DNA of 63,316 bases, counting the filler, from Sphacelaria rigidula (lineage: Eukaryota), in the NCBI GenBank assembly GCA_964200075.2. It is 10 parts of 10 records of this genome, joined end to end, with 100 filler letters (N's around TTAATTAATTAA, not from the genome) between each part and the next. Parts side by side here need not be neighbours in the genome. Positions count along the whole stretch, not along the records: positions 50,735 to 56,975 come from CAXNAA020021286.1; positions 57,076 to 63,316 come from CAXNAA020021287.1; 8 more parts are not named here. One strand, 5' to 3'. Shown in pieces: positions 1 through 63,316 of the stretch (its first letter is position 1; each line of letters starts with the position of its first letter). Below the pieces are notes generated by a model. It made no database searches. It was not told where the DNA came from and worked only from the letters and a program-made list of their open reading frames with translations. The position numbers were made by a program, and so were the translations under genes.

Positions 1-66
1 GTTGCTTTATTTTGTGATATCGCCACTTCCAGAGACAGCCACGGCTTATGCACTGCCTCATGGGTG
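1..66 (-). mobile_element. Internal fragment of the poly(C)-tailed SINE-like element, cut by the contig edge
   Basis: GTTGCTTTATTTTGTG..CCACTTCCAGAGACAGCCACGGCTTAT..CACTGCCTCATGGGTG matches copies at 38053, 41330-41426, 25160-25268 and 31500-31606. It is followed by a G-rich tract. Confidence 0.85.
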
Positions 67-2359
67 CGTTAGGGGGCGAGGAAATATACACATGCACGTC
101 CAAGGTGATGCTTGCGCCGAGAATTGATGTATTACGACCAGAGAGCTGCGAGCTGGACCTCTTAATGCCGTCGTTACACTGGAACTGGGAGTAAACTGGA
201 ACTGGTGACGAGGACGCTAGTTAAGCCGGTAAATTCACGTTTTGTTGCTATCGGCTGTACGTGGACCAGGTTTGGTACGGTGATCTCATACAGTGGGCGG
301 CCGGTTTTAAGAAGAAATCTGGTAAGAATAAATGGCTCGAATTATCATAAATTGAAGGAAATTGGACATAAATAAAAAAGCTCAAGCTACGAGGCAACAT
401 GATGAAAAACAGTGCCATAAGAAACAGCCGCGATCGACGCCCACCCAATATTATAAAGGGGTCCGTCTCGGAGGGGGGTACATGGTAATAAATGACAAAA
501 GTTTCAACCTTCCAGCAGTGTTACGGCCCAGAGCACGTATGTTACTCTGTCCTATAGTTGACGATTTTTCGGGGAATAATTATTTTATTGATCTCAGTAC
601 ACATGCACCAAGTAAATGTCACTACAGTACCCAGTTGCGGAAACATACGATACAGTACGGTAGTGGTGTGGTGGTGCTGTACTCTTCGGCTGCGGCTGAC
701 CTGTACAACCTAAACGTGAGATGTGGACTCGCGATATGTAAAAAAATAAAAAACAAGAAGCTCTGAAAATTGACGAATTTGAGCCGAGACAAATGAGAAA
801 CATTCATTTGAGAAATTCTGCAGGTGATGCTGGTGAGGACACACACAGTAAGACTTTGAGCCCAGACGTCAAATCGACGTTTCTTAACATCGGGCGCCCA
901 CTGTAGCAAGGGTGCTCACACCATTTCGTGTACAACGTTTCTGTACAACTGAAGTCTGCGCTCTCTACGGTCGTACAAGTAGTACACACTTTTCAACTCG
1001 ACACTCCGTCATAGTCCTTGTTTTCCGTCATTCGACCACAGCATGTACGGTAGGTCGACGGCCGGTGAGCCGAATGAGAAAAAATAAAGGTAGAACAAAA
1101 AAGCCCGGGTTATGTCATATACGGTGGAACGCTTGATACGGAACTGCCAAGCGCCGAAGACCATTTGCCAATTGCCAATGGCATGGTGAAACGCTTTCTG
1201 AACATGATGCAGCACACGCCCACCATACCTCGAAGTAATGGAGGAGATATATGCCAAGGTTTGCCTTTCAATTGCACAACGTCCGAAAACAGAAACAACA
1301 AATGATAACTCGCAACCCCAAAAAGCAAACTACGCCATGGCTTACTATTCAACTTCATGCATGCGTGTCTTCGCTCCGGACGTGAAGAATTCCGCGCTGT
1401 TATACTTTGATCCCCATGTCCTGCCAGCCCTGGCTTATTTGTTCCTATCCTCCACTCCTTGTGGGGAGTCTGCACTGCATGAAACAGATCGATGATCATC
1501 CAATGACTCTCCACGTCTGAGGAGATTCTAGTGTCGTCCATAATGGACCTTTTAGCTCCTTCATGTGGGGGCTCATAATCGACAACCATCCCCTTTTTTT
1601 CAAGAGAAAACAAGCCAAACCTCGCAGTTTTTCTTGCCTCCGGCGGCGCTTCCGCGGGCCTGCGTCACCAGCTGGGAAACGCCCCCGATGCCCATCGCTT
1701 CGCCGTCGCAACCGATATTTTTCTAGTAAGTCGGCGTAGCCGATAAACTGACAAATCATCGATCATACCTGGCCGCTGGTGCGGCCACTTCAAACTTGAC
1801 TGACCAGAGCTTCTAGTTCACAGTCCTACATATTACAGTGTCCCCGGAAAGCTGCTTCCGAAACTGAGCCGTTGTACATGACGCATGTCATATAGTGCTT
1901 TACTTCGACTGTACAGTCAGAGACGAAGCTAACACGAAACAAAAGAACTGGGAGACAGCTTTCACACGAGTTCACCTTGTTGAACCGAGACGCTATGACC
2001 GGATGCTGATGACGCGTGGATTGTGCAGCGTTCTGAGACGAATCCGGTCGATGATGTAATCATGCTCTAATTGAAGGATGGCACACAGTACTGTGTCCAT
2101 AACAGTAAACTACTGCAACAAAAAAACAAATTCGAACCTAACGCAAGCCCCGTGATCGTAAATGGATCATCGGAGAACAACACCCTTGCTCTTCCCAGTG
2201 CACAAAGAACAATAACAGCACCGGTTATCAACCGCTGGACCATCACACTTGCCGTTATCACAATCACAAAATCCGTGTTCAGCCAGTAACAAAGCGAGTA
2301 GAAGCGACAAATATCGTCGTTTGTCAGCCGGTAACAAAGCGAAAGTAAGCAAACGTTTT

Positions 2360-2616
2360 GACGATTCGGACGAATCATCGTCGGTTCGAATGACCAAATC
2401 CACGATTTCTCAGGCCTCATTGTTCGAAAGAGAGAAAAAAGTCGACCGCTGGTCGAAAAGTCTCAACGCAATTTTTGCGCCGTTTCACGTGCCTGGACTG
2501 CGCGTACCTGGGTTGCAACGATGAAAACAAAGCCTAAGCATTGAATCGTACGGCACGAATCAACTACACTGAAATCAAGTACTTTCCAGACGAATCATTC
2601 ATTCGCCCGACCCTTA
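2360..2616 (-). mobile_element. MITE family F copy (~255 bp, degenerate)
   Basis: Its reverse complement aligns by eye along its length with 7077-7334 and 46457-46701. Confidence 0.7.
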
Positions 2617-4733
2617 AAAGTTTTCGTCGTTTGTCATTTCGCCACCCCCGGCTTGGACACTGTCACTGCCCACAGGGGACCTCTCCTCGTCGCACGGTGT
2701 GGTGATCTGCACTCCGCCTTCGCCGGCGAGGAGAGCTGGAACGACGATCATGCCCCATCTAGATGAGGTAGCTACTGCCAGTTCCCGTGACATGCCGGAC
2801 TCGGCGGTATTTCAGGCGCCCATCGTGGTGTTGCAGTCCTCCAGGGGCAAGTGTTCACTAGTGAGTGATGCGGTCGAGTGCGCCGTCGTCCCAGCGGGCG
2901 AAAGTACATGAAATCCTCTGTCTCGATGAAGCAGAGACGCAAAATATGATCGCTGTCGGCTCATGGGGGAGTGACTGCGGACGGCCGACGTGGGAAGGCA
3001 AAGCGAGAAGGATCAGCCACGCGGGCGTTAATTAATATATGGGAAGCGGCAAATCTAGGTGTTTATTTTTTAGTTTAATAAACTCGTTCGGAGTGGCGTG
3101 GCACGCGGTGCTTCTCAGGTTATTTGTTTCTTGCGCTCCACGTTGTTTGGCTGCAGATTTTCGTTGCTTCCGACTCCATTATCTGTGGAGCAGCGTGCTC
3201 CGAAAAGAGACCATATGGATCTTTACTGCTGTAGGGTGACGATATGCGATGTTGGCGTCGATGACACACCTTCTGGAGCCCCTGCTGTGATGTGTCGTCC
3301 TCATACGCAGCCTTCGCTGGCAACAACCCGGCATGGATCCATACGCAGCTCACCCCAGCTGATCCGAGGAGTGGAAACCCTTGGTGAATCTGCTAGCTGT
3401 AGGCAGAGAGGGTGACGCGGAAACCACCGGCTCGTCTCAGCCGCTGTCGGGGAAAGGGGGAGAAGTCAGCACCTTCATCCCGATCCACTTCCCTACCGCC
3501 GCTGGTGGAGGGTGAGACGCCGTCCATAGGAATGAACGTGAGGTGGGACGTGAGCATTGTGTGGAGAATGATTATTGGTGAGTATCCCTCTGCCATGTAG
3601 GGCGAGCCCTAGCGTTCCAAAGCGAATCAGATGGCATAGGAAAATTGCGTTCCGATCGATTCCCGCGTCGGGCACAAGTGAGTGTTGCGTGAGGGAGGTA
3701 CGACGGACGTTTTGATCGATGATTGTTATCGATACTATTATAGCACCTACGGTGATCGGCTGCGAATTCATCTGCGTTCACACGTTGAGCGTGCCAAAGG
3801 GAAGAATATCTCGAGAAGAGCAAATAGGACGCTGAACTCGCTCCGATGCCTCGTCTAAAGTCTAGCAAGTGATGTTTAATGTTCGTCTATGCCGCCGCGC
3901 CCCGGTGGTTTAATGATCCGTATAGACCCGAGTGTCACCGTTAGGGCGGAGAGAACGTCGGTCCGATTCCTGTCAGACGCGTTGGCCCTTCTTCTTCGGA
4001 GTATTTGATATCCACCATCGAGAACGTCAGTACGTGAGTGGACCAAAGTAGGTGCCTGAGTTTGTTTGACGAGAGCTGACGCGGTGCGGGAGTGCTGATA
4101 GTCATGACCCAATCCGCGAGACAAAAATGCAAGGCATGTACCGGAGAGAGATGCGTCGATCCGTTCAGGCCATGGGATCGTCCCGGGGAAGGGTAAGGGT
4201 TCAAAGTGTGATGAGAAATATATATATATATATATATCCCGCTACAATACTGCACCGAACATGTATCGAAATATGGTCCCGTGCGCTTGAAGAAATCCGC
4301 TACATCTGCACCTTTGTACCACAACACACACACAATTAACTCGTTGCACCCAGGCATACAGCAACATGGATCGTGATACAGCGTCTACCGGCCCAGATGT
4401 AGTGACCAAAGCCACGGCCGGCGAGACCAACAACACCGCCTTCGCCACACCGGCTGTTCAATCTAATCCCGAGGATGTGTGCCCAGCATGGGACTCTCTG
4501 TGGCATATGGTCCGTTCAAGCGTAGTATGTTTCAAGGGGTGGCGGGACGACGGGTGTCTCCTCGTGAATTCCGATAGGGAATAAGCGACCTCGCCCCCAA
4601 AACTCTCGGTAACGATCATGCGTAATTTTTTCGTCAACGGGCAATAACTATATATTTTCAACAAACCTGACCAGAGCATCATGAGCACCTCTGTTGGAGA
4701 AGTACGATCAGCAGCACCCCATAACGGACTTAA

Positions 4734-4850
4734 CCCTTTTGGTACCCATTGACGATTCTTGTTTTTGTGAATCGGCATCATTTTCAGTCATTTTCAAGTC
4801 AAAATGATGCCGATTCACGAAACAAAAATCGTCAGTGGGTTCCAAAAGGG
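4734..4850. mobile_element. piggyBac-type MITE / fold-back (117 bp)
   Basis: TTAA|CCCTTTTGG...CCAAAAGGG|TTAG, with ~50-bp inverted arms (GAATCGGCATCATTTT / AAAATGATGCCGATTC). A similar TTAACCCTTTTGG terminus lies near 57548. Confidence 0.75.
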
Positions 4851-5159
4851 TTAGCCTATTGGCGCAGCGGAAGTACACACACATGGCGATTAGTTTCCCA
4901 CTCATCAAGATTGCTTCGACTGAACGTCGGAATTTGAAAATATCAGATGATTAAGCCTTCGCCCAAACGTGGTGATCCGTCACGTTGCATATACCCCAAG
5001 TCACCAATTTGATTTTCCTTGAAAGTAGTGCGTAGAAGCAGGGGTTTGGTGGCAGGGGGGTTCCTTCGATGGTTGATACCATCACTGCGGCGACATGAAT
5101 ACGATGGATTCCAAGATGAGTCACATTTGACACGCCGACCTCCAATGACAATGTTTTTG

Positions 5160-5415
5160 TGGTATTGAGAGTGAAAAACGTTCAACAAGTGAATGAATCG
5201 CTTCAGTTCCGAAATGCCCCTCCACGAGGCCCGATATGCCTTCTGTAGTAGCTTGCCATTGAGGCCCTTGATATCCCTGAGCAGGATATCGACGTGTAGC
5301 TGTGAGCACACGCTAGCGATACGGGCAAAAAAAAGCATACACGGAATGAAAAAATGGCTGAGTCAAGCGAATGCCCAAAGTCACTGTCAATCAGCGCTCT
5401 ACTCTCAATCTCACG
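5160..5415 (-). repeat. Dispersed repeat; second copy at ~45075-45312 (+)
   Basis: Both copies contain GCTCACAGCTACACG.CGATATCCT.CTCAGGGATAT.AAGGGCCTCA.TG.CAAGCTACTACAGAA.GCATAT. Confidence 0.75.
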
Positions 5416-6242
5416 GAAACGTCGTTCAATGCACGTTCTTGCATGTCGACACGGTAGCCGTTTTTGACGTTAAACAGCAAAAAAAGGGAGCTCTACTATA
5501 GACAAACACGTCAATATTATGCCTTTTTCGCGACCCTTTCTGATCACACACCTGTCTCGTTGATGGGCAGACTCGAGGCACTTCTGGTGAGGTTTGGTCG
5601 TTCTTGCATGTTGATGGCCTATCGCGTTCGAGCAGCCTGTTCTATGGTCACACCCAACATTTGTGAGTAAGGGTGGAGCGTCACTCTGTTTTCGGCGACT
5701 GTTCGACCGACGACGGCCAAACAATGAGCGTTACTTGCTGCCACTTTGACCGCGTGGTCGCTGATACGGCTCCAGAATCTTTCGTTGATGCAGAGCTGAT
5801 GCGCAATATCCACACCAATCCTTACAGCCATACAATGATTTTCAGCTTAACTACGAGTAGGGGATTTTTGTCATTTTTTTGCGGTCGGCGACTTTCGATA
5901 GTTTTTTCGCGTGCCACCGCTCGTCCCAGTGAACGCTTGATCCCGAAGTTTTGGGGAATCGGGAGATACTAGGCATCCGCTCCACATTCCGCAGCAAAAA
6001 GCGTCTCTGTGCTCAGTATTGCAGGACTTACGAGCTGGATTGACAGGGGTGTTATTGACCGTTTTTGGTCCAAACATTTCGTTGCGGCTTTAACGCAATG
6101 AATAGATACAAGCACAAATAAGGGCCTGTGAAATTATCCACGAGAACGATCGGAATTGGTTCCCACCACCCCAACGAACCCGCGAGAGATGGCCAAACCG
6201 CCGCCCCACGCCGACAAAAAGACAGCACCCGCACCCCACACC

Positions 6243-6342
6243 NNNNNNNNNNNNNNNNNNNNNNNNNNNNNNNNNNNNNNNNNNNNTTAATTAATTAANN
6301 NNNNNNNNNNNNNNNNNNNNNNNNNNNNNNNNNNNNNNNNNN
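6243..6342. other. Artificial assembly linker (N44-TTAATTAATTAA-N44); the same linker occurs at 12585-12684, 18927-19026, 25269-25368, 31611-31710, 37953-38052, 44294-44393, 50635-50734 and 56976-57075
   Basis: An identical 100-bp N-flanked spacer with stops in all six frames recurs every 6341-6342 bp. The contigs between linkers are 6242 bp then 6241 bp, consistent with size-sorted concatenation. Confidence 0.97.
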
Positions 6343-6404
6343 AAACCTCCTACAATGTCCCCTAGCTCGACTCTGTACACGAGTCACCCTACCCATCCGG
6401 GCGT

Positions 6405-6627
6405 CGGTGTTCAAGTGCTCGTCACGTCGCATTGTGTGCAAGGAGTGCAGATAGTCCTGCCCCATCTGTGCTGCACCTTGCCAGCTTCGTTTCGAATCGC
6501 GTACACGCTCATGGACACTGCAGGTAGTACAAACTATGCGGTATTCAAGTCCTCGTCACGTCGCATTGTGTGCAAGGAGTGCAGATAGTCCTGCCCCATC
6601 TGTGCTGCACGTTGCCAGCTTCGTTTC
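6405..6627 (+). repeat. Local direct duplication of ~88 bp
   Basis: TTCAAGT.CTCGTCACGTCGCATTGTGTGCAAGGAGTGCAGATAGTCCTGCCCCATCTGTGCTGCAC.TTGCCAGCTTCGTTTC occurs twice, ~134 bp apart. Confidence 0.85.
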
Positions 6628-7076
6628 CATATCCTACTGTGCGAAACACGCGCACACACGCAGACACACTGTTTGCAGACAGTGCTATGCTGTCTGTACT
6701 GTCTGCACTGCAGGCAAGCGAACAAGTTCCGCTTCACGAATTTCACCGTCTTGGACCCACCTCGCGAAAAACGAATGAATTTGCTCGAATCAGTTCCCCC
6801 ACACATCATGATCATGAGTACACACATTTTTTTCGATCGAAAATAAAACGTGCTGGGACACGCGCTAAGATGCTACTTTTCAAAGCGCCGTCGTACCTTC
6901 GATTCAAACCATCACTGCTTCCCTTCGCATGAGTTCTTGAACGGGGACGTGAGTCAGGATCCTGGAAGAATCCATGAAACCTTGACGGTGGCGCCTGGAA
7001 GAAGCCCAACGTAATTTCTGATGCGATCTCCCCCAGAAACGGCACTGATGTCTTACCTCCATGTATGCTGGCTTTT

Positions 7077-7334
7077 CAAGGGTCGGACAAATAACGATTC
7101 GTCTGAAAATTACTTGCCTTCAGATGTAATTGACTCGTACCGTACGGATCAATCCTTGGGCGTTCTTTTCGGCGTTGCGCCTCAGGTATGCGCACCCCAG
7201 GCACGTGAAATAGCTCAAAAGTTACGTAGAGACCTCCTTGTAACGAGCGCAACATTATTCTTCATTTCGAGCAACCAGGCCTCAGAAACCGTAGATTTGG
7301 TTGACCAGGAAAGCAATGATTCGTCCGACCCTTG
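7077..7334 (+). mobile_element. MITE family F (TIR CAAGGGTCGGAC), nested inside an older inverted repeat (~6640-6750 / ~7470-7562)
   Basis: Termini CAAGGGTCGGAC and GTCCGACCCTTG; three copies in the window. Confidence 0.8.
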
Positions 7335-9066
7335 AAACTTTCGTTTCAGACCGTGTCCTACGAAATGTTCCTCGACTCGGACGAATTCGTGGGGCGGAGT
7401 CGATTTAGTGCATTTTGCTGTGTTTAACTCCGAGCGAATTTGCACGCTTCCGATCGAAAAAGCTTTCAAACGAAATTCGTGGAGCGATGCCTGTTCATTT
7501 GCATTTAATACAGACTGTACACTGCTTTCTGTACTGATGTCTGCACAGAGTGTGTGTTTCGTACGATAGGATGTGAAGAAGGGGGCAACGTGCGGGTCAG
7601 ACAGCACAGGACTGTCCATACTCTCTTCATACTGTGGTCTCAATGAGCGTGTTCCCAAGTCGGTCGTCCACCCCACAACGCAATTCCGTCGATGATCCCC
7701 ATCACGAAAGAAGACGCTCGAGTTTCGCCCGCAAAAATTAAACACACCATACCCAACTACTGCAGTGTATCTATCCCTGTGCTCCACTTGCGCTGTATGC
7801 TGCTGGGTTGCGGTGGTAGCTGAGAGTGAGTTCTGTGGGGTTTGCATGGTTCTGTGAACGGGTGGCATCTGGCGTGGTGGTCTGCAAGATAGGAGTCGAG
7901 TGCCCCTTCATACCTTTCTCCCGCGTGTTTTTGATCGGAAAAGCCAAGCTCTTCTGTTTCTCACCGTGCCCGTCGCGCGCAAATAATTATAAAAAGGAAT
8001 TGAAACCATCTGAGAACATAAATGCCGTGGAGGTATCAGTTACGAGCTAAGTACGACGAATTCGATTCGACCGCACGTTTCGAGTCGAAAAAAATGAATG
8101 CACGACCTCAGACGTTTCTGACCTCGCTCCAGTTGTATGCGCTAGAGCTATTTATTGTTCAGAAGGGTTTTTTCTCGCGACTACTCTTCGATGGAACTCG
8201 AAAATGCTGGCGTCGGTAGATTTTGGTAAAATGCACAGATTGGCCCCCCCCCCCCCCCCACCGAGTGTCCAAGTTAGTGTTACTTGGTCTTTTCGGGTGA
8301 TACGAGTAGATACCCAGTTCATCATGAGGGTGTTTTTGACCGTGAAACTCAGTTATTCGGCTTAGTCCAATGAGTAGGTAAAAATTAAAAAATATATACA
8401 TAGTTATATGTGACATCTTTACGGCGCACGAGAGCGCAGTATAGTTTGTAAGGAGGAGTACCGCGATTTATGCTGGAATGAGTGTGCGATTTCCTCCGCG
8501 CCCGCCCCGGGGATGACTGTACGGGCCAATGCCAATGCTAAGGGTCCGGTTCGCAAATTCATTGACCGCGAGGGTAGCCTATCTGGATCATACATACTTT
8601 TTTCGAGTGAAAATTGATAGCGATTAAGCCGCTGACCTACCCTCGCGGTCAAACGGTCAACAGATACGCACTCACGATGTGATGCAGTCCCCTACTGAGC
8701 GCGCGGAAATTCCTCATGCCTGCTAAGTGTCCAATACGGATTCGTGGCGCGGTAGTACCCGTTCGCTCCCTGAACCGCTGGCTTCATCATTCCAATGTGC
8801 GCTCATCCCAGGACAAACTCTACAGATGAACCCCTTCCGCACGTCCCCCAATTCAAGTTCAAATTTATTTCATCACAACGCGTCTGTCAGGTAGTGTTTT
8901 AACGAAACAAGGAAAATGATAATCATTTCGCGATAATGATAGTGAAGTGACGGTTCACAACTTCACTATCACGAGAAACCACACACGGTTTTTATCGAAT
9001 ATGCTAGGGTGGGAAACGAGTGATACAGAACTGGTAAAACAGCATGCGAATAAACCAGCGACTTCA

Positions 9067-10512
9067 AGGAGGGCGACAATCACGCGCAAGGGGGTATGGG
9101 TATTGTCGCAGGTCAAAACGCGGACCGCCTTCCGCACGAGAAGAAGGAACAGCAGCAGTATCAGCAGCATCGTTATTGCCAGTACATGTACGCGGCTGGG
9201 GGTGGGTCTAAATCAGCCGGTGCCGATACTGCTGCTGCCGTTCTTACTCACATGAGACAAACGGTCCGCGTTTCGATCGTGTTACAACCCCCACGCACCT
9301 CGCACGTGATATCCACGGTGCTGGAAAGCGCTGGTCCGTACTACCCGTCGATAGGTCTATGCTTGCTCTCTAGGCTACGTGTTGGGATATGAAGCTGTGC
9401 GCATCTCTGTGTGCGAGCTGTGCACGTCGGGTATGTCTCGCACGCGTGGCTGCTGCTGCTGATGGGAATGAAGCCAGCGTCCAATACAGGGGAAAACAAG
9501 TGATACGTACTCGTACTGAACATGCTACTACTGTCTGTATGGGGGTAACAACAGATCGTAGTCTACTTTGAATAATACTGTACTTGTACGAGGGGGCAAT
9601 AACGCGCCAGGTCATGAATAGTGCCGCACGTCGAAACGCGGACCGCCTCCCGCACGAGAAGCAGCAGCAGTAGTAGCAGCAGTAGCAGTATCTTTGTTGC
9701 CAGTAAATGTGTACGGCCAGGGGTGGGTCTTAATCAGCCGGTGCCGATACTGCTGCTGCTGCTGCTGCCGCCATTTTTCCTCATGCGAGAGACAGTGCGC
9801 GTTTCCATCGTGCTACAACGCCCACACACCTGGCGCGTGATAGCTACCATGCCGGAAAGCGCTGGTCCGTACTGCCCGCTGATAAGTCAATGCTCTTTCA
9901 CCAGGCTAAGTGCTAGAAGATTCAGCTGTGTGCATCTCTCTGTGCAAGCTGTAAACATCGGGTGTGTCTCGCACGCGTGGCTACTACTGGTGACGGCCTT
10001 GGAAGAATATAGCCAGCGTCCAATACAGGGGAAAACAAGTGAAATGTACTTGTACTGAAATGCTACGACAATATACTGATATAATATAAGGGTAACTACA
10101 CGCCAACAGATCATAATCGATTTCATGTGGGGAGGCGGAAATAACGCGCCAGGTGGATGAGTATCGTCGCATGCCGAGACGCGGACCACCTTCCGCACGA
10201 GAAGCAGTAGCAGCAGCAGCATCTTTATTGCCAGTATATGTGTGCGGTTGGGGGTGGTTTTGAATCAGCTGGTACCGATGCTGCTGCTGCTGCTGCTGCT
10301 CTTCATCGTAGACGGTCCGCGTTTCGACCGTGCGACAACACCCACGCACCTTGCGAGTGATGGCCACTGTGCTGGACAGCGCTGGTACGTACTACCCACC
10401 GATAGGTCCATGCTTGCTTACTCGGCAAGGTTCTGGGAAAAATAGCTGTGCGCATCTCTCTGGGGGAGCTGTGCACGTGGAGTGTATCCGTCTCCCACGA
10501 GTGGCTACTGCT
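9067..10512. repeat. Tandem array of ~2.7 units of ~520-540 bp, each containing a ~240-nt hairpin
   Basis: Units start at ~9067, ~9590 and ~10129. Each has ACGCGGACC..CGCACGAGAAG..CAGCAGCAGTATC paired with GATACTGCTGCTG..GGTCCGCGTTTCG. Confidence 0.85.
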
Positions 10513-12463
10513 CGTGACCGGATCCCAACTGTCTGTCCCATGAAGACCTCAACAGCCTTCTTCCAACCATGTCATGTTCCTCCTCGCAGTCTCACGCGAA
10601 TGTCCCTCCGCTCTGACGAAAATTAATTCTCGTTGTAAACACTCAGATCAAGTTGTCTCAACCATGAGTAGTTGTAGGATAACACCTGTCGACTCTACAG
10701 TCGGATTCGGTCGACATGATACTTGTGAGGACAGGAATATATATTATACATCAACGGCAACGCTCAACGCGTGAAATAAAAACAGTTGCCATACGGCTGG
10801 TTGCAAACATGTACGGTGATTTTCGCTTATTCGACTCAGTTGCTACTCGAACAAAAACACTTTCAACTCGTGCGTTGATTCGTGCCATGGGGCAATAGAA
10901 ACAAACGTACCTTGATGCGTCGAATCTTCTTGGTTCACCTGAGTTTGGCAGCAGGCAACGTTCAGAGCTCCACAGCACACGCCCGACAGTGTGGTCTATG
11001 GTACGGTACTGGTCGGGGCATTGGTGCCGGTTGGGACCCCCCGAGTACTCGTGGCACAGCAACAGACAGTGAGGTACTGTACCAACATGATTGCATTTTA
11101 TTATAGTACAGAGAACAGTAAGTACACCGAGGACGAAAACTATTGACGCAGGTCCGCCGCTTCATGCGGTCCGAACCAGTCGACGGGCTCGTGCATTTCC
11201 TCTCCTTGCTCCTCTACAGCTGTTGGACTCAAATCGCAACATCGGCTGCCCCCTCTTCGTGCATCGCGTGACCCCACTTCCTATAACCAGGTGTACAGCA
11301 TTGTTACACCACTGACAACAGTCGGCAGTTAAGGAGGACACAGCGAGTAACAGTGCAGAAAGTAATCGTGTCCTTCTCGTGCTGGCCCATCTACAAGTAC
11401 GAACATTACTGAATCGAGAAACTTGACTTACATGATTCCCCAACTCGTGTGTGCGTATAGTAAGAGGGCTACATTTTATTTTGGTTCATATTCTGTTGCT
11501 CACGGATGTGCGTATCGTGCGCCGCATCGTAGTCGTAATCCCAACACGCCTTGTTGGGTGCCAACGATGTTGCGTTTCGCACCTACCTCATGTATCAGCA
11601 GTGCCAAAACACCTGGCCCAAGCCCTTCTTCGAAGCCTGCTCGTTGATGACAATGTTACGTACGGCAGTGTCACGTATTTACAGGGTCGGGGTTTTGTGG
11701 AGGAAGAACTAATTTGTTGTTCCTTCTTTCACGGTTTCACGTCTGGACCTGTCATTGACATCATTCTGTAAAAAAAAAATGGAACCGCCCCGTGGATGGT
11801 GCCCCTTGTAAAAAAGCTATATGATATTCTAGAAAGAAGAGAAACCATCACATACTACCCCGACCTACCGAGCAGCCGCACGGCTGCATAGTTGTCAACC
11901 CAGCAGCAACTTTGTTGCGGGAAAGACGTGTGAAATATATGTTGACGTATTTATGGATGAATAGAACAACAAGCAGAAACAGATTCAGAAATCGATCGCG
12001 CGGGTAGGCCCTGCGCCCCCACATGTATCCCAAAAAGTGTGTACATGCAGTGATGCTGGCGTCCAGAATAGATGGGACTTGGCAACACACTACGCACGCG
12101 CGCGCCCTGCCCTGGTGGCATACGAGTGTACGTGTTATTTCCGCAGCCAAGGGTCTGAAAATGATCAAATTATCACGTATTTCTTGATTTTTTCGTTAAT
12201 ATTATTAGTCAAGAAATTTATCAGGAGACACTTGCAAAACCCGAAAAGTGTGGTGGGCTTATTTGCAAGGTTCGTACATATAGTATCTAGTATATATTTA
12301 CATGTATCCTTTCGCATTTTTCACAACTTTCGCCGAGTTTTCTCTGGCGGTAAGGCATTTTTCGTCGCGCTTTCTTCTGCACTAATATAATAAGGGCACG
12401 ACCTCTTCGGGGTGGGGGATGCAAATACGAGCGTGCATGTCGCGAACGCCTCCAGGGCCAAAT

Positions 12464-12584
12464 GACACTTTCTACGATAATAGCCCCCCCCCAAAACCAG
12501 CGAAAAGTGTCACGAAAAAAATGACCATGCAGCGCCTGATGTTCGGGTTCAGGATGCATCAAGCGCGTCATGTTGGCGCCATGG
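12464..12584 (+). mobile_element. MITE family D left half, cut by the contig edge
   Basis: Starts with the GACACTTTCTACGATA..CCCCCCC terminus; the body matches 17892-18140. Confidence 0.8.
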
Positions 12585-13362
12585 NNNNNNNNNNNNNNNN
12601 NNNNNNNNNNNNNNNNNNNNNNNNNNNNTTAATTAATTAANNNNNNNNNNNNNNNNNNNNNNNNNNNNNNNNNNNNNNNNNNNNTAACTGCTGCGGACAT
12701 TTGGGGGGAAAGATAGCTTCGCTCGGTCGTAAGTGTTTCGCGTCATCCCTGCAAAAGAGAAATGCCACGTTAACCTCATTTTTGAGATGGACCATTTTCC
12801 AGGATCCACTGTTAATAGTTGAGCTTGTTGCTACAGTGCACCCAAGCTACCTGAGACAGGCCTGTCTTGCTGTATGCAGTGACTGGTAGTGGTTTCAGCA
12901 GCACCAACACAGGTGGTTTGTCCTGTGAATGGCACACAAGTATATCTGTTTTTTCGGAATTCTTCACAGCTCGCGATAAAAACGAAAGCCAAGCACCGCA
13001 GAAGGAAGAAGGTGGAGTACTAGAACAAATAAAAAAGAACAATCTGTCTTGTGTGACCCCGGCTGGTGCTCCCACATATATACCGAAAGGTGTGGACTGG
13101 CATCCAGAGTAAATGGGATGACAAGAAACACACACACATGCGGCACATATTTCAAACTTGCGATGCGGACCTCGAGATGTACCGTGTTATGCTTGTCCCA
13201 TGATGCTAAACGGTAGAATGATTGTGCGATGCTTAATGAATCACGCTGCACGCACGTTGCAAGCGTTTTCACCAAATGGCGGCCGCACACACATTCGGTC
13301 GACGCAGCTCCACCCCACCCTGTTTCACATAAGAAGTGCAATACGATGACCATCCAACCTAC

Positions 13363-13763
13363 CGATCGAGGTTGCCTAGAAGTTGATTATTTTGAACTTG
13401 CAGTATGCGAAGCTGCTCGTCCTTCATCTTGAGGGCCTCGTTTGCGCGAGACTCTCGCGCAGCGCGAAGGTCCGCCACGGTTCTCGTCTTCGTCGACATA
13501 CCTCCGCCACCGGTAGGCAACAGACGATTGTTGGTATCCATGGCATTTCCGCCATTTGCACCTTTCCGCCTGTCGGCATTACCATTAGCCGCAGGTCGGT
13601 GAGATACTGCCGGTGTAGAAGTACTACTTGACAAGCCGAGAACATGTGTCTCATTAAGTTCATGGCTACCGCCGCTTAGCCCGCCTTTGTTATTGTTGTG
13701 CTCCTCGTATACTAGCGGTTGCGTTGTTCCGAAGGGGTCAGGCGGTGATTGCGACATGCTCAT
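13363..13763 (-). CDS. First exon of an uncharacterised coiled-coil protein
   Basis: ATG-started 134-codon frame MSMSQSPPDPFG...RAARESRANEALKMKDEQLRILQVQNNQLLGNLD, ending at a CG|GTAGGT donor; heptad-like C-terminal part. Confidence 0.75.
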
Positions 13764-14582
13764 TATGCAATGGCGATACCGGTCGGGCGCTTAATAATGA
13801 ATACAGAAAAAATGGTGTTTTTCACCCTGCATACTGCTGTAGCGCTTGTTTACGTTGGGTGAACATTGTGATTTTGTCAGGTGACTTGACGTCGTGGAAA
13901 GTGATGGTGCCAGAGACGCGGAGGGATTCAGGAGGGTGGTTTTGTCGAAACGCAACAAAATGGACGCTCTCCGGCCGTTTCCAAAATGTTTGTTGTCATT
14001 ATCCAAGCGATTTTTTTCAACTGGTCATTGTACCCGATGATCACGGAGACAAGACCGTCCCGTACCGTGCGGTACTACAGCTGTAGCGTGCTGGAGCCAT
14101 CAGATACAAGTGGGGTGCACTGTGGCTATATTCTCAAGTTTCTGAAGGTCTACAAGAAACAACAAGTTGCACGCTCTGAATGAAGAACAATCTGGTGGGT
14201 CGCAAATGACAGAATAAAACGCTGCTACCAGGCTGCTGCTACTGCCATTCTGTCCGAAAACGGCAATAGAAGCAGTGCAGTGGTGGCAGAGTACAGAGCC
14301 GACAGGGTAAGGTCGGAGGTGCTCTTCTGTCTTATTTTCCCTGTAACGACTCCACTCCGCAGATCTTGGAGAAGTCAAGACAGAGCAAGAGACCGACGTC
14401 TGTTGTTAGGGTATAGCATAGTAGCGCGGTGTCGTACCGTTGCAAGTGTTGTGTTGTAGTTGGTAACCATTGTTGGTGCAACATTCAACAATCGATTCAG
14501 ACGGTGAAGTAGGAACGGCAGACGGGGCTTCTGAGAGGAGTCTCGAGTTTGCATCTCGCGCGTATACCAGTGCGATTGAGGG

Positions 14583-16743
14583 ATGACCGGCACAGCTGCA
14601 CCCTCTGTTACTCGGCATCATGGGCGGGCATCCTCTTCCTCTGCGGATAAGCTACTGCTTGATTGCTGCAAGGCGATCAGGAAGGAGTCGACTTGGACGC
14701 AGCGAAAGCTTCGCCAGGCTTGCGACTGGGCGATACGTGAGTAGATTAGTATATAGTAACAATGAGAGTTGCAACACCGCGAGAGAGCGTCATCTTGGTT
14801 GTATGTTCTGTACCGTACATCTGTCGAATGTAGTATCAGTGTGTCCCTTCATGTTCAAACTGTTGGAATACGTCACGCATGACCTCATTTGTGCGCCACG
14901 ACCAGGGCTCATTCCAAATCCCTCAAAGATACAGAATTTTTCACGGGATTCCGCCCGGGAGTGTGCCCGTCCCACCGGTTCATGAGAATTGGTCGGACTC
15001 GCGTGTTCTACATTATCTATTCGCTTCAAACCCTGGACAATATATGGTCATCAGATTCAATACACCAGAACTATGCTGGGTTAAGCCTTAGACACGAGCG
15101 TCGCCTCGGAGTAGTTGCACAGGCTGACAGTCCTGAGACATTCGAGGGTTTCCAGTGGCCGGGGGGGGTGGGTTTTTTTGGGGGGGGGAACGCCTGTCCG
15201 CAGAGGAGTCAAAAAGCTCACCAAGTCAACCATGTGTGTTTGAAAGTTTCCTGCGGAATATTATGAGCCGTGCAGGAGGCCTGAGAGGCGCGGGATGCCC
15301 ATTCTGACCAATCACGGTCGTCAAAATGAGTGGAGTGCAGCAGTACTGTGTGCCAGACCGGGGCTTCCTCCTGCCCAGACTGCATTGAACGAGCAGCTGT
15401 GCTGACTTACTGAGGGTGCGCAATATCCGACGATGGAAATGGAAACGAACATTGAACATTGCGATGGAAGATACGCCGTGCACTTTCCCATTTGAAGATT
15501 ATGACATTTGGAAAATTTGCATGTTGTAGAAGACGTGTGAAAATGGGGGGAATGATGGAAAGTTGAGGACAACTATACTCATACGTGTTCATGGTACAGT
15601 AGATGCACGTCCGTGACAGTTATGCCGGCCACCATATTTACCGTACAGAAGCACACACGGTATGTATGGAAATATGGCACTCAAGCCATGTCGCGGACGC
15701 TTGAGGCGCACTAGAGTGAGTGAACGTGTAGAAATGGGTTACGTTCAAAGTAGGCCGATGATTACACTGAAGTTGTCCGCTTACACTGAAGTTGTCCGCT
15801 GTTTGTCGATGCCACGTGAGCGCAGATGAATTGGAACGAGGCCAGCACGCGGGAGCAGGATTGGCCCGGTACTATCGCGTGGTGGATTTGGCGTTGAAAT
15901 CATCCTCGGAAGATCTGGTGGAAGCCACGTTGCCACAGCTTCAAAAACTAATAGGTTAGGGGGGGTTTTGCTGTTGATTCATTTTGTATTCTTGTTTGAG
16001 CTGAGGACTTGTTCATTGCTTTGGTATCTTGCCGCGAACAGTGCCGGGAAAAAGAAAAAAAAATGTGCTGTAGCGCTTGTTGTTGCCGTACTATGAGCGC
16101 GGTGGTACCGTGTGAAGCCCATACTTGGGTATTTATGTTCACCTTTATATTCCATACTCAAAACATGCATATCACGGTATCGCAAAACGTTGGCGCTCGA
16201 CTCTTGCAGGATATCCCGTGGCAAGTCTGCGGTGTTTCGGGGGGCGAGGGGAGGAGAACGGTCGTTTGGAAGTATTTTCCGCCCACACCTTTTTACCACG
16301 CACGCGTGCGTGTCGCTTTTTTTTATAAAACACCGACCAAATCACAGGCACTCCGAGTTTTTCCTAGTCCCTTCACACACAAATTCCGCACCGGGCTGAT
16401 CATGCACCACTTGTTCCACACTGGCGTTTCGTATACACGGCACATACGAACATGTATGTATGTATTTGTGTGCGTGTACCGTTATTTTCCAACATGCAGA
16501 TTTTTTTCGTTTGTAATCGCGTGTGTATGTGGTCTCCTTTTGCCGACTGATAATGAAACAGCGGGGGGTCTGATCCCTCGAGGCATGGTAACCACGCTCG
16601 ACGACGGTACCACAGTCACCCTCGCAGACACCGTGGTGGACGTGGTGTTGGAAGCGGGAGCCGCCGACCAAACCGTGCGGCGAGGCGGGCGTGCGCAGGC
16701 GGTGAGATGCCTGCTGGCTTGTGTGGCATCTCCGGAGATCCAG
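14583..16743 (+). CDS. 5' exons of a DCB-domain protein (BIG/Sec7 ARF-GEF or MON2-like); exons 14583-14736, 15826-15954, 16562-16743
   Basis: GT-AG junctions with compatible phases (1,1,0) splice to ...KAIRKESTWTQRKLRQACDWAI-HELERG...RYYRVVDLALKSSSEDLVEATLPQLQKLI-AGGLI...AQAVRCLLACVASPEIQ. This parallels the BIG1 DCB motifs LRKACEVAL, LDCLQKLIAYG and IIKALLTAVTS. Downstream exons were not resolved. Confidence 0.8.
15155..15330. repeat. Intronic dispersed repeat; second copy at ~16846-17025
   Basis: Both copies share AGTCAACCATG.GTGTT.GAAAGTTTCC.GCGGAA.ATTAT.AGCC and CCATTCTGA.CAATCACGG..TCAAAATG, and both are preceded by G-tracts. Confidence 0.75.
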
Positions 16744-17891
16744 GTGAGATTTTCACAGCAAGCGTCGCCTCGGAACAGATTCACAGGCTGGCGATTGTTG
16801 CAATCGGCTAGTGTGAGATAATCAATCAATCAATCGATCGATCAAGTCCGGGGACATCCGGGGGGGTGCAGAGGACGGGGGGGGGCTGTTCGCAAAACAG
16901 CCGAAAAACTTGCCGAGTCAACCATGCGTGTTGAAAAGTTTCCCGCGGAAAATTATAAGCCAGTGACGAGACCCGAGAGGAGCGGAGTGACCATTCTGAT
17001 CAATCACGGCTATCAAAATGGTCACTTTATTCCCCTGCAGGTGGACGACAGGTGGGCGGACTACTTCGCTGTCTAGCCGTATTTCTCGTTTTGGTCATGG
17101 CAATTTAACCAAAAATAACACGGACGCAAATAACGTGCCTTTTGTACTCTGCTCGTGGTCTATGCTGCCTGCCTGGCCCTCATGTGCTGCCAGTACAGCT
17201 TCATACTGTCTGCAGTGTTATTTTGGAAGACTTGACAGAGACGTCAGCAGCATCCAGCTCAGTGGAGAGCGATCGCACGCTGATTTTTTTCTGTCGTTTG
17301 TGTCCAGCGGAGACATACCGCGCACATACTGGCTCTGCACGCCATTGACTGCAGGGTCAAAACCGGTCAGGGGTTCTCGGGGACTTTCTTCTATTCAGAT
17401 GCCCCAACATGTACGTGTGTGTTAAAAAAAGACATTTTGTGTGACGAGAAAAGAGCCGTTTGGAACCCCAAATGTGACGGAGTCCATCTGAGTCCATGTG
17501 AGGGGGGTTCGCGTCTAAGGTCAAGGGTACATGCCGAAGTTTGACTCGAGAAGGTACAGAAAAAGTGAAAGTTATCCATGTGTTTATACAGAGAGAGGAA
17601 TACGTCATTTTTAGGATACATACATCCTCCAGCTATGGGCCGGTGAAGGGCGGGTTCAAGGGCGCGTTTCATTTTTTCTCGTCCCCTCTTCCAGCTTTTC
17701 CGTGGGCGCGTCTTCACGCGTAGAACGGATACACAGAGATCGTCATAGTATAAGTGGAGTAGAAGAATATGTGCTGACGTGCTTCCCCCCCGGCAGGAGG
17801 CTCCAACTCTGGAGCTCTTGTCCCATGAATCGGCTGCATCTGAACGACTATCGCTAGCTGTCAAATATCGAGTGGAAGTAATGTCAATTTT

Positions 17892-18140
17892 GACACTTTC
17901 TACGATAACCCCCCCAAAAAACCAGTGTCATGGAAAAAATGATCGTACAGCGTCTGATGTTTGGGTTCAGGCTGCATGAAGCGCCTCATGTGGGTGACAT
18001 TGGCGAGAACGAACCCAAGCCTGGGAATTCCCAGCTGCTCGTTGTGCTCGATTTCCTCCATTTCGATTTACGCGAACATTTTGCCCCCCCAAACCAGGCA
18101 CTCTTGTGAGGGAGGGGGGGGGGCTATCGTAGAAAGTGTA
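17892..18140 (+). mobile_element. MITE family D (249 bp) with 4-bp TSD TTTT
   Basis: TTTT|GACACTTTCTACGATAACCCCC...GGGGCTATCGTAGAAAGTGTA|TTTT. Confidence 0.9.
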
Positions 18141-18693
18141 TTTTCCAGTTAGACATACCCGGGCGCTCGAAGCGGCTGTGAACGGGTTGATGTACAATCG
18201 GGGGCAAGTCGTGGATGTACTGTGCAAAGTGTGGCGGCTGTGGTTCTTGATTTTCCGTCCACGACCTTCGTTGTTCGCTGCTCTGCAGCAGTTGTCCCTC
18301 CCGCCTATCTTCTTCCCGCCGTCGCCCCCGCACCCTGCGAAGCTATACCATGCGCAGTTTTATCGGGTGTTGGTGTTTGCCATGGAGTACTACGCGTCGA
18401 GGCAGGGCAACCGTTGAACACTGTGCAGACGAAGAACTGAATACTGCTGTACCACACGCAAAAAACAGCGGTAAGCGTAGTGGCAAAAATAACCCTCTTG
18501 TGGCGTACAATATACATCGTGCTGGGAATGCACAACAATTCTCACAAAAAGACGGTCGGAATGTGAAGATGTGATTTCCTCGATTGACAATTGTGGGAAT
18601 TGTGCCCTCCTATCTGGTATCATAGTATCCACAGAAATCCTATTTTCTTTTCCATTTTACTCCGTCTCGTTTGAGAAAGAGTACGCCCATCCA

Positions 18694-18926
18694 GGGAGGG
18701 GGGGGGGTGTACTCATGATCATGTATGCCATAGTCGTAGGACCATTGGCCTCGCATCCCTTCAAAGCCGGGATGGAGCACCACGGGTTTTCGCCGGACCA
18801 GGCTCGCGATCAATCACCAAGGGCCAAGCGCTGTGGTATGTTCGGCGAGTCGCACGAAGGGTGAACTGCATCCTGCCAAGATTGTTCGGCGCGAAGCGCA
18901 CTGACTATCTTGCAGTTGGATGACCG
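18694..18926 (-). mobile_element. 3' part of the poly(C)-tailed SINE-like element
   Basis: On + it reads as a G-run followed by GTACTCATGATCATG.ATGCCATAGTCGTAGGACCATTG.CCTCGCATCCCT; colinear with 41132-41350. Confidence 0.85.
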
Positions 18927-19393
18927 NNNNNNNNNNNNNNNNNNNNNNNNNNNNNNNNNNNNNNNNNNNNTTAATTAATTAANNNNNNNNNNNNNNNNNN
19001 NNNNNNNNNNNNNNNNNNNNNNNNNNCAGCGCAACCCCATCTCACGAAAGATCCCCCCCCCCCCCCTCGCCCCCCCCCCCCCTCTCCGCCCCCCGCCCCC
19101 CGCCCCATCGTAGCATCCCTCTAAAGGGGTATCCATTTGCATTTCTAGGCACTGCGCTCAGTTTCCTAGAAAATAAATGCAAAACAGGAGCCCGGGAATA
19201 GCACACAGACAGTCTCTACGGGAAATTTGGAGAAGCAGAACAAACAGGCACACCACCCACCACCCACCAGCTGCCAGCATGACCGCGATAACAAGCAACA
19301 ACTCACCAACGGTTACGGCAATAACAGTACGGTCAACAGCACCGCCATAATACCACAACCAACGCGATCACCGCTTATACCACCAGAACCCAC

Positions 19394-20420
19394 CTGAGAA
19401 TTTTCTGGATTTCGAGCGATCTCCGCTTCGAAGCACAGCGCAGCATCCGCGATCTGCCCATCCTCAAACAGCCTGACGCCTTCCGCGAACGGGTCCTCGA
19501 GTTCCGAGAACCGATTCTCAGGATTCAACTCGTAGGGCGCCTCTCGTCTGGCGCCTTCGAGGTAGTCTCCCGTCTCGAGCTGATCCGCTGTTTTGCCCCA
19601 GATGCCTTGGAGGGTTTCGGGTTCTCCGTCCTCATCTAGAAAGGCAGATTGTTCATCCCACGCGGCTCGGAGGTCTGGGTCTTGTGTAGCTTCGGTCCAC
19701 GCGGCCTCCATTTTTTCCTTTAAAGCCCTGTTGGAAATGAATGCATCCAGTGGTGGCGTTTTTTCTTTTACTTGCCGTGTTTTTCTAGTAGCGTTACATC
19801 GTTCTTATCGTTCGAAATATGGGGAAAGAGCAGTTAGTTTACAGTACCAGCATGCGTTTGCTGCGGTGTGCATTTGAGGGTGTGTCGGTTGGGTATGTGG
19901 GTTGCCACTAACGATCTACACTGACCACACGCTCACCGTCTTCGACAACACCAGTACTTCGGCGAGTAACGCCGCGTGTTCTCTACAAACATCCCGCAAC
20001 ACTAAATCATACCGTTCTGCTTGGCGGACTAAAGAGCCACCACAAGAAAAAAGAAACACGGTTTTTCCTTTTGCTCCATCTAAACTCACCGCGTTAAAAA
20101 AACGTACTGACAAATTACAAAAGCCGAAGCGCACACCGCACCCCAACAACTGAGGTCAACCGTCACCCGCTCATGGCATGTCCTCTAACCGCCATGTCCC
20201 CCCCGCCGCCCCCTCCGACAGCCCTCACACTCTACCGCAAAGTCTGAGCCGCCGTGAATTCTCAACAGGCTTCCGAAACTCACGCTTCATCGGCGCTCGA
20301 AAATTCCTCTCCCTTCGCGGCGTCGCCCCAGGCCTGATTCAGAGAAGGTTCTTCGCGGGCGCCGACCCCGGAGTCCAATCCGCTCCAGGCTTCGCTGAAA
20401 GACTCGTTTCTTTCGCTTGC
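19394..20420 (-). CDS. PEX5: Peroxisomal targeting signal 1 receptor, internal exons 20420-20284 and 19727-19394
   Basis: An acidic region with repeated Trp motifs (FSEAW, LNQAW, MEAAW, LRAAW) is followed by YELNPENRFSELEDPFAEGVRLFEDGQIADAALCFEAEIARNPENSQ, typical of the start of the PEX5 TPR domain. The phase-2 GT-AG junction between the exons is consistent. Confidence 0.85.
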
Positions 20421-23400
20421 CTTGTTTTCGGGTGAGAGGGGCGTGTGATGTGATTCGTTACACATTTGTCAATTCCAAAACGATTAATCTTTGTGAAGGT
20501 GATTTCGGGGGCGATGCCCATGGGGCATCAGCTCTCAACCAATCGGAAGGGCCAAAAGAATAACAGCACGAATATTATATTATTCGATCGATGATACGAT
20601 TGCTCGGCCGTGGTCGGACAACCGTATGCGTGAAATGGGGTACATGGGGGAAATGGAGAAATATCTGGTACTGTATCGTGAAGTAGAAGCGCTGGGAGCT
20701 TCGTTGCGGTCCCACGTATCACACAACTGGCGGATGCGTGGTTCCGTGCCCTTGGATAGAGGAAAAGTTAGTAAGTCCTCCATCCAGTCATGTCAATCTG
20801 ATGAGTGTTGTCGACCGCGCTACTGATTCCCAAGCCGCGTTTTTTGTGTGTTGCTCCTTCGCTGTATAAGGAAATGAGATCAACTCTAATGAGACCCATT
20901 CAAAATTACAATCGCGCCCGTTTCTTTGACGAAATGTGAAGGACGCATCTTACAGAACAAAATCAGTGACGAGTTTCAACAAAACTAACCCCGATTATTT
21001 TCACCTTTGGTCAGCGGTCGGGTTTCTTATCACAGCGGGCACCCCATGTTGAACGCCCGACCTGGATTGAGGAGCTGTTCAAAATCGGGTACATCAGTAA
21101 ATTATCGGATATATCATGTTTTACTGTACTACTGCAGCACAAACACTAACGCCCTCTCTCATGCGCTGTTTTCTACCACTGTACTGTGGTATGTCGAGAC
21201 CTTGCGAAGGCGATTTGGTCTCAGCTGGGATTGCCTGAGCTGCTGTACTCTTGTGTTCCGCTCTGTACAAAAATAATTGTAGTCGGCCACTAGTGCTGTC
21301 TTGCTAAAAGTTGAAAATGTCGCCGTGTGTCGGTTGGATGTTGTGTCTTCCGTAACGAACAAGACGTTTTCGGTAGCTGACGCTGTAGTGTGGTACGTTT
21401 GAACCCTGCAAATAAGATTTGATCTTCGTTGGGAATCGCCTGGACCGTTGTACTGTGACGTCCCGGTCTGTACAAAGCTAGTCGGCACGGAGTGCTGTCT
21501 ACTGCAAAATGACCAAAGCGCTTAGTCCCCCCATCCATCATTTCCACGCTCTTGATGTCGCTGTACTGTGACGACTCCGAACCATTCGAACACGGTTTGA
21601 TCTACGCTGGAGACTGCCTCGGCTCCTGTACCGCTGCTGTCGCCCGATCTATATAGATTTGAAGTGGGAACCACGTGCTGTTATTCAAAGTTGAACAAGT
21701 ACCTTGATGGTGTGCAGCCGTTGTCTCTTCTTTGGGTGCCGATGGACGGGTGCAAAACTGCTCATTTCCGCCTTTGCGTCATAGGACATGTTTTTTTTGC
21801 CTGCGCTTAAAATCGCAGGAGAAATTGATCAGCGAACAACGTCCGGAAAACTCTTGTGATTTTTGTGCCAAAAAGGTTGATCTGAGATGACTGAGAGTCG
21901 AACCATCAAAATGTGTCGAGTTAAAAAGTTCCACATTCGAAAAGAACAAGGGCTGCACTGTACTCTACTCTACTCTACCCCCTTTTAGCTTAGGGCGTCG
22001 TGAGCAGTGTGTGAACACAACCCATATCTGCGCCTGCTTTGTGTTTGGATTGGGAGTTATCAGACGTCCGACAAATATTTCAACAACAATCTCCGCCCTG
22101 CTCTCCTTCACTATAGGTCCAATCTGAGCCTAGCCGGTATCAAATGAAAGGACTGTGCAAGTTCCAACACAAGAGGCGCCCACTACCACCAGCGGGTATG
22201 TACCCGTCGCCTGATCGGTAATGCAAAGACGCAGGGACCCCGCCGTTCAACGGCCCCTCTTCTGACAGTCCCGCGCACGTACGCATGATAACACCCCTTC
22301 TACAATTTAAACTCTGTACATTTTTTGTTCCGTTTCCTTGCGTCTTCATCCTCAATCCACGCCAATTGAGTTTACTTGTTCACGGGAGGTAAAGCCATGA
22401 ACGTGCAGCCCATATCCCAACGCATATACCCACCAGATCGCAATAGTGGCAAACCTCGCATTTGTGCTCACGCAGCATAAACGCACTCTTGCGTTGTTGT
22501 ACTCGATTTTTTTCGAAAGAAAATTCCAAAATTCCAAAACAGAAAAAAAAACTGGCATAAATGGCATGTATTATGTAACTAGGCCTAGTCGCCTCCGAGA
22601 AGGCAGCCTCACTACACCTTTGTCCTGTCATGTTCTCACGAACAGAGGCTCGAGTCGTATGCGCCCGTTACAGTGCAGAGCTGTCAGCAACAAAACAACT
22701 CAAAACCAAACCACAGTAAGCGTTCAGTCCAGGTATTCACAGAAATTAATTATTCCCTTGTAGTTTACGATACGAACCAGAGCCAATAGTTCCACGCGAC
22801 TATGAAGCTTACTGGTAGGGATTCACTTGGAGCTCAGAGCAACGGTGGCTATAGCTGATGAAGTCCGGTATCCGAGAGAGAGTGCTCTGGGAGGGGCTGA
22901 ACGCAGCTACATGGAACTATCTTACGCCCAAATTAAAACCCTGCTCAGTCATGACACAGAATCAAAAAGCCGAAGACCCTCAATCCAAAAAAACTCTGAT
23001 GTGCACAGAAACATTCAATGCGCAGCCGACAAGCCAATCAACCATATAACTTGTATCTCGTATCGAGCAACAATTCGGAACATCGACTTGGATCTTCCAA
23101 CAAGCTGCCATCCCTCAACGGCCAAATCAAGGATTCATATCCAGACGTTGCTTTACTCCGAGATATGTGTGCCCGAGAGATTACAGATCCCGAGGCCAGT
23201 CCCTTCAAATACCATGACACATTACTGAGAATCGAATCCATGATCCGACTTGTTTTCGGCGATCCGACCCGATGAAGTCATTATCCACAGCAGGCAAGAT
23301 CATGGAAGTGCAGCCCATATACCAACGCATACACCAAAACAGATTGCAAGGAGGACATATCTCGCGTCTGAATCGACGCAATACAACGCACCATGACACT

Positions 23401-23713
23401 GTTGTTGCTGTTCTTGTACCTTGTACTTAGATACTAAACTCAAAATATGTAGACGCAAAATTTCCGGGATTGCAAAAAGAAGGGAAAAAAAGCGACATGA
23501 CTTTGCATGACTTGAGAACGGCAACCCCACGATCCGGGATATTTTTCAGCGTTTGGCACGACGGCTTTCAGTGTCCCGTCACTCACGATTTCGCCCATGG
23601 TTGAATTATGTTATCGTTGGTGCTTTTCTCGACGCACTTTCCGCTGGTTGTTGAAGCTCGCCTTCCATCACTCCTTATATTCGAAGAACAGAGCGCGCGC
23701 CAGTACAGAATCG

Positions 23714-23715
<2 letters not shown>

Positions 23716-23757
<42 letters not shown>
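23716..23757. repeat. (CA)n microsatellite; another at ~62708-62743
   Basis: Directly visible. Confidence 0.95.
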
Positions 23758-23761
<4 letters not shown>

Positions 23762-23929
23762 TTTTGCGCAGCGAGGCATTTCATTATCTTCATTCGATCC
23801 CTTCGACGCCCTCCAAATCTGCGTGTGGCCCGGACAGCGGCCGCGACTGCTTGGACGGGCTCGTCAAGGCATGCACCCGAGCAAGACTTGAGAAGCTGAT
23901 TCTGATAGTACCGTCCTGTACGACCTGTT

Positions 23930-24352
23930 CGTCGGGGACAACGACAAGTACTTCGTTCGCTGCGAGCACTGCTTCGTCCACGACCGTGCGGAGCTCCTCG
24001 CGGACTCGGAAGAATTAGAAAGAAACGTTCGCCTCCGACAACTATTGAATAGCTCGCCTCCAACGCATGCATCCACACTCCTAGCAAAGAAGACCGGACG
24101 CTGAACTCCGCTGCCCGGCAGAGACAACCTTGTCACCCCACGCGAGGCCGACCTTGCTTGGGGTGACCAGGTTGTCTCTTCCGGGCAGCGGAGTTCAGGG
24201 CTTCTTTCTTAGGAGTGTGCATGTTGTGTTTTGAGGCAAACGCTTCTTTGCAATTCTTCACGTGCGCTCTTCAAACTCCACGAGGAGCTCCGCATGGTCG
24301 TGGAAGAAGCAGTGCTCGAAGCGAAGGAAGTCCTTCTCGTTACTACCCGCGG
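23930..24352. repeat. Long, essentially loopless inverted repeat (fold-back) centred at ~24149/24150
   Basis: The inner stem 24101-24198 is nearly perfect (CTGAACTCCGCTGCCCGG.AGAGACAACCT.GTCACCCCA vs its reverse complement). The outer arms GAGCACTGCTTC.TCCACGACC.TGCGGAGCTCCTCG also pair. Confidence 0.9.
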
Positions 24353-24903
24353 ATAGCTCGAAGGTGAGCGTCACCCGCATGCCGTCCCCTTGCCGCGTTC
24401 ATCCCCTCCCCCCTTCTCCACGACACCACTTGCCATCGCGTCCAGTTTTCGCCTTGCCCTCTCCCAGGCTCAACTACGTCCTTATCAGTGTCAAACTATT
24501 ATTTGCTTCCCACATGTATTTGATGCAAACCACATCTCCCACGTTTGTACATATCTTTCTTGTCGCTTACTTCACCCCTTGCCTAGCTTTCTCCTATCGC
24601 GGTGCGTTCCAAAACACACAGGTGCGGGGCCCAACGGAGCATCGTCTGCACGACATTCGAACATGAACAACTCCTTACACAACCGACATCGTCTATGTCA
24701 ACTTCCGGCAGGGCCTGTGACGATTCTTCTTCCTGTTGTCTTTTTTCGTTTTTGTTTCCTTCATACTCGCTTCGTGTCCTCCTCAGCGTCTCAGTCAGCT
24801 CCACTCGGGTTTTTGCGCGTGTTAACACGTGTATTTTCTCGTGCACGGTCATACTTACTTTGTACTATCGTACTCCAGACACTCTCATTTCCGCCCCATC
24901 CAT

Positions 24904-25268
24904 TAGCCTGGTCCGGCGAAAACCCAGTGTGCTCGGTCCTGGCATTGTAGGAGCGGACCCCCTATAGGATTGGCATCGCTTGGCGATGACGCTGTACAAT
25001 CCGCCACTCACTGCGTAAGCTAGGCAACCAGCTTACCGATTTGTTTTGCGCGCTTTTTTTACGGTAACCATGATGGTGGTCGAGCTAGATCATGTTGTGC
25101 GGGGTGGGATAATCTTAACTCCAAGCAAAGGGGATGATCGTACTTCGTGGTGTTTAAATGGTGAGACATCCATGAGGCAGTATATAAGCCGTGGCTGTCT
25201 CTGGAAGTAGCAATAACAGAAAATGAAGCAACTCGCTGGAGGCTGTCATCCAAATGCAAGATAATCAG
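24904..25268 (+). mobile_element. 5' part of the poly(C)-tailed SINE-like element
   Basis: Starts TAGCCTGGTCCGGCGAAAACCC after a C-rich flank; colinear with 31268-31610. Confidence 0.85.
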
Positions 25269-25368
25269 NNNNNNNNNNNNNNNNNNNNNNNNNNNNNNNN
25301 NNNNNNNNNNNNTTAATTAATTAANNNNNNNNNNNNNNNNNNNNNNNNNNNNNNNNNNNNNNNNNNNN

Positions 25369-25429
25369 TGACCTCACATCCCTACAAAGCCGGGACGGAG
25401 CACGCCGGGTTTTCGCCGGACCAGGCTCG
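25369..25429 (-). mobile_element. 5'-truncated SINE-like copy abutting a G/C run
   Basis: TGACCTCACATCCCTACAAAGCCGGGACGGAGCACGCCGGGTTTTCGCCGGACCAGGCT followed by a G-run at ~25431-25448. Confidence 0.85.
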
Positions 25430-26471
25430 AGGAGGGGGGGGGGGGAGGTACACGTGTTCGACGGGCGGCTGCCCCCATACATCATAGATAATCGCGATAG
25501 CAAGTGCTGCACCAAGGGGTCCCACTACCTGGAGGCAAGCATCCACTCTTTTGATGATGGGAAAAAAACGATTGTGGGCGAGGCCTGAAGATAGGGTTAC
25601 AGCAGTATTGCGTTGGAGTACCCTCCTACAGATACAGTGATGACAAAAGCCAGGGCTGTTCTCGCTGCTTTCACCACATTTCCCCCCCCCGTGGTTTGTG
25701 CGGTATGTAGATACTATCCGCGATACCGCACAAATTTGCAATTTTCGGCGCCCATCAACCGCGGTACCACGTTACTTGTTTCCAATTTACCGCGCAAAGC
25801 ATACCGCTAGTCGCTTGTAGCGCACCGTACCGTATCGCAGATTTTCCTGACCTCTCGGCACTTCACCGTGAATTACCGCAGCCGTCCGGTGCAAGTACCG
25901 CAGACCACCGGTACCGCACCGCGCCAAGACAATAAAAAATACGTAGGCATGCTGTGATGTCAGTGACGGGCCCAAGCGAACACATGCGGCCCCTTCACCG
26001 TAGAACAGTTGAGTTCAAACGTTCGAATCCTACGCAACCGCTTTCTTAACAAGTGTTTGTTGTTTGACTCGTGATTTTCCACGGATTTCCCAAGGGCTGG
26101 CAAGATTTTAATCCGGGCACCACATAATCCCCTGCCTCCCCCTTTTAACCTGTGAGAACAATCTCACACATTGGCCGTAAAGCACTACGTACACAGTATG
26201 AAGGCCCCTGGAAGCCACAGGGACTACTGATTAGGTGAACTGATCTTTGCTACACCCCCCTTACAAGGTGCGGCGCCATCACCGGTGAGCCCCCAAACTC
26301 AACGGCGTCACTGGCATTTTGAAGAAATCACAAATGTTCGATCATTCTGAGTTGCGGTCGAACCAATGTCCGAAAGGAAATACATCCTTGCTCCGAGTCC
26401 AGCAACGTAATTTCAATACGTGAACAAACTTCAGAAGTCTGACTACGGGTGGCAGCTCAATAACTGATTTC

Positions 26472-29400
26472 TGTAGCCAAATACCAAGCCGTAGGTTTCA
26501 CTATAATCGCATGCATGATTGGAGCAGTGGCAGGAGACAGGGGATCCTGGATTGATGACCCTTATCTGCGTGGCCCCTTGTTGTCTGGCTCATGATGTGG
26601 TCTGTTTCGGGATCACTCCTTGATAATAACAAGGGAGAAGAAAGGACCTGTCGAGCACGAGGCCAGTGCTACTGGAGGAGTCCCTCGTGGATAGTCCTTT
26701 TGTCCAGATCGTCTGGCAGAGGCTACAATATCTAGATATTATTCTTCCGGCACTCTGTTACATGAGTTTGGCTGAGGAGGTAGTGGGCCGCAGCTGAGAG
26801 CCGGTTTAGCCCGCAGACAGGAGGAGACCACCTTGGAGCGCACAGCAGTGGAGGACGCTCCGTGAGCTGGAGGACGCACAACTCAGCCAAGAGTCTCTCC
26901 GTCAAGTGTTTGAAGCATAGACGACATGGCTCAAGCAGCGGCAGCGCCGCTGGTGTTGGGTGAGCCACTAGAACCGCCCAAGAATGGCGAAGTGTGGACA
27001 GAAGAGGCATCACGCGTTTTTTTCGCAGCATGTCTTGAATACATACAGCATTGGATTCTCCCGGATTCACAGGGTATCGTGAGGCATGAGAGGGTGAGGA
27101 TAGGTCATCTTATCCCTACCTATATTCATCGATGCTTCGAAGATATGTACAAGGACCGTCGGGCTATGACCCCCGACGAATTGCTTATGCTGTGAAGCAG
27201 CATGCCGGGTACACTACAACTGGCGGAAAGCATGCCGCTACGCGGACTGCAGCAGACCTGCGTGGAGTTCTTATTACGGACAAAGCAGTGGGAAATGATG
27301 GTCAGTTCAGCTATGGAAAGGTTCTTCTAATAAAACCTGACGGTGCAAGCCATGTACCGTGCGGAGGACACGAGTTGGTTGCCAGGCCTGGCCGAGTCGG
27401 TTTCCATAGCTTTGGTGGACGGGATTTCGCCCCCGGAATTCAAGGCGTATGTCAGAAGTGTACAAACGTATGGTGACAGCTGGAAAAAGAACCCGACGGT
27501 GGTGTTCAAAAAAATATTTGAGGCGGCCGACTAGTGGAAGTTAATTGAAGCACATAGCCGGCGCGATTCTCCAACAAGTGCAGGTGGTACGCGCCGCAAA
27601 CAGCAACAGCGACAGAAACAGCAGCCGTCTTCGCGAGCGTCGTCCATTCGCGCGTGTTACAACTGCGGCGACACCGGACATATGATCAAGTACTGCCCCA
27701 AGCCTCGCGCTCAAGGCGCTGCACAGGGCAATGCGCGAGATTCATCAGGATCTCGGGGCGGTCGTCACGGTGGACGGGGCCGTGCCAATTAGGGACGCGG
27801 GCGTGGCGGCCGCGGTAGCAAGCAATCGGCGGCGGATGGTGCTTCCTCCGCTGCTGGTTCTCCCACCACGTCATGAGGTGGTGACTCTGGATCTTATGGT
27901 TCGTCCGTAGCGGGGTGGACAGTGCACGTGGGAAATGCAAATTCTTCGGTGGGGAGTGCTGGAGCGAATAGCTCGCAACCCCTCGGCCAGTCAGGATCCG
28001 TGTCTGGTGCATTCCCTACTGCTGCGACGGCTGTAACAGCGCCGTCTCTGCATATTCGGCGACTTGGTCTGGTTAAACCGACGATTCGCAGCTATCGATG
28101 TCAAGTGCTGGAGGGCAGCCCTGGCGTCAGGTGACTCTTGGGACAGAACAGGGCTCTTCGGCAGGCGTGGTACCTGTCGATCGCAAGGTTGAATGCTTAC
28201 GCGCAGATTTATCCTTGCCTTGTTCTGTAGGTTCGTTCATGGCCCGCGTTATTCTGGATTCTGGGTCCGCTCTCACGTCGATCGGTGTGGGGTTACTTGA
28301 GCAAGTGTCTTCGCAGTTTGGCGGCGCTCAGCTTCAGATTCCGTTCGAAAACGGACCGCACACGACGCAGACCGCCACGGGTGCTCCCGTGACGGTTACA
28401 CACAAAACGGTGCCGATTACTGTAGGCGTGCGTACGCCGTGGGGGGCTGTGGAGTTGCAGCTCATTGCTTTCGCTGCCATGCCCGGTAGGGACAACGTGG
28501 TTCTATTTGGGATGGCGGCGATGAAGGAGCTTGGGATTGATTTGTATCCGCTGGCGTTGGAGAAGCTTCGACCGCGTGCTGTGCCGGTGCAAACCGGCGT
28601 GGAAAACCCTAGTTACCTTGCTGCAAGGCGTGTGATCGTATCCATACGGCCAGTCCAGAGCGCCAACAAGGAGGAGGCTCCTGCTGATGAAGCGGTAGAG
28701 CGCTTGGTCGATCGCGGGCCCGACATGTTCATGAACCCAGCGGGGGAAACAGGTGCCAGAAAACGTGCAATTGAAGATAGAGTGCAGCTGGCCGAGCAGA
28801 AGGGTCTGAGCGCCGATGGCGCACATTGTCTGCGCGATAATTTGGCTCGTCGCGTAGATACATTTCGTCGTGCGCCGCGTGGTGATCCGCCAGCGCGCGT
28901 GGAGCAAATGAAGGAGGCTGTGAAGGACAAGCCTCGACGCTGCGATCCGGTGAAGACCGTGTGGCTTGCTTCATGCATCGCAGCTTTGGTGGCATTTGGT
29001 TTGTTGGTTAGGAATATTCAGGCTGTGTGGGCGAGTCCGGCCATGGCGGTGCCGAAGAGAGACACATTACGTTTGGTCAGCGACTATGAGGCGGTGAACG
29101 CGCAAGTGGAACAGTCTCCGGGGGTGGTGCCAAGCCAAGGAGACATGCGGGAGTTACTTGGAGTCCAACAACAATATCGGTATGTCATTGAACACGTTCC
29201 TGGAGAGCACAATTGTTGGGGAGATCTGTTGTCTCGCTGAGTGAAGCCCCCTACCGTGCCTGTTCGTTCTGTTGCCATGTACAGCCCGTGTGATGCCGAT
29301 GATTCGCTGCCTTCGTTTGATGTCATCGGTACCGCGCAGCGCAAAACGGTCGGCGGCGAAGTTCATTTTTTTTCTACAACTTTCGGTCGAGCTACGTTGG

Positions 29401-31210
29401 CTGACGATGGTTTGTTTCGCGTGCGTGTTGGCAGTAGTAATATTTTGTGGATTCTGTCGGATGATAAGGCTCTACAATCTCGCTCGATGGTGTGCGCTCA
29501 CATGCGGTCGGGCTGGTCACCGTGGTGTGGCGCCGACTCTGTTTCGTTTGAATGAATACTGTGTGTGGCCTCCCATGGATTCCCACGTTCGCGAGTTCGT
29601 TTGCCAGTGCTTGAATTGTGTAGACACTCGTGCTGGTGAGATTGTACCTCGTCCGTATGGCGATACTGTGCATGGTGCTACGTCAGGTGAAGTTGTTCAC
29701 TTTGATTTTCTGTCCGTCGGAATTAGCGGACCTGAAGGTGCTAATGGTTTGCCCGAGGAGGATGGTTTTCGGTACGTTTTGGACATCATGGATGATTTGT
29801 CCAATTTCGTTTGGTTGAAGCCAACCGAGGTTTGGACTGCCGATGTTACGGTTAAGCACTTGCTCCATTGGTGCAGGACTTTGGGAGTGCCACGTGTTTG
29901 GGCTAGTGATACCGCCACGCACTTCAAGAATAGAGCGATCGCGCAGCTGAGCGATGCGCTCGAGGTGCAACACCAATTTGCTGTTGCGTATACCCCTTGG
30001 TCGAATGGTGCTTGTGAACGCATGGTGAAAGAGTTTATTCGTGCGTTGCGGTCTATTTCGTCGGAACAGCGATGGCTGGTGTCTGTATGGGTTGATGTTT
30101 TGCCAGCCGCTCAGTGGGCGTTGAATACTTTTTTTGGTGAACGCTACCGTAACACTCCGTATTGTGTGATGTTCGGGCGTACGCCGCGTACAGCGTTTTC
30201 CGCGCTGGATCTGTCACTGGCGGCGAGTGGAACATCGATGTCATGGATGCTGATTCGTTGCCTGACAAGGTTCGAGGCATGGTTGACGAGCAAGTGCGGT
30301 TTTGTAACGAAGTGCACGCAGCTGGCGCGGTGTCTTGCGAAACCAATCGCAAGCTTGCTCAAGGCCAGGCTGTGTTGCCCAGGTTTGCAGTTGGCGATTT
30401 CGTATTGTATGCCCGTGTTCGTATGCAAGGTGTGACGCCAAAGTTGATGTCCACGTGGACAGGTCTGTGGCGAGTGGTCGGAGCCGACCACGCTCACGTG
30501 TATTCGGTGCAGAACATTGTTTCTGGCGCCGTGCACTTGGCCCATGTCGCTCGTTTAGGTTTCTATGCTGACTCGCAGTTGCAAATCACTGCGGAACTAA
30601 AATATGTATTTCAGCATTCGTATGCTCAAGGTGAATGTCGCATGAATGCTTTGGTGCACGTCGCTGAGGATGACAATGGTGATGTCATTGTTTTGGTCGG
30701 TTGAGAAGGGTTCGGTGCTGAAGAACGTACGTGGGAGTCTCTTCGCAAGATTCATTCTTCTGCGCCTGAATTTATCTTGAAGGATCTGCGTAAAATGCGG
30801 TTGACTCGGGCGCTGACCAGTAAATTAGCGTCGGAGTATGGTATTTCCTTGTGATCTGGCGCATGCGATTTCGCCTTGTTTTTGTTGGTTGTCAAGCTCT
30901 TTCGTTGTCTTGAACTCGCTTTGAGGGTGCTGTAGCCAAAGCTGTAGCCAAAGCTGTAGCCAAATACCAAGCCGTAGGTTTCAGTATAATCGCATGCATG
31001 ATTGGAGCAGTGGTAGGGGACAGAGGATCCTGGATTGATGGCCCTCATCTGTGTGGCCCCCTGCTGTGTAACTCATGATGTGGTCTGTTTCTGGATCACT
31101 ACGCGATAATAACAAGCGAGAAGAAAGGACTTGTCGAGCACGAGGCCAGTGCTACTGGGGGAGTCCCTCGTGGATAGTCCTTTTGTACAGATCGTCTGGC
31201 AGAGGCTACA
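26472..31210 (+). mobile_element. Ty3/Gypsy LTR retrotransposon with chromodomain, decayed and missing most of RT/RNase H
   Basis: 256-bp LTRs TGTAGCC...GGCTACA at 26472-26727 and 30955-31210. Gag knuckle CYNCGDTGHMIKYC at ~27655, protease ILDSGS, the RT start (WASPAMAVPK..LRLVSDY), integrase HHCC plus VHFDF/ASDTATHF/NGACER, and a C-terminal VLVG*EGFGAEERTWESL chromodomain. Contains stops and frameshifts. Confidence 0.93.
26926..30853 (+). pseudogene. Disrupted gag-pol (Gag-ZnK, protease, truncated RT/RNase H, integrase, chromodomain)
   Basis: ORF pieces 26926-27195, 27343-27534, 28098-29240, 29272-30435 and 30162-30704 are joined by in-frame stops and frameshifts. Confidence 0.88.
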
Positions 31211-31267
31211 GCTTCAAAGAATCCCGTCGCCTCTATTCCCTCCCTCCACCCCCCACCCCCCCGAATA

Positions 31268-31610
31268 TAGCCTGGTCCGGCGAGAACCCGGCGTGCTCCG
31301 TCCCGGCTTTGTAGGCGATGACGCTCTAAAACACGCCTACCACTACGTAAGCTAGGCGACCAGGTTACCGTTTTTTTGGGGGCGCTTGCGGGTTTTTTGC
31401 GGTAACCACGATGGTGGTCGAGCTAGATCATGTTGTGCGGCGTGAGAGAACCTCAACTCTGCACAATGGGGATGATCATTCCACGTGGTGTTTAAATGGT
31501 CAGGCACCCATGAGGCAGTGTATGAGCTGTGGCTGTCTGAGGGAAAGGCGATACCACAAAATAAAGCAACTCATTGTAGGCTGTCATCCAAATGCAAGAT
31601 AATCAGTAGG
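31268..31610 (+). mobile_element. 5' part of the poly(C)-tailed SINE-like element
   Basis: A C-rich flank (~31236-31262) is followed by TAGCCTGGTCCGGCGAGAACCCGGCGTGCTCCGTCCCGGCTTTGTAGG...GGCTGTCATCCAAATGCAAGATAATCAG. Confidence 0.88.
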
Positions 31611-31897
31611 NNNNNNNNNNNNNNNNNNNNNNNNNNNNNNNNNNNNNNNNNNNNTTAATTAATTAANNNNNNNNNNNNNNNNNNNNNNNNNNNNNNNNNN
31701 NNNNNNNNNNCCGGGTTCTCATCCTCAATGAAAAGCACCATCCTCAACATAGATGATCGGCTGTTTGTAATCGGATAGTTGAGGCGGTCACGCGCAGCTA
31801 TCCAGCTTGGGAATTCGCCTTGCTGGTGTCGTGAAACTCGCGTCTCCGTGTTTGTGCTTGTTGTCTATCAGGTTCTTGTCTTGCTCTTCCGATACTT

Positions 31898-32156
31898 TAC
31901 ACTTTCTACGATAGCCTCCCCCCCCCCGCCAAAAGTGCCTGGTTTGGGGAGGCAAAGTCTTCACGTAAATCGAAATGGAATAAGCCGAGCACAACGAGCA
32001 CCTGGGAATTCTCACGCTTGGGTTCGTTCTCGCCAATGTCGCCCATATGAGGCGCTTCATGCAGCCTGAACCCAAACATCAGGCGCTGTATGACCAGTTT
32101 TTTCGTGACACTTTTGGGCTGTTTTTTTTGGGGGGGAGGCAATCGTAGAAAGTGTC
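31898..32156 (-). mobile_element. MITE family D (259 bp) with 4-bp TSD ACTT
   Basis: ACTT|TACACTTTCTACGATAGCC...GCAATCGTAGAAAGTGTC|ACTT. Confidence 0.9.
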
Positions 32157-32302
32157 ACTTCTAGTGGAAAAATATTCCGAATTTATCAAGGCCTTTTGAG
32201 AATGTAACTGCCGAGGCTAAAAAAAAAGCGGTGAATGTTTAATCCCGTGATGCGTCGTTGTTCGGAAGTTACAGTCGACAACCTGCACTGTATGTAAGTT
32301 TG

Positions 32303-34054
32303 CAAGGTTGTGTTCTGTAAGGTACGGGTACAATCTGTAGGGTATGAGATTCCTTACAGAACTTACAGAACCGTCGGGTACCGGTATAAAAGTCTCACAG
32401 AGTTTACCGAGCTGTCGGGTACCGGTATGAAAGTCTTACAGAAGTCACATAACTTGTCGGGTACGGTATGGGAGGCTTACAGAAAACCGGTACCGGCAAT
32501 CGGGTAACTTTTTTAGGGTATACCCGCCCCTCGGGTTAGGGTAAAGTTTTTGTACAGAACTCCCCGAACTATCGGGTAAGGGTATGGGCGGCTTACAGAA
32601 CTCGCAGAAACTGTCCGGTAGGGTATGGAGGTTGCACAGCAGACCGTACCCGCAACCGGGTATCTTATCAAGAGCATACCCGTGCCCCCTGGTAACGGTA
32701 TGGGAGGCTTACAGAACTCACAGAGCTATCGGGTACGGGTATGAAGGTCTTACAGAGTGTACAGAACTGTCGGGTACGGTGAATACCCGGCAAAATACCC
32801 CGGATATACAGAAAGTCGTCCCCTCCAAAACACGACCTTGTTATCATCCTCACTCCTGTGGTGGGACCTACGTCATTACAACAGTGGCGGAATACAAAAG
32901 ATGACAGTTCACCAAAACTTTGAACGGCTTCACGGGGTTGATAGAGAAAGACTACACGAACAATCGTAGTAGTACATGTGCATGGGATAGTCAGCATAGC
33001 ATTATATCGGCTTCACGTACACTCCCAGAGAATACATGAAGGAGTATTCACGGGTGCCCGTTCTCTGGAAGCCCTTCGGCATGCGACAAAATCGCCGACG
33101 GGCTTGACGACTTTCGGTGGTAGCTCATACTCTGTGCTGTACATGTCGATAACGGCCTGGGGTTTGATGACCACAACACAACCACCATCGACGTCGATGA
33201 CATGCGTCTTCCTACTTGATCCGCTGGTAGCGCAGATGAACCGTCCCCGCTCGAGTCACCACTCGAGTCTGGGGTGATCCATTCTGACGGTCTGCAGTGC
33301 TGCTCATGTTTCGTGTTTCCACTCAGCGGTACCTCGTATCTTGCCAGGGCCCAAACTAAGAACTTTTCAACATTGCATTATTGTTGGTGTGCAGTTTTGA
33401 ATGAAGGAGTTGGGTGGGTTGATTGATGGGAGGTACATGTTCAGGTCATGAGGTTGTGTTTGGATTGAACCTATATCCGTGCTTCCCCAAGGTATATGCT
33501 CATACCTGCAATCGGGTGTATCTATAACGGTATACCCTCACCCCGGGTAGGGGTATGGGAGGCTTACAGAGCTCACAGAACCGTCGGGTACTGGTACTGG
33601 ATGAAAGTCTTACAGAAATTACAGAACTTGTCGGGTACGGTATGGGAGGCTTACAGAAAACCGGTACCGGCAATCGGGTATCCTTCAAGAGCATACCCGA
33701 ACTCCGGGTACGGGTAAAAATTCTGTACAGAAGTCACAAAATTGTCGGGTAAGGGTATGGGAGGCTTACAGAACTCACAGAAACTGTCGGATAGGGTATG
33801 GAAGTTGCACAGAAAACCGTACCCGCAATCGGGTATCTTATCAAGAGCGTACCCGTGCCCCCCGGTAAGGGTTCGGGAGTCTTACAGAGATTACAGAGCT
33901 ATCGGGTACGGGTATGAAAGTCTTACAGAGATTGCAGAACTTTCGGGTACCGGTATTAAAGTCTTATAGAAGTCACAGAACTGTCGGGTACGGTAAATAC
34001 CCGGAAAAATACCCCGGGTATACAGAAACCCGTACCCTACAGAACACAGCCTTG
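32303..34054 (+). mobile_element. Composite hAT-like element: two family-C MITEs (32303-32840 and ~33449-34054) around ~600 bp of unique DNA, with 8-bp TSD TAAGTTTG
   Basis: TAAGTTTG|CAAGGTTGTGTTCTGTA...TACAGAACACAGCCTTG|TAAGTTTG. The MITE bodies are made of ~39-bp TCGGGTAC(C)GGTATG..CTTACAGAA repeats. Confidence 0.85.
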
Positions 34055-34548
34055 TAAGTTTGTATGTAGAGCCATTAGAGCAATCTTGGTGGAAGTATCT
34101 TCAAACATCGCTTCGCGTGGCTCAAGTTTTCGAGTCATAACCTACCTAAACTTCTGACACGCGATCCGCCAGTTCGGCTCACCAACACATTCCGAGGACC
34201 TCCGCGTGTTTTCTATTTTGTTCTTCGCCGAAGTACGACTAAACCAATTGGGTCGAGACGCAACTAACCTCACTCAGCGATCGTATCTCGGTGAAAAAAC
34301 GCGATGTGGATTCTCGGAATATATGTGTGCTAGTACCTTACGAATCACGTGCCAAATGTTTAGGTTCCAAGTCGAAGAATTGAGCTACGCGTGGCGATAT
34401 TCGCGAATCCCCGACCTCTTGGCCGGTCTAGCTTGTACGTAAGCAGCATTCCAAAAAGATCAATGATGCATGAAGATGTTAACAGCGAGTACGGTGCACA
34501 ATTCTACCGTAACAGAAAGCGTACACGTGCATTCTACGGCTAGCTGTG

Positions 34549-34617
34549 CAGTACAGTACAGTACAGTACAGTACAGTACAGCACAGTACAGTACAGTACA
34601 GTACAGTACAGTACAGT
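34549..34617. repeat. (CAGTA)n microsatellite
   Basis: Directly visible. Confidence 0.95.
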
Positions 34618-37600
34618 GCCATCACTGAGTGACGAAGACGTGAAACAGCCTTTACGCCAGAGTGAGAGTGAGTGTGGGCTTTTCATACCATCTTTAACTT
34701 GGAGACGAAATGGAAATGATGCCAAGCCCACAAACGGACGTTTAGCGCCGGAGGTATCCATTTGTGGAACCGGCATCATTTTCGCTTGAAAAGGGCGTAA
34801 CCCTGATTACCAACAAGAGCGGTAAAAGGGTTCACATTCCGACGAGTTAGTCGTTGGATACATAATCCGAAATCGAACAAAAACCAACGTATCATTCTTT
34901 GAAATCGCTGAGGGTTCATACGCTACACTCGCATTCAACGTATTATAATCGGAACCTAACAGGGTTGCCAGAAAAATGAGAACGTATTTTGAAATGAGAA
35001 TCAACCGCTCCCCGGGATTGTGTCCATTTTTCTCCCTGCTGAATGTACAATGGCGCATTAATGACACGATTGTTCCGGGGTTGATATCGTCATTCCGTCT
35101 CTTCGAATGCTCGTTCAACAAAACGCATCGTTGAGTACTATTGCCCGTACAGCTAACAACTCCAAATTTAAAGTATGTGTTCCGCAGCGTCATTCGTATC
35201 AGCCCTTTGCCTGCTGGGGTAGGTGATGTATTGAATCGGCATCACTGACATTTGACATCCAGACATGTTACTAGTATAGTAGTGTTCCATCCAATAATGG
35301 AACACACGAAAACAGCGTCTTCCCATTAAAAACTTACATCCAATCAAATATGCTAGACAGTCAATCTGGCGAAAAGATTTGTTGTCTGCAGCGAAAATAT
35401 CAATCAATCGCGTGGGTACAGTGGATCGGTTGACTTGACTTGATCGACTGTCACAGACCAAGGGATGGATCTGCGACGAATCCGACCATGTTCACGAGGG
35501 AGATGTACGCGAGGGTAGGAAACGAAGACGCTTGCTCAAGGAAACTCGAGGAAGGCCAGAAAAAAAAAACAAAAAAAAAAGGAAAAGGAAAACAAAACGG
35601 AAGGAAAAAATGGCAGGAGGAGAGAGAACAAAGGCAGAGAATAACAAAAGAACAAAAAGGAACCAAGACAGGAAACGGAACATGACCAGCATTAGGGAAC
35701 CATGCTGTAGGTGCACGCGAGGAAAGAAGCAAACTACCTATACAAGGACGCAAATATCGATTTTCGCTTTACATCCCCTTACCCCCCTCCCCTTTATCCC
35801 TGGTCTTCGTAAGGGAAAAAGCGGGGCCCTCTCTCATTTCTATTTTGCCGTCCTTGTGGGCTGTTGCTGCTCTTGTGCCCACAGTGTATTACGTGAAAAC
35901 TTGATAATTACTATGATACGGGTCACGCTGTATACAGTATGTACAAAAATACACGTACTTTTTTTTCAAACTTCGGGGGGCGGGATGGTGGCTGTATACA
36001 TCATACATGACAGCTGCTGGTCCAAATCGCCGTCTCATGGCGGGGAAGGGAGTTGATGAGGCTCCAGTATGGCTTTTGCGATGAAACTCCCGTAAAAAAA
36101 AACGAAACAGGCAACGTGTCCATCATAGTAGCCTCAAATATACTCAGAGTTGCGTAATTTTATGCCATAATCCTCGAACATCGAAATACACAGTTCATGT
36201 GCACTGTCAGGAGCTGCACTGTAAGGCTCGTCCTTGTGCCAGTGGGCTCGGCGTTCATCTGCTGTGATGATTAAGTGCTGGTGAAAATGGTGATTGCTGC
36301 TAAGCACGCTTGCCGATTCGCAAACCATTTCGCGAAAAGTCCGGCAACGAACGAAATTCCGACTAAAACACAAACAATCCCACATTTGAACCGTGAATCC
36401 AACTTTCAACACACAAGTCCCCTCTTCGGCAGTGAGGGTTCTTGATGCAATGAGTTCGCAAGCCAGCGTGTCATGGTCACAGTTGTTTTTTCACGAGGCA
36501 AAGTTACCTGCACGTCAAGAATATATTACTGTACGTCTACCTGCTTGCAGATTAGTGGCCGTCGTAGTTGTGCACACCACGTACGTCCACGTCAAAATCG
36601 TCCCCGTACTCCTCGTTGACTCAGCTCCTGCCTGCCTCACCCCATCAACCTCGTAATAAAATTTGGGTATGCCTAATAGCCACAAAGTAGGGTGCTGCGT
36701 CAGGATGCCACTTACGTCATCGTTATATCGACACCGATTTGGTGGCGGGCGTTGAGGGCATGTCTAAACGACAAAAAAAATCGGGAATCAAGACCGAACA
36801 TGACTTGGGCGCTGTGACTGACCCGCTGCCCTTACCCGCAAATTCAACCAAATGCTTTCGATTTTTCGAGCCGGAGGAAGAGGTCCCAACAATTGCCTCA
36901 GATCGAAAAGTTGAACACTGTGACCCTTTCACCGCTAGGTTGGGTCATCTGTTGAGTTGACATCATTTTGAATGGAAAAATGAGTGTGAGATCCAGATCG
37001 CCCACCCCGACGGTGAAAGGGTTAATCGAATACACACACGGAATGAGAAGCTTGCATGATCGTCGGCAGTCGGGTCAGGAACTTCCGAGATACACTCCTG
37101 TCAAGACCCGCCCGGTGTGCTGTTGTAGAGACGAAAATATGTATGATATTCCGCAAACACACGCGTGAAAGAGTCCAAACATTCGTGCTTGTGGCAGCCA
37201 ACATCCGTGGAATGATTCACCGAAATTCATCTTGCTTCGAATACGTTGATGGACCCAGCGGAGAGCGAGAAAGCAACGGGTTCTACTGTACCTCAGCGGG
37301 CCGCTAATAATGTCGTGCTCAGGCCGCCACCGGTCGGGTGTAGCGCTTGAATAATTGTGGATAGTCGCCGATACTCGGACAAACGAACGGACAGACGGCA
37401 TGACTCTTGTGACCCCCCCTTGAGAATCTGCTTGGTGCATCTTGGATCTCGTCTATGACCCAGCAAGAAAGGTGAAAAAGGTGAACGTTTATCTCAATTT
37501 CGCGTAGCCTCGCTTCGCCTCGCCACGCTCGGGTCACACCCCTACCAACGATCAACTAACAGACAAGTTGAACGAGCGTTGTCTCTCACCGATCGCGCAA

Positions 37601-37654
37601 AATTCTTCCTTGAAACCACCGCTTCTTGTACCAAGCGTATGTATGAGAGGGATG

Positions 37655-37892
37655 TACACTTTCTACGATAGCCCCCCCCCCCCAAAACCACCCCAAAAGT
37701 GTCACGAAAAAAATGATCATACAGCGCCTGATGTTAGGGTTCAGGTTACATGAAGCGCCTCATATGGGCGACATTGGCGAGAACGAACCCAAGCGGGGGA
37801 ATTCTCAGCTGCTCGTTGTGCTCGGCCTTTTTCATTTCGACTTACGTGAACATTTTGCCTCCACAAGCGAGGCATTTTTCGGGGGGGGGGGG
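37655..37892 (+). mobile_element. MITE family D copy whose right-hand G-tract is interrupted by a LINE 3' tip (37893-37952)
   Basis: Starts TACACTTTCTACGATAGCCCC. The G12 run is followed by CGTACTCA.TTGTTGCTTGC instead of CTATCGTAGAAAGTGT. Confidence 0.85.
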
Positions 37893-38052
37893 CGTACTCA
37901 ATTGTTGCTTGCTTTAGTCGTTTGATCATTGACCACGCATCCCTTTCGAGACNNNNNNNNNNNNNNNNNNNNNNNNNNNNNNNNNNNNNNNNNNNNTTAA
38001 TTAATTAANNNNNNNNNNNNNNNNNNNNNNNNNNNNNNNNNNNNNNNNNNNN

Positions 38053-38240
38053 CTGATAATCTTGCATTTGGATGACAGCCTACAATGAGTTGCTTTATTT
38101 TGTGGTATTGCCACTTCCAGAGACAGCAACGGCTTATACACTGCCTCATGGGTGTCTAATGGGGGCGGGGTGGGCGTACTCATTTGTTGCTTGCCTTAGT
38201 CGTTTGACCATTGACCACGCATCCCTTTCGAGACGGAGCA
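38053..38240 (-). mobile_element. SINE-like fragment (38053-38154) adjacent to a LINE 3' tip (38175-38240), separated by a G-tract
   Basis: Both match the other copies. G-rich tracts lie at 38161-38174 and ~38246-38263. Confidence 0.85.
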
Positions 38241-39171
38241 GATCAGAGGGGGGGGTGGGTGGGTCTTTCACACGGAGGTACATGTATTTTGACCGCCCCT
38301 GCCATGGGCAATGAATGCTGAGCTTGTAAACGCAAAATATAGTGCGGAATTGATGAGGGTAACAAATAGAGCTCAACTACAACTAAGCAATTTGCACGGC
38401 GAACGAGTGTGAGTGATGTTTGCGATATTCCGGGGTGATAAATTGGATCGTGAGCAAAGCTTCGAAATAGTGGTCGTGCGTGGAAGTCGACTCAGAGCTG
38501 TCCTTCCGTGTTCCGATTCAGCCGTACGGGCCGACTAGCTGCAGCTCAACAATTTTGTGCACCGCAAGGAAAACGTCCTCGAGACCATCAGGTGAGAAGC
38601 AGCTGGTTTCAGATTACTCGTGGAAACTGCTCTCATCTCAGTATGGTATCAGGAGCAACGTGATTCCTTTTTCCCTGCCTGCTCGCCCCCTCTATGGTCT
38701 CAGCCGTAGCTTTCACTAGATTCTGAGCTTGTAGCTCGCTGTCAGCGTGCGCTCGACCCTGGGACAGACTTCATTTTCTTCAAATAACTCCGACACATAT
38801 GTACATTTTCAAGCTTAGAAGAATACCCCTTCAGGTCCAGCTAGGGTGTAATACCTCGATTATGCATCGTCACATCTACACCTTTTCAGGTCCAGCTTAA
38901 AATGTATATGTATGTACTTGCCCTAGCACACCTACATATGTTCAAGTCCAGAACCGTACCCTCTCAAGCCCAGGTGGGTTGTAAGGTTCACATGTTCGCC
39001 CGGCAACACTCCAATTGTACATATGCACCTCGGGTATGATGTGTACCATCTGACCTGACACATGTGCATGCTTTTAATTTCAGAATTGTACATTTTCATC
39101 TCCCGCACGGACGGAAGATATACCTTCCTACCCCTGGACAACTACATATGCCTTCAAATTCAGAACTGTAC

Positions 39172-42100
39172 CTTTTTAAGTCCAGCGGTCGAGGCGTACT
39201 CCCGGCTGCTGCTCCCATCGCTCGCGCTCGCGACCACCCCGGTAGCGTTCCCGCCTTCCACGCTTCCTCAAAATCATCGTCGGTTGTGCTCAGCACCTTT
39301 CTCACCCCCCCCCCCCACCCCCAGAAATCGAAAGTTCAGAAATGCAAAAGCAAGAGAAATCTTTCAACTTCATTGCCCCGCCGGGCGACAGACCTCTTGT
39401 CGGAACATATCATTGATCTTCAACATCGATTATTCTGACGTTGCAGCTGAGCAGCTCCTCTCTGTCTCTGATTATACAACGAAAGCAGCTTCCCTTCATC
39501 TCAGTGGACAACCTAGGGCCCATCTGAGCAGGTTCGACACCCACGGGGTTCCAGTCCTGGGTTTCTGTTCCAATATTTTGTCCGTTGACAGAGTCCCACG
39601 AGTTTCAGGAGGATGGTTCTTGTAGGCGTGGATGGACGCTAAACGGAGATACGCGGTTTGGCAGGAGTGACACAAAACTCCAACTCAAGCCAAAAAGGCA
39701 TGCCGCAACACGTTGGCATGGTTGAGCGAGCAACGTTCACGTTTTTGGTTAATGCACAATTCTGCGATGGATGCTCATGTCCCCGTACACGCGAAACCAC
39801 ACACATATATATATATATATATATTGGTGTGCTCATCGACTACTGTGTTTTTTTGTTGTTATTGCTGTTACTGCTCTTGTTGTTTGTTATTTGGTGGTGG
39901 TGTTGTTGTTATTGTTGTTATCGTTGCTTCCTTTCTTTTTTCGTTTCTGTGGCTGTTGTTTCAAGCGTTTCTGTTTCTTTCATTCTTTAATTTTTCTCAT
40001 CCTGTTTTTTTTTGCTGCTCCTGACCACGGGCTGGGTTGTTGCAATCAGCTAATGTGAGATAATTAATCAAGCATGATCTGCGACCGTTATATGCTGCCG
40101 ATCGTGGCTTTCACGCACGAGTAACAAGCTGCGTGGCACATGCGTAGCAATGATATCATTTTGTGCAGGCTGCAGGCAGTGTTTCTCCACCGAAAAAAAA
40201 AAGTTCCGAACTCCTCACAATCAGCGCGTAAGCTTTGCGTCCCAATTTTCAACAGCGGTTTGAGCGGTAGAAGGGTTGAGCCCATGAGAGAAACTGCATC
40301 AGCGAACGACCACGTGAGCAGTGGGAAAGTATGAAGGCTCTGACTGTTGACATATCGTTGTTTTGTCTCCATGACTTCCTGCGGGAAAGCGCGAGTGTGT
40401 TTGTGCTGCAAGGCTGCTTCAATTCGTGTAGGTCGCCGAATCAAATCAAGAGCACCAACTGGAAAACGGTAGAATAACACCTTGCCGCGGCAAACGTACG
40501 CATCGACAGCTGTTGGCTACTAGTGGAGTTTACAAGGTTTTTCGGTCACAGGCCATTTTGTACGCTGTGGGGGGAAATGGAACGACAAACACGGTAATAA
40601 CCCCAAGTATTGTAGACACGCAAGTGTACACAAACGCGCACATGACAACTCAGAGAAAATAGATATACCAACCTAAGAAGGGCTATGCAACATGCAGGAA
40701 TTGACTGACACAGCAATGACTTGGTCTAGTACACCCCCTACTTCGAGCTGCCGACGGTGGCAACCTACCGAAGATCCTTGGGACAGAGTATGATAGTCTA
40801 GGTATTCAGTACTTCCAGAGTATTTTCGGCCTTACTACCCTCGGGTACCTGAAGAATCCATGGCCGAAAATCCTCACTGTTATCAGAGTATCGCCTGCCA
40901 AAAACACCAGGTAATCCGCAGCACCTAGAGTATCGCCACCTCAAATTACTCGTACTCGCACCCTACCCTATCTCAAGCATCTAGTAGAGACACCTCGAAC
41001 ATTTTGGTGCTCATTACGTTCTTTCCATACACTATGAAAAAAATATTTTGCATGTCTTATCCCCGTCCTGTTTCGCCCTCTGTGACCACGATCCATCTCC
41101 TAGTATATCCTCATAAAAGGGGAGGCGGGGCGTACTCATGATCTTGCATGCCATAGTCATACGACCGTCGACCTCGCATCCCTACGAAAGTCGGGACAGA
41201 GCACGCCGGGTTTCCGCCGGACCAGGCTCGCAATCTATCACCACGCGCGAAGCGCCTTGGTCTGTTCAGCGAATCGCATGAAAGGTGAGCTGCATCCTGC
41301 TAAGATTGTTCACCCCAAAAAGTACAGATTATCTTGCATTTGGATGACAGCCTCCAACAAGTTGCTTCCTTTTCTGGTATTGTCACTTCCAGAGACAGCC
41401 ACGGCTTATACACTGCCTCATGGGTGTTTTACCAAAGAGGGGGGAGGGGGAGGGATAACGATATCACCTCACAGCAGAAGGAACCCCCACAGGTGTCCGA
41501 CAAGTTATCATCACTCTTTACAAATGAACACAATTCTCAACACCGACGACACCGACAAACGCCTCCCTGCCCCGGCCCTCGGCCGCAAAACGTTCTTCAA
41601 AGCAGTTTTTCATTCTTAGTCCCAGTTTTCCCCCCCTCCCGGATTCACCTCATCAAGATCGACGAGGGGCTGCGTGCGTTTGAGGAAGCTCGCCAGATAC
41701 TCCCGTAAGTCTTCCAGGAAGTGAGCGTACGCCTTTCCGCGGACCTGTTCAAACGTCCGAGCGCCAGATGACGTAACAGCACGGAGTGCAGTAAGTTACG
41801 TTTCGCGCGACAGTTTGAGAACCGTAGGTGAATAATCAGCAGGCACAATGAGAAGCAAGCGCGCCAACTACAGATCGTAATGCAGCCGCCACATTCCTGC
41901 AAGGTACTGCACTGTGCTGCACTGTGCTGCACTTGTCTCGTGCCTTTTTTCAATCTGACACTAATCCTAATCCCAACCAAGCCTAACCAATGCATATGGT
42001 GGGGGATGACAAAACACAGGGAATACGTGTGAGTGGAGTAGAGAGCAAGACGGAACATGATATTTGTTTCGTCATACTGTTTCCAAACCTTCACACCTTC

Positions 42101-44041
42101 CCTCCCTCGGGACGAACCCGCAGTCCCACGGGATCAACCCGTCTCTCCCTCGATACGAGTACATACTTGACGCTTTGGTATCGCGCATCGGGAACAGCAT
42201 GCCCGCATCGCGTCGACTTCCGTCCATTTGTTCTTGCCATTCACATTCTCAGAAATCAACGACGGATTTTTTTGTTTTTTCAGGACAACGTCCTCAACTC
42301 CGCCAAAGTCGGTTCTAAGATGCAATCGTTACACCACCAGGGCGCGGCGGTATAATACAGTTGATGATGCACTTGTTATTGATCCGCACATTAGCCCTTC
42401 TCCAGTATCCAGCACTCGTGATCACAAAGTAACAATATAGTAACCTGGTCAGCGGGTTATGAACACGGGCCCGCTGACTTACCGCGAATAATTCACCAGC
42501 GGTAATGTGTGCTCATGATTAACCTCACCCCACCATCTTTCCCTTGGAGAACCCCATGTATGGAAAGTGTGAATACCTGCATGTCATACATCATGCTGTG
42601 GGCGTAACACTTTCATGTGTTGGCCAATGTTGATTCTCTAGACCCAAGGACTGCGCATAGATTGCCAGAGAATTGCTGCTGCGGAGAATGACTTCGCTGT
42701 CTCAGTCATGGAATGAGCGCTTCCCACCAACGGGGGATAAGGATGGAGCGTAAAACACGCATTCCAACCATCGATATTCATCCACCGATTATTTTGCTTT
42801 GTTTCATCCATTGCCGGGATGTCCCCCCGAAAAGACGTCCTACAGGAACTCCTAAAATCCGAGCGTACATGTCCGATCTTACCGCACGAAAAACAGCAAA
42901 TTTCAGTCCATGGCAGATCAACGCACTCGAAATTATCACGACGCTGAACAGCGAAGGGTGGTAGGGGACAGCTGCCGAATCGATCGCTGTGGTATCGTAG
43001 CTCTTGCCTTCGATTTTTATGGTTCAGGGAGAGTCCATCTCCCAAAAAAAAGTGGAGGGGGGGGGGTGGGCTAAAGGGTTTCTAGGTACACGCGTAACTC
43101 GTACGAGGGTTTGAAGCCCCGCTTCATGGAAGACCAGACCCCAAAAAGCACGTCCACTCCCGCGGCATGCATAGGCAAAAATGGAAAATGATGGATTCAA
43201 TTTTGGCCCGAGTACTATGGGGTCTGGGTTGGATGACTTACACGTCGTACAACAATGGCAACAACAACAAAGATATGGACTGGATGATGACTTCTACATC
43301 ACGTGTGTGCTTGATGACTCGATTGCCTTCTCGCCTTTTCCTGCTCCGGGATATCCTCGAACTTCCGAAGGGCCTGTAAGAACTGCGAGTAGTCCAATCG
43401 CTTGTCTTTGCACACGGGAAGATTCACCCACCGCACGAACATGTCGTGCAGATCAAAATACTGCAGGACACACAACAACAGGGTTCGAGGGGTCGGTAGG
43501 ACATCAAGGAGATGGGCAATGGCAGCACACTAAGATAATCACTTGCAAAATTTTCAGTGTCATCCTCTGACGCTTTTGTCCCACTAGTCTCCATTGCATT
43601 CTAGCGTATTGTGCCCACTGTTGAGCATACCGTGCAGACCATGCATAAAAAAATCAGGGAGATGAAAGGATGCACAGGTGGGGGGCAGGGGGGAGGAACG
43701 TGAGATGAACGGGAAGACGACGAAAACTGCATTGTGATCTACTGAACCCCACCATCAATATCTTCCATTGAGCATTCCACCAGAGATACTCCACACAGAA
43801 ATTCCGCCGTCTTGATTTACTGACGTTTTACATCAATGGTCATTGTTCACTGAATGATTTGTGAACCATCGTTCTTCGCTGACATTCCCGCACAAATTTG
43901 ATGTGATGATGAACTAACCTTTCATCAATCGATATTACCATGATCCAATATCATTCACGAACACACCTTTCCAAATAGCTCCTCTCCGGAGAACTGCACC
44001 TTTATCTCCGTTTCCGCCTCGAGGTTCGGGCCATGCGTCAC
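39172..44041 (-). CDS. SF3A3: Splicing factor 3A subunit 3 (SF3a60/Prp9), internal exons 44041-43967, 43460-43335, 41744-41649, 39296-39172
   Basis: Spliced translation: VQFSGEELFGK-YFDLHDMFVRWVNL...LDYSQFLQALRKFEDIPEQEK-VRGKAYAHFLEDLREYLASFLKRTQPLVDLDE-VLSTTDDDFEEAWKAGTLPGW...LDL. This matches the SF3A3 motifs F(S/T)xEExxGxYLDLH, LDY..F..IP and FE..W..G..PGW in order, with phase-0 junctions. Confidence 0.92.
41119..41426 (-). mobile_element. 5'-truncated SINE-like copy (~300 bp) in an SF3A3 intron, G-rich on both sides
   Basis: This copy links the internal module (ATTATCTTGCATTTGGATGACAGCC...) to the 3' tip (GTACTCATGATC...) in one continuous sequence. Confidence 0.88.
42333..42440 (+). repeat. 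Short dispersed repeat; second copy at ~57920-58015
   Basis: ACCACCAGGGCGCG..GCGG...CGCACATTAGCCCTT.TCCAG..AGCAC.CGTG.TC.CAAA is shared by both copies. Confidence 0.7.
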
Positions 44042-44218
44042 CTGCACAAAAAAAACATTCATCCATGGGAATATAGAGCACGTAAATAATAAACAAAGAA
44101 CTGTCTGAAAGCGTTTCGATCGGGAAATATCACGTGTTCTTGACAGTTGAATAGACTGGTCCATAGAGCAAAAGCAATAGCAAATTTTGCACTCCAAGCA
44201 GAACCAGAGATGAGCTCT

Positions 44219-44260
<42 letters not shown>

Positions 44261-44755
44261 TACACCCCCCCCGCCCCCCCCCCCGCCCCCACCNNNNNNN
44301 NNNNNNNNNNNNNNNNNNNNNNNNNNNNNNNNNNNNNTTAATTAATTAANNNNNNNNNNNNNNNNNNNNNNNNNNNNNNNNNNNNNNNNNNNNCGTCGAG
44401 CACCCACGTTGTAGAAAGAGGGTTGTTTCTAGCTCAAAAAACGCCAACGAATGCAATGAAAGCATCGAAAATCAGATCGGGCACGGGGAAGGGCTCGTAA
44501 AAACATAACCGACTTTACCTATGTGTTGGAGGAAGTATGTGTGTGCATTTCGTGTGCTGGTCGAAGCAACGTGAGGTGCGCGAGTTGAGGGAGACAAAGA
44601 CGGAAATGGTAATCTGGGCCACGAAGGGTTTCTTGTTCATCGAATGTTTAGATGGCTCCAACAAAGTTCTCCGGAGGGACGAAGTGGCGCCTTTGACTGC
44701 ATATTCTACCCAAGTGCTTGTCCACATCATTATTTGATTCTGATGGTGTAGGTTC

Positions 44756-44950
44756 GCCCCGGGTGACTCAGTTGGTAACCTCGAAACCTTCTGACGGTTG
44801 GGTCTGGATTCGAACCTCGGTGAAGGCACACGACCTCGTATTTTCTCTCATACCATGCCCAACGGTGGAGAGTGACTATTCCGTGGGTACACAAAATCGA
44901 CTTTACCGTCGACGAGGGGAAGGGATTGCTGAATCCCTCTCGAGATAAAA
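44756..44950 (+). mobile_element. tRNA-derived SINE (head 44756-44828)
   Basis: A-box-like TGACTCAGTTGG and B-box-like GATTCGAACC at tRNA spacing, but no intact cloverleaf. The 3' boundary is approximate. Confidence 0.6.
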
Positions 44951-46110
44951 CATACTGAGGCAAGCAACGCAGAAGAAAGGCAAAGTACTATACCAAATTA
45001 AAAGAGGAAAGCTATCATGTTGGCCTTCTTCCTGCGTGACCTCGGCTGGTGCGCCCACATATTAACAACGTTTTCGTGAGATTGAGAGTAGCGCGTTGAT
45101 TGAGAGCGATTTTGATCACTCGCTTTAAGTCAGTCAGCTTTTCATTCCGTGTGTGCTTTTCTTCGCCTCCATCACTTGCCTGAGCTCACAGCTACACGGC
45201 GATATCCTACTCAGGGATATTAAGGGCCTCAGTGACAAGCTACTACAGAAAGCATATTGCATGTCGGAACTAAAACAATTCATTCACTGATTGACCGCTT
45301 TTCACTCTCAATCATATTCTCTTCTCTCAATTTCACGAATATACCGGAATGTGTAGAGATCAGGTGACAACACACCGCACAACACAGGGTAGCTTTTTAC
45401 TTGAAACAGGGTATGTGCAGGTAACATGAGTCCTTGCTTGTTTGGCCCGGCGTCACCTCAACATTACGTAGGGTGGTAATCTATCTCCAACAGCGCCCAT
45501 ACCATGATCGATGCAGCATAGATCCCGAAAGCCGGTTCGCCTCGCACTGGTGCGGGAAGGCATGTCAACTGATCTTTGTCTCCAGGAAGTGAGTGGGGTA
45601 TGTTGTCGACGTGAAACACTACTCCGAGTTCATACTACCCGGTACACCCCACGAGGATGTGATCTGAATCTCGCCGTTGAGCTTGTAGCGCGAATCACGC
45701 GCCAAACGTTCACTCTAATTACTACCTACATCTGTACCGGATCGAACAGAGCCACTATATTCCAACGGCTTCACGAAACAATCGGGCGTTTTCACGTGCA
45801 CCAAAATATATCCACTTGGGTCTCAGGATATAGGCGCTTGCGTTGAAAATTCGTATCCTGCACATGCCACAGAGTACGCGCACCTATGTACTTGCGTCGA
45901 ATATTGTGCCCCGCACACGCCACAGAGTAAGGACAACTCTCTCTTCATGGAGTGAAGTGCGCTGGAAAATAGACGTTGGTTACCTACCTGATGAGTGACT
46001 GCTTGGCTTCAAGCGTTGCATCTCTATCTCACGGACACAAGATAATGGATCATGACATCTAGCGAAATCATGTTCCTACTCTTGTACAATAAATATGAGC
46101 CTGCACGCAC

Positions 46111-49100
46111 CTGATCCAGCTCAAGTGTCGAGCCAAAGCGATCTCCGCTTCTGCGATCCGACGCCTGCAGCACAACTTGCTCTTCCCAATCGCCCATCGA
46201 TTGCCGATGACTAACATTGACGTAGGCTCCACCACCCCACGGGTAACCTGACGTAAACTCAACGCAATCTTCGCAGCCGTTACCGAACCAGGAAGGCTCG
46301 AGCAGCGGAGGGTCTTCCACAAACTCCGACGTGAAGCTGACCTGAAAACGAACACATAACCACAACGAGATACGACGTGATCAGATGGCAGGATCACAGG
46401 CGATGCAACCGTCGTCGTCATTAGATCCGCTTCATTCTGGTCGCCGTGGAATCCTGCAAGGGTCGAACGAATTCACGATTCGTCCGGCAATTACTTGATT
46501 CGTACCGGACGAATCAATCCTTAGGCTTTGTTTTCAGCGTAGCAACCTAGGGACGCGCAGCCCAGGCACGTCAAAATGGCGCAGAAGTTGCGTGGAGGCC
46601 TTCTTGACCAGTGATCAACTGTTTTCTCTCTTTCGAGCAACCAGCCCTAAAAACTCGTAGATTTGGTGGATTTGAACCGGCGATGGTTCGTCCAAACCAT
46701 GAAACTCTATGAAACTCTCACGTCTCGTACTACCCCTCATTGTGCATCGGAGGTTGAGACATGTAGCCGTAATTGGATACTGTTTATCAACGTAGCCTTT
46801 TCAGCGCGTTTTGTGTCTCCTAAGACCAACGGGCATACGAAACAACAACTTCCTGCTGGTGCATCCACATCTAATAGAGTGATGCATTGGCGGGCTCTCG
46901 AAGCCGGAACGCGGGCCTCCCAGCTCAAGCTTTCCACATGCCATCAGTTTACCGTCTAATCCGCCGTTGACACGCTGATTTTTTGCCGTCAATTATTAAC
47001 GCGAATCTTTAACCCCCAATCTCGCACGCCAGGTTGCACGCAGCCACAGGCAACGGGTACCAGGAAAATTCTGAAATGTGCAAAACTACAATCCAAGGCG
47101 CTACTAATAGCAGTGGCTTGAATGCAACAAAAAGTCATGGGCAGGTGCCCAATAACGCTGAGAGCGAAGATCGTTCAGGTTTCGATCCGTCATGTCGAAA
47201 GTCCTGATAATGTTGGTTTTGTTTCGAAACAATGACTCTGCCTTCATCGGGAACAAGCATGTAGGCGAACTGCGTAGCCTCGCATCCCGTACCGTCCAGT
47301 GATAGTAGTCGAATCCGCCAGGATTGGTCCACTCGTCTTTCGTAACCTCCACTTCCTCCACGTTGGATAACGCTTCCACAGCTGCCTTAAAGTCCGCTGC
47401 TTGAGCATTCCATTGGATCTGGCGGTGCATGAGAAACGGGCACGGTGGTCAACTGCTCCTAGCGTATGTGGCTAAAAGGCACTGTATCCACGACCGGCGT
47501 GCACGGGAACGTCTGCTTGCAACCACGATGGCTTGTTCTTCAGAGTGCTACGCGCTTGCTCCCGGATCGTATCTTTGATCTCGTCTGGAACGAACATTGG
47601 ATAATTCTTCTATCGCTCCCCCTCTAAGGATTCCACTGCTTAAGGGTTCCATTTACACCAGGAGATGGAAAAAGAAGGCACGTGTAAAAATGATCAAAAT
47701 GCAAGATACCTTCGGTGAGTCATGAATCCTGTCACGCGGAATGCCGTAGGAAAAAAAACAGATCAGGTTCCTTAGGAACCGAGTTCTTTACATGTTGCGG
47801 CGGACATTTTCAAATCTTTGACGTTTTGTTAGTGAGAAACTCTTCAACTGATTCGATGGCACAAGGAATCAACTCACCTGCTACCAATTGAAGAGACAGT
47901 CTTGCCTCCCGCGTTCGTCGGTAACAGCATAATTATTCCTGCCTCAAAGACCAGAGTCCCTACACACTAAGTTAGTCACTCTATGCTCCTCTACTCAAGG
48001 GATTAACGTGAAGTGCTAGTTCCATCAGTCGATACCTGCACGGTGCCACTTTGCTTAATGCTTGTTTTGGGGGACGGTATGGTAACCATTCATTGGCGTG
48101 TAGGCTACCGCAATCAAATCTTCAGCTTCTTCTGATCCTCGTTGTGAACAAAAGCTTCCACTGCTTGGGAGAGTAAAACAACGGCTATTCTTGGAGAGCC
48201 AAGAAGCACGCTGTGCTCATCATTCCTTGGCATCAATCGCAGTATGCTGGGTTCTGCAACCGCCCACCTCTCCTTCTCTCCTTATCCGGCTGCCCGTTCG
48301 TCTATATCTGTTTTTTTATCTTTGTCTCCACCTCTGGTGCTGCCTGCCTGCCCATCTCCCTGTCTGTCCACTCATCTCTCTGTCTGCCCGTCAACTGTCT
48401 ACTTTTCTCTCGTTTCAACCCTCTTTCCCTTTTGCGGCGCCTCTCCCTCTCCTCTAGTCGGTCTTACTTGACACTTAATCACCTGAGTGCTATTCGAGGT
48501 CCCATTCCGGTGCTGAAGCGACAGCATGAAGCTGCCGCCCGACAGACCGAATTCCGTGCCAAGGATCACCGTCTGGACACCAGAAATAGAGGAGAAATGT
48601 CGAGGCCGAGCAATGAGCAAAACCTCGAGGCGAAACATTTGGGGATACGAGCACAGCATGACCAATCAAGTCTCTCTGGGCTGTGCCTCTAGTGCTGCGT
48701 AAATTGTAATAGGTTGGTGTAGAGGGCGGGCAAGGTTATCAGTGCGGACGCAGATTATCTGCTTCTCTCAGAACCGGCAAGTAAAAACGAGGGCCTCTGA
48801 CTTTAATCAGTGTACTCGAACGTGCTGAACTGCGTCAAGGGAATGTTTAACAACTATCGATTCTACACGGGGAGCACTGCTGTCTGCTCGGTGTCCACAG
48901 CTCAGTTTTCAGTGACCGTGCTCGCGAGGAAAACCAGGTAACTTTGGCGCTGGTAATCGAAAAAGATCACCGTTCTCCCCGGCTTGAGTATATCCACGAT
49001 GCTATCAAGTGCCGAGGTCCTCTTACGGGTGTTTGCGCGTTTGGGGTGTCGCCAGACAGAAGGAGGAGGATGCGGGGGCTGCTTTGCGATGGGCTAGCCG

Positions 49101-50064
49101 CCATATCAGTGATTGCACGCCGGAAGGAAGGCAGGATAACTTTGTAGAACACGTGAAAAGCTTGTAATGCACGTGAAACGCGAAGTACATGACCAAAATG
49201 CGCGTCAAGTTCATGTGTAAGTGCATCATAAAGGTGTAAGCCATTAAAATGATAAGTTTCATAAGCTAGGGTGCGTTGTAGCAAAATGGAGGGTTATCAA
49301 AGCTTACAATAGGGATCGATGGGAGTCGTCATACTTTATGCTATTCGCGTTATTTTCTTCCTTCTGGTAGAGACGTGAACGACTGGACACGGTACCATGA
49401 ATACGGGTACAGTACTCCCTGCATACTATACTAAGTTTCTTCACTCACGCGTTTAGAGTCACCCCGAACAACGCGGATGAATTGTGTGTTTCGCACCTGT
49501 ACAGGTGGCTTGGAGTAATAAACGTAAACCTTGCCCCTGGCCCGCGCTTCGGCTTTATCCGGTCTGGTGTCGTAGGTCTCGGGCTCATCACTGCCTAGCT
49601 TATCATAGTCCGCAAGAGGGGACCCGATTGCCAATGTTCTCGAGATAACATCTAGCGACACTGCCGCCCCGTAGTCCTGCCGACATCATCAGAAGTGGTG
49701 GCGGTTGGGGGAATGGGGGATGGGGAAGGTGCAGAGGCCGGCGGGTGGTTTTGAAACGATAACATGACTGTACCTCACGAGAACTTTCATTCTGTGCTTT
49801 TCTTGAAACACGTACGAACACGCACCTGACGGTGAACGACCTCCTCCAGGTGTATCACATCGTAATCAAAGTCCGAAGACCAAAACTTCTGCACATAGGC
49901 ATCTCCCCAGGCCGTCCAGTTGCCCCCACCCTCCTCCCCCGTGGTTGTCCTCTGGAAGAGATACACCGCTTCCGCTCCGGGAGCACCCACAGCTGCTAAG
50001 TCCCCCGAGAGGGAGATTCGATCGCTCCCGCCGAACCCATGACTGGGAAGGTTCACGCCAGACG
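46111..50064 (-). CDS. FG-GAP (integrin-alpha beta-propeller-like) repeat extracellular protein; exons 50064(or 50042)-49826, 49676-49497, 48572-48483, 47418-47293, 46341-46111
   Basis: Motifs GFGGSDRISLSGDLAAVGAPGAEAVYLF, DYGAAVSLD..TLAIGSP..GKVYVY and LQASDRRSGDRFGSTLELD. All downstream junctions are GT-AG phase 0, with exon lengths of 180, 90, 126 and 231 bp. Confidence 0.85.
46457..46701 (+). mobile_element. MITE family F copy in an intron
   Basis: CAAGGGTCGAACGAAT...TTCGTCCAAACCATG; colinear with 7077-7334. Confidence 0.72.
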
Positions 50065-50561
50065 CTGTCAGAGTCTTTGAATGCGTGCATCATCGTCGAG
50101 GGTGGTGTTCGGAGGTAAGGAGGGCGAGGGGTCGGCAATGGTTTCCTCCGAGACTGATCCTTCATCTCCGGTTTGACGACCTGTGCTTCTGACTAGATTC
50201 AAGGTATCGGGCACAGCTGATACACGATAGTTGATCGAACATTGTATATGTAAGTTCTACTGTGAGTCTCTCTCTCTCTCTCTTTCTTTCATGAAGTTTC
50301 CAGAGCGCTGGGTGAGTTCGTTAGACCGTGTGCGCTTGATTGGTTGGGCGATCGATTGTCGCACATTAACTGATCTTCTACGAATCCACCTGTGGTCACA
50401 AGGTAGATGCATTCAAAAAGACTGAGCGGAACCACTCGCCGAGGGAAACTCGGGAGAGGGTAAAATATAAAACCGAAGAATGAGCAAACAGAAACCATAA
50501 AATGACATATACCCCAGGGCAAGAACTATTACCGTTTTCCAGGACCCCCCCCGACGCTCAC

Positions 50562-50634
50562 AATGGTGAGGCACCCATGAGGCAGTGTATAAGCTGTGGC
50601 TGTCTCTGGAAGTGGCGATACCAGAGAATACAGC
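50562..50634 (+). mobile_element. 5'-truncated SINE-like fragment after a C8 run; another at 56873-56975
   Basis: AATGGTGAGGCACCCATGAGGCAGTGTATAAGCTGTGGCTGTCTCTGGAAGTGGCGATACC. Confidence 0.85.
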
Positions 50635-50883
50635 NNNNNNNNNNNNNNNNNNNNNNNNNNNNNNNNNNNNNNNNNNNNTTAATTAATTAANNNNNNNNNN
50701 NNNNNNNNNNNNNNNNNNNNNNNNNNNNNNNNNNTTTGCTCTTTTTTTTTTTTTTTTGTTTTGTTCGTCTTTTTTCTCTTTTTTTTTTTTTCCTGCTCCT
50801 GTTTTTTTTTTTTTCAGTTCCCTTTTTTTTTCCCCCTTAGAGCGTGTTTCAGTTTCGTTTTCCTTGGGTACGTCTATCATGAG

Positions 50884-50944
50884 ACCACGGCTGGATCATG
50901 ACTACCTGGGGAGTCAGTTAAAGTGCGACAGTCAATCAGTCAAG
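50884..50944 (+). mobile_element. 3' tip of a second non-LTR family with an (AATC)n-like tail; relatives at ~16785-16845, 40020-40070, 50335-50400(-), 51013-51058, 51368-51420, 51805-51865, 53187-53240(-), 63125-63175(-)
   Basis: Recurring ACCACGGCTGGAT...CAGTTAATGTGCGACAATCAATCAA, often preceded by a T-rich segment. The non-LTR identity is inferred from shared 3' ends and the microsatellite tail. Confidence 0.65.
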
Positions 50945-51090
50945 TGAAAGAAATATTTAACTGAACTTGACCGTGTGGGTTATTCAAGAGCATGTTCGTT
51001 CCTGCTTCACGCGCAATGTGCGACTATCAATAAAAATCAAATCAACCAATCAATCAATGTACACGTGTACATAGAGGGTTATATCTGTAC

Positions 51091-54000
51091 CTGACGCTCG
51101 AGCCGTTCTTGAGCCTTCCTCTCCAGGGCTGCCTGCTTTTCCCGTCGTTCCTTTTCCTTCCGTTCTAAAGCCAGCTTCACGAGTTAACAGCAACGACAGA
51201 AAGGCGCAACAAGTATTTACACACACACATACTGCTTTTGTTGAATTTTTTGATGTCCTAGTCTACTATGTCGTTCTGCTCGGCTCTTCCTGTTCCTTCT
51301 TCATCTTCAGCGAGTGTTTCTGTTTCTGTTTTTTTTTTTTGGGGGGGGGGGTTATGTCCATCATGCAACCATGGCTGGATCATGACTCCTGGGGGGTCAG
51401 TGAAAGTGCGACAATCATATACACGTACGCATATACGCATGTGTGTGTAAATAGGTCAATGAATCCCTTCAGTTTCTTTAGTTTTCTCCTTCCTGTTTCG
51501 TTCTACTCCCGAGTGATACTACGGTAGGGGTACACAAATATTTTCTGAGGTTAGAATTGTTGGGAGCCCTCTGTTTCATCCAATCCACGACTTATGAAAT
51601 ATGTGAGAGTGCGCCAGGATTACTGGTCCAATGTGGTGGGGATATCCCGAATATATTTGCAAAATGGGATGCCCTGACCCATGTGCTTGTGCACCTAGAA
51701 TCGTAATGAGCTCCCAAACCAGACAAGATGTGGCACAGGAAGTGCATTCCTACCCTAACATTGTTCTCCCTCTCCCAACTTCTCTTCTATCAATGAATCT
51801 CGTGGCCACGACTGGGGGAGTCCCTTAAAGATGAGCTAATGTGCGACAAAAAATGATAATCAAACGAGTGCTTCCGCTCATGAACCTTTCGAAGTACAGT
51901 AGAGGGTTGTCTAAGTACCTAAGGGTATTCTGGGTTTTTTCTGGCGTACTACTCTTTGATAGAACTCTAAATTGCTAGCGTCGGTAAATTTTGGTACAAT
52001 AAACACATCATCCTCGAAACACAGTGCCCAAGTCAGTGTTAGTTGGTGTTATCGAGGCGTTACGGATAAATACCCTGTTTATCAGGAGGGTGTTACTGAC
52101 CGTGTTACACATTTTTTCGGCTCTAGTGCAATGAGTAGGCAGAATTTTTGAAAAATAAAACTACACGTTTCTTCACAAATATGATCGGGGCAGGCTTGAT
52201 CGATCGAAAATACAGAAGAGTAAGAATCTGGGCTGGGACGTGGCAGGACCCCCGATGACTGGTCAGCCCGTAAGTCACTCAATATATGAAGTACGGATGT
52301 TTTTTTTCTTAGTGGTGGAGCGGATACAAATATCTTCAGATCACCGATGTGATAAGCGGTGCCAAGCAAGAAAAAACCAAGAAAATTGCCAATTACGAAA
52401 AAATCACAAAATGCCACAAAATGAAGAGTTAGACCGCCCACTACTGTAGGTACCACATGTCCATCTCGCAACAGCGGCCAGGGTCCGCGGCAGACCCTTC
52501 GATATACCCCCAACAATCAATCAAACAATTCATCATCACCACCGTCAACCGCCGAAAATATATATTTCCCTTCTCCACTTTTCCTACTGGAGTTTTACCC
52601 AGCGACTGTCCAAGTTCTACTTCTCGCTGAGCAGAATATTCCAACCTTGTGTTCCATGGTGCGAGATTTCTTGTATACCCGGGGTATTTACCCTCTTATT
52701 ACCCGTACCCGACACTTGTGTAAGATCTGCATGAATTATTTACCCTTACCCGGCGTACGAGTTCATTCTTGTGGATATACCGGGTTGCGGGCATGAGGGT
52801 TTCTGTACAACGTCCATACCGTACCCGACAGCCTCTGTAAGTTCTTTGAGACTAAAGCACACCCTGGACAATAGATTATACTGTAAAAAAATTGTACAGT
52901 ATGGCGTATATTGTCTGTTGCAATAGGCGCAATAGTCGATACTGTACGCAGTACACTTTTTGACTGTGTTTTCTGTTGTCCAGGGTGTGCTGGCATACCA
53001 GTACCCGACAGCTTTGTAAGTTCCGTAGGAAATCCATACCCTAGAGAACACAACCCTTGGATACTCCATCTTGTGACCACGGTTATAGTCGTAACGGGTC
53101 TGTTGAGGCGAGAAAATGAATCATTGGATATATAAAGAGATGCATCAACGGCGACACTAACACATGAGGGAGCCCGCAGCAGGAACTTGACTGATAGTCG
53201 CACCTCAACTGATTTTCCAGGTAGTCATGATCCACATGATAGTCACATGATGGACTTACCCGGGATAAAAACGAAACCGAAACACTCGCTGAAGAAAATT
53301 GAAGAAGCGAAAAATTTACAACTAACAAACAGGCACACGGCTAAACAGATATATTGCACAACTATATGCCAAAGCGCGTTATGTGCTGAGAATATCCATC
53401 TTTTCTCCCGTGGACATCACGTGCATCTCATTTTTCTCCATCTTTATTCCACAAATTCGCGTTCATATTTTGCCGCCAGACTTAAACACGACTGAACTTC
53501 AATCATTTATCGCCCCATCAACTTGGTCGAAGCTCATTTCATGCACGAACTTCTCTGCCCTACTCTCTCTCTCTTGATCTCTGTTACAGGAAATCTCTAT
53601 CGTTTCCGACCGCGGGTCAGATGACAAGGGCTGATGAAATGAGGATTAAAAAAAGCAACATAAACACAGCTGAAGACGATGAGGAAAGAAATGGAAACGG
53701 CTCATGTTTTCCGCTGTCTTCTACTTCCATACCCACTGTCTTTATTCTCAGGCGACTTTGTGGCGATTGACTGGGCTCACCTGCTTCTCTCGTTGCTCCT
53801 TCTCCTTCTTTTCCATGGCTTCCCTCTGAATCAAAACGTGCCGCAGCACCAGAAAACACGACGAGGATAAACGCCAGCATCAGCACAAGAAAACGGAGGA
53901 AAAAAAAAAAAACGCGAGAGCAGAAGAACCAAAAGATGGGGAAATTACCCAGCACGGGAAGAACAATTCATCCGGTCGGGGAAATAGAGAGCAAAATAAA

Positions 54001-54838
54001 TCGCAAAGCGGGAAAATCCATTGACGCGGTAAGGTGAGGCATCCGCACCCCCCCCAACCCCTCCCTCCGGCATATGCCCCTGTGGCGAAGCGGTAGAGAC
54101 TATAACTCGTAGAGTGGGAGAATGTGAGCTACACAAGGAGGAACGGAAGGTGTTGGAGGATGAGATGAGGGAACTAAACGAGCGTGACATGGAACCGATC
54201 GGTACATGACATAATAGTATCGACAAAACAATCGCAATTCTGTACAGTGCTATAATAGGAGATAGACGGTAGCCACAGGCGGCGAAACAGGAAGGCGATG
54301 AGATACGAAAAAGGTCTTCCGTGCAAGGTACAGAAAAAGCGTAATGAGCGCCCAAATGTTGGAGGTGTCTACATCACGAGTAGAAACGGCGGTTCGTCTC
54401 GCAAGGGATGCGGGTCAATGGCGAAACGTCTAAGGCGAGCAATAAATGAGTAACCCCCCCCCCCCCCCCCCCCCCACCGTCTCGAAAGGGATGGGTGGTC
54501 GATGGTCAAATGACCAAGGCAAGCAACAAATGAGTACGCCCTTCCCCCCCTTCCCTTCCCGGTCATATTTTTCGTGTCTTGTACTAGTTTTTCCTTCGAG
54601 CTGTACGTACCTTTTTTTATTTATTAATTTTTCCGCTGTCGGGTGTTTAGAACCTCGCCATTTGGGGCGCCGTGTTTCCCTGACCGTGGGTGTATATGTC
54701 ACTTTCCCTCGCATTCTGTCTTCATGTGCCATAGCTTTGTGACCGCGGGTGCTAAAGTTCTGGAAAAGGGCTAATGTGAGAAACGACATATACCTGCCGC
54801 TGCTGGCGCTCTCGCTCCTTCTTCTCCATGGCCTCCCT
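51091..54838 (-). CDS. Charged (E/K/R/Q) helical repeat protein; microexons 54838-54794, 53825-53781, 51174-51091
   Basis: AG|REAMEKKERERQQRQ|GT, AG|REAMEKKEKEQREKQ|GT and AG|LALERKEKERREKQAALERKAQERLERQ|GT. All are phase 0, and the copies differ partly by synonymous changes. Confidence 0.78.
52642..53059 (-). mobile_element. Degenerate family-C MITE carrying an inserted repeat (~52870-52975, also at ~58810-58910)
   Basis: Termini CAACCTTGTGTTC and GAACACAACCCTTG; internal GTACCCGACA repeats. Confidence 0.7.
54071..54560 (+). mobile_element. LINE 3' fragment (54071-54453) with C22 tail, followed by a second 3' tip (54477-54538) with a C-rich tail
   Basis: Translates to CPCGEAVETITRRVGECELHKEERKVL...IGDR..PQAAKQEGD..NERPNVGGV, homologous to 60353-60770(-). 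It ends AAATGAGTAA + poly(C). Confidence 0.88.
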
Positions 54839-55332
54839 CTGGAGAAAAGAAAATAAAAGAAGAGAAGAGTCCACCGAGCGCCCACAACCAACCGCACGGC
54901 ACGGCACGTCGATGATTTAACAGCAAACCAGGCGGGGAAAACAAAAACATCGGAAGAGGCATCCACGGGCAATGAGAGGGTGTTTTGACAGCCACCACCA
55001 ACCAAACCAGTACGAAACAGTGATACTGCTGCATGCGCAATCCATGCAGAAACCACAAGGGCAAGTGGTCGTAGACGTGACGAACGGAAGGGCAGCGAGA
55101 AACGAGGAGGATAGTAAAAAAAAAAAAAAATGGTTATTTCACTGATTGGTTGATGTCGTGATGACATGATGGTGACATGATGGACGTAAACGAGATAGAA
55201 AAAAAAAAAATCGCTGAAGAGCAATGAAACAAAAGCAGGAAGGTAGAAACAGACAGCATATTAAAAGAAAAAGAAAAGGAAACAAAACAAATAAATATCA
55301 GAACAAAAGAGTAAAAAATCATGCGAATTATG

Positions 55333-55870
55333 CAATGTCGCGTTCTGTAGGGTACGGTTTTCTGTATACCCGGGGTATTTTGCCGGGTGTTTACCGTACC
55401 CGACCGTTCTGTAAACTCTGTAAGACTTTCATACCGGTACCCGTTAGTTCTGTAAACTCTGTAAGACCTTCATACCCGAAACCGATAGTTGTGTGAGTTC
55501 TGTAGGCCGTCCGTATCGTTACCGGGGGGCACGAGTATGCTCTTGATATGATACCCGGTTGCGGGTACGGTTTTCTGTGCAACCTCCATACCCTACCCGA
55601 TAGTTTCTGTGAGTTCTGTAAGCCTCCCATACCCTTACCCGACAGTTCTGTGAGTTCTATACAGAATATTTACCCTAACCCGAGGGGCGGGTATGCCCTA
55701 GAAGAGTTACCCGATTGCCGGTACCGGTTTTCTGTAAGCCTCCCATATCGGTACCCGAGAGTTGCTTAATTTCTGTAAGACTTTCATACCGGTACCCAAC
55801 AGTTGTGGAAGTTCTGTTATGAATCTCATACCTTACAGAACGTACCCGTACCTTACAGAACACGATCTTG
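55333..55870 (-). mobile_element. Family-C hAT-like MITE (538 bp) with 8-bp TSD GAATTATG
   Basis: GAATTATG|CAATGTCGCGTTCTGTAG...TTACAGAACACGATCTTG|GAATTATG. Confidence 0.9.
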
Positions 55871-56101
55871 GAATTATGTGCAGATCTCTCAAAATGGGAG
55901 TAAGTCTTTTGCAAGCCATACTGTGATGTTTTTTACCACCCGCCTGCTCCCCAAAGACAGGTTGTGATTTGGAAAATGACTCTGGTTCGTTTCATAACCC
56001 TCTCATTTACGCCTCACACCCTGCGAGTTTTCTTTAACAACTCCGTCGTGCATTTGTCGTGAACAATCACGTAACCACTTGTTCACCCCCCTCAGGTAGT
56101 A

Positions 56102-56171
56102 TGCTCTGTCTCGAAAGGGATGCGTGGTCAATGGTCAAATGACTGAGGCAAGCAACAAATGAGTACGCCCC
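56102..56171 (+). mobile_element. LINE 3' tip (66 bp + C tail) with perfect 16-bp TSD CCCCCCTCAGGTAGTA
   Basis: TSD copies at 56086-56101 and 56172-56187. Confidence 0.92.
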
Positions 56172-57086
56172 CCCCCCTCAGGTAGTACAGTCCTTCAAGA
56201 ACTGGACATGAGACCATGTCGTTGTCAAGTCATGCCCTGGCGGGGAATCAAGATGAGGGCGACACGGAGGTAAATTTTGTTTTTCATTGTTGTCTGTAGA
56301 TTGCCCTGTGCCCAAGGCGCTTCCAATTTCGATTTATTTCGGTGTTTGTGACGTTGCGGTCTCGGAATTTCGGCGGTGGAACCGGAGTGCCCTCGGCTGG
56401 GCCCTTGTTGGAAGTGGTTCTAAAATGAAGGTCTTCCGCACGCACCCGGGGTATGGTGATGTGTCGTTGCACGGAAGCGAAAAGATGTATTGAAGCATAA
56501 ATCGTGTTCGTATTATCGCCGTCGCCCTACATTCGCAGGGGCACGCAGCAAGCCGGCGCTGAGGCGCGAGTCGTTTCCCGGAAAATTCCCGCCAGGTCGC
56601 CCCGCACCAGTCCCAGCCACTACCATGCCTGTTTTCAAGTACACGTACAGGACTTACTTTTCGGTATGCCATAGACTATGCGATATGCTTCCCGGAAGTA
56701 AGTTGCAACTGCTGTCTCTCGGGCAGACGGGTGACAACGTCAAGCGTCAAGGAGCTGCACGCGGAGCCGAGGGGTCCCATATCGGGAAATGACGGCACGA
56801 CCCCGCCCTCCCAGGTCGCCCAAACCTCATTCTGGGGCCGTAGGAGGGGAGGGGGGGCTACCCGTTTGTTATTGGTGAGACACCCAGGAGGCAGTGTGTA
56901 AGCTGTGGCTGTCTCTGGAAGTGGCGATACCAGAGAACAAAGCAACTCTTTGTAGGCTGTCATCCAAATGCCAGANNNNNNNNNNNNNNNNNNNNNNNNN
57001 NNNNNNNNNNNNNNNNNNNTTAATTAATTAANNNNNNNNNNNNNNNNNNNNNNNNNNNNNNNNNNNNNNNNNNNNGGTGTGGTGTT

Positions 57087-57221
57087 CGTACTCATTTGTT
57101 GCTTGCCTTGGTCATTTGACCATTGACCACGCATCCCTTTCGAGACGGAGCACGGGGGGAGTGAAGGAGGGTGGGGCTTACTCATTTGTTGCTTGCCTCA
57201 GTCGTTCGACCATTGACCACC
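57087..57221 (-). mobile_element. Two tandem LINE 3' tips separated by a G-rich tract
   Basis: TACTCATTTGTTGCTTGCCT..GTC.TT.GACCATTGACCAC occurs at ~57089 and ~57179. Confidence 0.85.
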
Positions 57222-57824
57222 GTGAGGGGGGGGAAGCAAGATATACCACCGACATGGCGCACCTCACGGATCAAGGGACTTCCTACCACAGGAAAGGGTA
57301 CGTCTTATTTTGCTTTTTTTCGTCACACTTCCAATCCTCCCCGTTCTCAGGACAAATCCGTGGTGCTGAGGGGTTCATCTACTGTACCCATTTCCCTCCC
57401 GGTACCCTACACGACCCGCAATTTCGGTGTTGCGGGGCGGATCATGACTACCGGCTCTCACTCCCGCACCGCGTCGTCACACTTTCGTCGGACAAACTGA
57501 GTCGAACAAACCTTGCTTTCCCCCTTGCTGCTCACATCTCCACGCTCTTAACCCTTTTGGAAGCCGTTGATAGAAAAGTGACGATTTACAGTTGACGTTT
57601 GTTTGGGCAAGATATGGCTGTTTTTCTGCAAGTGTTGATGATGCAGCCCACCGAAACGGCACACCGCTTTCAAATTCGTGCTTGACCGAACTCGAGGTGA
57701 CGTTTTCCGGTGACGAAAGTTCGCATATAGGAATTTGTACTGTTGTTCGCGAGTTCCAAAAGGATTTAGAACGACGGGAGAAACTCAGATAGTTCGGGTA
57801 AATAAAAAACAATACAACAATAGA

Positions 57825-57898
57825 CGGAATCTGGCGGGAATCGGACCCGCGTTCGTTCCAAAGCCAGTGGTGTAAGCTGTACCATTAGACCATCAGAC
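57825..57898 (-). mobile_element. tRNA-like head (SINE or tRNA pseudogene)
   Basis: Minus strand reads GTCTGATGGTCTAATGG...GCGGGTCCGATTCCCGCCAGATT, with an A-box, a T-arm/B-box and a partial acceptor stem but no valid anticodon arm. Confidence 0.55.
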
Positions 57899-58518
57899 AT
57901 TTCTACCACTTTAATTCAAACCACCAGGGCGCGCGGCGGCTTTAACCGTATTGCTGTTGCTTCTCGCACATTAGCCCTTTTCCAGAAAATCTAGCACCCG
58001 TGGTCGCAAACCTATAGAAGGAATATATATATATATATATGAGGGGAGAATAATAAATAATAACCCCCAAAAACTAAAATTACGGCGTCCCGAAGGGCGG
58101 GCTTCTACCAGTACATCAATGAAAATATATATTTACACAAACACGTACAACTCGGGAGGAACAAAGTGAAATCGGAGAAAAAATTCCGGCTACATGGTAT
58201 GCGGGTCATGTGCAGATTGCCAGGTGCCTCGTGTGTAGAGTAGAGAGGGGAAGGAGAGCATGTGTCAGCGATGTCGGGGCCATGACTCGAGGATGAGCGT
58301 ATATATATCACCGACGCAGACTACGGGGTACCGTGGTGGAGTAGTACGGTAGTAGTCACAGCTAGAGACATTGCGGAGGTACGCGCTTCAAGCAATCTTT
58401 GATTCCGGTATCGTTCACCGTGGTTTCAAGTTATATCAATAGTTGTCAATCTCTGGGTGAGTTAACCATGGAGCCATGTTGACAATGATTACAGTGAACA
58501 TGAGAGACGCAGCAACAA

Positions 58519-58551
<33 letters not shown>

Positions 58552-59010
58552 GTGTTATGTCTCACTCCCCCAGGAGACGAAGGAAGGGAACCCTACATAA
58601 ACTGATACAGAAAAAAAAAAACATGACGCAGGATCGGGATAAAACGGGATGAAAAAAAAAGAGAGAGGAGGAATGAGAAACGAAACGCGAGAAAGAAGAA
58701 AGATACAAGGACGATACAAGAAAAAATACAAGAAAAGATACACGGAAGAGATCTTTAAAAAAGATACCAGTAAGCACGCCACACAGTAGAGTGTCACGAT
58801 AGACTACATTGTCAAAGCGTGTACTGTGTACAGTATGTAATATATTTTCTATTGCAATAGACGCAATAATCGAGACTGTGTGAAGCGTACAACTATTTTT
58901 GATGTAGTATATTGTCATTATCCAGGATGTGCATGAACGATACAAAACAAATACGAGAAAATAATAGGAAAATACAAGAAACGAAATATAGAAGGGGAGG
59001 GAAGACGCAC

Positions 59011-59233
59011 CTGGTGGATCTCCTTAGAGAACATGTCACTGAGATACAGGCGCTTCAGGGCGGGCGGCCACGTCGCGTCGTCCAGCGATGCGTCGAAATC
59101 ATGCCCCAGGTACAGCGTGTGCAGCCCGGCGGGCCAATCGATTCCTCCGCTCAGCGGGCGACTGTAGTACCAGCCCAACCTCAGCGTGCCCAGTCTCCGC
59201 GGCCAGGTCATACCCAAGATATCTTGATCCCAC
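59011..59233 (-). CDS. Exon of an FNIP-like (LRR-related) repeat protein
   Basis: AG|..WDQDILGMTWPRRLGTLRLGWYYSRPLSGGIDWPAGLHTLYLGHDFDASLDDATWPPALKRLYLSDMFSKEIHQ|GT, with a ~22-aa WPxxLxxLxLG periodicity. Confidence 0.82.
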
Positions 59234-59467
59234 CTGCGACAAAAACAAAGTGGGGAACATGCGATTGGTGTATTTTAGCGCTCTCTGTTTCCTTGACGTC
59301 TCTGTCATATCGTTTTTCTTTTTCAACTGTTGCTTTTGTTCTCGAGTCTCAGAAGAAGTAGCTGAATGGATGCTTCTATCTCGTCTAAGGAATAGTAGTG
59401 GCGGTGCTTGGAAGGAGAGCCTACGTCTGTGACCATGGGACCTAGAGGTTGGGCTGATGTGCGGAAA

Positions 59468-59708
59468 GACTACTACCACTACTACTACTACGACGACGAC
59501 GACGACGACGACGACGGCGACTACTACTACTCCTACTCCTACTCCTACTCCTACTCCTACTCCTACTCCTACTCCTACTGCTACTGCTACTGCTACTGCT
59601 ACTGCTACTGCTACTGCTACTGCTACTGCTACTGCTACTGCTACTGCTACTGCTACTGCTACTGCTACTGCTACTGCTACTGCTACTGCTACTACTACTA
59701 CTACCACC
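59468..59708. repeat. Compound microsatellite (CTA)n(CGA)n(CTACTC)n(CTACTG)n(CTA)n
   Basis: Directly visible. Confidence 0.95.
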
Positions 59709-60340
59709 ATGATGAACGTGGATCTCTTTTGCCGCCAGATTCATTGCTAGACGTGAAACCTGCGGGCTCCTGGGGTAAGTGCAGAAAATCTGTTTCTATT
59801 GCGGTGAAAACGCCTGCACAACCTAAGACGTTGCCACGCCATAGGCATCTGTTCGTGAGGTATGGCTAGCAATGTATTTGCTGTCTCAAGTTAAGCGTTA
59901 GCCGTGTAGTATTGATGACCCCTAGAGTACACGATGTGCGTGAGAGTTTTCAGCGTACACGCTCAGCAGAATGATGCATCAACAATTACAACGTGCACCC
60001 TCCTCCTACACCCGTGGAAAAATCTGCCGCGCCCGCCCCATCGGCTGAGACAACGTTCGAGTTTTGCTTGCAGCCCTGTTGATGCCCACATCCATTGCGT
60101 ATCCATCTACACCTACAAAAACCATCCTTCGAAACCCGGTGGTACTGCTAGCGGGCAACCCGTCCGAGCAGGAACTATGGGCAGAGCCAAAGGGTGAACG
60201 CCCGCTAATGACGCGCTGAAAACACACCATGAACGTGAATATCGCCCCACTACCGCCAACATGTTCAACAAACCACCGACCACCATCAACAACAACGACA
60301 CTTACAGTGACGACACACGACCACGAGAGGGATGCTCATC

Positions 60341-61290
60341 GGAGTTGGGAGCGTATTCATTCGTTGCCTGCCTCAGTCATTTGACCATCAACCACGGATC
60401 CTTCGCGAGACAGAGCACCGCCCTTACTCCTAATGAAGACAACTCCAACATTTGGACGCTCACTACGTTTCCGTGGTACACAAAACCTTGTACCCTTAGC
60501 CGTTTCGCCGCGTGTGGCCACCATCTATCTCCTAGTATAGCGAATGTTTTCTCGCTACTGTCTTATTCACCAAACGGTTACATGCCACCTTCATTTACTT
60601 CCCACAATTCCCCGTCTCACACGTCCCGTTCCTCCTTGTACAGTTCACATGCTGCCGTTATATGAGTTCTACTTTCAATTACCTTGCCACAGGAGCAATT
60701 CTGTGCATCTACTTCCTCCTCCATCCGATTACTGGTATACCTCTTCCCTCTGGCAGGTCAAGGTCCCGATTCGAAATCGCAGTTTTAAATTTATCGCCGT
60801 GCCCATTGGGTCATGCAGATATGTTTTCATCCCTATCCCATCTCTCAACCCCCCGTACACCTTCAGGTGCTCTTCCCCGTCCACTTTTCATCATAGCGCC
60901 AGTTTTTACCTTCTCCCTGTGTTTTCGTGTACGTACGTCGTACATCCCCCACATTCACCCATGAACATTATCTCGTCTTGGTTTCCTCTCATATCCTCAT
61001 ATACTGTCTCGACTACATTTTCTCACCTTATTCCAGCCTGCCGTTTCCATAATTCCATCCATGCACACCTAGTAACTATGGTTGACAATATCGTCCTCGG
61101 CATGTTCCTCACGACGTATTTCCGTGTCAATTGTGCCATTTCTCTCTATTTGTTTCAAGTGAGTACATTCTCACTACTCTATCACTCGTCGTTTTGAAGC
61201 ATCCAAATTTTCTAAGCTGCTGTCATCTGCACTGTTTCTTCCAGCTTCTCCCCCAGCTTTGCGTTCCGTTCTCATGCCCCTTCATGTTTT
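60341..61290 (-). mobile_element. Decayed 5'-truncated LINE (RT thumb to C-terminal zinc knuckle, RTEX-like)
   Basis: Minus-strand translation with stops and frameshifts: NAKLGEKLEETVQMTAA*KI...HLKVYGGLRDGIGMKTYLHDPMGTAINLKLRFRIG...CSCGKVIESRTHITAACELYKEERDV...ERPNVG. It ends in the shared 3' tip with a decayed C-rich tail. Clade assignment is by motif resemblance only. Confidence 0.85.
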
Positions 61291-62706
61291 GGTACCGGTA
61301 CAACGGCATCCATCAAAATACATATCTTAATCCTAGTATCGAGGTCCGAGCCTCGTAGGATCAAGTCCACCTTACCCGTCTGTGTCTTACCCTTTCCTCT
61401 TTCTTTATCTGTGTGTGCACTCGAAGAATCATTTTCTACATCTCTACGCCAAGGTATGTACACAACCAAGAGTCAGACGGGGACGAAAATGAGGGGAAAA
61501 AACAACTACACACACACACAATCAACACACTCCACGTCAGTCTCCACCCCCAACACATGCCCGAAAGCCAGTCCTTAACAGTCCCCTCTCTCAAGCACTC
61601 ATCAGTCCCGGTTTTTTAAATACGCCTCCTTCCACGTAAGCCCAAATATGTACTTCGCATATATATATATATATTGTTGTTCATCTGACTGAAAGAAACA
61701 ATGGTACATACAAATCATCAAATGCGAAATCCTGTTGTGGTTTGGCCATCAGATACCTGCCACAAGCACCAAATTGGCATGACACTACAGGGAAGCATCT
61801 TAAACGCCCCGGCTTTGATATACATATTCTGTTCTGAAATATTGCTTTCATCCGAAATGGCGCGCGGATCTGGATACAAGGAAGAACCAAGATATGGAGC
61901 GCAAATAATGTTGAGCTACAGATATATAGATTGCGAGAATTATCGTTTTTGACATTTTGATTTACAAGAAGCTCATAGTTGTAGTTGGTTGTTAGGCCCG
62001 ATACCATTTTCGGTTACACAGCTTCTTGCCGTTTGAAGCCTCACTACGGAGGCGCGACAGATTTTGTGGAATCATACCTTCGCTGCTTCCTGTTCTCCTT
62101 CACCGATCCGCAGGTACAGTTCATGAGTCTGAGCATGCTCGAGAACAATGGCTCTATCCTCCGGTACAAGACTAGCCATCTTGTGTCAAAAAAACAAAAC
62201 TGCTCCCTACGATATCATCTGCTAGACCTGTGCTTCCTAGTGGAGAAGGAGACAGGCACTGCGGTGCGGCTCGTGTTTGTACACGACTATAGAGTAATGC
62301 ATGGGTAGCTGTTATTTTCAATTATCAAGCTGCTCAGATAACCTCTTTCTCGCTCCTCTGTGAAATCGTAGGCCACTTGACTATAACTTCAAAATTGGTC
62401 GTAGTTTTCAAAATAGAAGTCAGTCATCACCCGTGTGTCGTTTCACACGAAAATATTAAACAGTCCAAAAGCATTTTCAGCAGTTAATCAAGTACGCGTT
62501 GACCTTCCTGCACACACGTTATTTCCCAAACACTTCCGTGACTCCACCTACCCCTCCCTCCCGAGACCGTGATTTGAACCCCGAATCGATTCACTACTGT
62601 CCTGGCAAACGTAACCCTTATCCCGTGGGGGGAGGTTCGAGCCAATTTTCGAACGAACGAGCTAATTGAGAGAGTCGATGCAGGCAGCAGATTTCATGTG
62701 AACCAT

Positions 62707-62745
<39 letters not shown>

Positions 62746-63265
62746 ATTCACGCAGCTTGACCAAGTCTTCATCCACATGCAACACCATAACCAGCGTGCA
62801 AGGGTCGTGCAACAAACTCACCAACGAATCTCTTTGTTTCCTGCAATCAACCCCGCGTTCTTTATATTGCAGGATTACTCCAGACCACCACTAACGATGC
62901 CGCTACAGCTGTCAGCGGTGAAGCACGGCTTGCCACGGCGCTCACCTGTCCTTGTCCAGGCCACGCTAACCTCAGATCATCTGCTTGTCTTCCGCCTGAT
63001 CGGTTGTCTGATGCAGCAATCCACCCGTCGTCGTCACCCGTAAAGCTCTGTAGCACGATAAGTAACATTACGATTTAACGCAAGAATCAACCAATCATCA
63101 CTCTACATTGATATCGATGGATTACTTGATTGTCGTACATTGACGTATGCCCGAAGTCATGATCCAGCCGTGGTCATTCTCCACAACTTGGACGTATCCA
63201 AGGTAAACAAAGCGGAAACGCTCGGTCAAGGAGACTCGGCAAAGGGAGAAGACGAAGAAGAGAAA

Positions 63266-63316
63266 GAGGGGGGGGGGGAGGGAGGGGGGTACTCATGATC
63301 ATGCATGCCATAGTCA
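63266..63316 (-). mobile_element. 3' tip and poly(C) tail of the SINE-like element at the window end
   Basis: A G-tract followed by GTACTCATGATCATGCATGCCATAGTCA. Confidence 0.85.

Follow-up and report, generated by a model that had tools for sequence, protein, structure and literature searches.

Ten fragments of a short noncoding repeat with a LINE-like tail lie scattered along the window, the whole stretch of 63,316 nucleotides of Sphacelaria rigidula DNA that was analysed, and they raise the question of whether they belong to a SINE that merely borrows the tail of a LINE or to an element that descends from the LINE at both of its ends. The window is a scaffold of contigs, and the N-linker-N spacers between the contigs interrupt most element copies.

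Structure and distribution of the element

A consensus built from the 30 best genomic matches measures 561 bp and runs from AGCCTGG to GAGTA(C). It opens with a direct repeat of 48 bp (R, nt 1-48) that recurs at nt 467-514, the two being identical at 47 of 48 consensus positions, and the second R is followed by a 48-nt tail ending in GAGTAC and then by A(C)n. An earlier note on this DNA had described a terminal repeat of ~47 bp that returns near the 3' end and had found no ORF, and both observations hold, with no long ORF present in the six frames of the consensus. All ten fragments align to one element, as the same note proposed, but the length of ~530 bp that it assigned was too short and the head was hidden from it, because a deletion of ~30 bp (nt 49-78) in the copy at 31269-31610 takes out most of the LINE-derived head. 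Among 39 3'-complete matches, 10 reach both element ends within one contig (one of them, L015, with an internal N gap), and thus the 5' and 3' parts belong together. The copies in the window are as follows, with element positions given as nt.

1-67, minus strand: copy beginning at nt ~268, continuing off the window
18709-18926, minus strand: 3' part, from nt ~347 to the end, cut by a gap
24905-25268, plus strand: 5' part (nt 1-370) of an apparently intermediate R-bearing copy with the 3'-type A at R16, cut by a gap
24963-25006, plus strand: head homologous to the extreme 5' end of the LINE, found by a LINE-head profile
25369-25429, minus strand: short copy beginning at the 3' R (nt 465) behind a C-run, cut by a gap
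31236-31268, plus strand: C-rich target-side flank of the copy at 31269, read from its sequence and from the general C-richness of upstream flanks
31269-31610, plus strand: 5' part (nt 1-374) of an apparently younger R-bearing copy, cut at the contig gap at 31611
31269-31315, plus strand: 5' direct repeat R of that copy, 5'-type with G at R16, second half resembling the LINE tail
31316-31340, plus strand: remnant of the LINE-5'-derived head, with element nt 49-78 deleted
31340-31490 (approximate), plus strand: predicted three-way-junction RNA domain (nt ~103-254), from consensus pair probabilities
31363-31407, plus strand: predicted hairpin with a symmetric U-rich internal loop and ENE-like architecture, decayed in the copy at 31269, its T-runs doubling as Pol III terminators
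38053-38157, minus strand: copy truncated at the ~260 hotspot, sitting in the C-run behind a LINE tip
41132-41434, minus strand: 5'-truncated copy, nt 261 to the end, with the 3' R at 41228-41180, the tail at 41179-41132 and both flanks C-rich
50562-50634, plus strand: copy beginning at the ~260 hotspot, cut by a gap
56873-56975, plus strand: copy beginning at the ~260 hotspot, cut by a gap
63290-63316, minus strand: final 27 nt of the tail of a further copy

Across the 244-Mb genome, a 20-base gapped pattern for the 3' end has 857 exact matches and a 16-base pattern for the R-bearing 5' end has 323, with 0 for both reversed controls, indicating that the ends are not chance. Given that copies lie ~5-16% off the consensus, true copy numbers are several-fold above these pattern counts, and a first look at the genome gave 5752 candidate copies. 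In viral and metagenome contigs the head pattern has no match, and the tail pattern identifies 73 metagenome loci, of which 3 are LINE ends and none is the element. Binwise coverage of the element in organism B (run X12) extends to 24 of 30 bins.

Several other repeats share the window. A MITE-like repeat of ~260 bp (31898-32157, 17891-18140, 37656-37892 and 12460-12582) has TIRs with C/G runs, which are landing sites for the LINE and the element. A Gypsy-type LTR retrotransposon at 26471-31211, with 257-bp LTRs that are 92% identical, TG..CA ends and broken protease/RT/integrase-like frames, ends 58 bp upstream of the copy at 31269. In addition, there is a dispersed family of ~500-bp repeats made of 41-bp tandem subunits (32300-34055, 55333-55873 and 52667-52853), and long imperfect palindromes or clusters of inverted and direct repeats are found at 23940-24341, 9061-10518, 4731-4853 and 52856-52991.

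The partner LINE as a source of both ends

The LINE "tip" to which the element tail is homologous is where the coding frame of an EN-RT LINE ends, with the stop codon 4 nt before the C-run. This partner encodes a single EN-RT ORF; its protein relatives are 1328-1360 aa in length (P0002, 1360 aa), contain endonuclease and RT domains and, where named, come from Ectocarpus and Sphacelaria, pointing to a brown alga as the probable host. Walking upstream revealed a 5' UTR of 1.5-1.9 kb, carrying 63-bp tandem repeats, ahead of an ORF of ~4.1 kb, with a sharp 5' end behind a C-run. The repeat array (L138:75-1900, also L126, L131 and L132) is variable, with 63-bp units in a 125-bp higher-order pattern, and is reminiscent of promoter monomers. 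In an alignment of 30 LINE 5' ends, a head motif is located ~16 nt from the start and is followed by the LINE 5' UTR; some LINE heads have variant sequence downstream. Individual LINE copies range from ~4.6 to 6.7 kb as a result of indels. Stops are present in most of 147 endonuclease-region matches, among which no second LINE family stood out and none was closer to the element. The window holds two longer remnants.

60353-61427, minus strand: degenerate 3' ~1.1 kb of the LINE, aligning to P0002 aa 994-1360, with the ORF stop 4 nt before the C-run
54075-54537, plus strand: LINE 3' remnant with a nested LINE tip

LINE tips of only 40-70 nt are also seen (37894-37952, 38176-38240, 54477-54537, 56102-56166 and 57088-57220), several of them inside one another's C-runs, and very short 5'-truncated insertions are common. 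Beyond this genome, the C-terminus of the LINE is matched by an Ectocarpus protein of 1927 aa (P0007) that contains LTR-type RT/RNase H and NADAR Pfam domains and is probably a gene model joining two elements, and three marine metagenome contigs (L281, L289 and L322) carry the 3' end of a LINE of this group with 81-98% protein identity to P0002. A recent Ectocarpus survey describes, in its available portion, two LINEs with (C)n ends, RTEX-1_Ec32 and RTEX-2_Ec32, which measure 5.5-5.9 kb and encode one EN-RT ORF each (Dinatale et al., 2025; PMC12477816). The partner LINE agrees with this outline in its single EN-RT ORF, its (C)n end and its size of 5.5-5.9 kb, and it would therefore be of the RTE-X type, an assignment by description.

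The 3' end of the element and the last 66 nt of the LINE are identical at 56 of 66 positions. When the tail is compared with a structure folded from the LINE alone, changes fall at 1 of 42 paired positions against 9 of 24 unpaired ones (p=2.7e-4), and the sole change at a paired position preserves its pair, which is what a recognition structure would be expected to show. The proposal that the element is a non-autonomous partner sharing its 3' tail with a LINE is thus supported, extending to the conserved stems. At the other end, element nt 63-103 correspond to LINE nt 17-57 with 34 of 41 positions identical, and the alignment score of 54 compares with a maximum of 35 in 1000 dinucleotide shuffles. 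A LINE-head profile matches 26 of 30 element copies at E<0.01; within the window, its best match is 24963-25006 (E=0.013), the only one with E<0.05. A SINE with an unknown head is not supported, as the head of 41 nt that lies behind R comes from the 5' end of the LINE itself, and T-runs of eight and nine further argue against Pol III (see below).

Between the two ends, the middle of ~390 nt matched nothing in LINE loci L126-L175 except inserted copies of the element, so the element is not a plain internal deletion of the LINE; it is a composite variant rather than one made only of LINE sequence. It nevertheless has the features of bipartite non-autonomous LINEs, namely a LINE 3' end, a LINE 5' part, no coding capacity, 5' truncation and target-site duplications (TSDs) of variable length. 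Since both head and tail derive from the LINE, the element is most likely a bipartite non-autonomous LINE derivative, and the full reading, in which a C-tract-targeting EN-RT LINE gave rise to a composite derivative that acquired its terminal duplication in a single event, is considered likely with good confidence.

Integration into C-tracts and history of the terminal repeat

Element copies are embedded in C-rich DNA, with a C fraction of 0.51-0.55 upstream and 0.59-0.62 downstream against a background of 0.25. TSDs, which the earlier note had named as a point to check, are present and of variable length: TSD scores are higher within copies than in cross-pairs both in a set of 42 copies (p=0.0015) and in a second set of 27 rows in which one copy appears twice (p=6e-6), with only 8 of 42 and 7 of 27 individual TSDs above the control 95th percentile. 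The clearest TSDs are ~7-25 bp in length, mostly begin in C's and often overlap the 5' end of the element by 1-3 nt, and 0-15 nt of A(C)n separate GAGTAC from the TSD. The combination of C-rich sites and variable-length TSDs indicates that the "poly(C) tail" consists of a short added stretch followed by target DNA that was duplicated. Accordingly, the poly(C) end reported earlier stands as A(C)n, but the DNA is C-rich on both sides and part of the run is duplicated target. The C-runs of older LINE or element ends often receive new copies.

Truncated 5' ends are concentrated at nt 253-268 (4 of 19, p=0.003), immediately downstream of the predicted domain at nt 103-254, and stalling of the RT would be the simplest reading of this hotspot. 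The possibility that a separate short SINE begins at nt ~260 was considered and dropped, because the starts are scattered over nt 253-268, have no fixed lead and occur in both of the subfamilies described below. In the proposed mechanism, the LINE protein would bind the conserved 3' stem-loops of the element RNA, nick the G-rich strand of a C-tract and reverse-transcribe by target priming, with the RT adding a few C and often stalling 3' of the folded domain.

Two subfamilies are distinguished by their 5' ends. When the first 30 of the 857 3' ends are considered irrespective of 5' extent, 7 begin at nt 63 and two more at nt 66 and 72, and the leads of the nt-63 starters are short, T-rich and of the (T)TTGA or TTAA/TCAA type. 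Subfamily A, of ~505 bp, has no 5' R, carries its own diagnostic bases and begins with a C-run and TTTTGA directly before the head. Subfamily B has R plus 14 nt ahead of the head, placing its AGCC start ~55 nt upstream of the A start. A search pattern for the A head gave 57 exact matches against 0 in the control, and R is absent from all 20 copies fetched, partly by construction of that pattern. The A head is identical to the LINE at 37 of 41 positions versus 34 of 41 for B, one A copy (L358) equals the LINE sequence across the first 28 nt of the head, and identity to the subfamily's own consensus is 84.3% in A (16 copies) versus 88.5% in B (11 copies).

The two copies of R are themselves distinct. 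At R16, 24 of 32 5' copies carry G, whereas A predominates in the 3' copies (46 of 52). Within one element, the two R show 6.15 differences versus 6.37 for R of different elements (13 copies), and only 1 of 72 variant sites is common to both R of one element. Additionally, the 3'-type A at R16 is kept in 4 of 4 R-bearing copies with an A-like body versus 3 of 28 with a B-like body (p=0.001). The closer likeness of the A head to the LINE, the greater decay of A and the R16 pattern together support the order LINE, subfamily A, early R-bearing form, subfamily B; judged from these sequence comparisons, A is the older subfamily and B the younger.

The near-fixed difference at R16 and the rarity of head-to-tail junctions (2 versus 857) indicate that the 5' R goes back to a single duplication of the 3' end. 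An arrangement of R and tail, a C-rich stretch and then the head is present in L211 and L226 and is taken as the putative precursor layout of the R-bearing form, and minis consisting of R and tail with clean TSDs occur at L222 and L233. R would have arisen once, when a short fragment of R and tail was put into the C-run before an A-type copy by nested insertion or one template jump. Most of the tail would then have been lost between the new 5' R and the head, and the two R copies would thereafter have been inherited separately, with only occasional exchange between them. The earlier idea that the 5' end is a duplicated piece of the LINE tail survives insofar as R was copied from the 3' end of the element, but likeness to the LINE tail is confined to the second half of R (nt ~24-48). 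Tandem or circular RNA as a routine mechanism, also raised at that time, is contradicted by the junction counts, the near-fixed R16 difference and the existence of an older R-less subfamily; a single template jump is a possible origin of R.

Retrozymes and Penelope pseudo-LTRs are short non-autonomous retroelements with terminal repeats, and R could by analogy be regenerated in each cycle through retrovirus-like strand transfer, circular RNA or tandem multimers. R-junction loci do exist. Two (L176 and L177) stand against 857 3' ends and 323 5' ends of normal structure, and a set of 30 examined 5' ends held one more (L248). At L177, a partial dimer with a truncated 5' end lies within a plausible C-rich TSD, as a jump of the RT between R copies would give, and 5'-type R is joined directly to the tail in 7 of 30 examined loci. 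Three of these 7 end at contig ends, and of the 4 minis that could be checked, none is flanked by a clear TSD; short-read misjoins may account for some of them. Exchange between R copies, real or artefactual, is rare. Regeneration is quite unlikely, given that R pairs within an element are no more alike than those between elements, that the G/A difference is near-fixed, that the R-less subfamily A transposed successfully, and that the element, unlike retrozymes and Penelope pseudo-LTRs, has no hammerhead core (CTGANGA) or HDV-like fit, few multimers and a 5' repeat without the tail end. A terminal direct repeat would also suit a solo LTR, a TRIM or a DIRS/Ngaro-type remnant with split repeats, and Ngaro elements are abundant in Ectocarpus according to the available part of one survey (PMC12477816). 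Such an origin, or one as the 3' UTR of another autonomous LINE, is extremely improbable: the element has no TG..CA ends and no fixed TSD of 4-6 bp, its repeats are not regenerated together, copies are 5'-truncated, and both head and tail are homologous to the LINE, while none of 30 unselected 3' ends runs upstream into coding sequence and the endonuclease-region matches yield no second family. Of the alternatives raised in the earlier note, neither a solo LTR, nor the 3' UTR of another autonomous LINE, nor separate elements behind the 5' and 3' fragments is borne out.

Two further observations on R were not upheld as evidence. Contig joints that go back 458 are explained by double mapping of R and carry no information on circles. 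Likewise, copies that begin exactly at the 3' R, from which R might have been read as a self-sufficient start signal, are not in confirmed excess: among 30 examined of 66 such matches, ~13 are ordinary 3' ends with a mutated lead, and the remainder are near the number expected from truncation and R-R deletion by a rough hand estimate.

Transcription and RNA folds

A true SINE would be a Pol III transcript with a small-RNA-derived head and only its tail in common with the LINE. The size of the element, its lack of an ORF, its LINE-like tail and its very high copy number would agree with this, as would the absence of T-runs of at least 4 downstream of nt ~260 and the head hairpin, which presumably recalls, loosely, a tRNA D-arm. 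However, ARAGORN found no tRNA in the window, and the Rfam comparison proposed in the earlier note matched nothing over the element, either in the window or at 7 loci, three of them with complete copies. The A-box is absent and the single B-box, at nt 462, has 1 mismatch, in keeping with the previous failure to find a convincing tRNA promoter pair. The sense strand also contains T9 at nt 135 and T8 at nt 155, with runs of at least five T kept in 59 of 60 copies. T-runs of such length would stop Pol III, which argues against transcription by this polymerase. As the head is present at the LINE's own 5' end and the starts near nt 260 are scattered, a true SINE is very improbable; the element works like a LINE-dependent SINE, yet it is not a Pol III SINE, and its RNA would be made by Pol II via the LINE-derived head, as in the LINE. 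Another possibility concerns the 5' end itself, which could be generated by a self-cleaving ribozyme of the sort found in many RTE-clade LINEs, its core formed by the head hairpin and a possible pseudoknot. Ribozymes have been reported at RTE 5' ends in the accessible text of Kojima (2018; PMC5786205), the 5' ends are sharp in the LINE, A and B, the ~55-nt shift between the A and B starts is not explained by a fixed-distance promoter, and a short closing stem can be drawn in the LINE and B. This is nonetheless unlikely, as no Rfam ribozyme matches, the head z-score is only -1.1, the predicted head pairs show no excess conservation, and descriptors written here for HDV, hammerhead and twister ribozymes matched nothing in the element, a weak negative run without a positive control. 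A loose pistol-like match at nt 256 is not meaningful, and an HDV-type P1 pairing and an H-type pseudoknot drawn by eye in the head have no statistical support.

Downstream of the head, the consensus is predicted to fold into a three-way domain at nt ~103-254 with pair probabilities mostly of at least 0.9, and the fold signal at nt 121-240 is z=-3.8 (antisense -3.2). Within it lies a hairpin at nt 127-171, found in both the A and B consensus, that consists of a 9-bp stem, a U8/U7 internal loop, a 4-bp stem and a tetraloop. Changes between A and B in the middle show no selection on pairs when judged by single-sequence folds (B, 4 broken and 1 kept; A, 2 and 2). An apparent avoidance of stems in a joint RNAalifold fold (14 unpaired, 3 kept, 0 broken) was rejected as circular, having disappeared with the single-sequence structures.

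In the published outline, an ENE is a stem-loop whose U-rich internal loop adjoins G-C pairs, as given in the consulted part of that work (PMC7583470), and an ENE raises the RNA stability and mobility of the LTR element Evade, according to the part available of another (PMC12501189). The hairpin has this outline, and as in the described ENEs, a stem with a U-rich loop is found in an intronless transposon RNA (PMC7583470; PMC12501189). An ENE-type descriptor, written after the motif had been seen and run on loci that were not de-duplicated, gave 0 matches in 818 kb of non-element sequence, where 793 T-run pairs occur. As these sources describe them in the portions available, ENEs are found in the 3' UTR, near a poly(A) or A-tract, or at the 3' end, mainly of LTR and DNA transposons of plants and fungi. 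In contrast, the hairpin lies at nt 127-171 of 561, ~390 nt from the 3' end, in an element that ends in A(C)n and encodes no long A-tract, its best internal one being AAAATAAA. The antisense fold signal, almost equal to that of the sense strand, and the lack of selection on pairs in the middle likewise speak against an ENE. It is conceivable, though doubtful, that the element is a Pol II parasite in which an ENE-like loop would bind poly(A) in a stabilising triplex and the terminal repeat of B would set a new 5' end and permit RT jumps between R copies; it is equally doubtful that, in this joint reading, both RNA modules were gained by the element and are absent from its host LINE. If true, this would be a case of an ENE in a non-LTR, C-tract-targeting retroposon and could explain the abundance of the element, and the R jumps would represent a small natural step towards an LTR-like R region.

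Relation to known families and significance

The closest described counterpart is RTEX-N1_Ec32 of Ectocarpus, which is noncoding, ~600 bp in length and, at >6000 copies, the most abundant family there. Its ~60-bp 3' end is 83% like RTEX-1/-2, its TSD is C-rich, and it has "weak homology to 5' of RTEX-2_Ec32", "can be present in tandem" and is of a 5' origin stated to be undetermined, all as given in the portion of the survey available (Dinatale et al., 2025; PMC12477816). The present element corresponds to this description, compared by description only, in its size of ~600 bp, RTEX-like tail, C-rich TSD and 5' likeness to the LINE, and most likely it would be of the RTEX-N1_Ec32 kind, a kind already known in Ectocarpus. 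The two differ in length (607/604 bp for RTEX-N1_Ec32 versus 561/~505 bp), and the accessible description of RTEX-N1_Ec32 contains no mention of a terminal direct repeat, an older R-less subfamily or a U-rich loop, though its consensus may contain R. "Sower" is described as the most abundant Ectocarpus repeat, at ~2.5 Mb, in the available part of its source (PMC3145265). RTEX-N1_Ec32 totals 2.48 Mb, and this equal genome share suggests that the two are probably the same family.

Bipartite non-autonomous LINEs such as Bov-A, RTESINE1/2 and WALLSI3 also combine LINE 5' and 3' ends without an ORF, and Pol II transcription is presumed for them; in the accessible text, the sources named are only RTE, Ingi, Vingi and R2 (Kojima, 2018; PMC5786205). 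Unlike these, as far as that text describes them, the present element has a head of only 41 nt, a middle of ~390 nt untraceable to the LINE and a younger form fronted by a 3'-derived repeat. Searches of the open-access literature outside Repbase turned up no description of such an element with a terminal repeat, an R-less precursor or an ENE.

A specialist in transposable elements would find these results neat and helpful but not greatly surprising, a view that would change if the ENE or the R jumps turned out to be functional. The results define small testable parts, namely the 41-nt head as a promoter or 5'-end signal, the ENE-shaped loop and the 66-nt tail, whose conserved stems make it a candidate recognition signal of a C-tract-targeting RT. 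The series from LINE to R-less to R-bearing form would be readable within one genome, and RTE-X-type LINEs are pointed to as another source of bipartite parasites. Furthermore, the 5' end of the LINE as the source of the head provides a concrete answer, in a counterpart, to the question of the 5' origin of RTEX-N1_Ec32.

Follow-up and report, generated by a model that had tools for sequence, protein, structure and literature searches.

A C-tailed LINE of the RTE-X kind and its short partner in Sphacelaria rigidula, with putative oligo-G-primed insertion at C-runs

L1 elements carry a poly(A) tail, use a T-rich primer and produce target site duplications (TSDs) that open with an A-run matching the tail; their machinery also mobilises non-autonomous RNAs. 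A related pattern has been described for RTE-related retroposons, where the first nucleotide of the TSD correlates with the 3' repeat, suggesting that primers are chosen according to the repeat that the RNA carries (Nishiyama & Ohshima 2018, PMC6007223). The closest described elements are those of the 2025 Ectocarpus transposable element catalogue (PMC12477816), whose Supplementary Material 3 enters RTEX-1_Ec32 with "(C)n 3'" and a "C-rich" TSD, and RTEX-2_Ec32 with "(C)n termini/TSD". The same catalogue lists RTEX-N1_Ec32 and RTEX-N2_Ec32 as non-autonomous, with a 3' tail as in RTEX-1/2 and a 5' part of origin not known; RTEX-N1 "can be present in tandem" and has a "60 bp 3' end 83% RTEX-1/2". 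These C-tail and TSD features are given as table notes, the main text containing neither "C-rich" nor "homopolymer". The entries overturn the supposition, made in an earlier sequence-only reading of the DNA analysed here, that a poly(C)-tailed LINE was undescribed. A phrase search for poly(C)-tailed LINEs yielded no relevant publication, and the available portions of the Phaeoexplorer preprint and of the Saccharina genome paper make no mention of such tails.

Here we describe copies of a LINE in Sphacelaria rigidula. By the labels of the catalogue entries and by protein similarity to Ectocarpus, the copies are assigned to the RTE-X kind. We put at roughly three in four the probability of a joint explanation in which a C-tailed, APE-type, single-ORF LINE of this kind and a partner of about 310 bp insert at C-runs by oligo-G-primed target-primed reverse transcription (TPRT).

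The LINE and the copies of its 3' module

The window analysed is a stretch of 63,316 nt (assembly GCA_964200075.2) made up of ten contigs of about 6.24 kb joined via N44-TTAATTAATTAA-N44 linkers. Several module copies are cut by contig ends, and C/G runs are frequent near these ends. Using the copy at 56102-56167 as a blastn query, module matches were obtained on the plus strand at 54396-54452, 54479-54538 and 56102-56167, and on the minus strand at 37893-37952, 38175-38240, 57087-57152, 57179-57220 and 60352-60417. Two further, diverged matches lie at 41131-41203(-) and 18726-18761(-). All eight places at which the sequence-only reading had located a module of about 65 bp were recovered, the module measuring about 66 bp; the string as typed in that reading occurs at three places with up to 3 mismatches, against 0.00 expected.

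The module had been taken for the tip of a LINE ORF, with only about 5 nt following the stop, and intact relatives bear out both points: in them a single endonuclease-reverse transcriptase (EN-RT) ORF terminates in the module, which makes up its final 22 codons. Two intact metagenomic copies, L001 and L002, each contain a 670-aa open frame with an RVT_1 domain that ends 5 nt before a C-run; the ORF closes with ...NGQMTKASNK-TGA, followed by GTACG and the C-run. Protein P0273 (1360 aa), which is 90% identical over the entire 670-aa query, is likewise a single ORF and includes an APE endonuclease (Exo_endo_phos, 170-392/414) followed by RVT_1 (740-989). Through P0273, the order of N-terminal APE endonuclease and then RT in one ORF is found here as in Ectocarpus RTE-X. 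These data support the view that the window copies come from an APE-type LINE, of which they retain the 3' end of the ORF and a 3' UTR of 5 nt. The junction between module and C-run recurs in three contigs from other, metagenomic assemblies, and two studies contribute four runs with contigs that contain it (X1, X4 and X5 of P1; X3 of P2). Two of five metagenome matches (L004, L005) were dropped as chance matches of the 19-mer. Scanning viral_contigs gave no match, and searches of the ESM Atlas and PDB returned generic RT matches only; those in PDB were to R2 and L1 ORF2p alone (E 1e-22 to 1e-17) and do not discriminate between clades. A Pfam scan of the 193 stop-to-stop frames of at least 90 aa in the window found an LTR-element integrase and no RT, the LINE copies there being too short or too decayed.

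Two long copies had been proposed. The first, at 54072..54453 (+), is real: it is an old, degenerate, 5'-truncated copy of the last ~120 codons, from the CCHC knuckle to the stop (end ...ATGAGTAA), which aligns with residues 552-671 of the L001 ORF (tblastn) and is 75% identical to L001 (blastn). Its translation, with X at stops, has 174 related proteins at E<=0.001 in an exhaustive protein search, all short and nameless, while an 89-aa read-through fragment found no match in a word-based search limited to longer proteins. The second copy proved longer than claimed, extending over 1.1 kb at 60347..61463 (-) and spanning residues 305-671 of the 670-aa reference ORF (tblastn/blastn against L001); it is degenerate and 5'-truncated, about 72% identical to L001, with a decayed tail, CTCCCAACTCC.

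The 54072 copy is preceded by a C-rich flank (54046..54071, +; ...CACCCCCCCCAACCCCTCCCTCCGGCATATG). Compared by eye, and with single-base indels, this flank resembles the 3' flank CCCTTCCCCCCCTTCCCTTCCCGGTCATAT at 54539-54568 and could be the left copy of an imperfect TSD of about 28 bp. The 54072 copy has a C22 run (54454..54475, +) as its tail, which at the same time flanks, on the upstream side, a 62-bp module copy (54477..54538, +; end ...TGAGTACG; 93% identity to L001, blastn) that lies inside the C tail of its predecessor and has a decayed C-rich tract, CCCTTCCCCCCCTTCCCTTCCC, behind it (54539..54560, +). A second head-to-tail pair (57087/57177, as 54395/54477) occupies the minus strand. 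It consists of a 66/67-bp module copy at 57087..57153 (-), 98.5% identical to L001, and a 44-bp 5'-truncated copy at 57177..57220 (-) preceded on that strand by C8-TCACG, the two being separated by a C-rich spacer (57154..57176, -; CCCCACCCTCCTTCACTCCCCCC plus one flanking base on the minus strand). At 38175..38240 (-), a 66-bp copy has C8-TCTGATC upstream and CCCACCCCGCCCCC downstream; the latter directly adjoins the 5' end of a non-autonomous element, and the segment 38053-38240 holds LINE module and partner in that order. The module at 37893-37952, cut by the contig end, has a C12 tail (G12 on the plus strand, 37881-37892), the whole feature covering 37881..37952 (-).

Variable 5' truncation, another element of the sequence-only reading, holds in that the 5' ends fall at positions 878, 1656, 1954/5, 1959 and 1977 of the L001 reference (blastn), but three short copies (38240, 56102 and 57153) begin at one and the same base.

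The C tail and the target side

Among 14 3' ends, 12 (9/11 in the window, 3/3 metagenomic) are followed by 10 nt of which at least 8 are C, compared to 456 of 124,704 background 10-mers (0.37%). As had been claimed, poly(A) is absent: an A-run follows the 3' end in 0/14 copies. The two exceptions to the C tail are the old copy at 60352, with 6/10 C, and the young 57087 copy, where AACACCACACC follows in place of a C-run and only 11 nt are left before the contig end. In the contigs of the four runs, where loose-end counts take in only contigs already matching the C10 run that follows the 56102 copy, at least 276, 282, 162 and 89 contigs matching through this run at 56177 continue with a consensus of 21, 18, 13 and 16 more C, respectively; loose ends before 56102 are found in at least 285, 240, 181 and 81, their consensus terminating in upstream sequence of the LINE itself. 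Polyadenylation cannot give rise to a C tail, which leaves templating or addition by the RT as its origin.

The target side is best seen at 56102..56167 (+), a 66-bp 5'-truncated copy made up of the last 22 codons, TGA and GTACG, with 97% identity to L001 (blastn). It is flanked by the perfect 16-bp TSD that the sequence-only reading had pointed out, CCCCCCTCAGGTAGTA at 56086..56101 (+) and again at 56172..56187 (+), opening with C6. Set against this C6, the C10 run downstream has four C in excess of the TSD (56168..56171, +), and these four are the only ones that must derive from the element or from slippage. No other copy yielded a perfect TSD: the flank pairs 54046/54539 and 41427/41121 are similar merely by eye, comparison of the flanks of the 38240 copy revealed no TSD beyond C-richness, and the rest are imperfect or unreadable. 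C-rich TSDs, a trait of RTE-X in Ectocarpus, are thus found here as well. Of the 14 5' junctions, 11 have a C-run of at least 5 in the 25 nt upstream, and the number of C in this stretch is 13 or more at 7/14, as against 1.36% of background windows; three junctions are without an upstream C-run, including 56873, which has a G7 run in its place. The hallmarks of TPRT that had been proposed are supported, with 5'-truncated copies, a C-run after the 3' end and a target side opening with a C-run.

One site can be compared with uninserted paralogues. The 37893 copy adjoins a C-run exactly where paralogous repeat units carry a terminal repeat beside that run; C7-C12 stands beside six terminal repeats of units without the LINE (alignment A1), and C12 in the occupied unit. 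The unit is about 260 bp long and has a terminal inverted repeat, its two ends carrying C(n) and G(n), respectively. A candidate third C-tailed retroposon, "...ACACTTTCTACGATAG + C-run", was rejected on being recognised as this terminal inverted repeat. For 56102, no allelic empty site was present among the joints listed for the contigs of the four runs.

The runs already present in uninserted units at the 37893 site, and the small excess of four out of ten C's at 56102, are what would be expected if the element were tail-less. Its RNA would then end at ...GTACG, and the C's that follow would be target DNA, namely the opening stretch of the TSD as extended by replication slippage; the endonuclease or DNA binding would account for all of the specificity, and primer-template pairing for none. 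We consider this unlikely. Tails in the window reach C22, and the consensus in hundreds of contigs runs 13-21 C beyond the C10; such lengths exceed the C5-C12 runs upstream of most junctions. Moreover, transcription must pass the C-run to reach a terminator, so that the RNA likely contains the C-run anyway.

Some reverse transcriptases add untemplated bases, and tail length differs between copies. The RT could accordingly be imagined to add G's to the nicked DNA end before engaging its template, generating a C-run irrespective of the target. That C-runs also occur upstream, 4-10 nt away from the 5' junction, that in the 56102 copy these intervening nucleotides are duplicated downstream as a TSD predicts, and that in one case the run is present in uninserted paralogous units, make this explanation highly improbable. 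The remaining proposal, that no retrotransposition is involved and the module and C-run are spread by recombination as a satellite-like unit or the C/G runs are sequencing or assembly artefacts, can appeal to the many copies at contig ends and in head-to-tail pairs and to the frequency of C/G runs near such ends, but is already largely refuted by recurrence of the same junction in the three metagenome contigs and in the four runs of two studies, by the C tail in the Ectocarpus catalogue entries (PMC12477816), by flanks that differ among copies, by the perfect TSD and by the existence of intact EN-RT ORFs.

The non-autonomous partner and the conserved 3' end

The partner, of about 310 bp, has its 3' module and C tail in common with the LINE. 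A full copy (~307 bp) with a C-rich upstream flank lies at 41121..41427 (-) and ends in ...ATGAGTACG-CCCCGCCTCCCC; homology with the LINE module covers its last ~70 nt. Body and tail are present at 18698..18926 (-), ending in ...ATGAGTACA-C10, and a 5' part cut by the contig end at 56873..56975 (+). In other genomic copies, this 5' part comes directly after the LINE module and C-run, joints from 56176/56177 to 56873 being seen in at least 8+19 contigs of X1, 7+8 of X3 and 3+3 of X4; some partner copies reach further 5'. A partner with a LINE-like 3' end, partly in tandem, is again what characterises RTE-X in Ectocarpus. An Rfam E-value search of 41100-41520 gave only a chance-level snoRNA match outside the element (E 0.54).

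Conservation of the module exceeds that of the ORF. L001 and L002 are 79% identical overall and 97% in the last 66 nt; where both encode the same residue, the codons are identical in 21/21 cases in this segment versus 65% of 529 overall, a level reached by 2% of equal-sized windows. Folding of the module revealed no stable RNA structure (z = 0.01), and compensatory changes were found at 0/20 predicted pairs. Being conserved and common to LINE and partner, the 3' module suggests that the 3' end is recognised stringently, not in a relaxed manner.

A putative mechanism and its relation to known elements

In the joint explanation that we favour, the element RNA would be transcribed through its own 3' C-run, and the LINE protein would recognise its conserved terminal ~66 nt, also present in the partner. 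At the edge of a target C-run, the endonuclease would nick the bottom strand, and the freed oligo-G 3' end would pair with the C-run of the RNA and prime reverse transcription. A second nick 10-30 nt downstream would produce TSDs that begin with a C-run. Every insertion would leave C-runs at both its ends, and later insertions could land in earlier tails, building head-to-tail clusters. Annealing of an oligo-G primer to the C tail is the simplest reading and a plausible one, in which we infer the C's of the RNA, the position of the nick and the pairing from DNA. It would also match the rule reported for RTE-related elements on the first TSD nucleotide (PMC6007223). The chances seem to us about even for the fuller version, in which a C homopolymer works in TPRT, the APE endonuclease nicks at the edge of a G/C homopolymer, oligo-G pairs with a templated C tail, and the last 66 nt of the ORF, with their synonymous-site conservation, are the whole cis signal; this would explain three independent copies consisting of exactly these 66 nt. 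Neither a test nor a discussion of such C-homopolymer TPRT was found in the literature searched, the main text of PMC12477816 included.

With the C tail already on record in the Ectocarpus table notes, the value of the present data lies in annotation, where they account for contig breaks at C/G runs and at the module in the window. The element offers a clean natural example of a LINE with a 3' homopolymer that polyadenylation cannot produce. Two questions that are hard to part in L1 thereby become separable: whether pairing between tail and primer picks the insertion site, and what extent of the 3' end is required for recognition by the protein. The element's abundance and its intact copies open it to experiment.

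In outline the LINE resembles L1: its RNA would end in a homopolymer with which the TSD also opens, its copies are 5'-truncated, and it would mobilise a non-autonomous partner. It differs in the lack of poly(A) (0/14), in its single ORF and in the conserved 3' module common to the partner, and is not an L1 clade member. Non-poly(A) 3' repeats combined with stringent 3' recognition are described for the I factor, (TAA)n, and UnaL2, (TGTAA)n, where the repeats are thought to act in initiation or template slippage (PMC3747384); their units are of 3-5 nt, and the relevant part of that source mentions no C homopolymer. In RTE-clade LINEs and SINEs, short 3' repeats replace poly(A) and the SINEs share the LINE 3' end, as here; the repeats there are microsatellite-like, with a T stretch ~10 nt upstream of the TSD (PMC6007223), whereas the present element has a C homopolymer and the TSD itself opens with the C-run. 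The closest named proteins are from Ectocarpus (P0008, 73%, and P0275, 71% identical to the LINE), and the C-terminus of P0275, ...NGAPSRKGRVANGQMTTASNK, is the same as that of this LINE. As entered in the catalogue, RTEX-1/2_Ec32 are like this LINE in the single EN-RT ORF, the (C)n 3' end and the C-rich TSD, and RTEX-N1/N2_Ec32 share their last 60-100 bp with an RTEX LINE just as the partner shares the tail of the LINE here. The partner measures about 310 bp, compared to 607 and 188 bp in Ectocarpus, and the LINE is a different, diverged family, with a best Ectocarpus identity of 73% over part of the query. Judged by these similarities and the catalogue notes, C tail and C-rich target are known from Ectocarpus, and the LINE of the window is an additional, diverged family of that kind.

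The module as the end of a LINE reading frame

The window (63,316 bases, GC 49.5%) is a pseudomolecule made up of ten contigs of ~6,242 bp each, with linkers of the form N44-TTAATTAATTAA-N44 that recur every ~6342 bases (6243-6342, 12585-12684, etc.). Features that seem to cross a linker are not true neighbours, and several copies of the module, the ~66-bp 3' end of the LINE copies, are interrupted by contig joins. The contig holding the finding spans positions 50735-56975; the next starts at 57076. The typed module gave three matches at three mismatches or fewer (none expected), and blastn with the copy at 56102-56167 recovered all eight positions listed in the sequence-only reading, together with two additional diverged matches (41131-41203 and 18726-18761). 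The second long copy described in that reading exists but is longer than claimed, covering 60347-61463 (-). The perfect 16-bp target site duplication (TSD) ascribed to the 56102 copy is there: CCCCCCTCAGGTAGTA occurs at both 56086-56101 and 56172-56187, four surplus C residues separating GTACG from the right TSD copy.

The RT domain is absent from every window frame of at least 90 aa. Using a 19-mer from the module as query, we obtained five metagenome matches: three (L001-L003, marine contigs) are true relatives, and two were discarded as chance matches. In both L001 and L002, an intact 670-aa frame with RVT_1 is open at its 5' end and finishes with ...GAPSRKGCVVNGQMTKASNK, a TGA codon, GTACG and a C-run. 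Thus, the module comprises the last 22 codons and a 5-nt 3' UTR, which bears out its placement at the very end of a LINE ORF. Window copies 54072-54533 and 60357-61427 correspond to residues 552-671 and 305-671 of the 670-aa frame, respectively. A 1360-aa relative (90% identity) displays the full architecture: ~165 N-terminal residues, an APE endonuclease (170-414), RT (740-989) and, after RT, a CCHC knuckle, with a C-terminus matching the LINE's.

Identity between L001 and L002 is 79% across 2,013 nt and 97% across the 66 nt that precede the stop, a candidate cis signal. In this one sequence pair, codons for the same residue are identical in 21 of 21 cases within the last 66 nt, as compared to 65% of 529 overall, and only 2% of equal-sized windows are as conserved. 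Folding of the module RNA revealed neither a stable nor a covarying structure.

C tails and C-rich targets

A total of 14 3' ends were scored, 11 from the window (eight LINE, three from the non-autonomous partner described below) and three metagenomic. At least eight C residues are found in the first 10 bases past GTAC(G/A) at 12 of the 14, versus 456 of 124,704 background 10-mers. The two exceptions are the old copy at 60352, with 6/10 C, and the young copy at 57087, followed by AACACCACACC and lying 11 nt short of the contig end. As had been claimed, poly(A) is absent: none of the 14 ends is followed by an A-run. In contigs from four sequencing runs, loose ends at 56177 number at least 276, 282, 162 and 89, a tally that takes in only contigs already matching the C10; among the contigs listed, the consensus continues with a further 21, 18, 13 and 16 C, then diverges. 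Summed contig depth in the module bin reaches ~4.2 million in run X1 against ~60 in adjacent unique bins, a value that indicates heavy repetition only and not copy number.

On the target side, a C-run of five or more lies inside the 25 nt upstream of the 5' junction in 11 of 14 cases, mostly 4-10 nt away, and at seven of the 14 junctions these 25 nt include 13 C or more (1.36% of background windows do so). Junctions 61463, 41107 and 56873 have no upstream C-run, the last showing a G7 run instead. Two flank pairs, 54046/54539 and the one bordering 41121-41427, have by eye the appearance of C-initial TSDs that have decayed; the flanks of the 38240 copy show no TSD, C-richness aside.

A paralogous empty site is provided by a ~260-bp unit with four window copies, complete or cut (37656-37892, 31898-32155, 17893-18158 and 12468-12584), and the layout ACACTTTCTACGATAG-C(n)-~200 bp-G(n)-CTATCGTAGAAAGTGT. 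At 37881-37952, one terminal repeat of this unit is swapped for the LINE 3' end exactly at the C-run boundary. A C-run of 7-12 is retained at each of the six remaining aligned terminal repeats; hence the C-run is older than the insertion in this target, in line with the proposal that the LINE enters pre-existing C-runs. The insertion point is the 5' edge of the C-run, in element orientation. The unit supplies ready-made C-runs for the LINE. Its terminal inverted repeats (ACACTTTCTACGATAG) have the C-run immediately inside one end and the G-run inside the other; the whole resembles a MITE and may have a short A/T-rich TSD. That the ACACTTTCTACGATAG/CTATCGTAGAAAGTGT repeat might be a third C-tailed retroposon was ruled out, this being the terminal repeat of the unit.

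Altogether, the C-tailed LINE is real and its reading as a product of target-primed reverse transcription is sound. Its likeliest mechanism, we infer, is priming by oligo-G on a templated C tail.

The non-autonomous partner and other repeats

The partner is a ~307-bp repeat with a complete copy at 41121-41427 (-). Its final ~70 nt align with the LINE module, sharing the blocks TGCTC.GTC.CG, AGGGATGCG.GG, GACTA.GGCA and ATGAGTAC, and are followed by a C-run. Partial copies lie at 18698-18926, 25369-25429, 63280-63316, 25164-25268, 31502-31606, 38053-38160, 50569-50634, 56873-56975 and 1-66. The partner head matched no Rfam family. LINE module and C-run are joined straight to the partner head in at least 27 contigs of run X1, 15 of X3 and 6 of X4, and likewise at 38053-38240 in the window. 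Two copies have ~70 extra bases in common upstream of the usual head (25090-25163 and 31430-31501; ...GGGGATGATC.T.C..CGTGGTGTTTAAA), so the partner's true 5' end may lie beyond that of the 307-bp copy. Three independent 66-bp LINE copies with differing flanks (38240, 56102 and 57153) have their 5' ends at exactly one common base, the base where likeness to the partner begins; 5' truncation may favour this site, or the 66 bp may be the smallest unit able to move.

Other repeats were noted. A C41 run and further C-runs occupy the final ~70 bases of a contig (44220-44293), the preceding 120 bases having no second copy within the window; this tract could be where another element ends, or else an effect of assembly at a contig end. 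A different repeat, present twice (15189-15313 and 16886-17005, both (-), 78% identical), also ends at a C9 run and may represent a further family ending in, or adjoining, C-runs. Degenerate 41-bp tandem repeats of the TACCC..GTTCTGTAAG type (55392-55832) have a very high summed depth of contigs from the sequencing runs and therefore belong to another abundant repeat family. An open frame at 29245-30432 (+) encodes integrase zinc-binding and integrase core domains, part of an LTR retrotransposon; the adjoining 387-aa frame (28077-29237) has no Pfam match.

Relation to Ectocarpus elements

Among named proteins, the nearest come from Ectocarpus sp. CCAP 1310/34 (up to 73% identity), and one of these terminates ...NGAPSRKGRVANGQMTTASNK. 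In RTE-related retroposons, the first TSD base is reported to correlate with the 3' repeat (PMC6007223). The sequence-only reading knew of no poly(C)-tailed LINE in the literature, and a claim that none has been described fails. Phrase searches of the literature for such an element turned up nothing beyond the Ectocarpus catalogue (2025, Genome Biology; PMC12477816), but there, in the sections available, it is already entered. Seven RTE-X families with 16,418 copies are reported, and the non-autonomous RTEX-N1 has its 3' end in common with RTEX-1/2. In Supplementary Material 3, RTEX-1_Ec32 is described as 'single EN-RT ORF; (C)n 3'', TSD 'C-rich', RTEX-2_Ec32 as '(C)n termini/TSD' and the 607-bp RTEX-N1 as 'can be present in tandem', '60 bp 3' end 83% RTEX-1/2'; the 188-bp RTEX-N2 has a similar tail. 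Neither 'C-rich' nor 'homopolymer' occurs in the available main text, suggesting that the C feature is on record there without discussion. The window LINE is likened to RTEX-1/2_Ec32 through these catalogue descriptions. In conclusion, elements of this kind have already been catalogued in brown algae, and the window LINE adds one more member from another genome.
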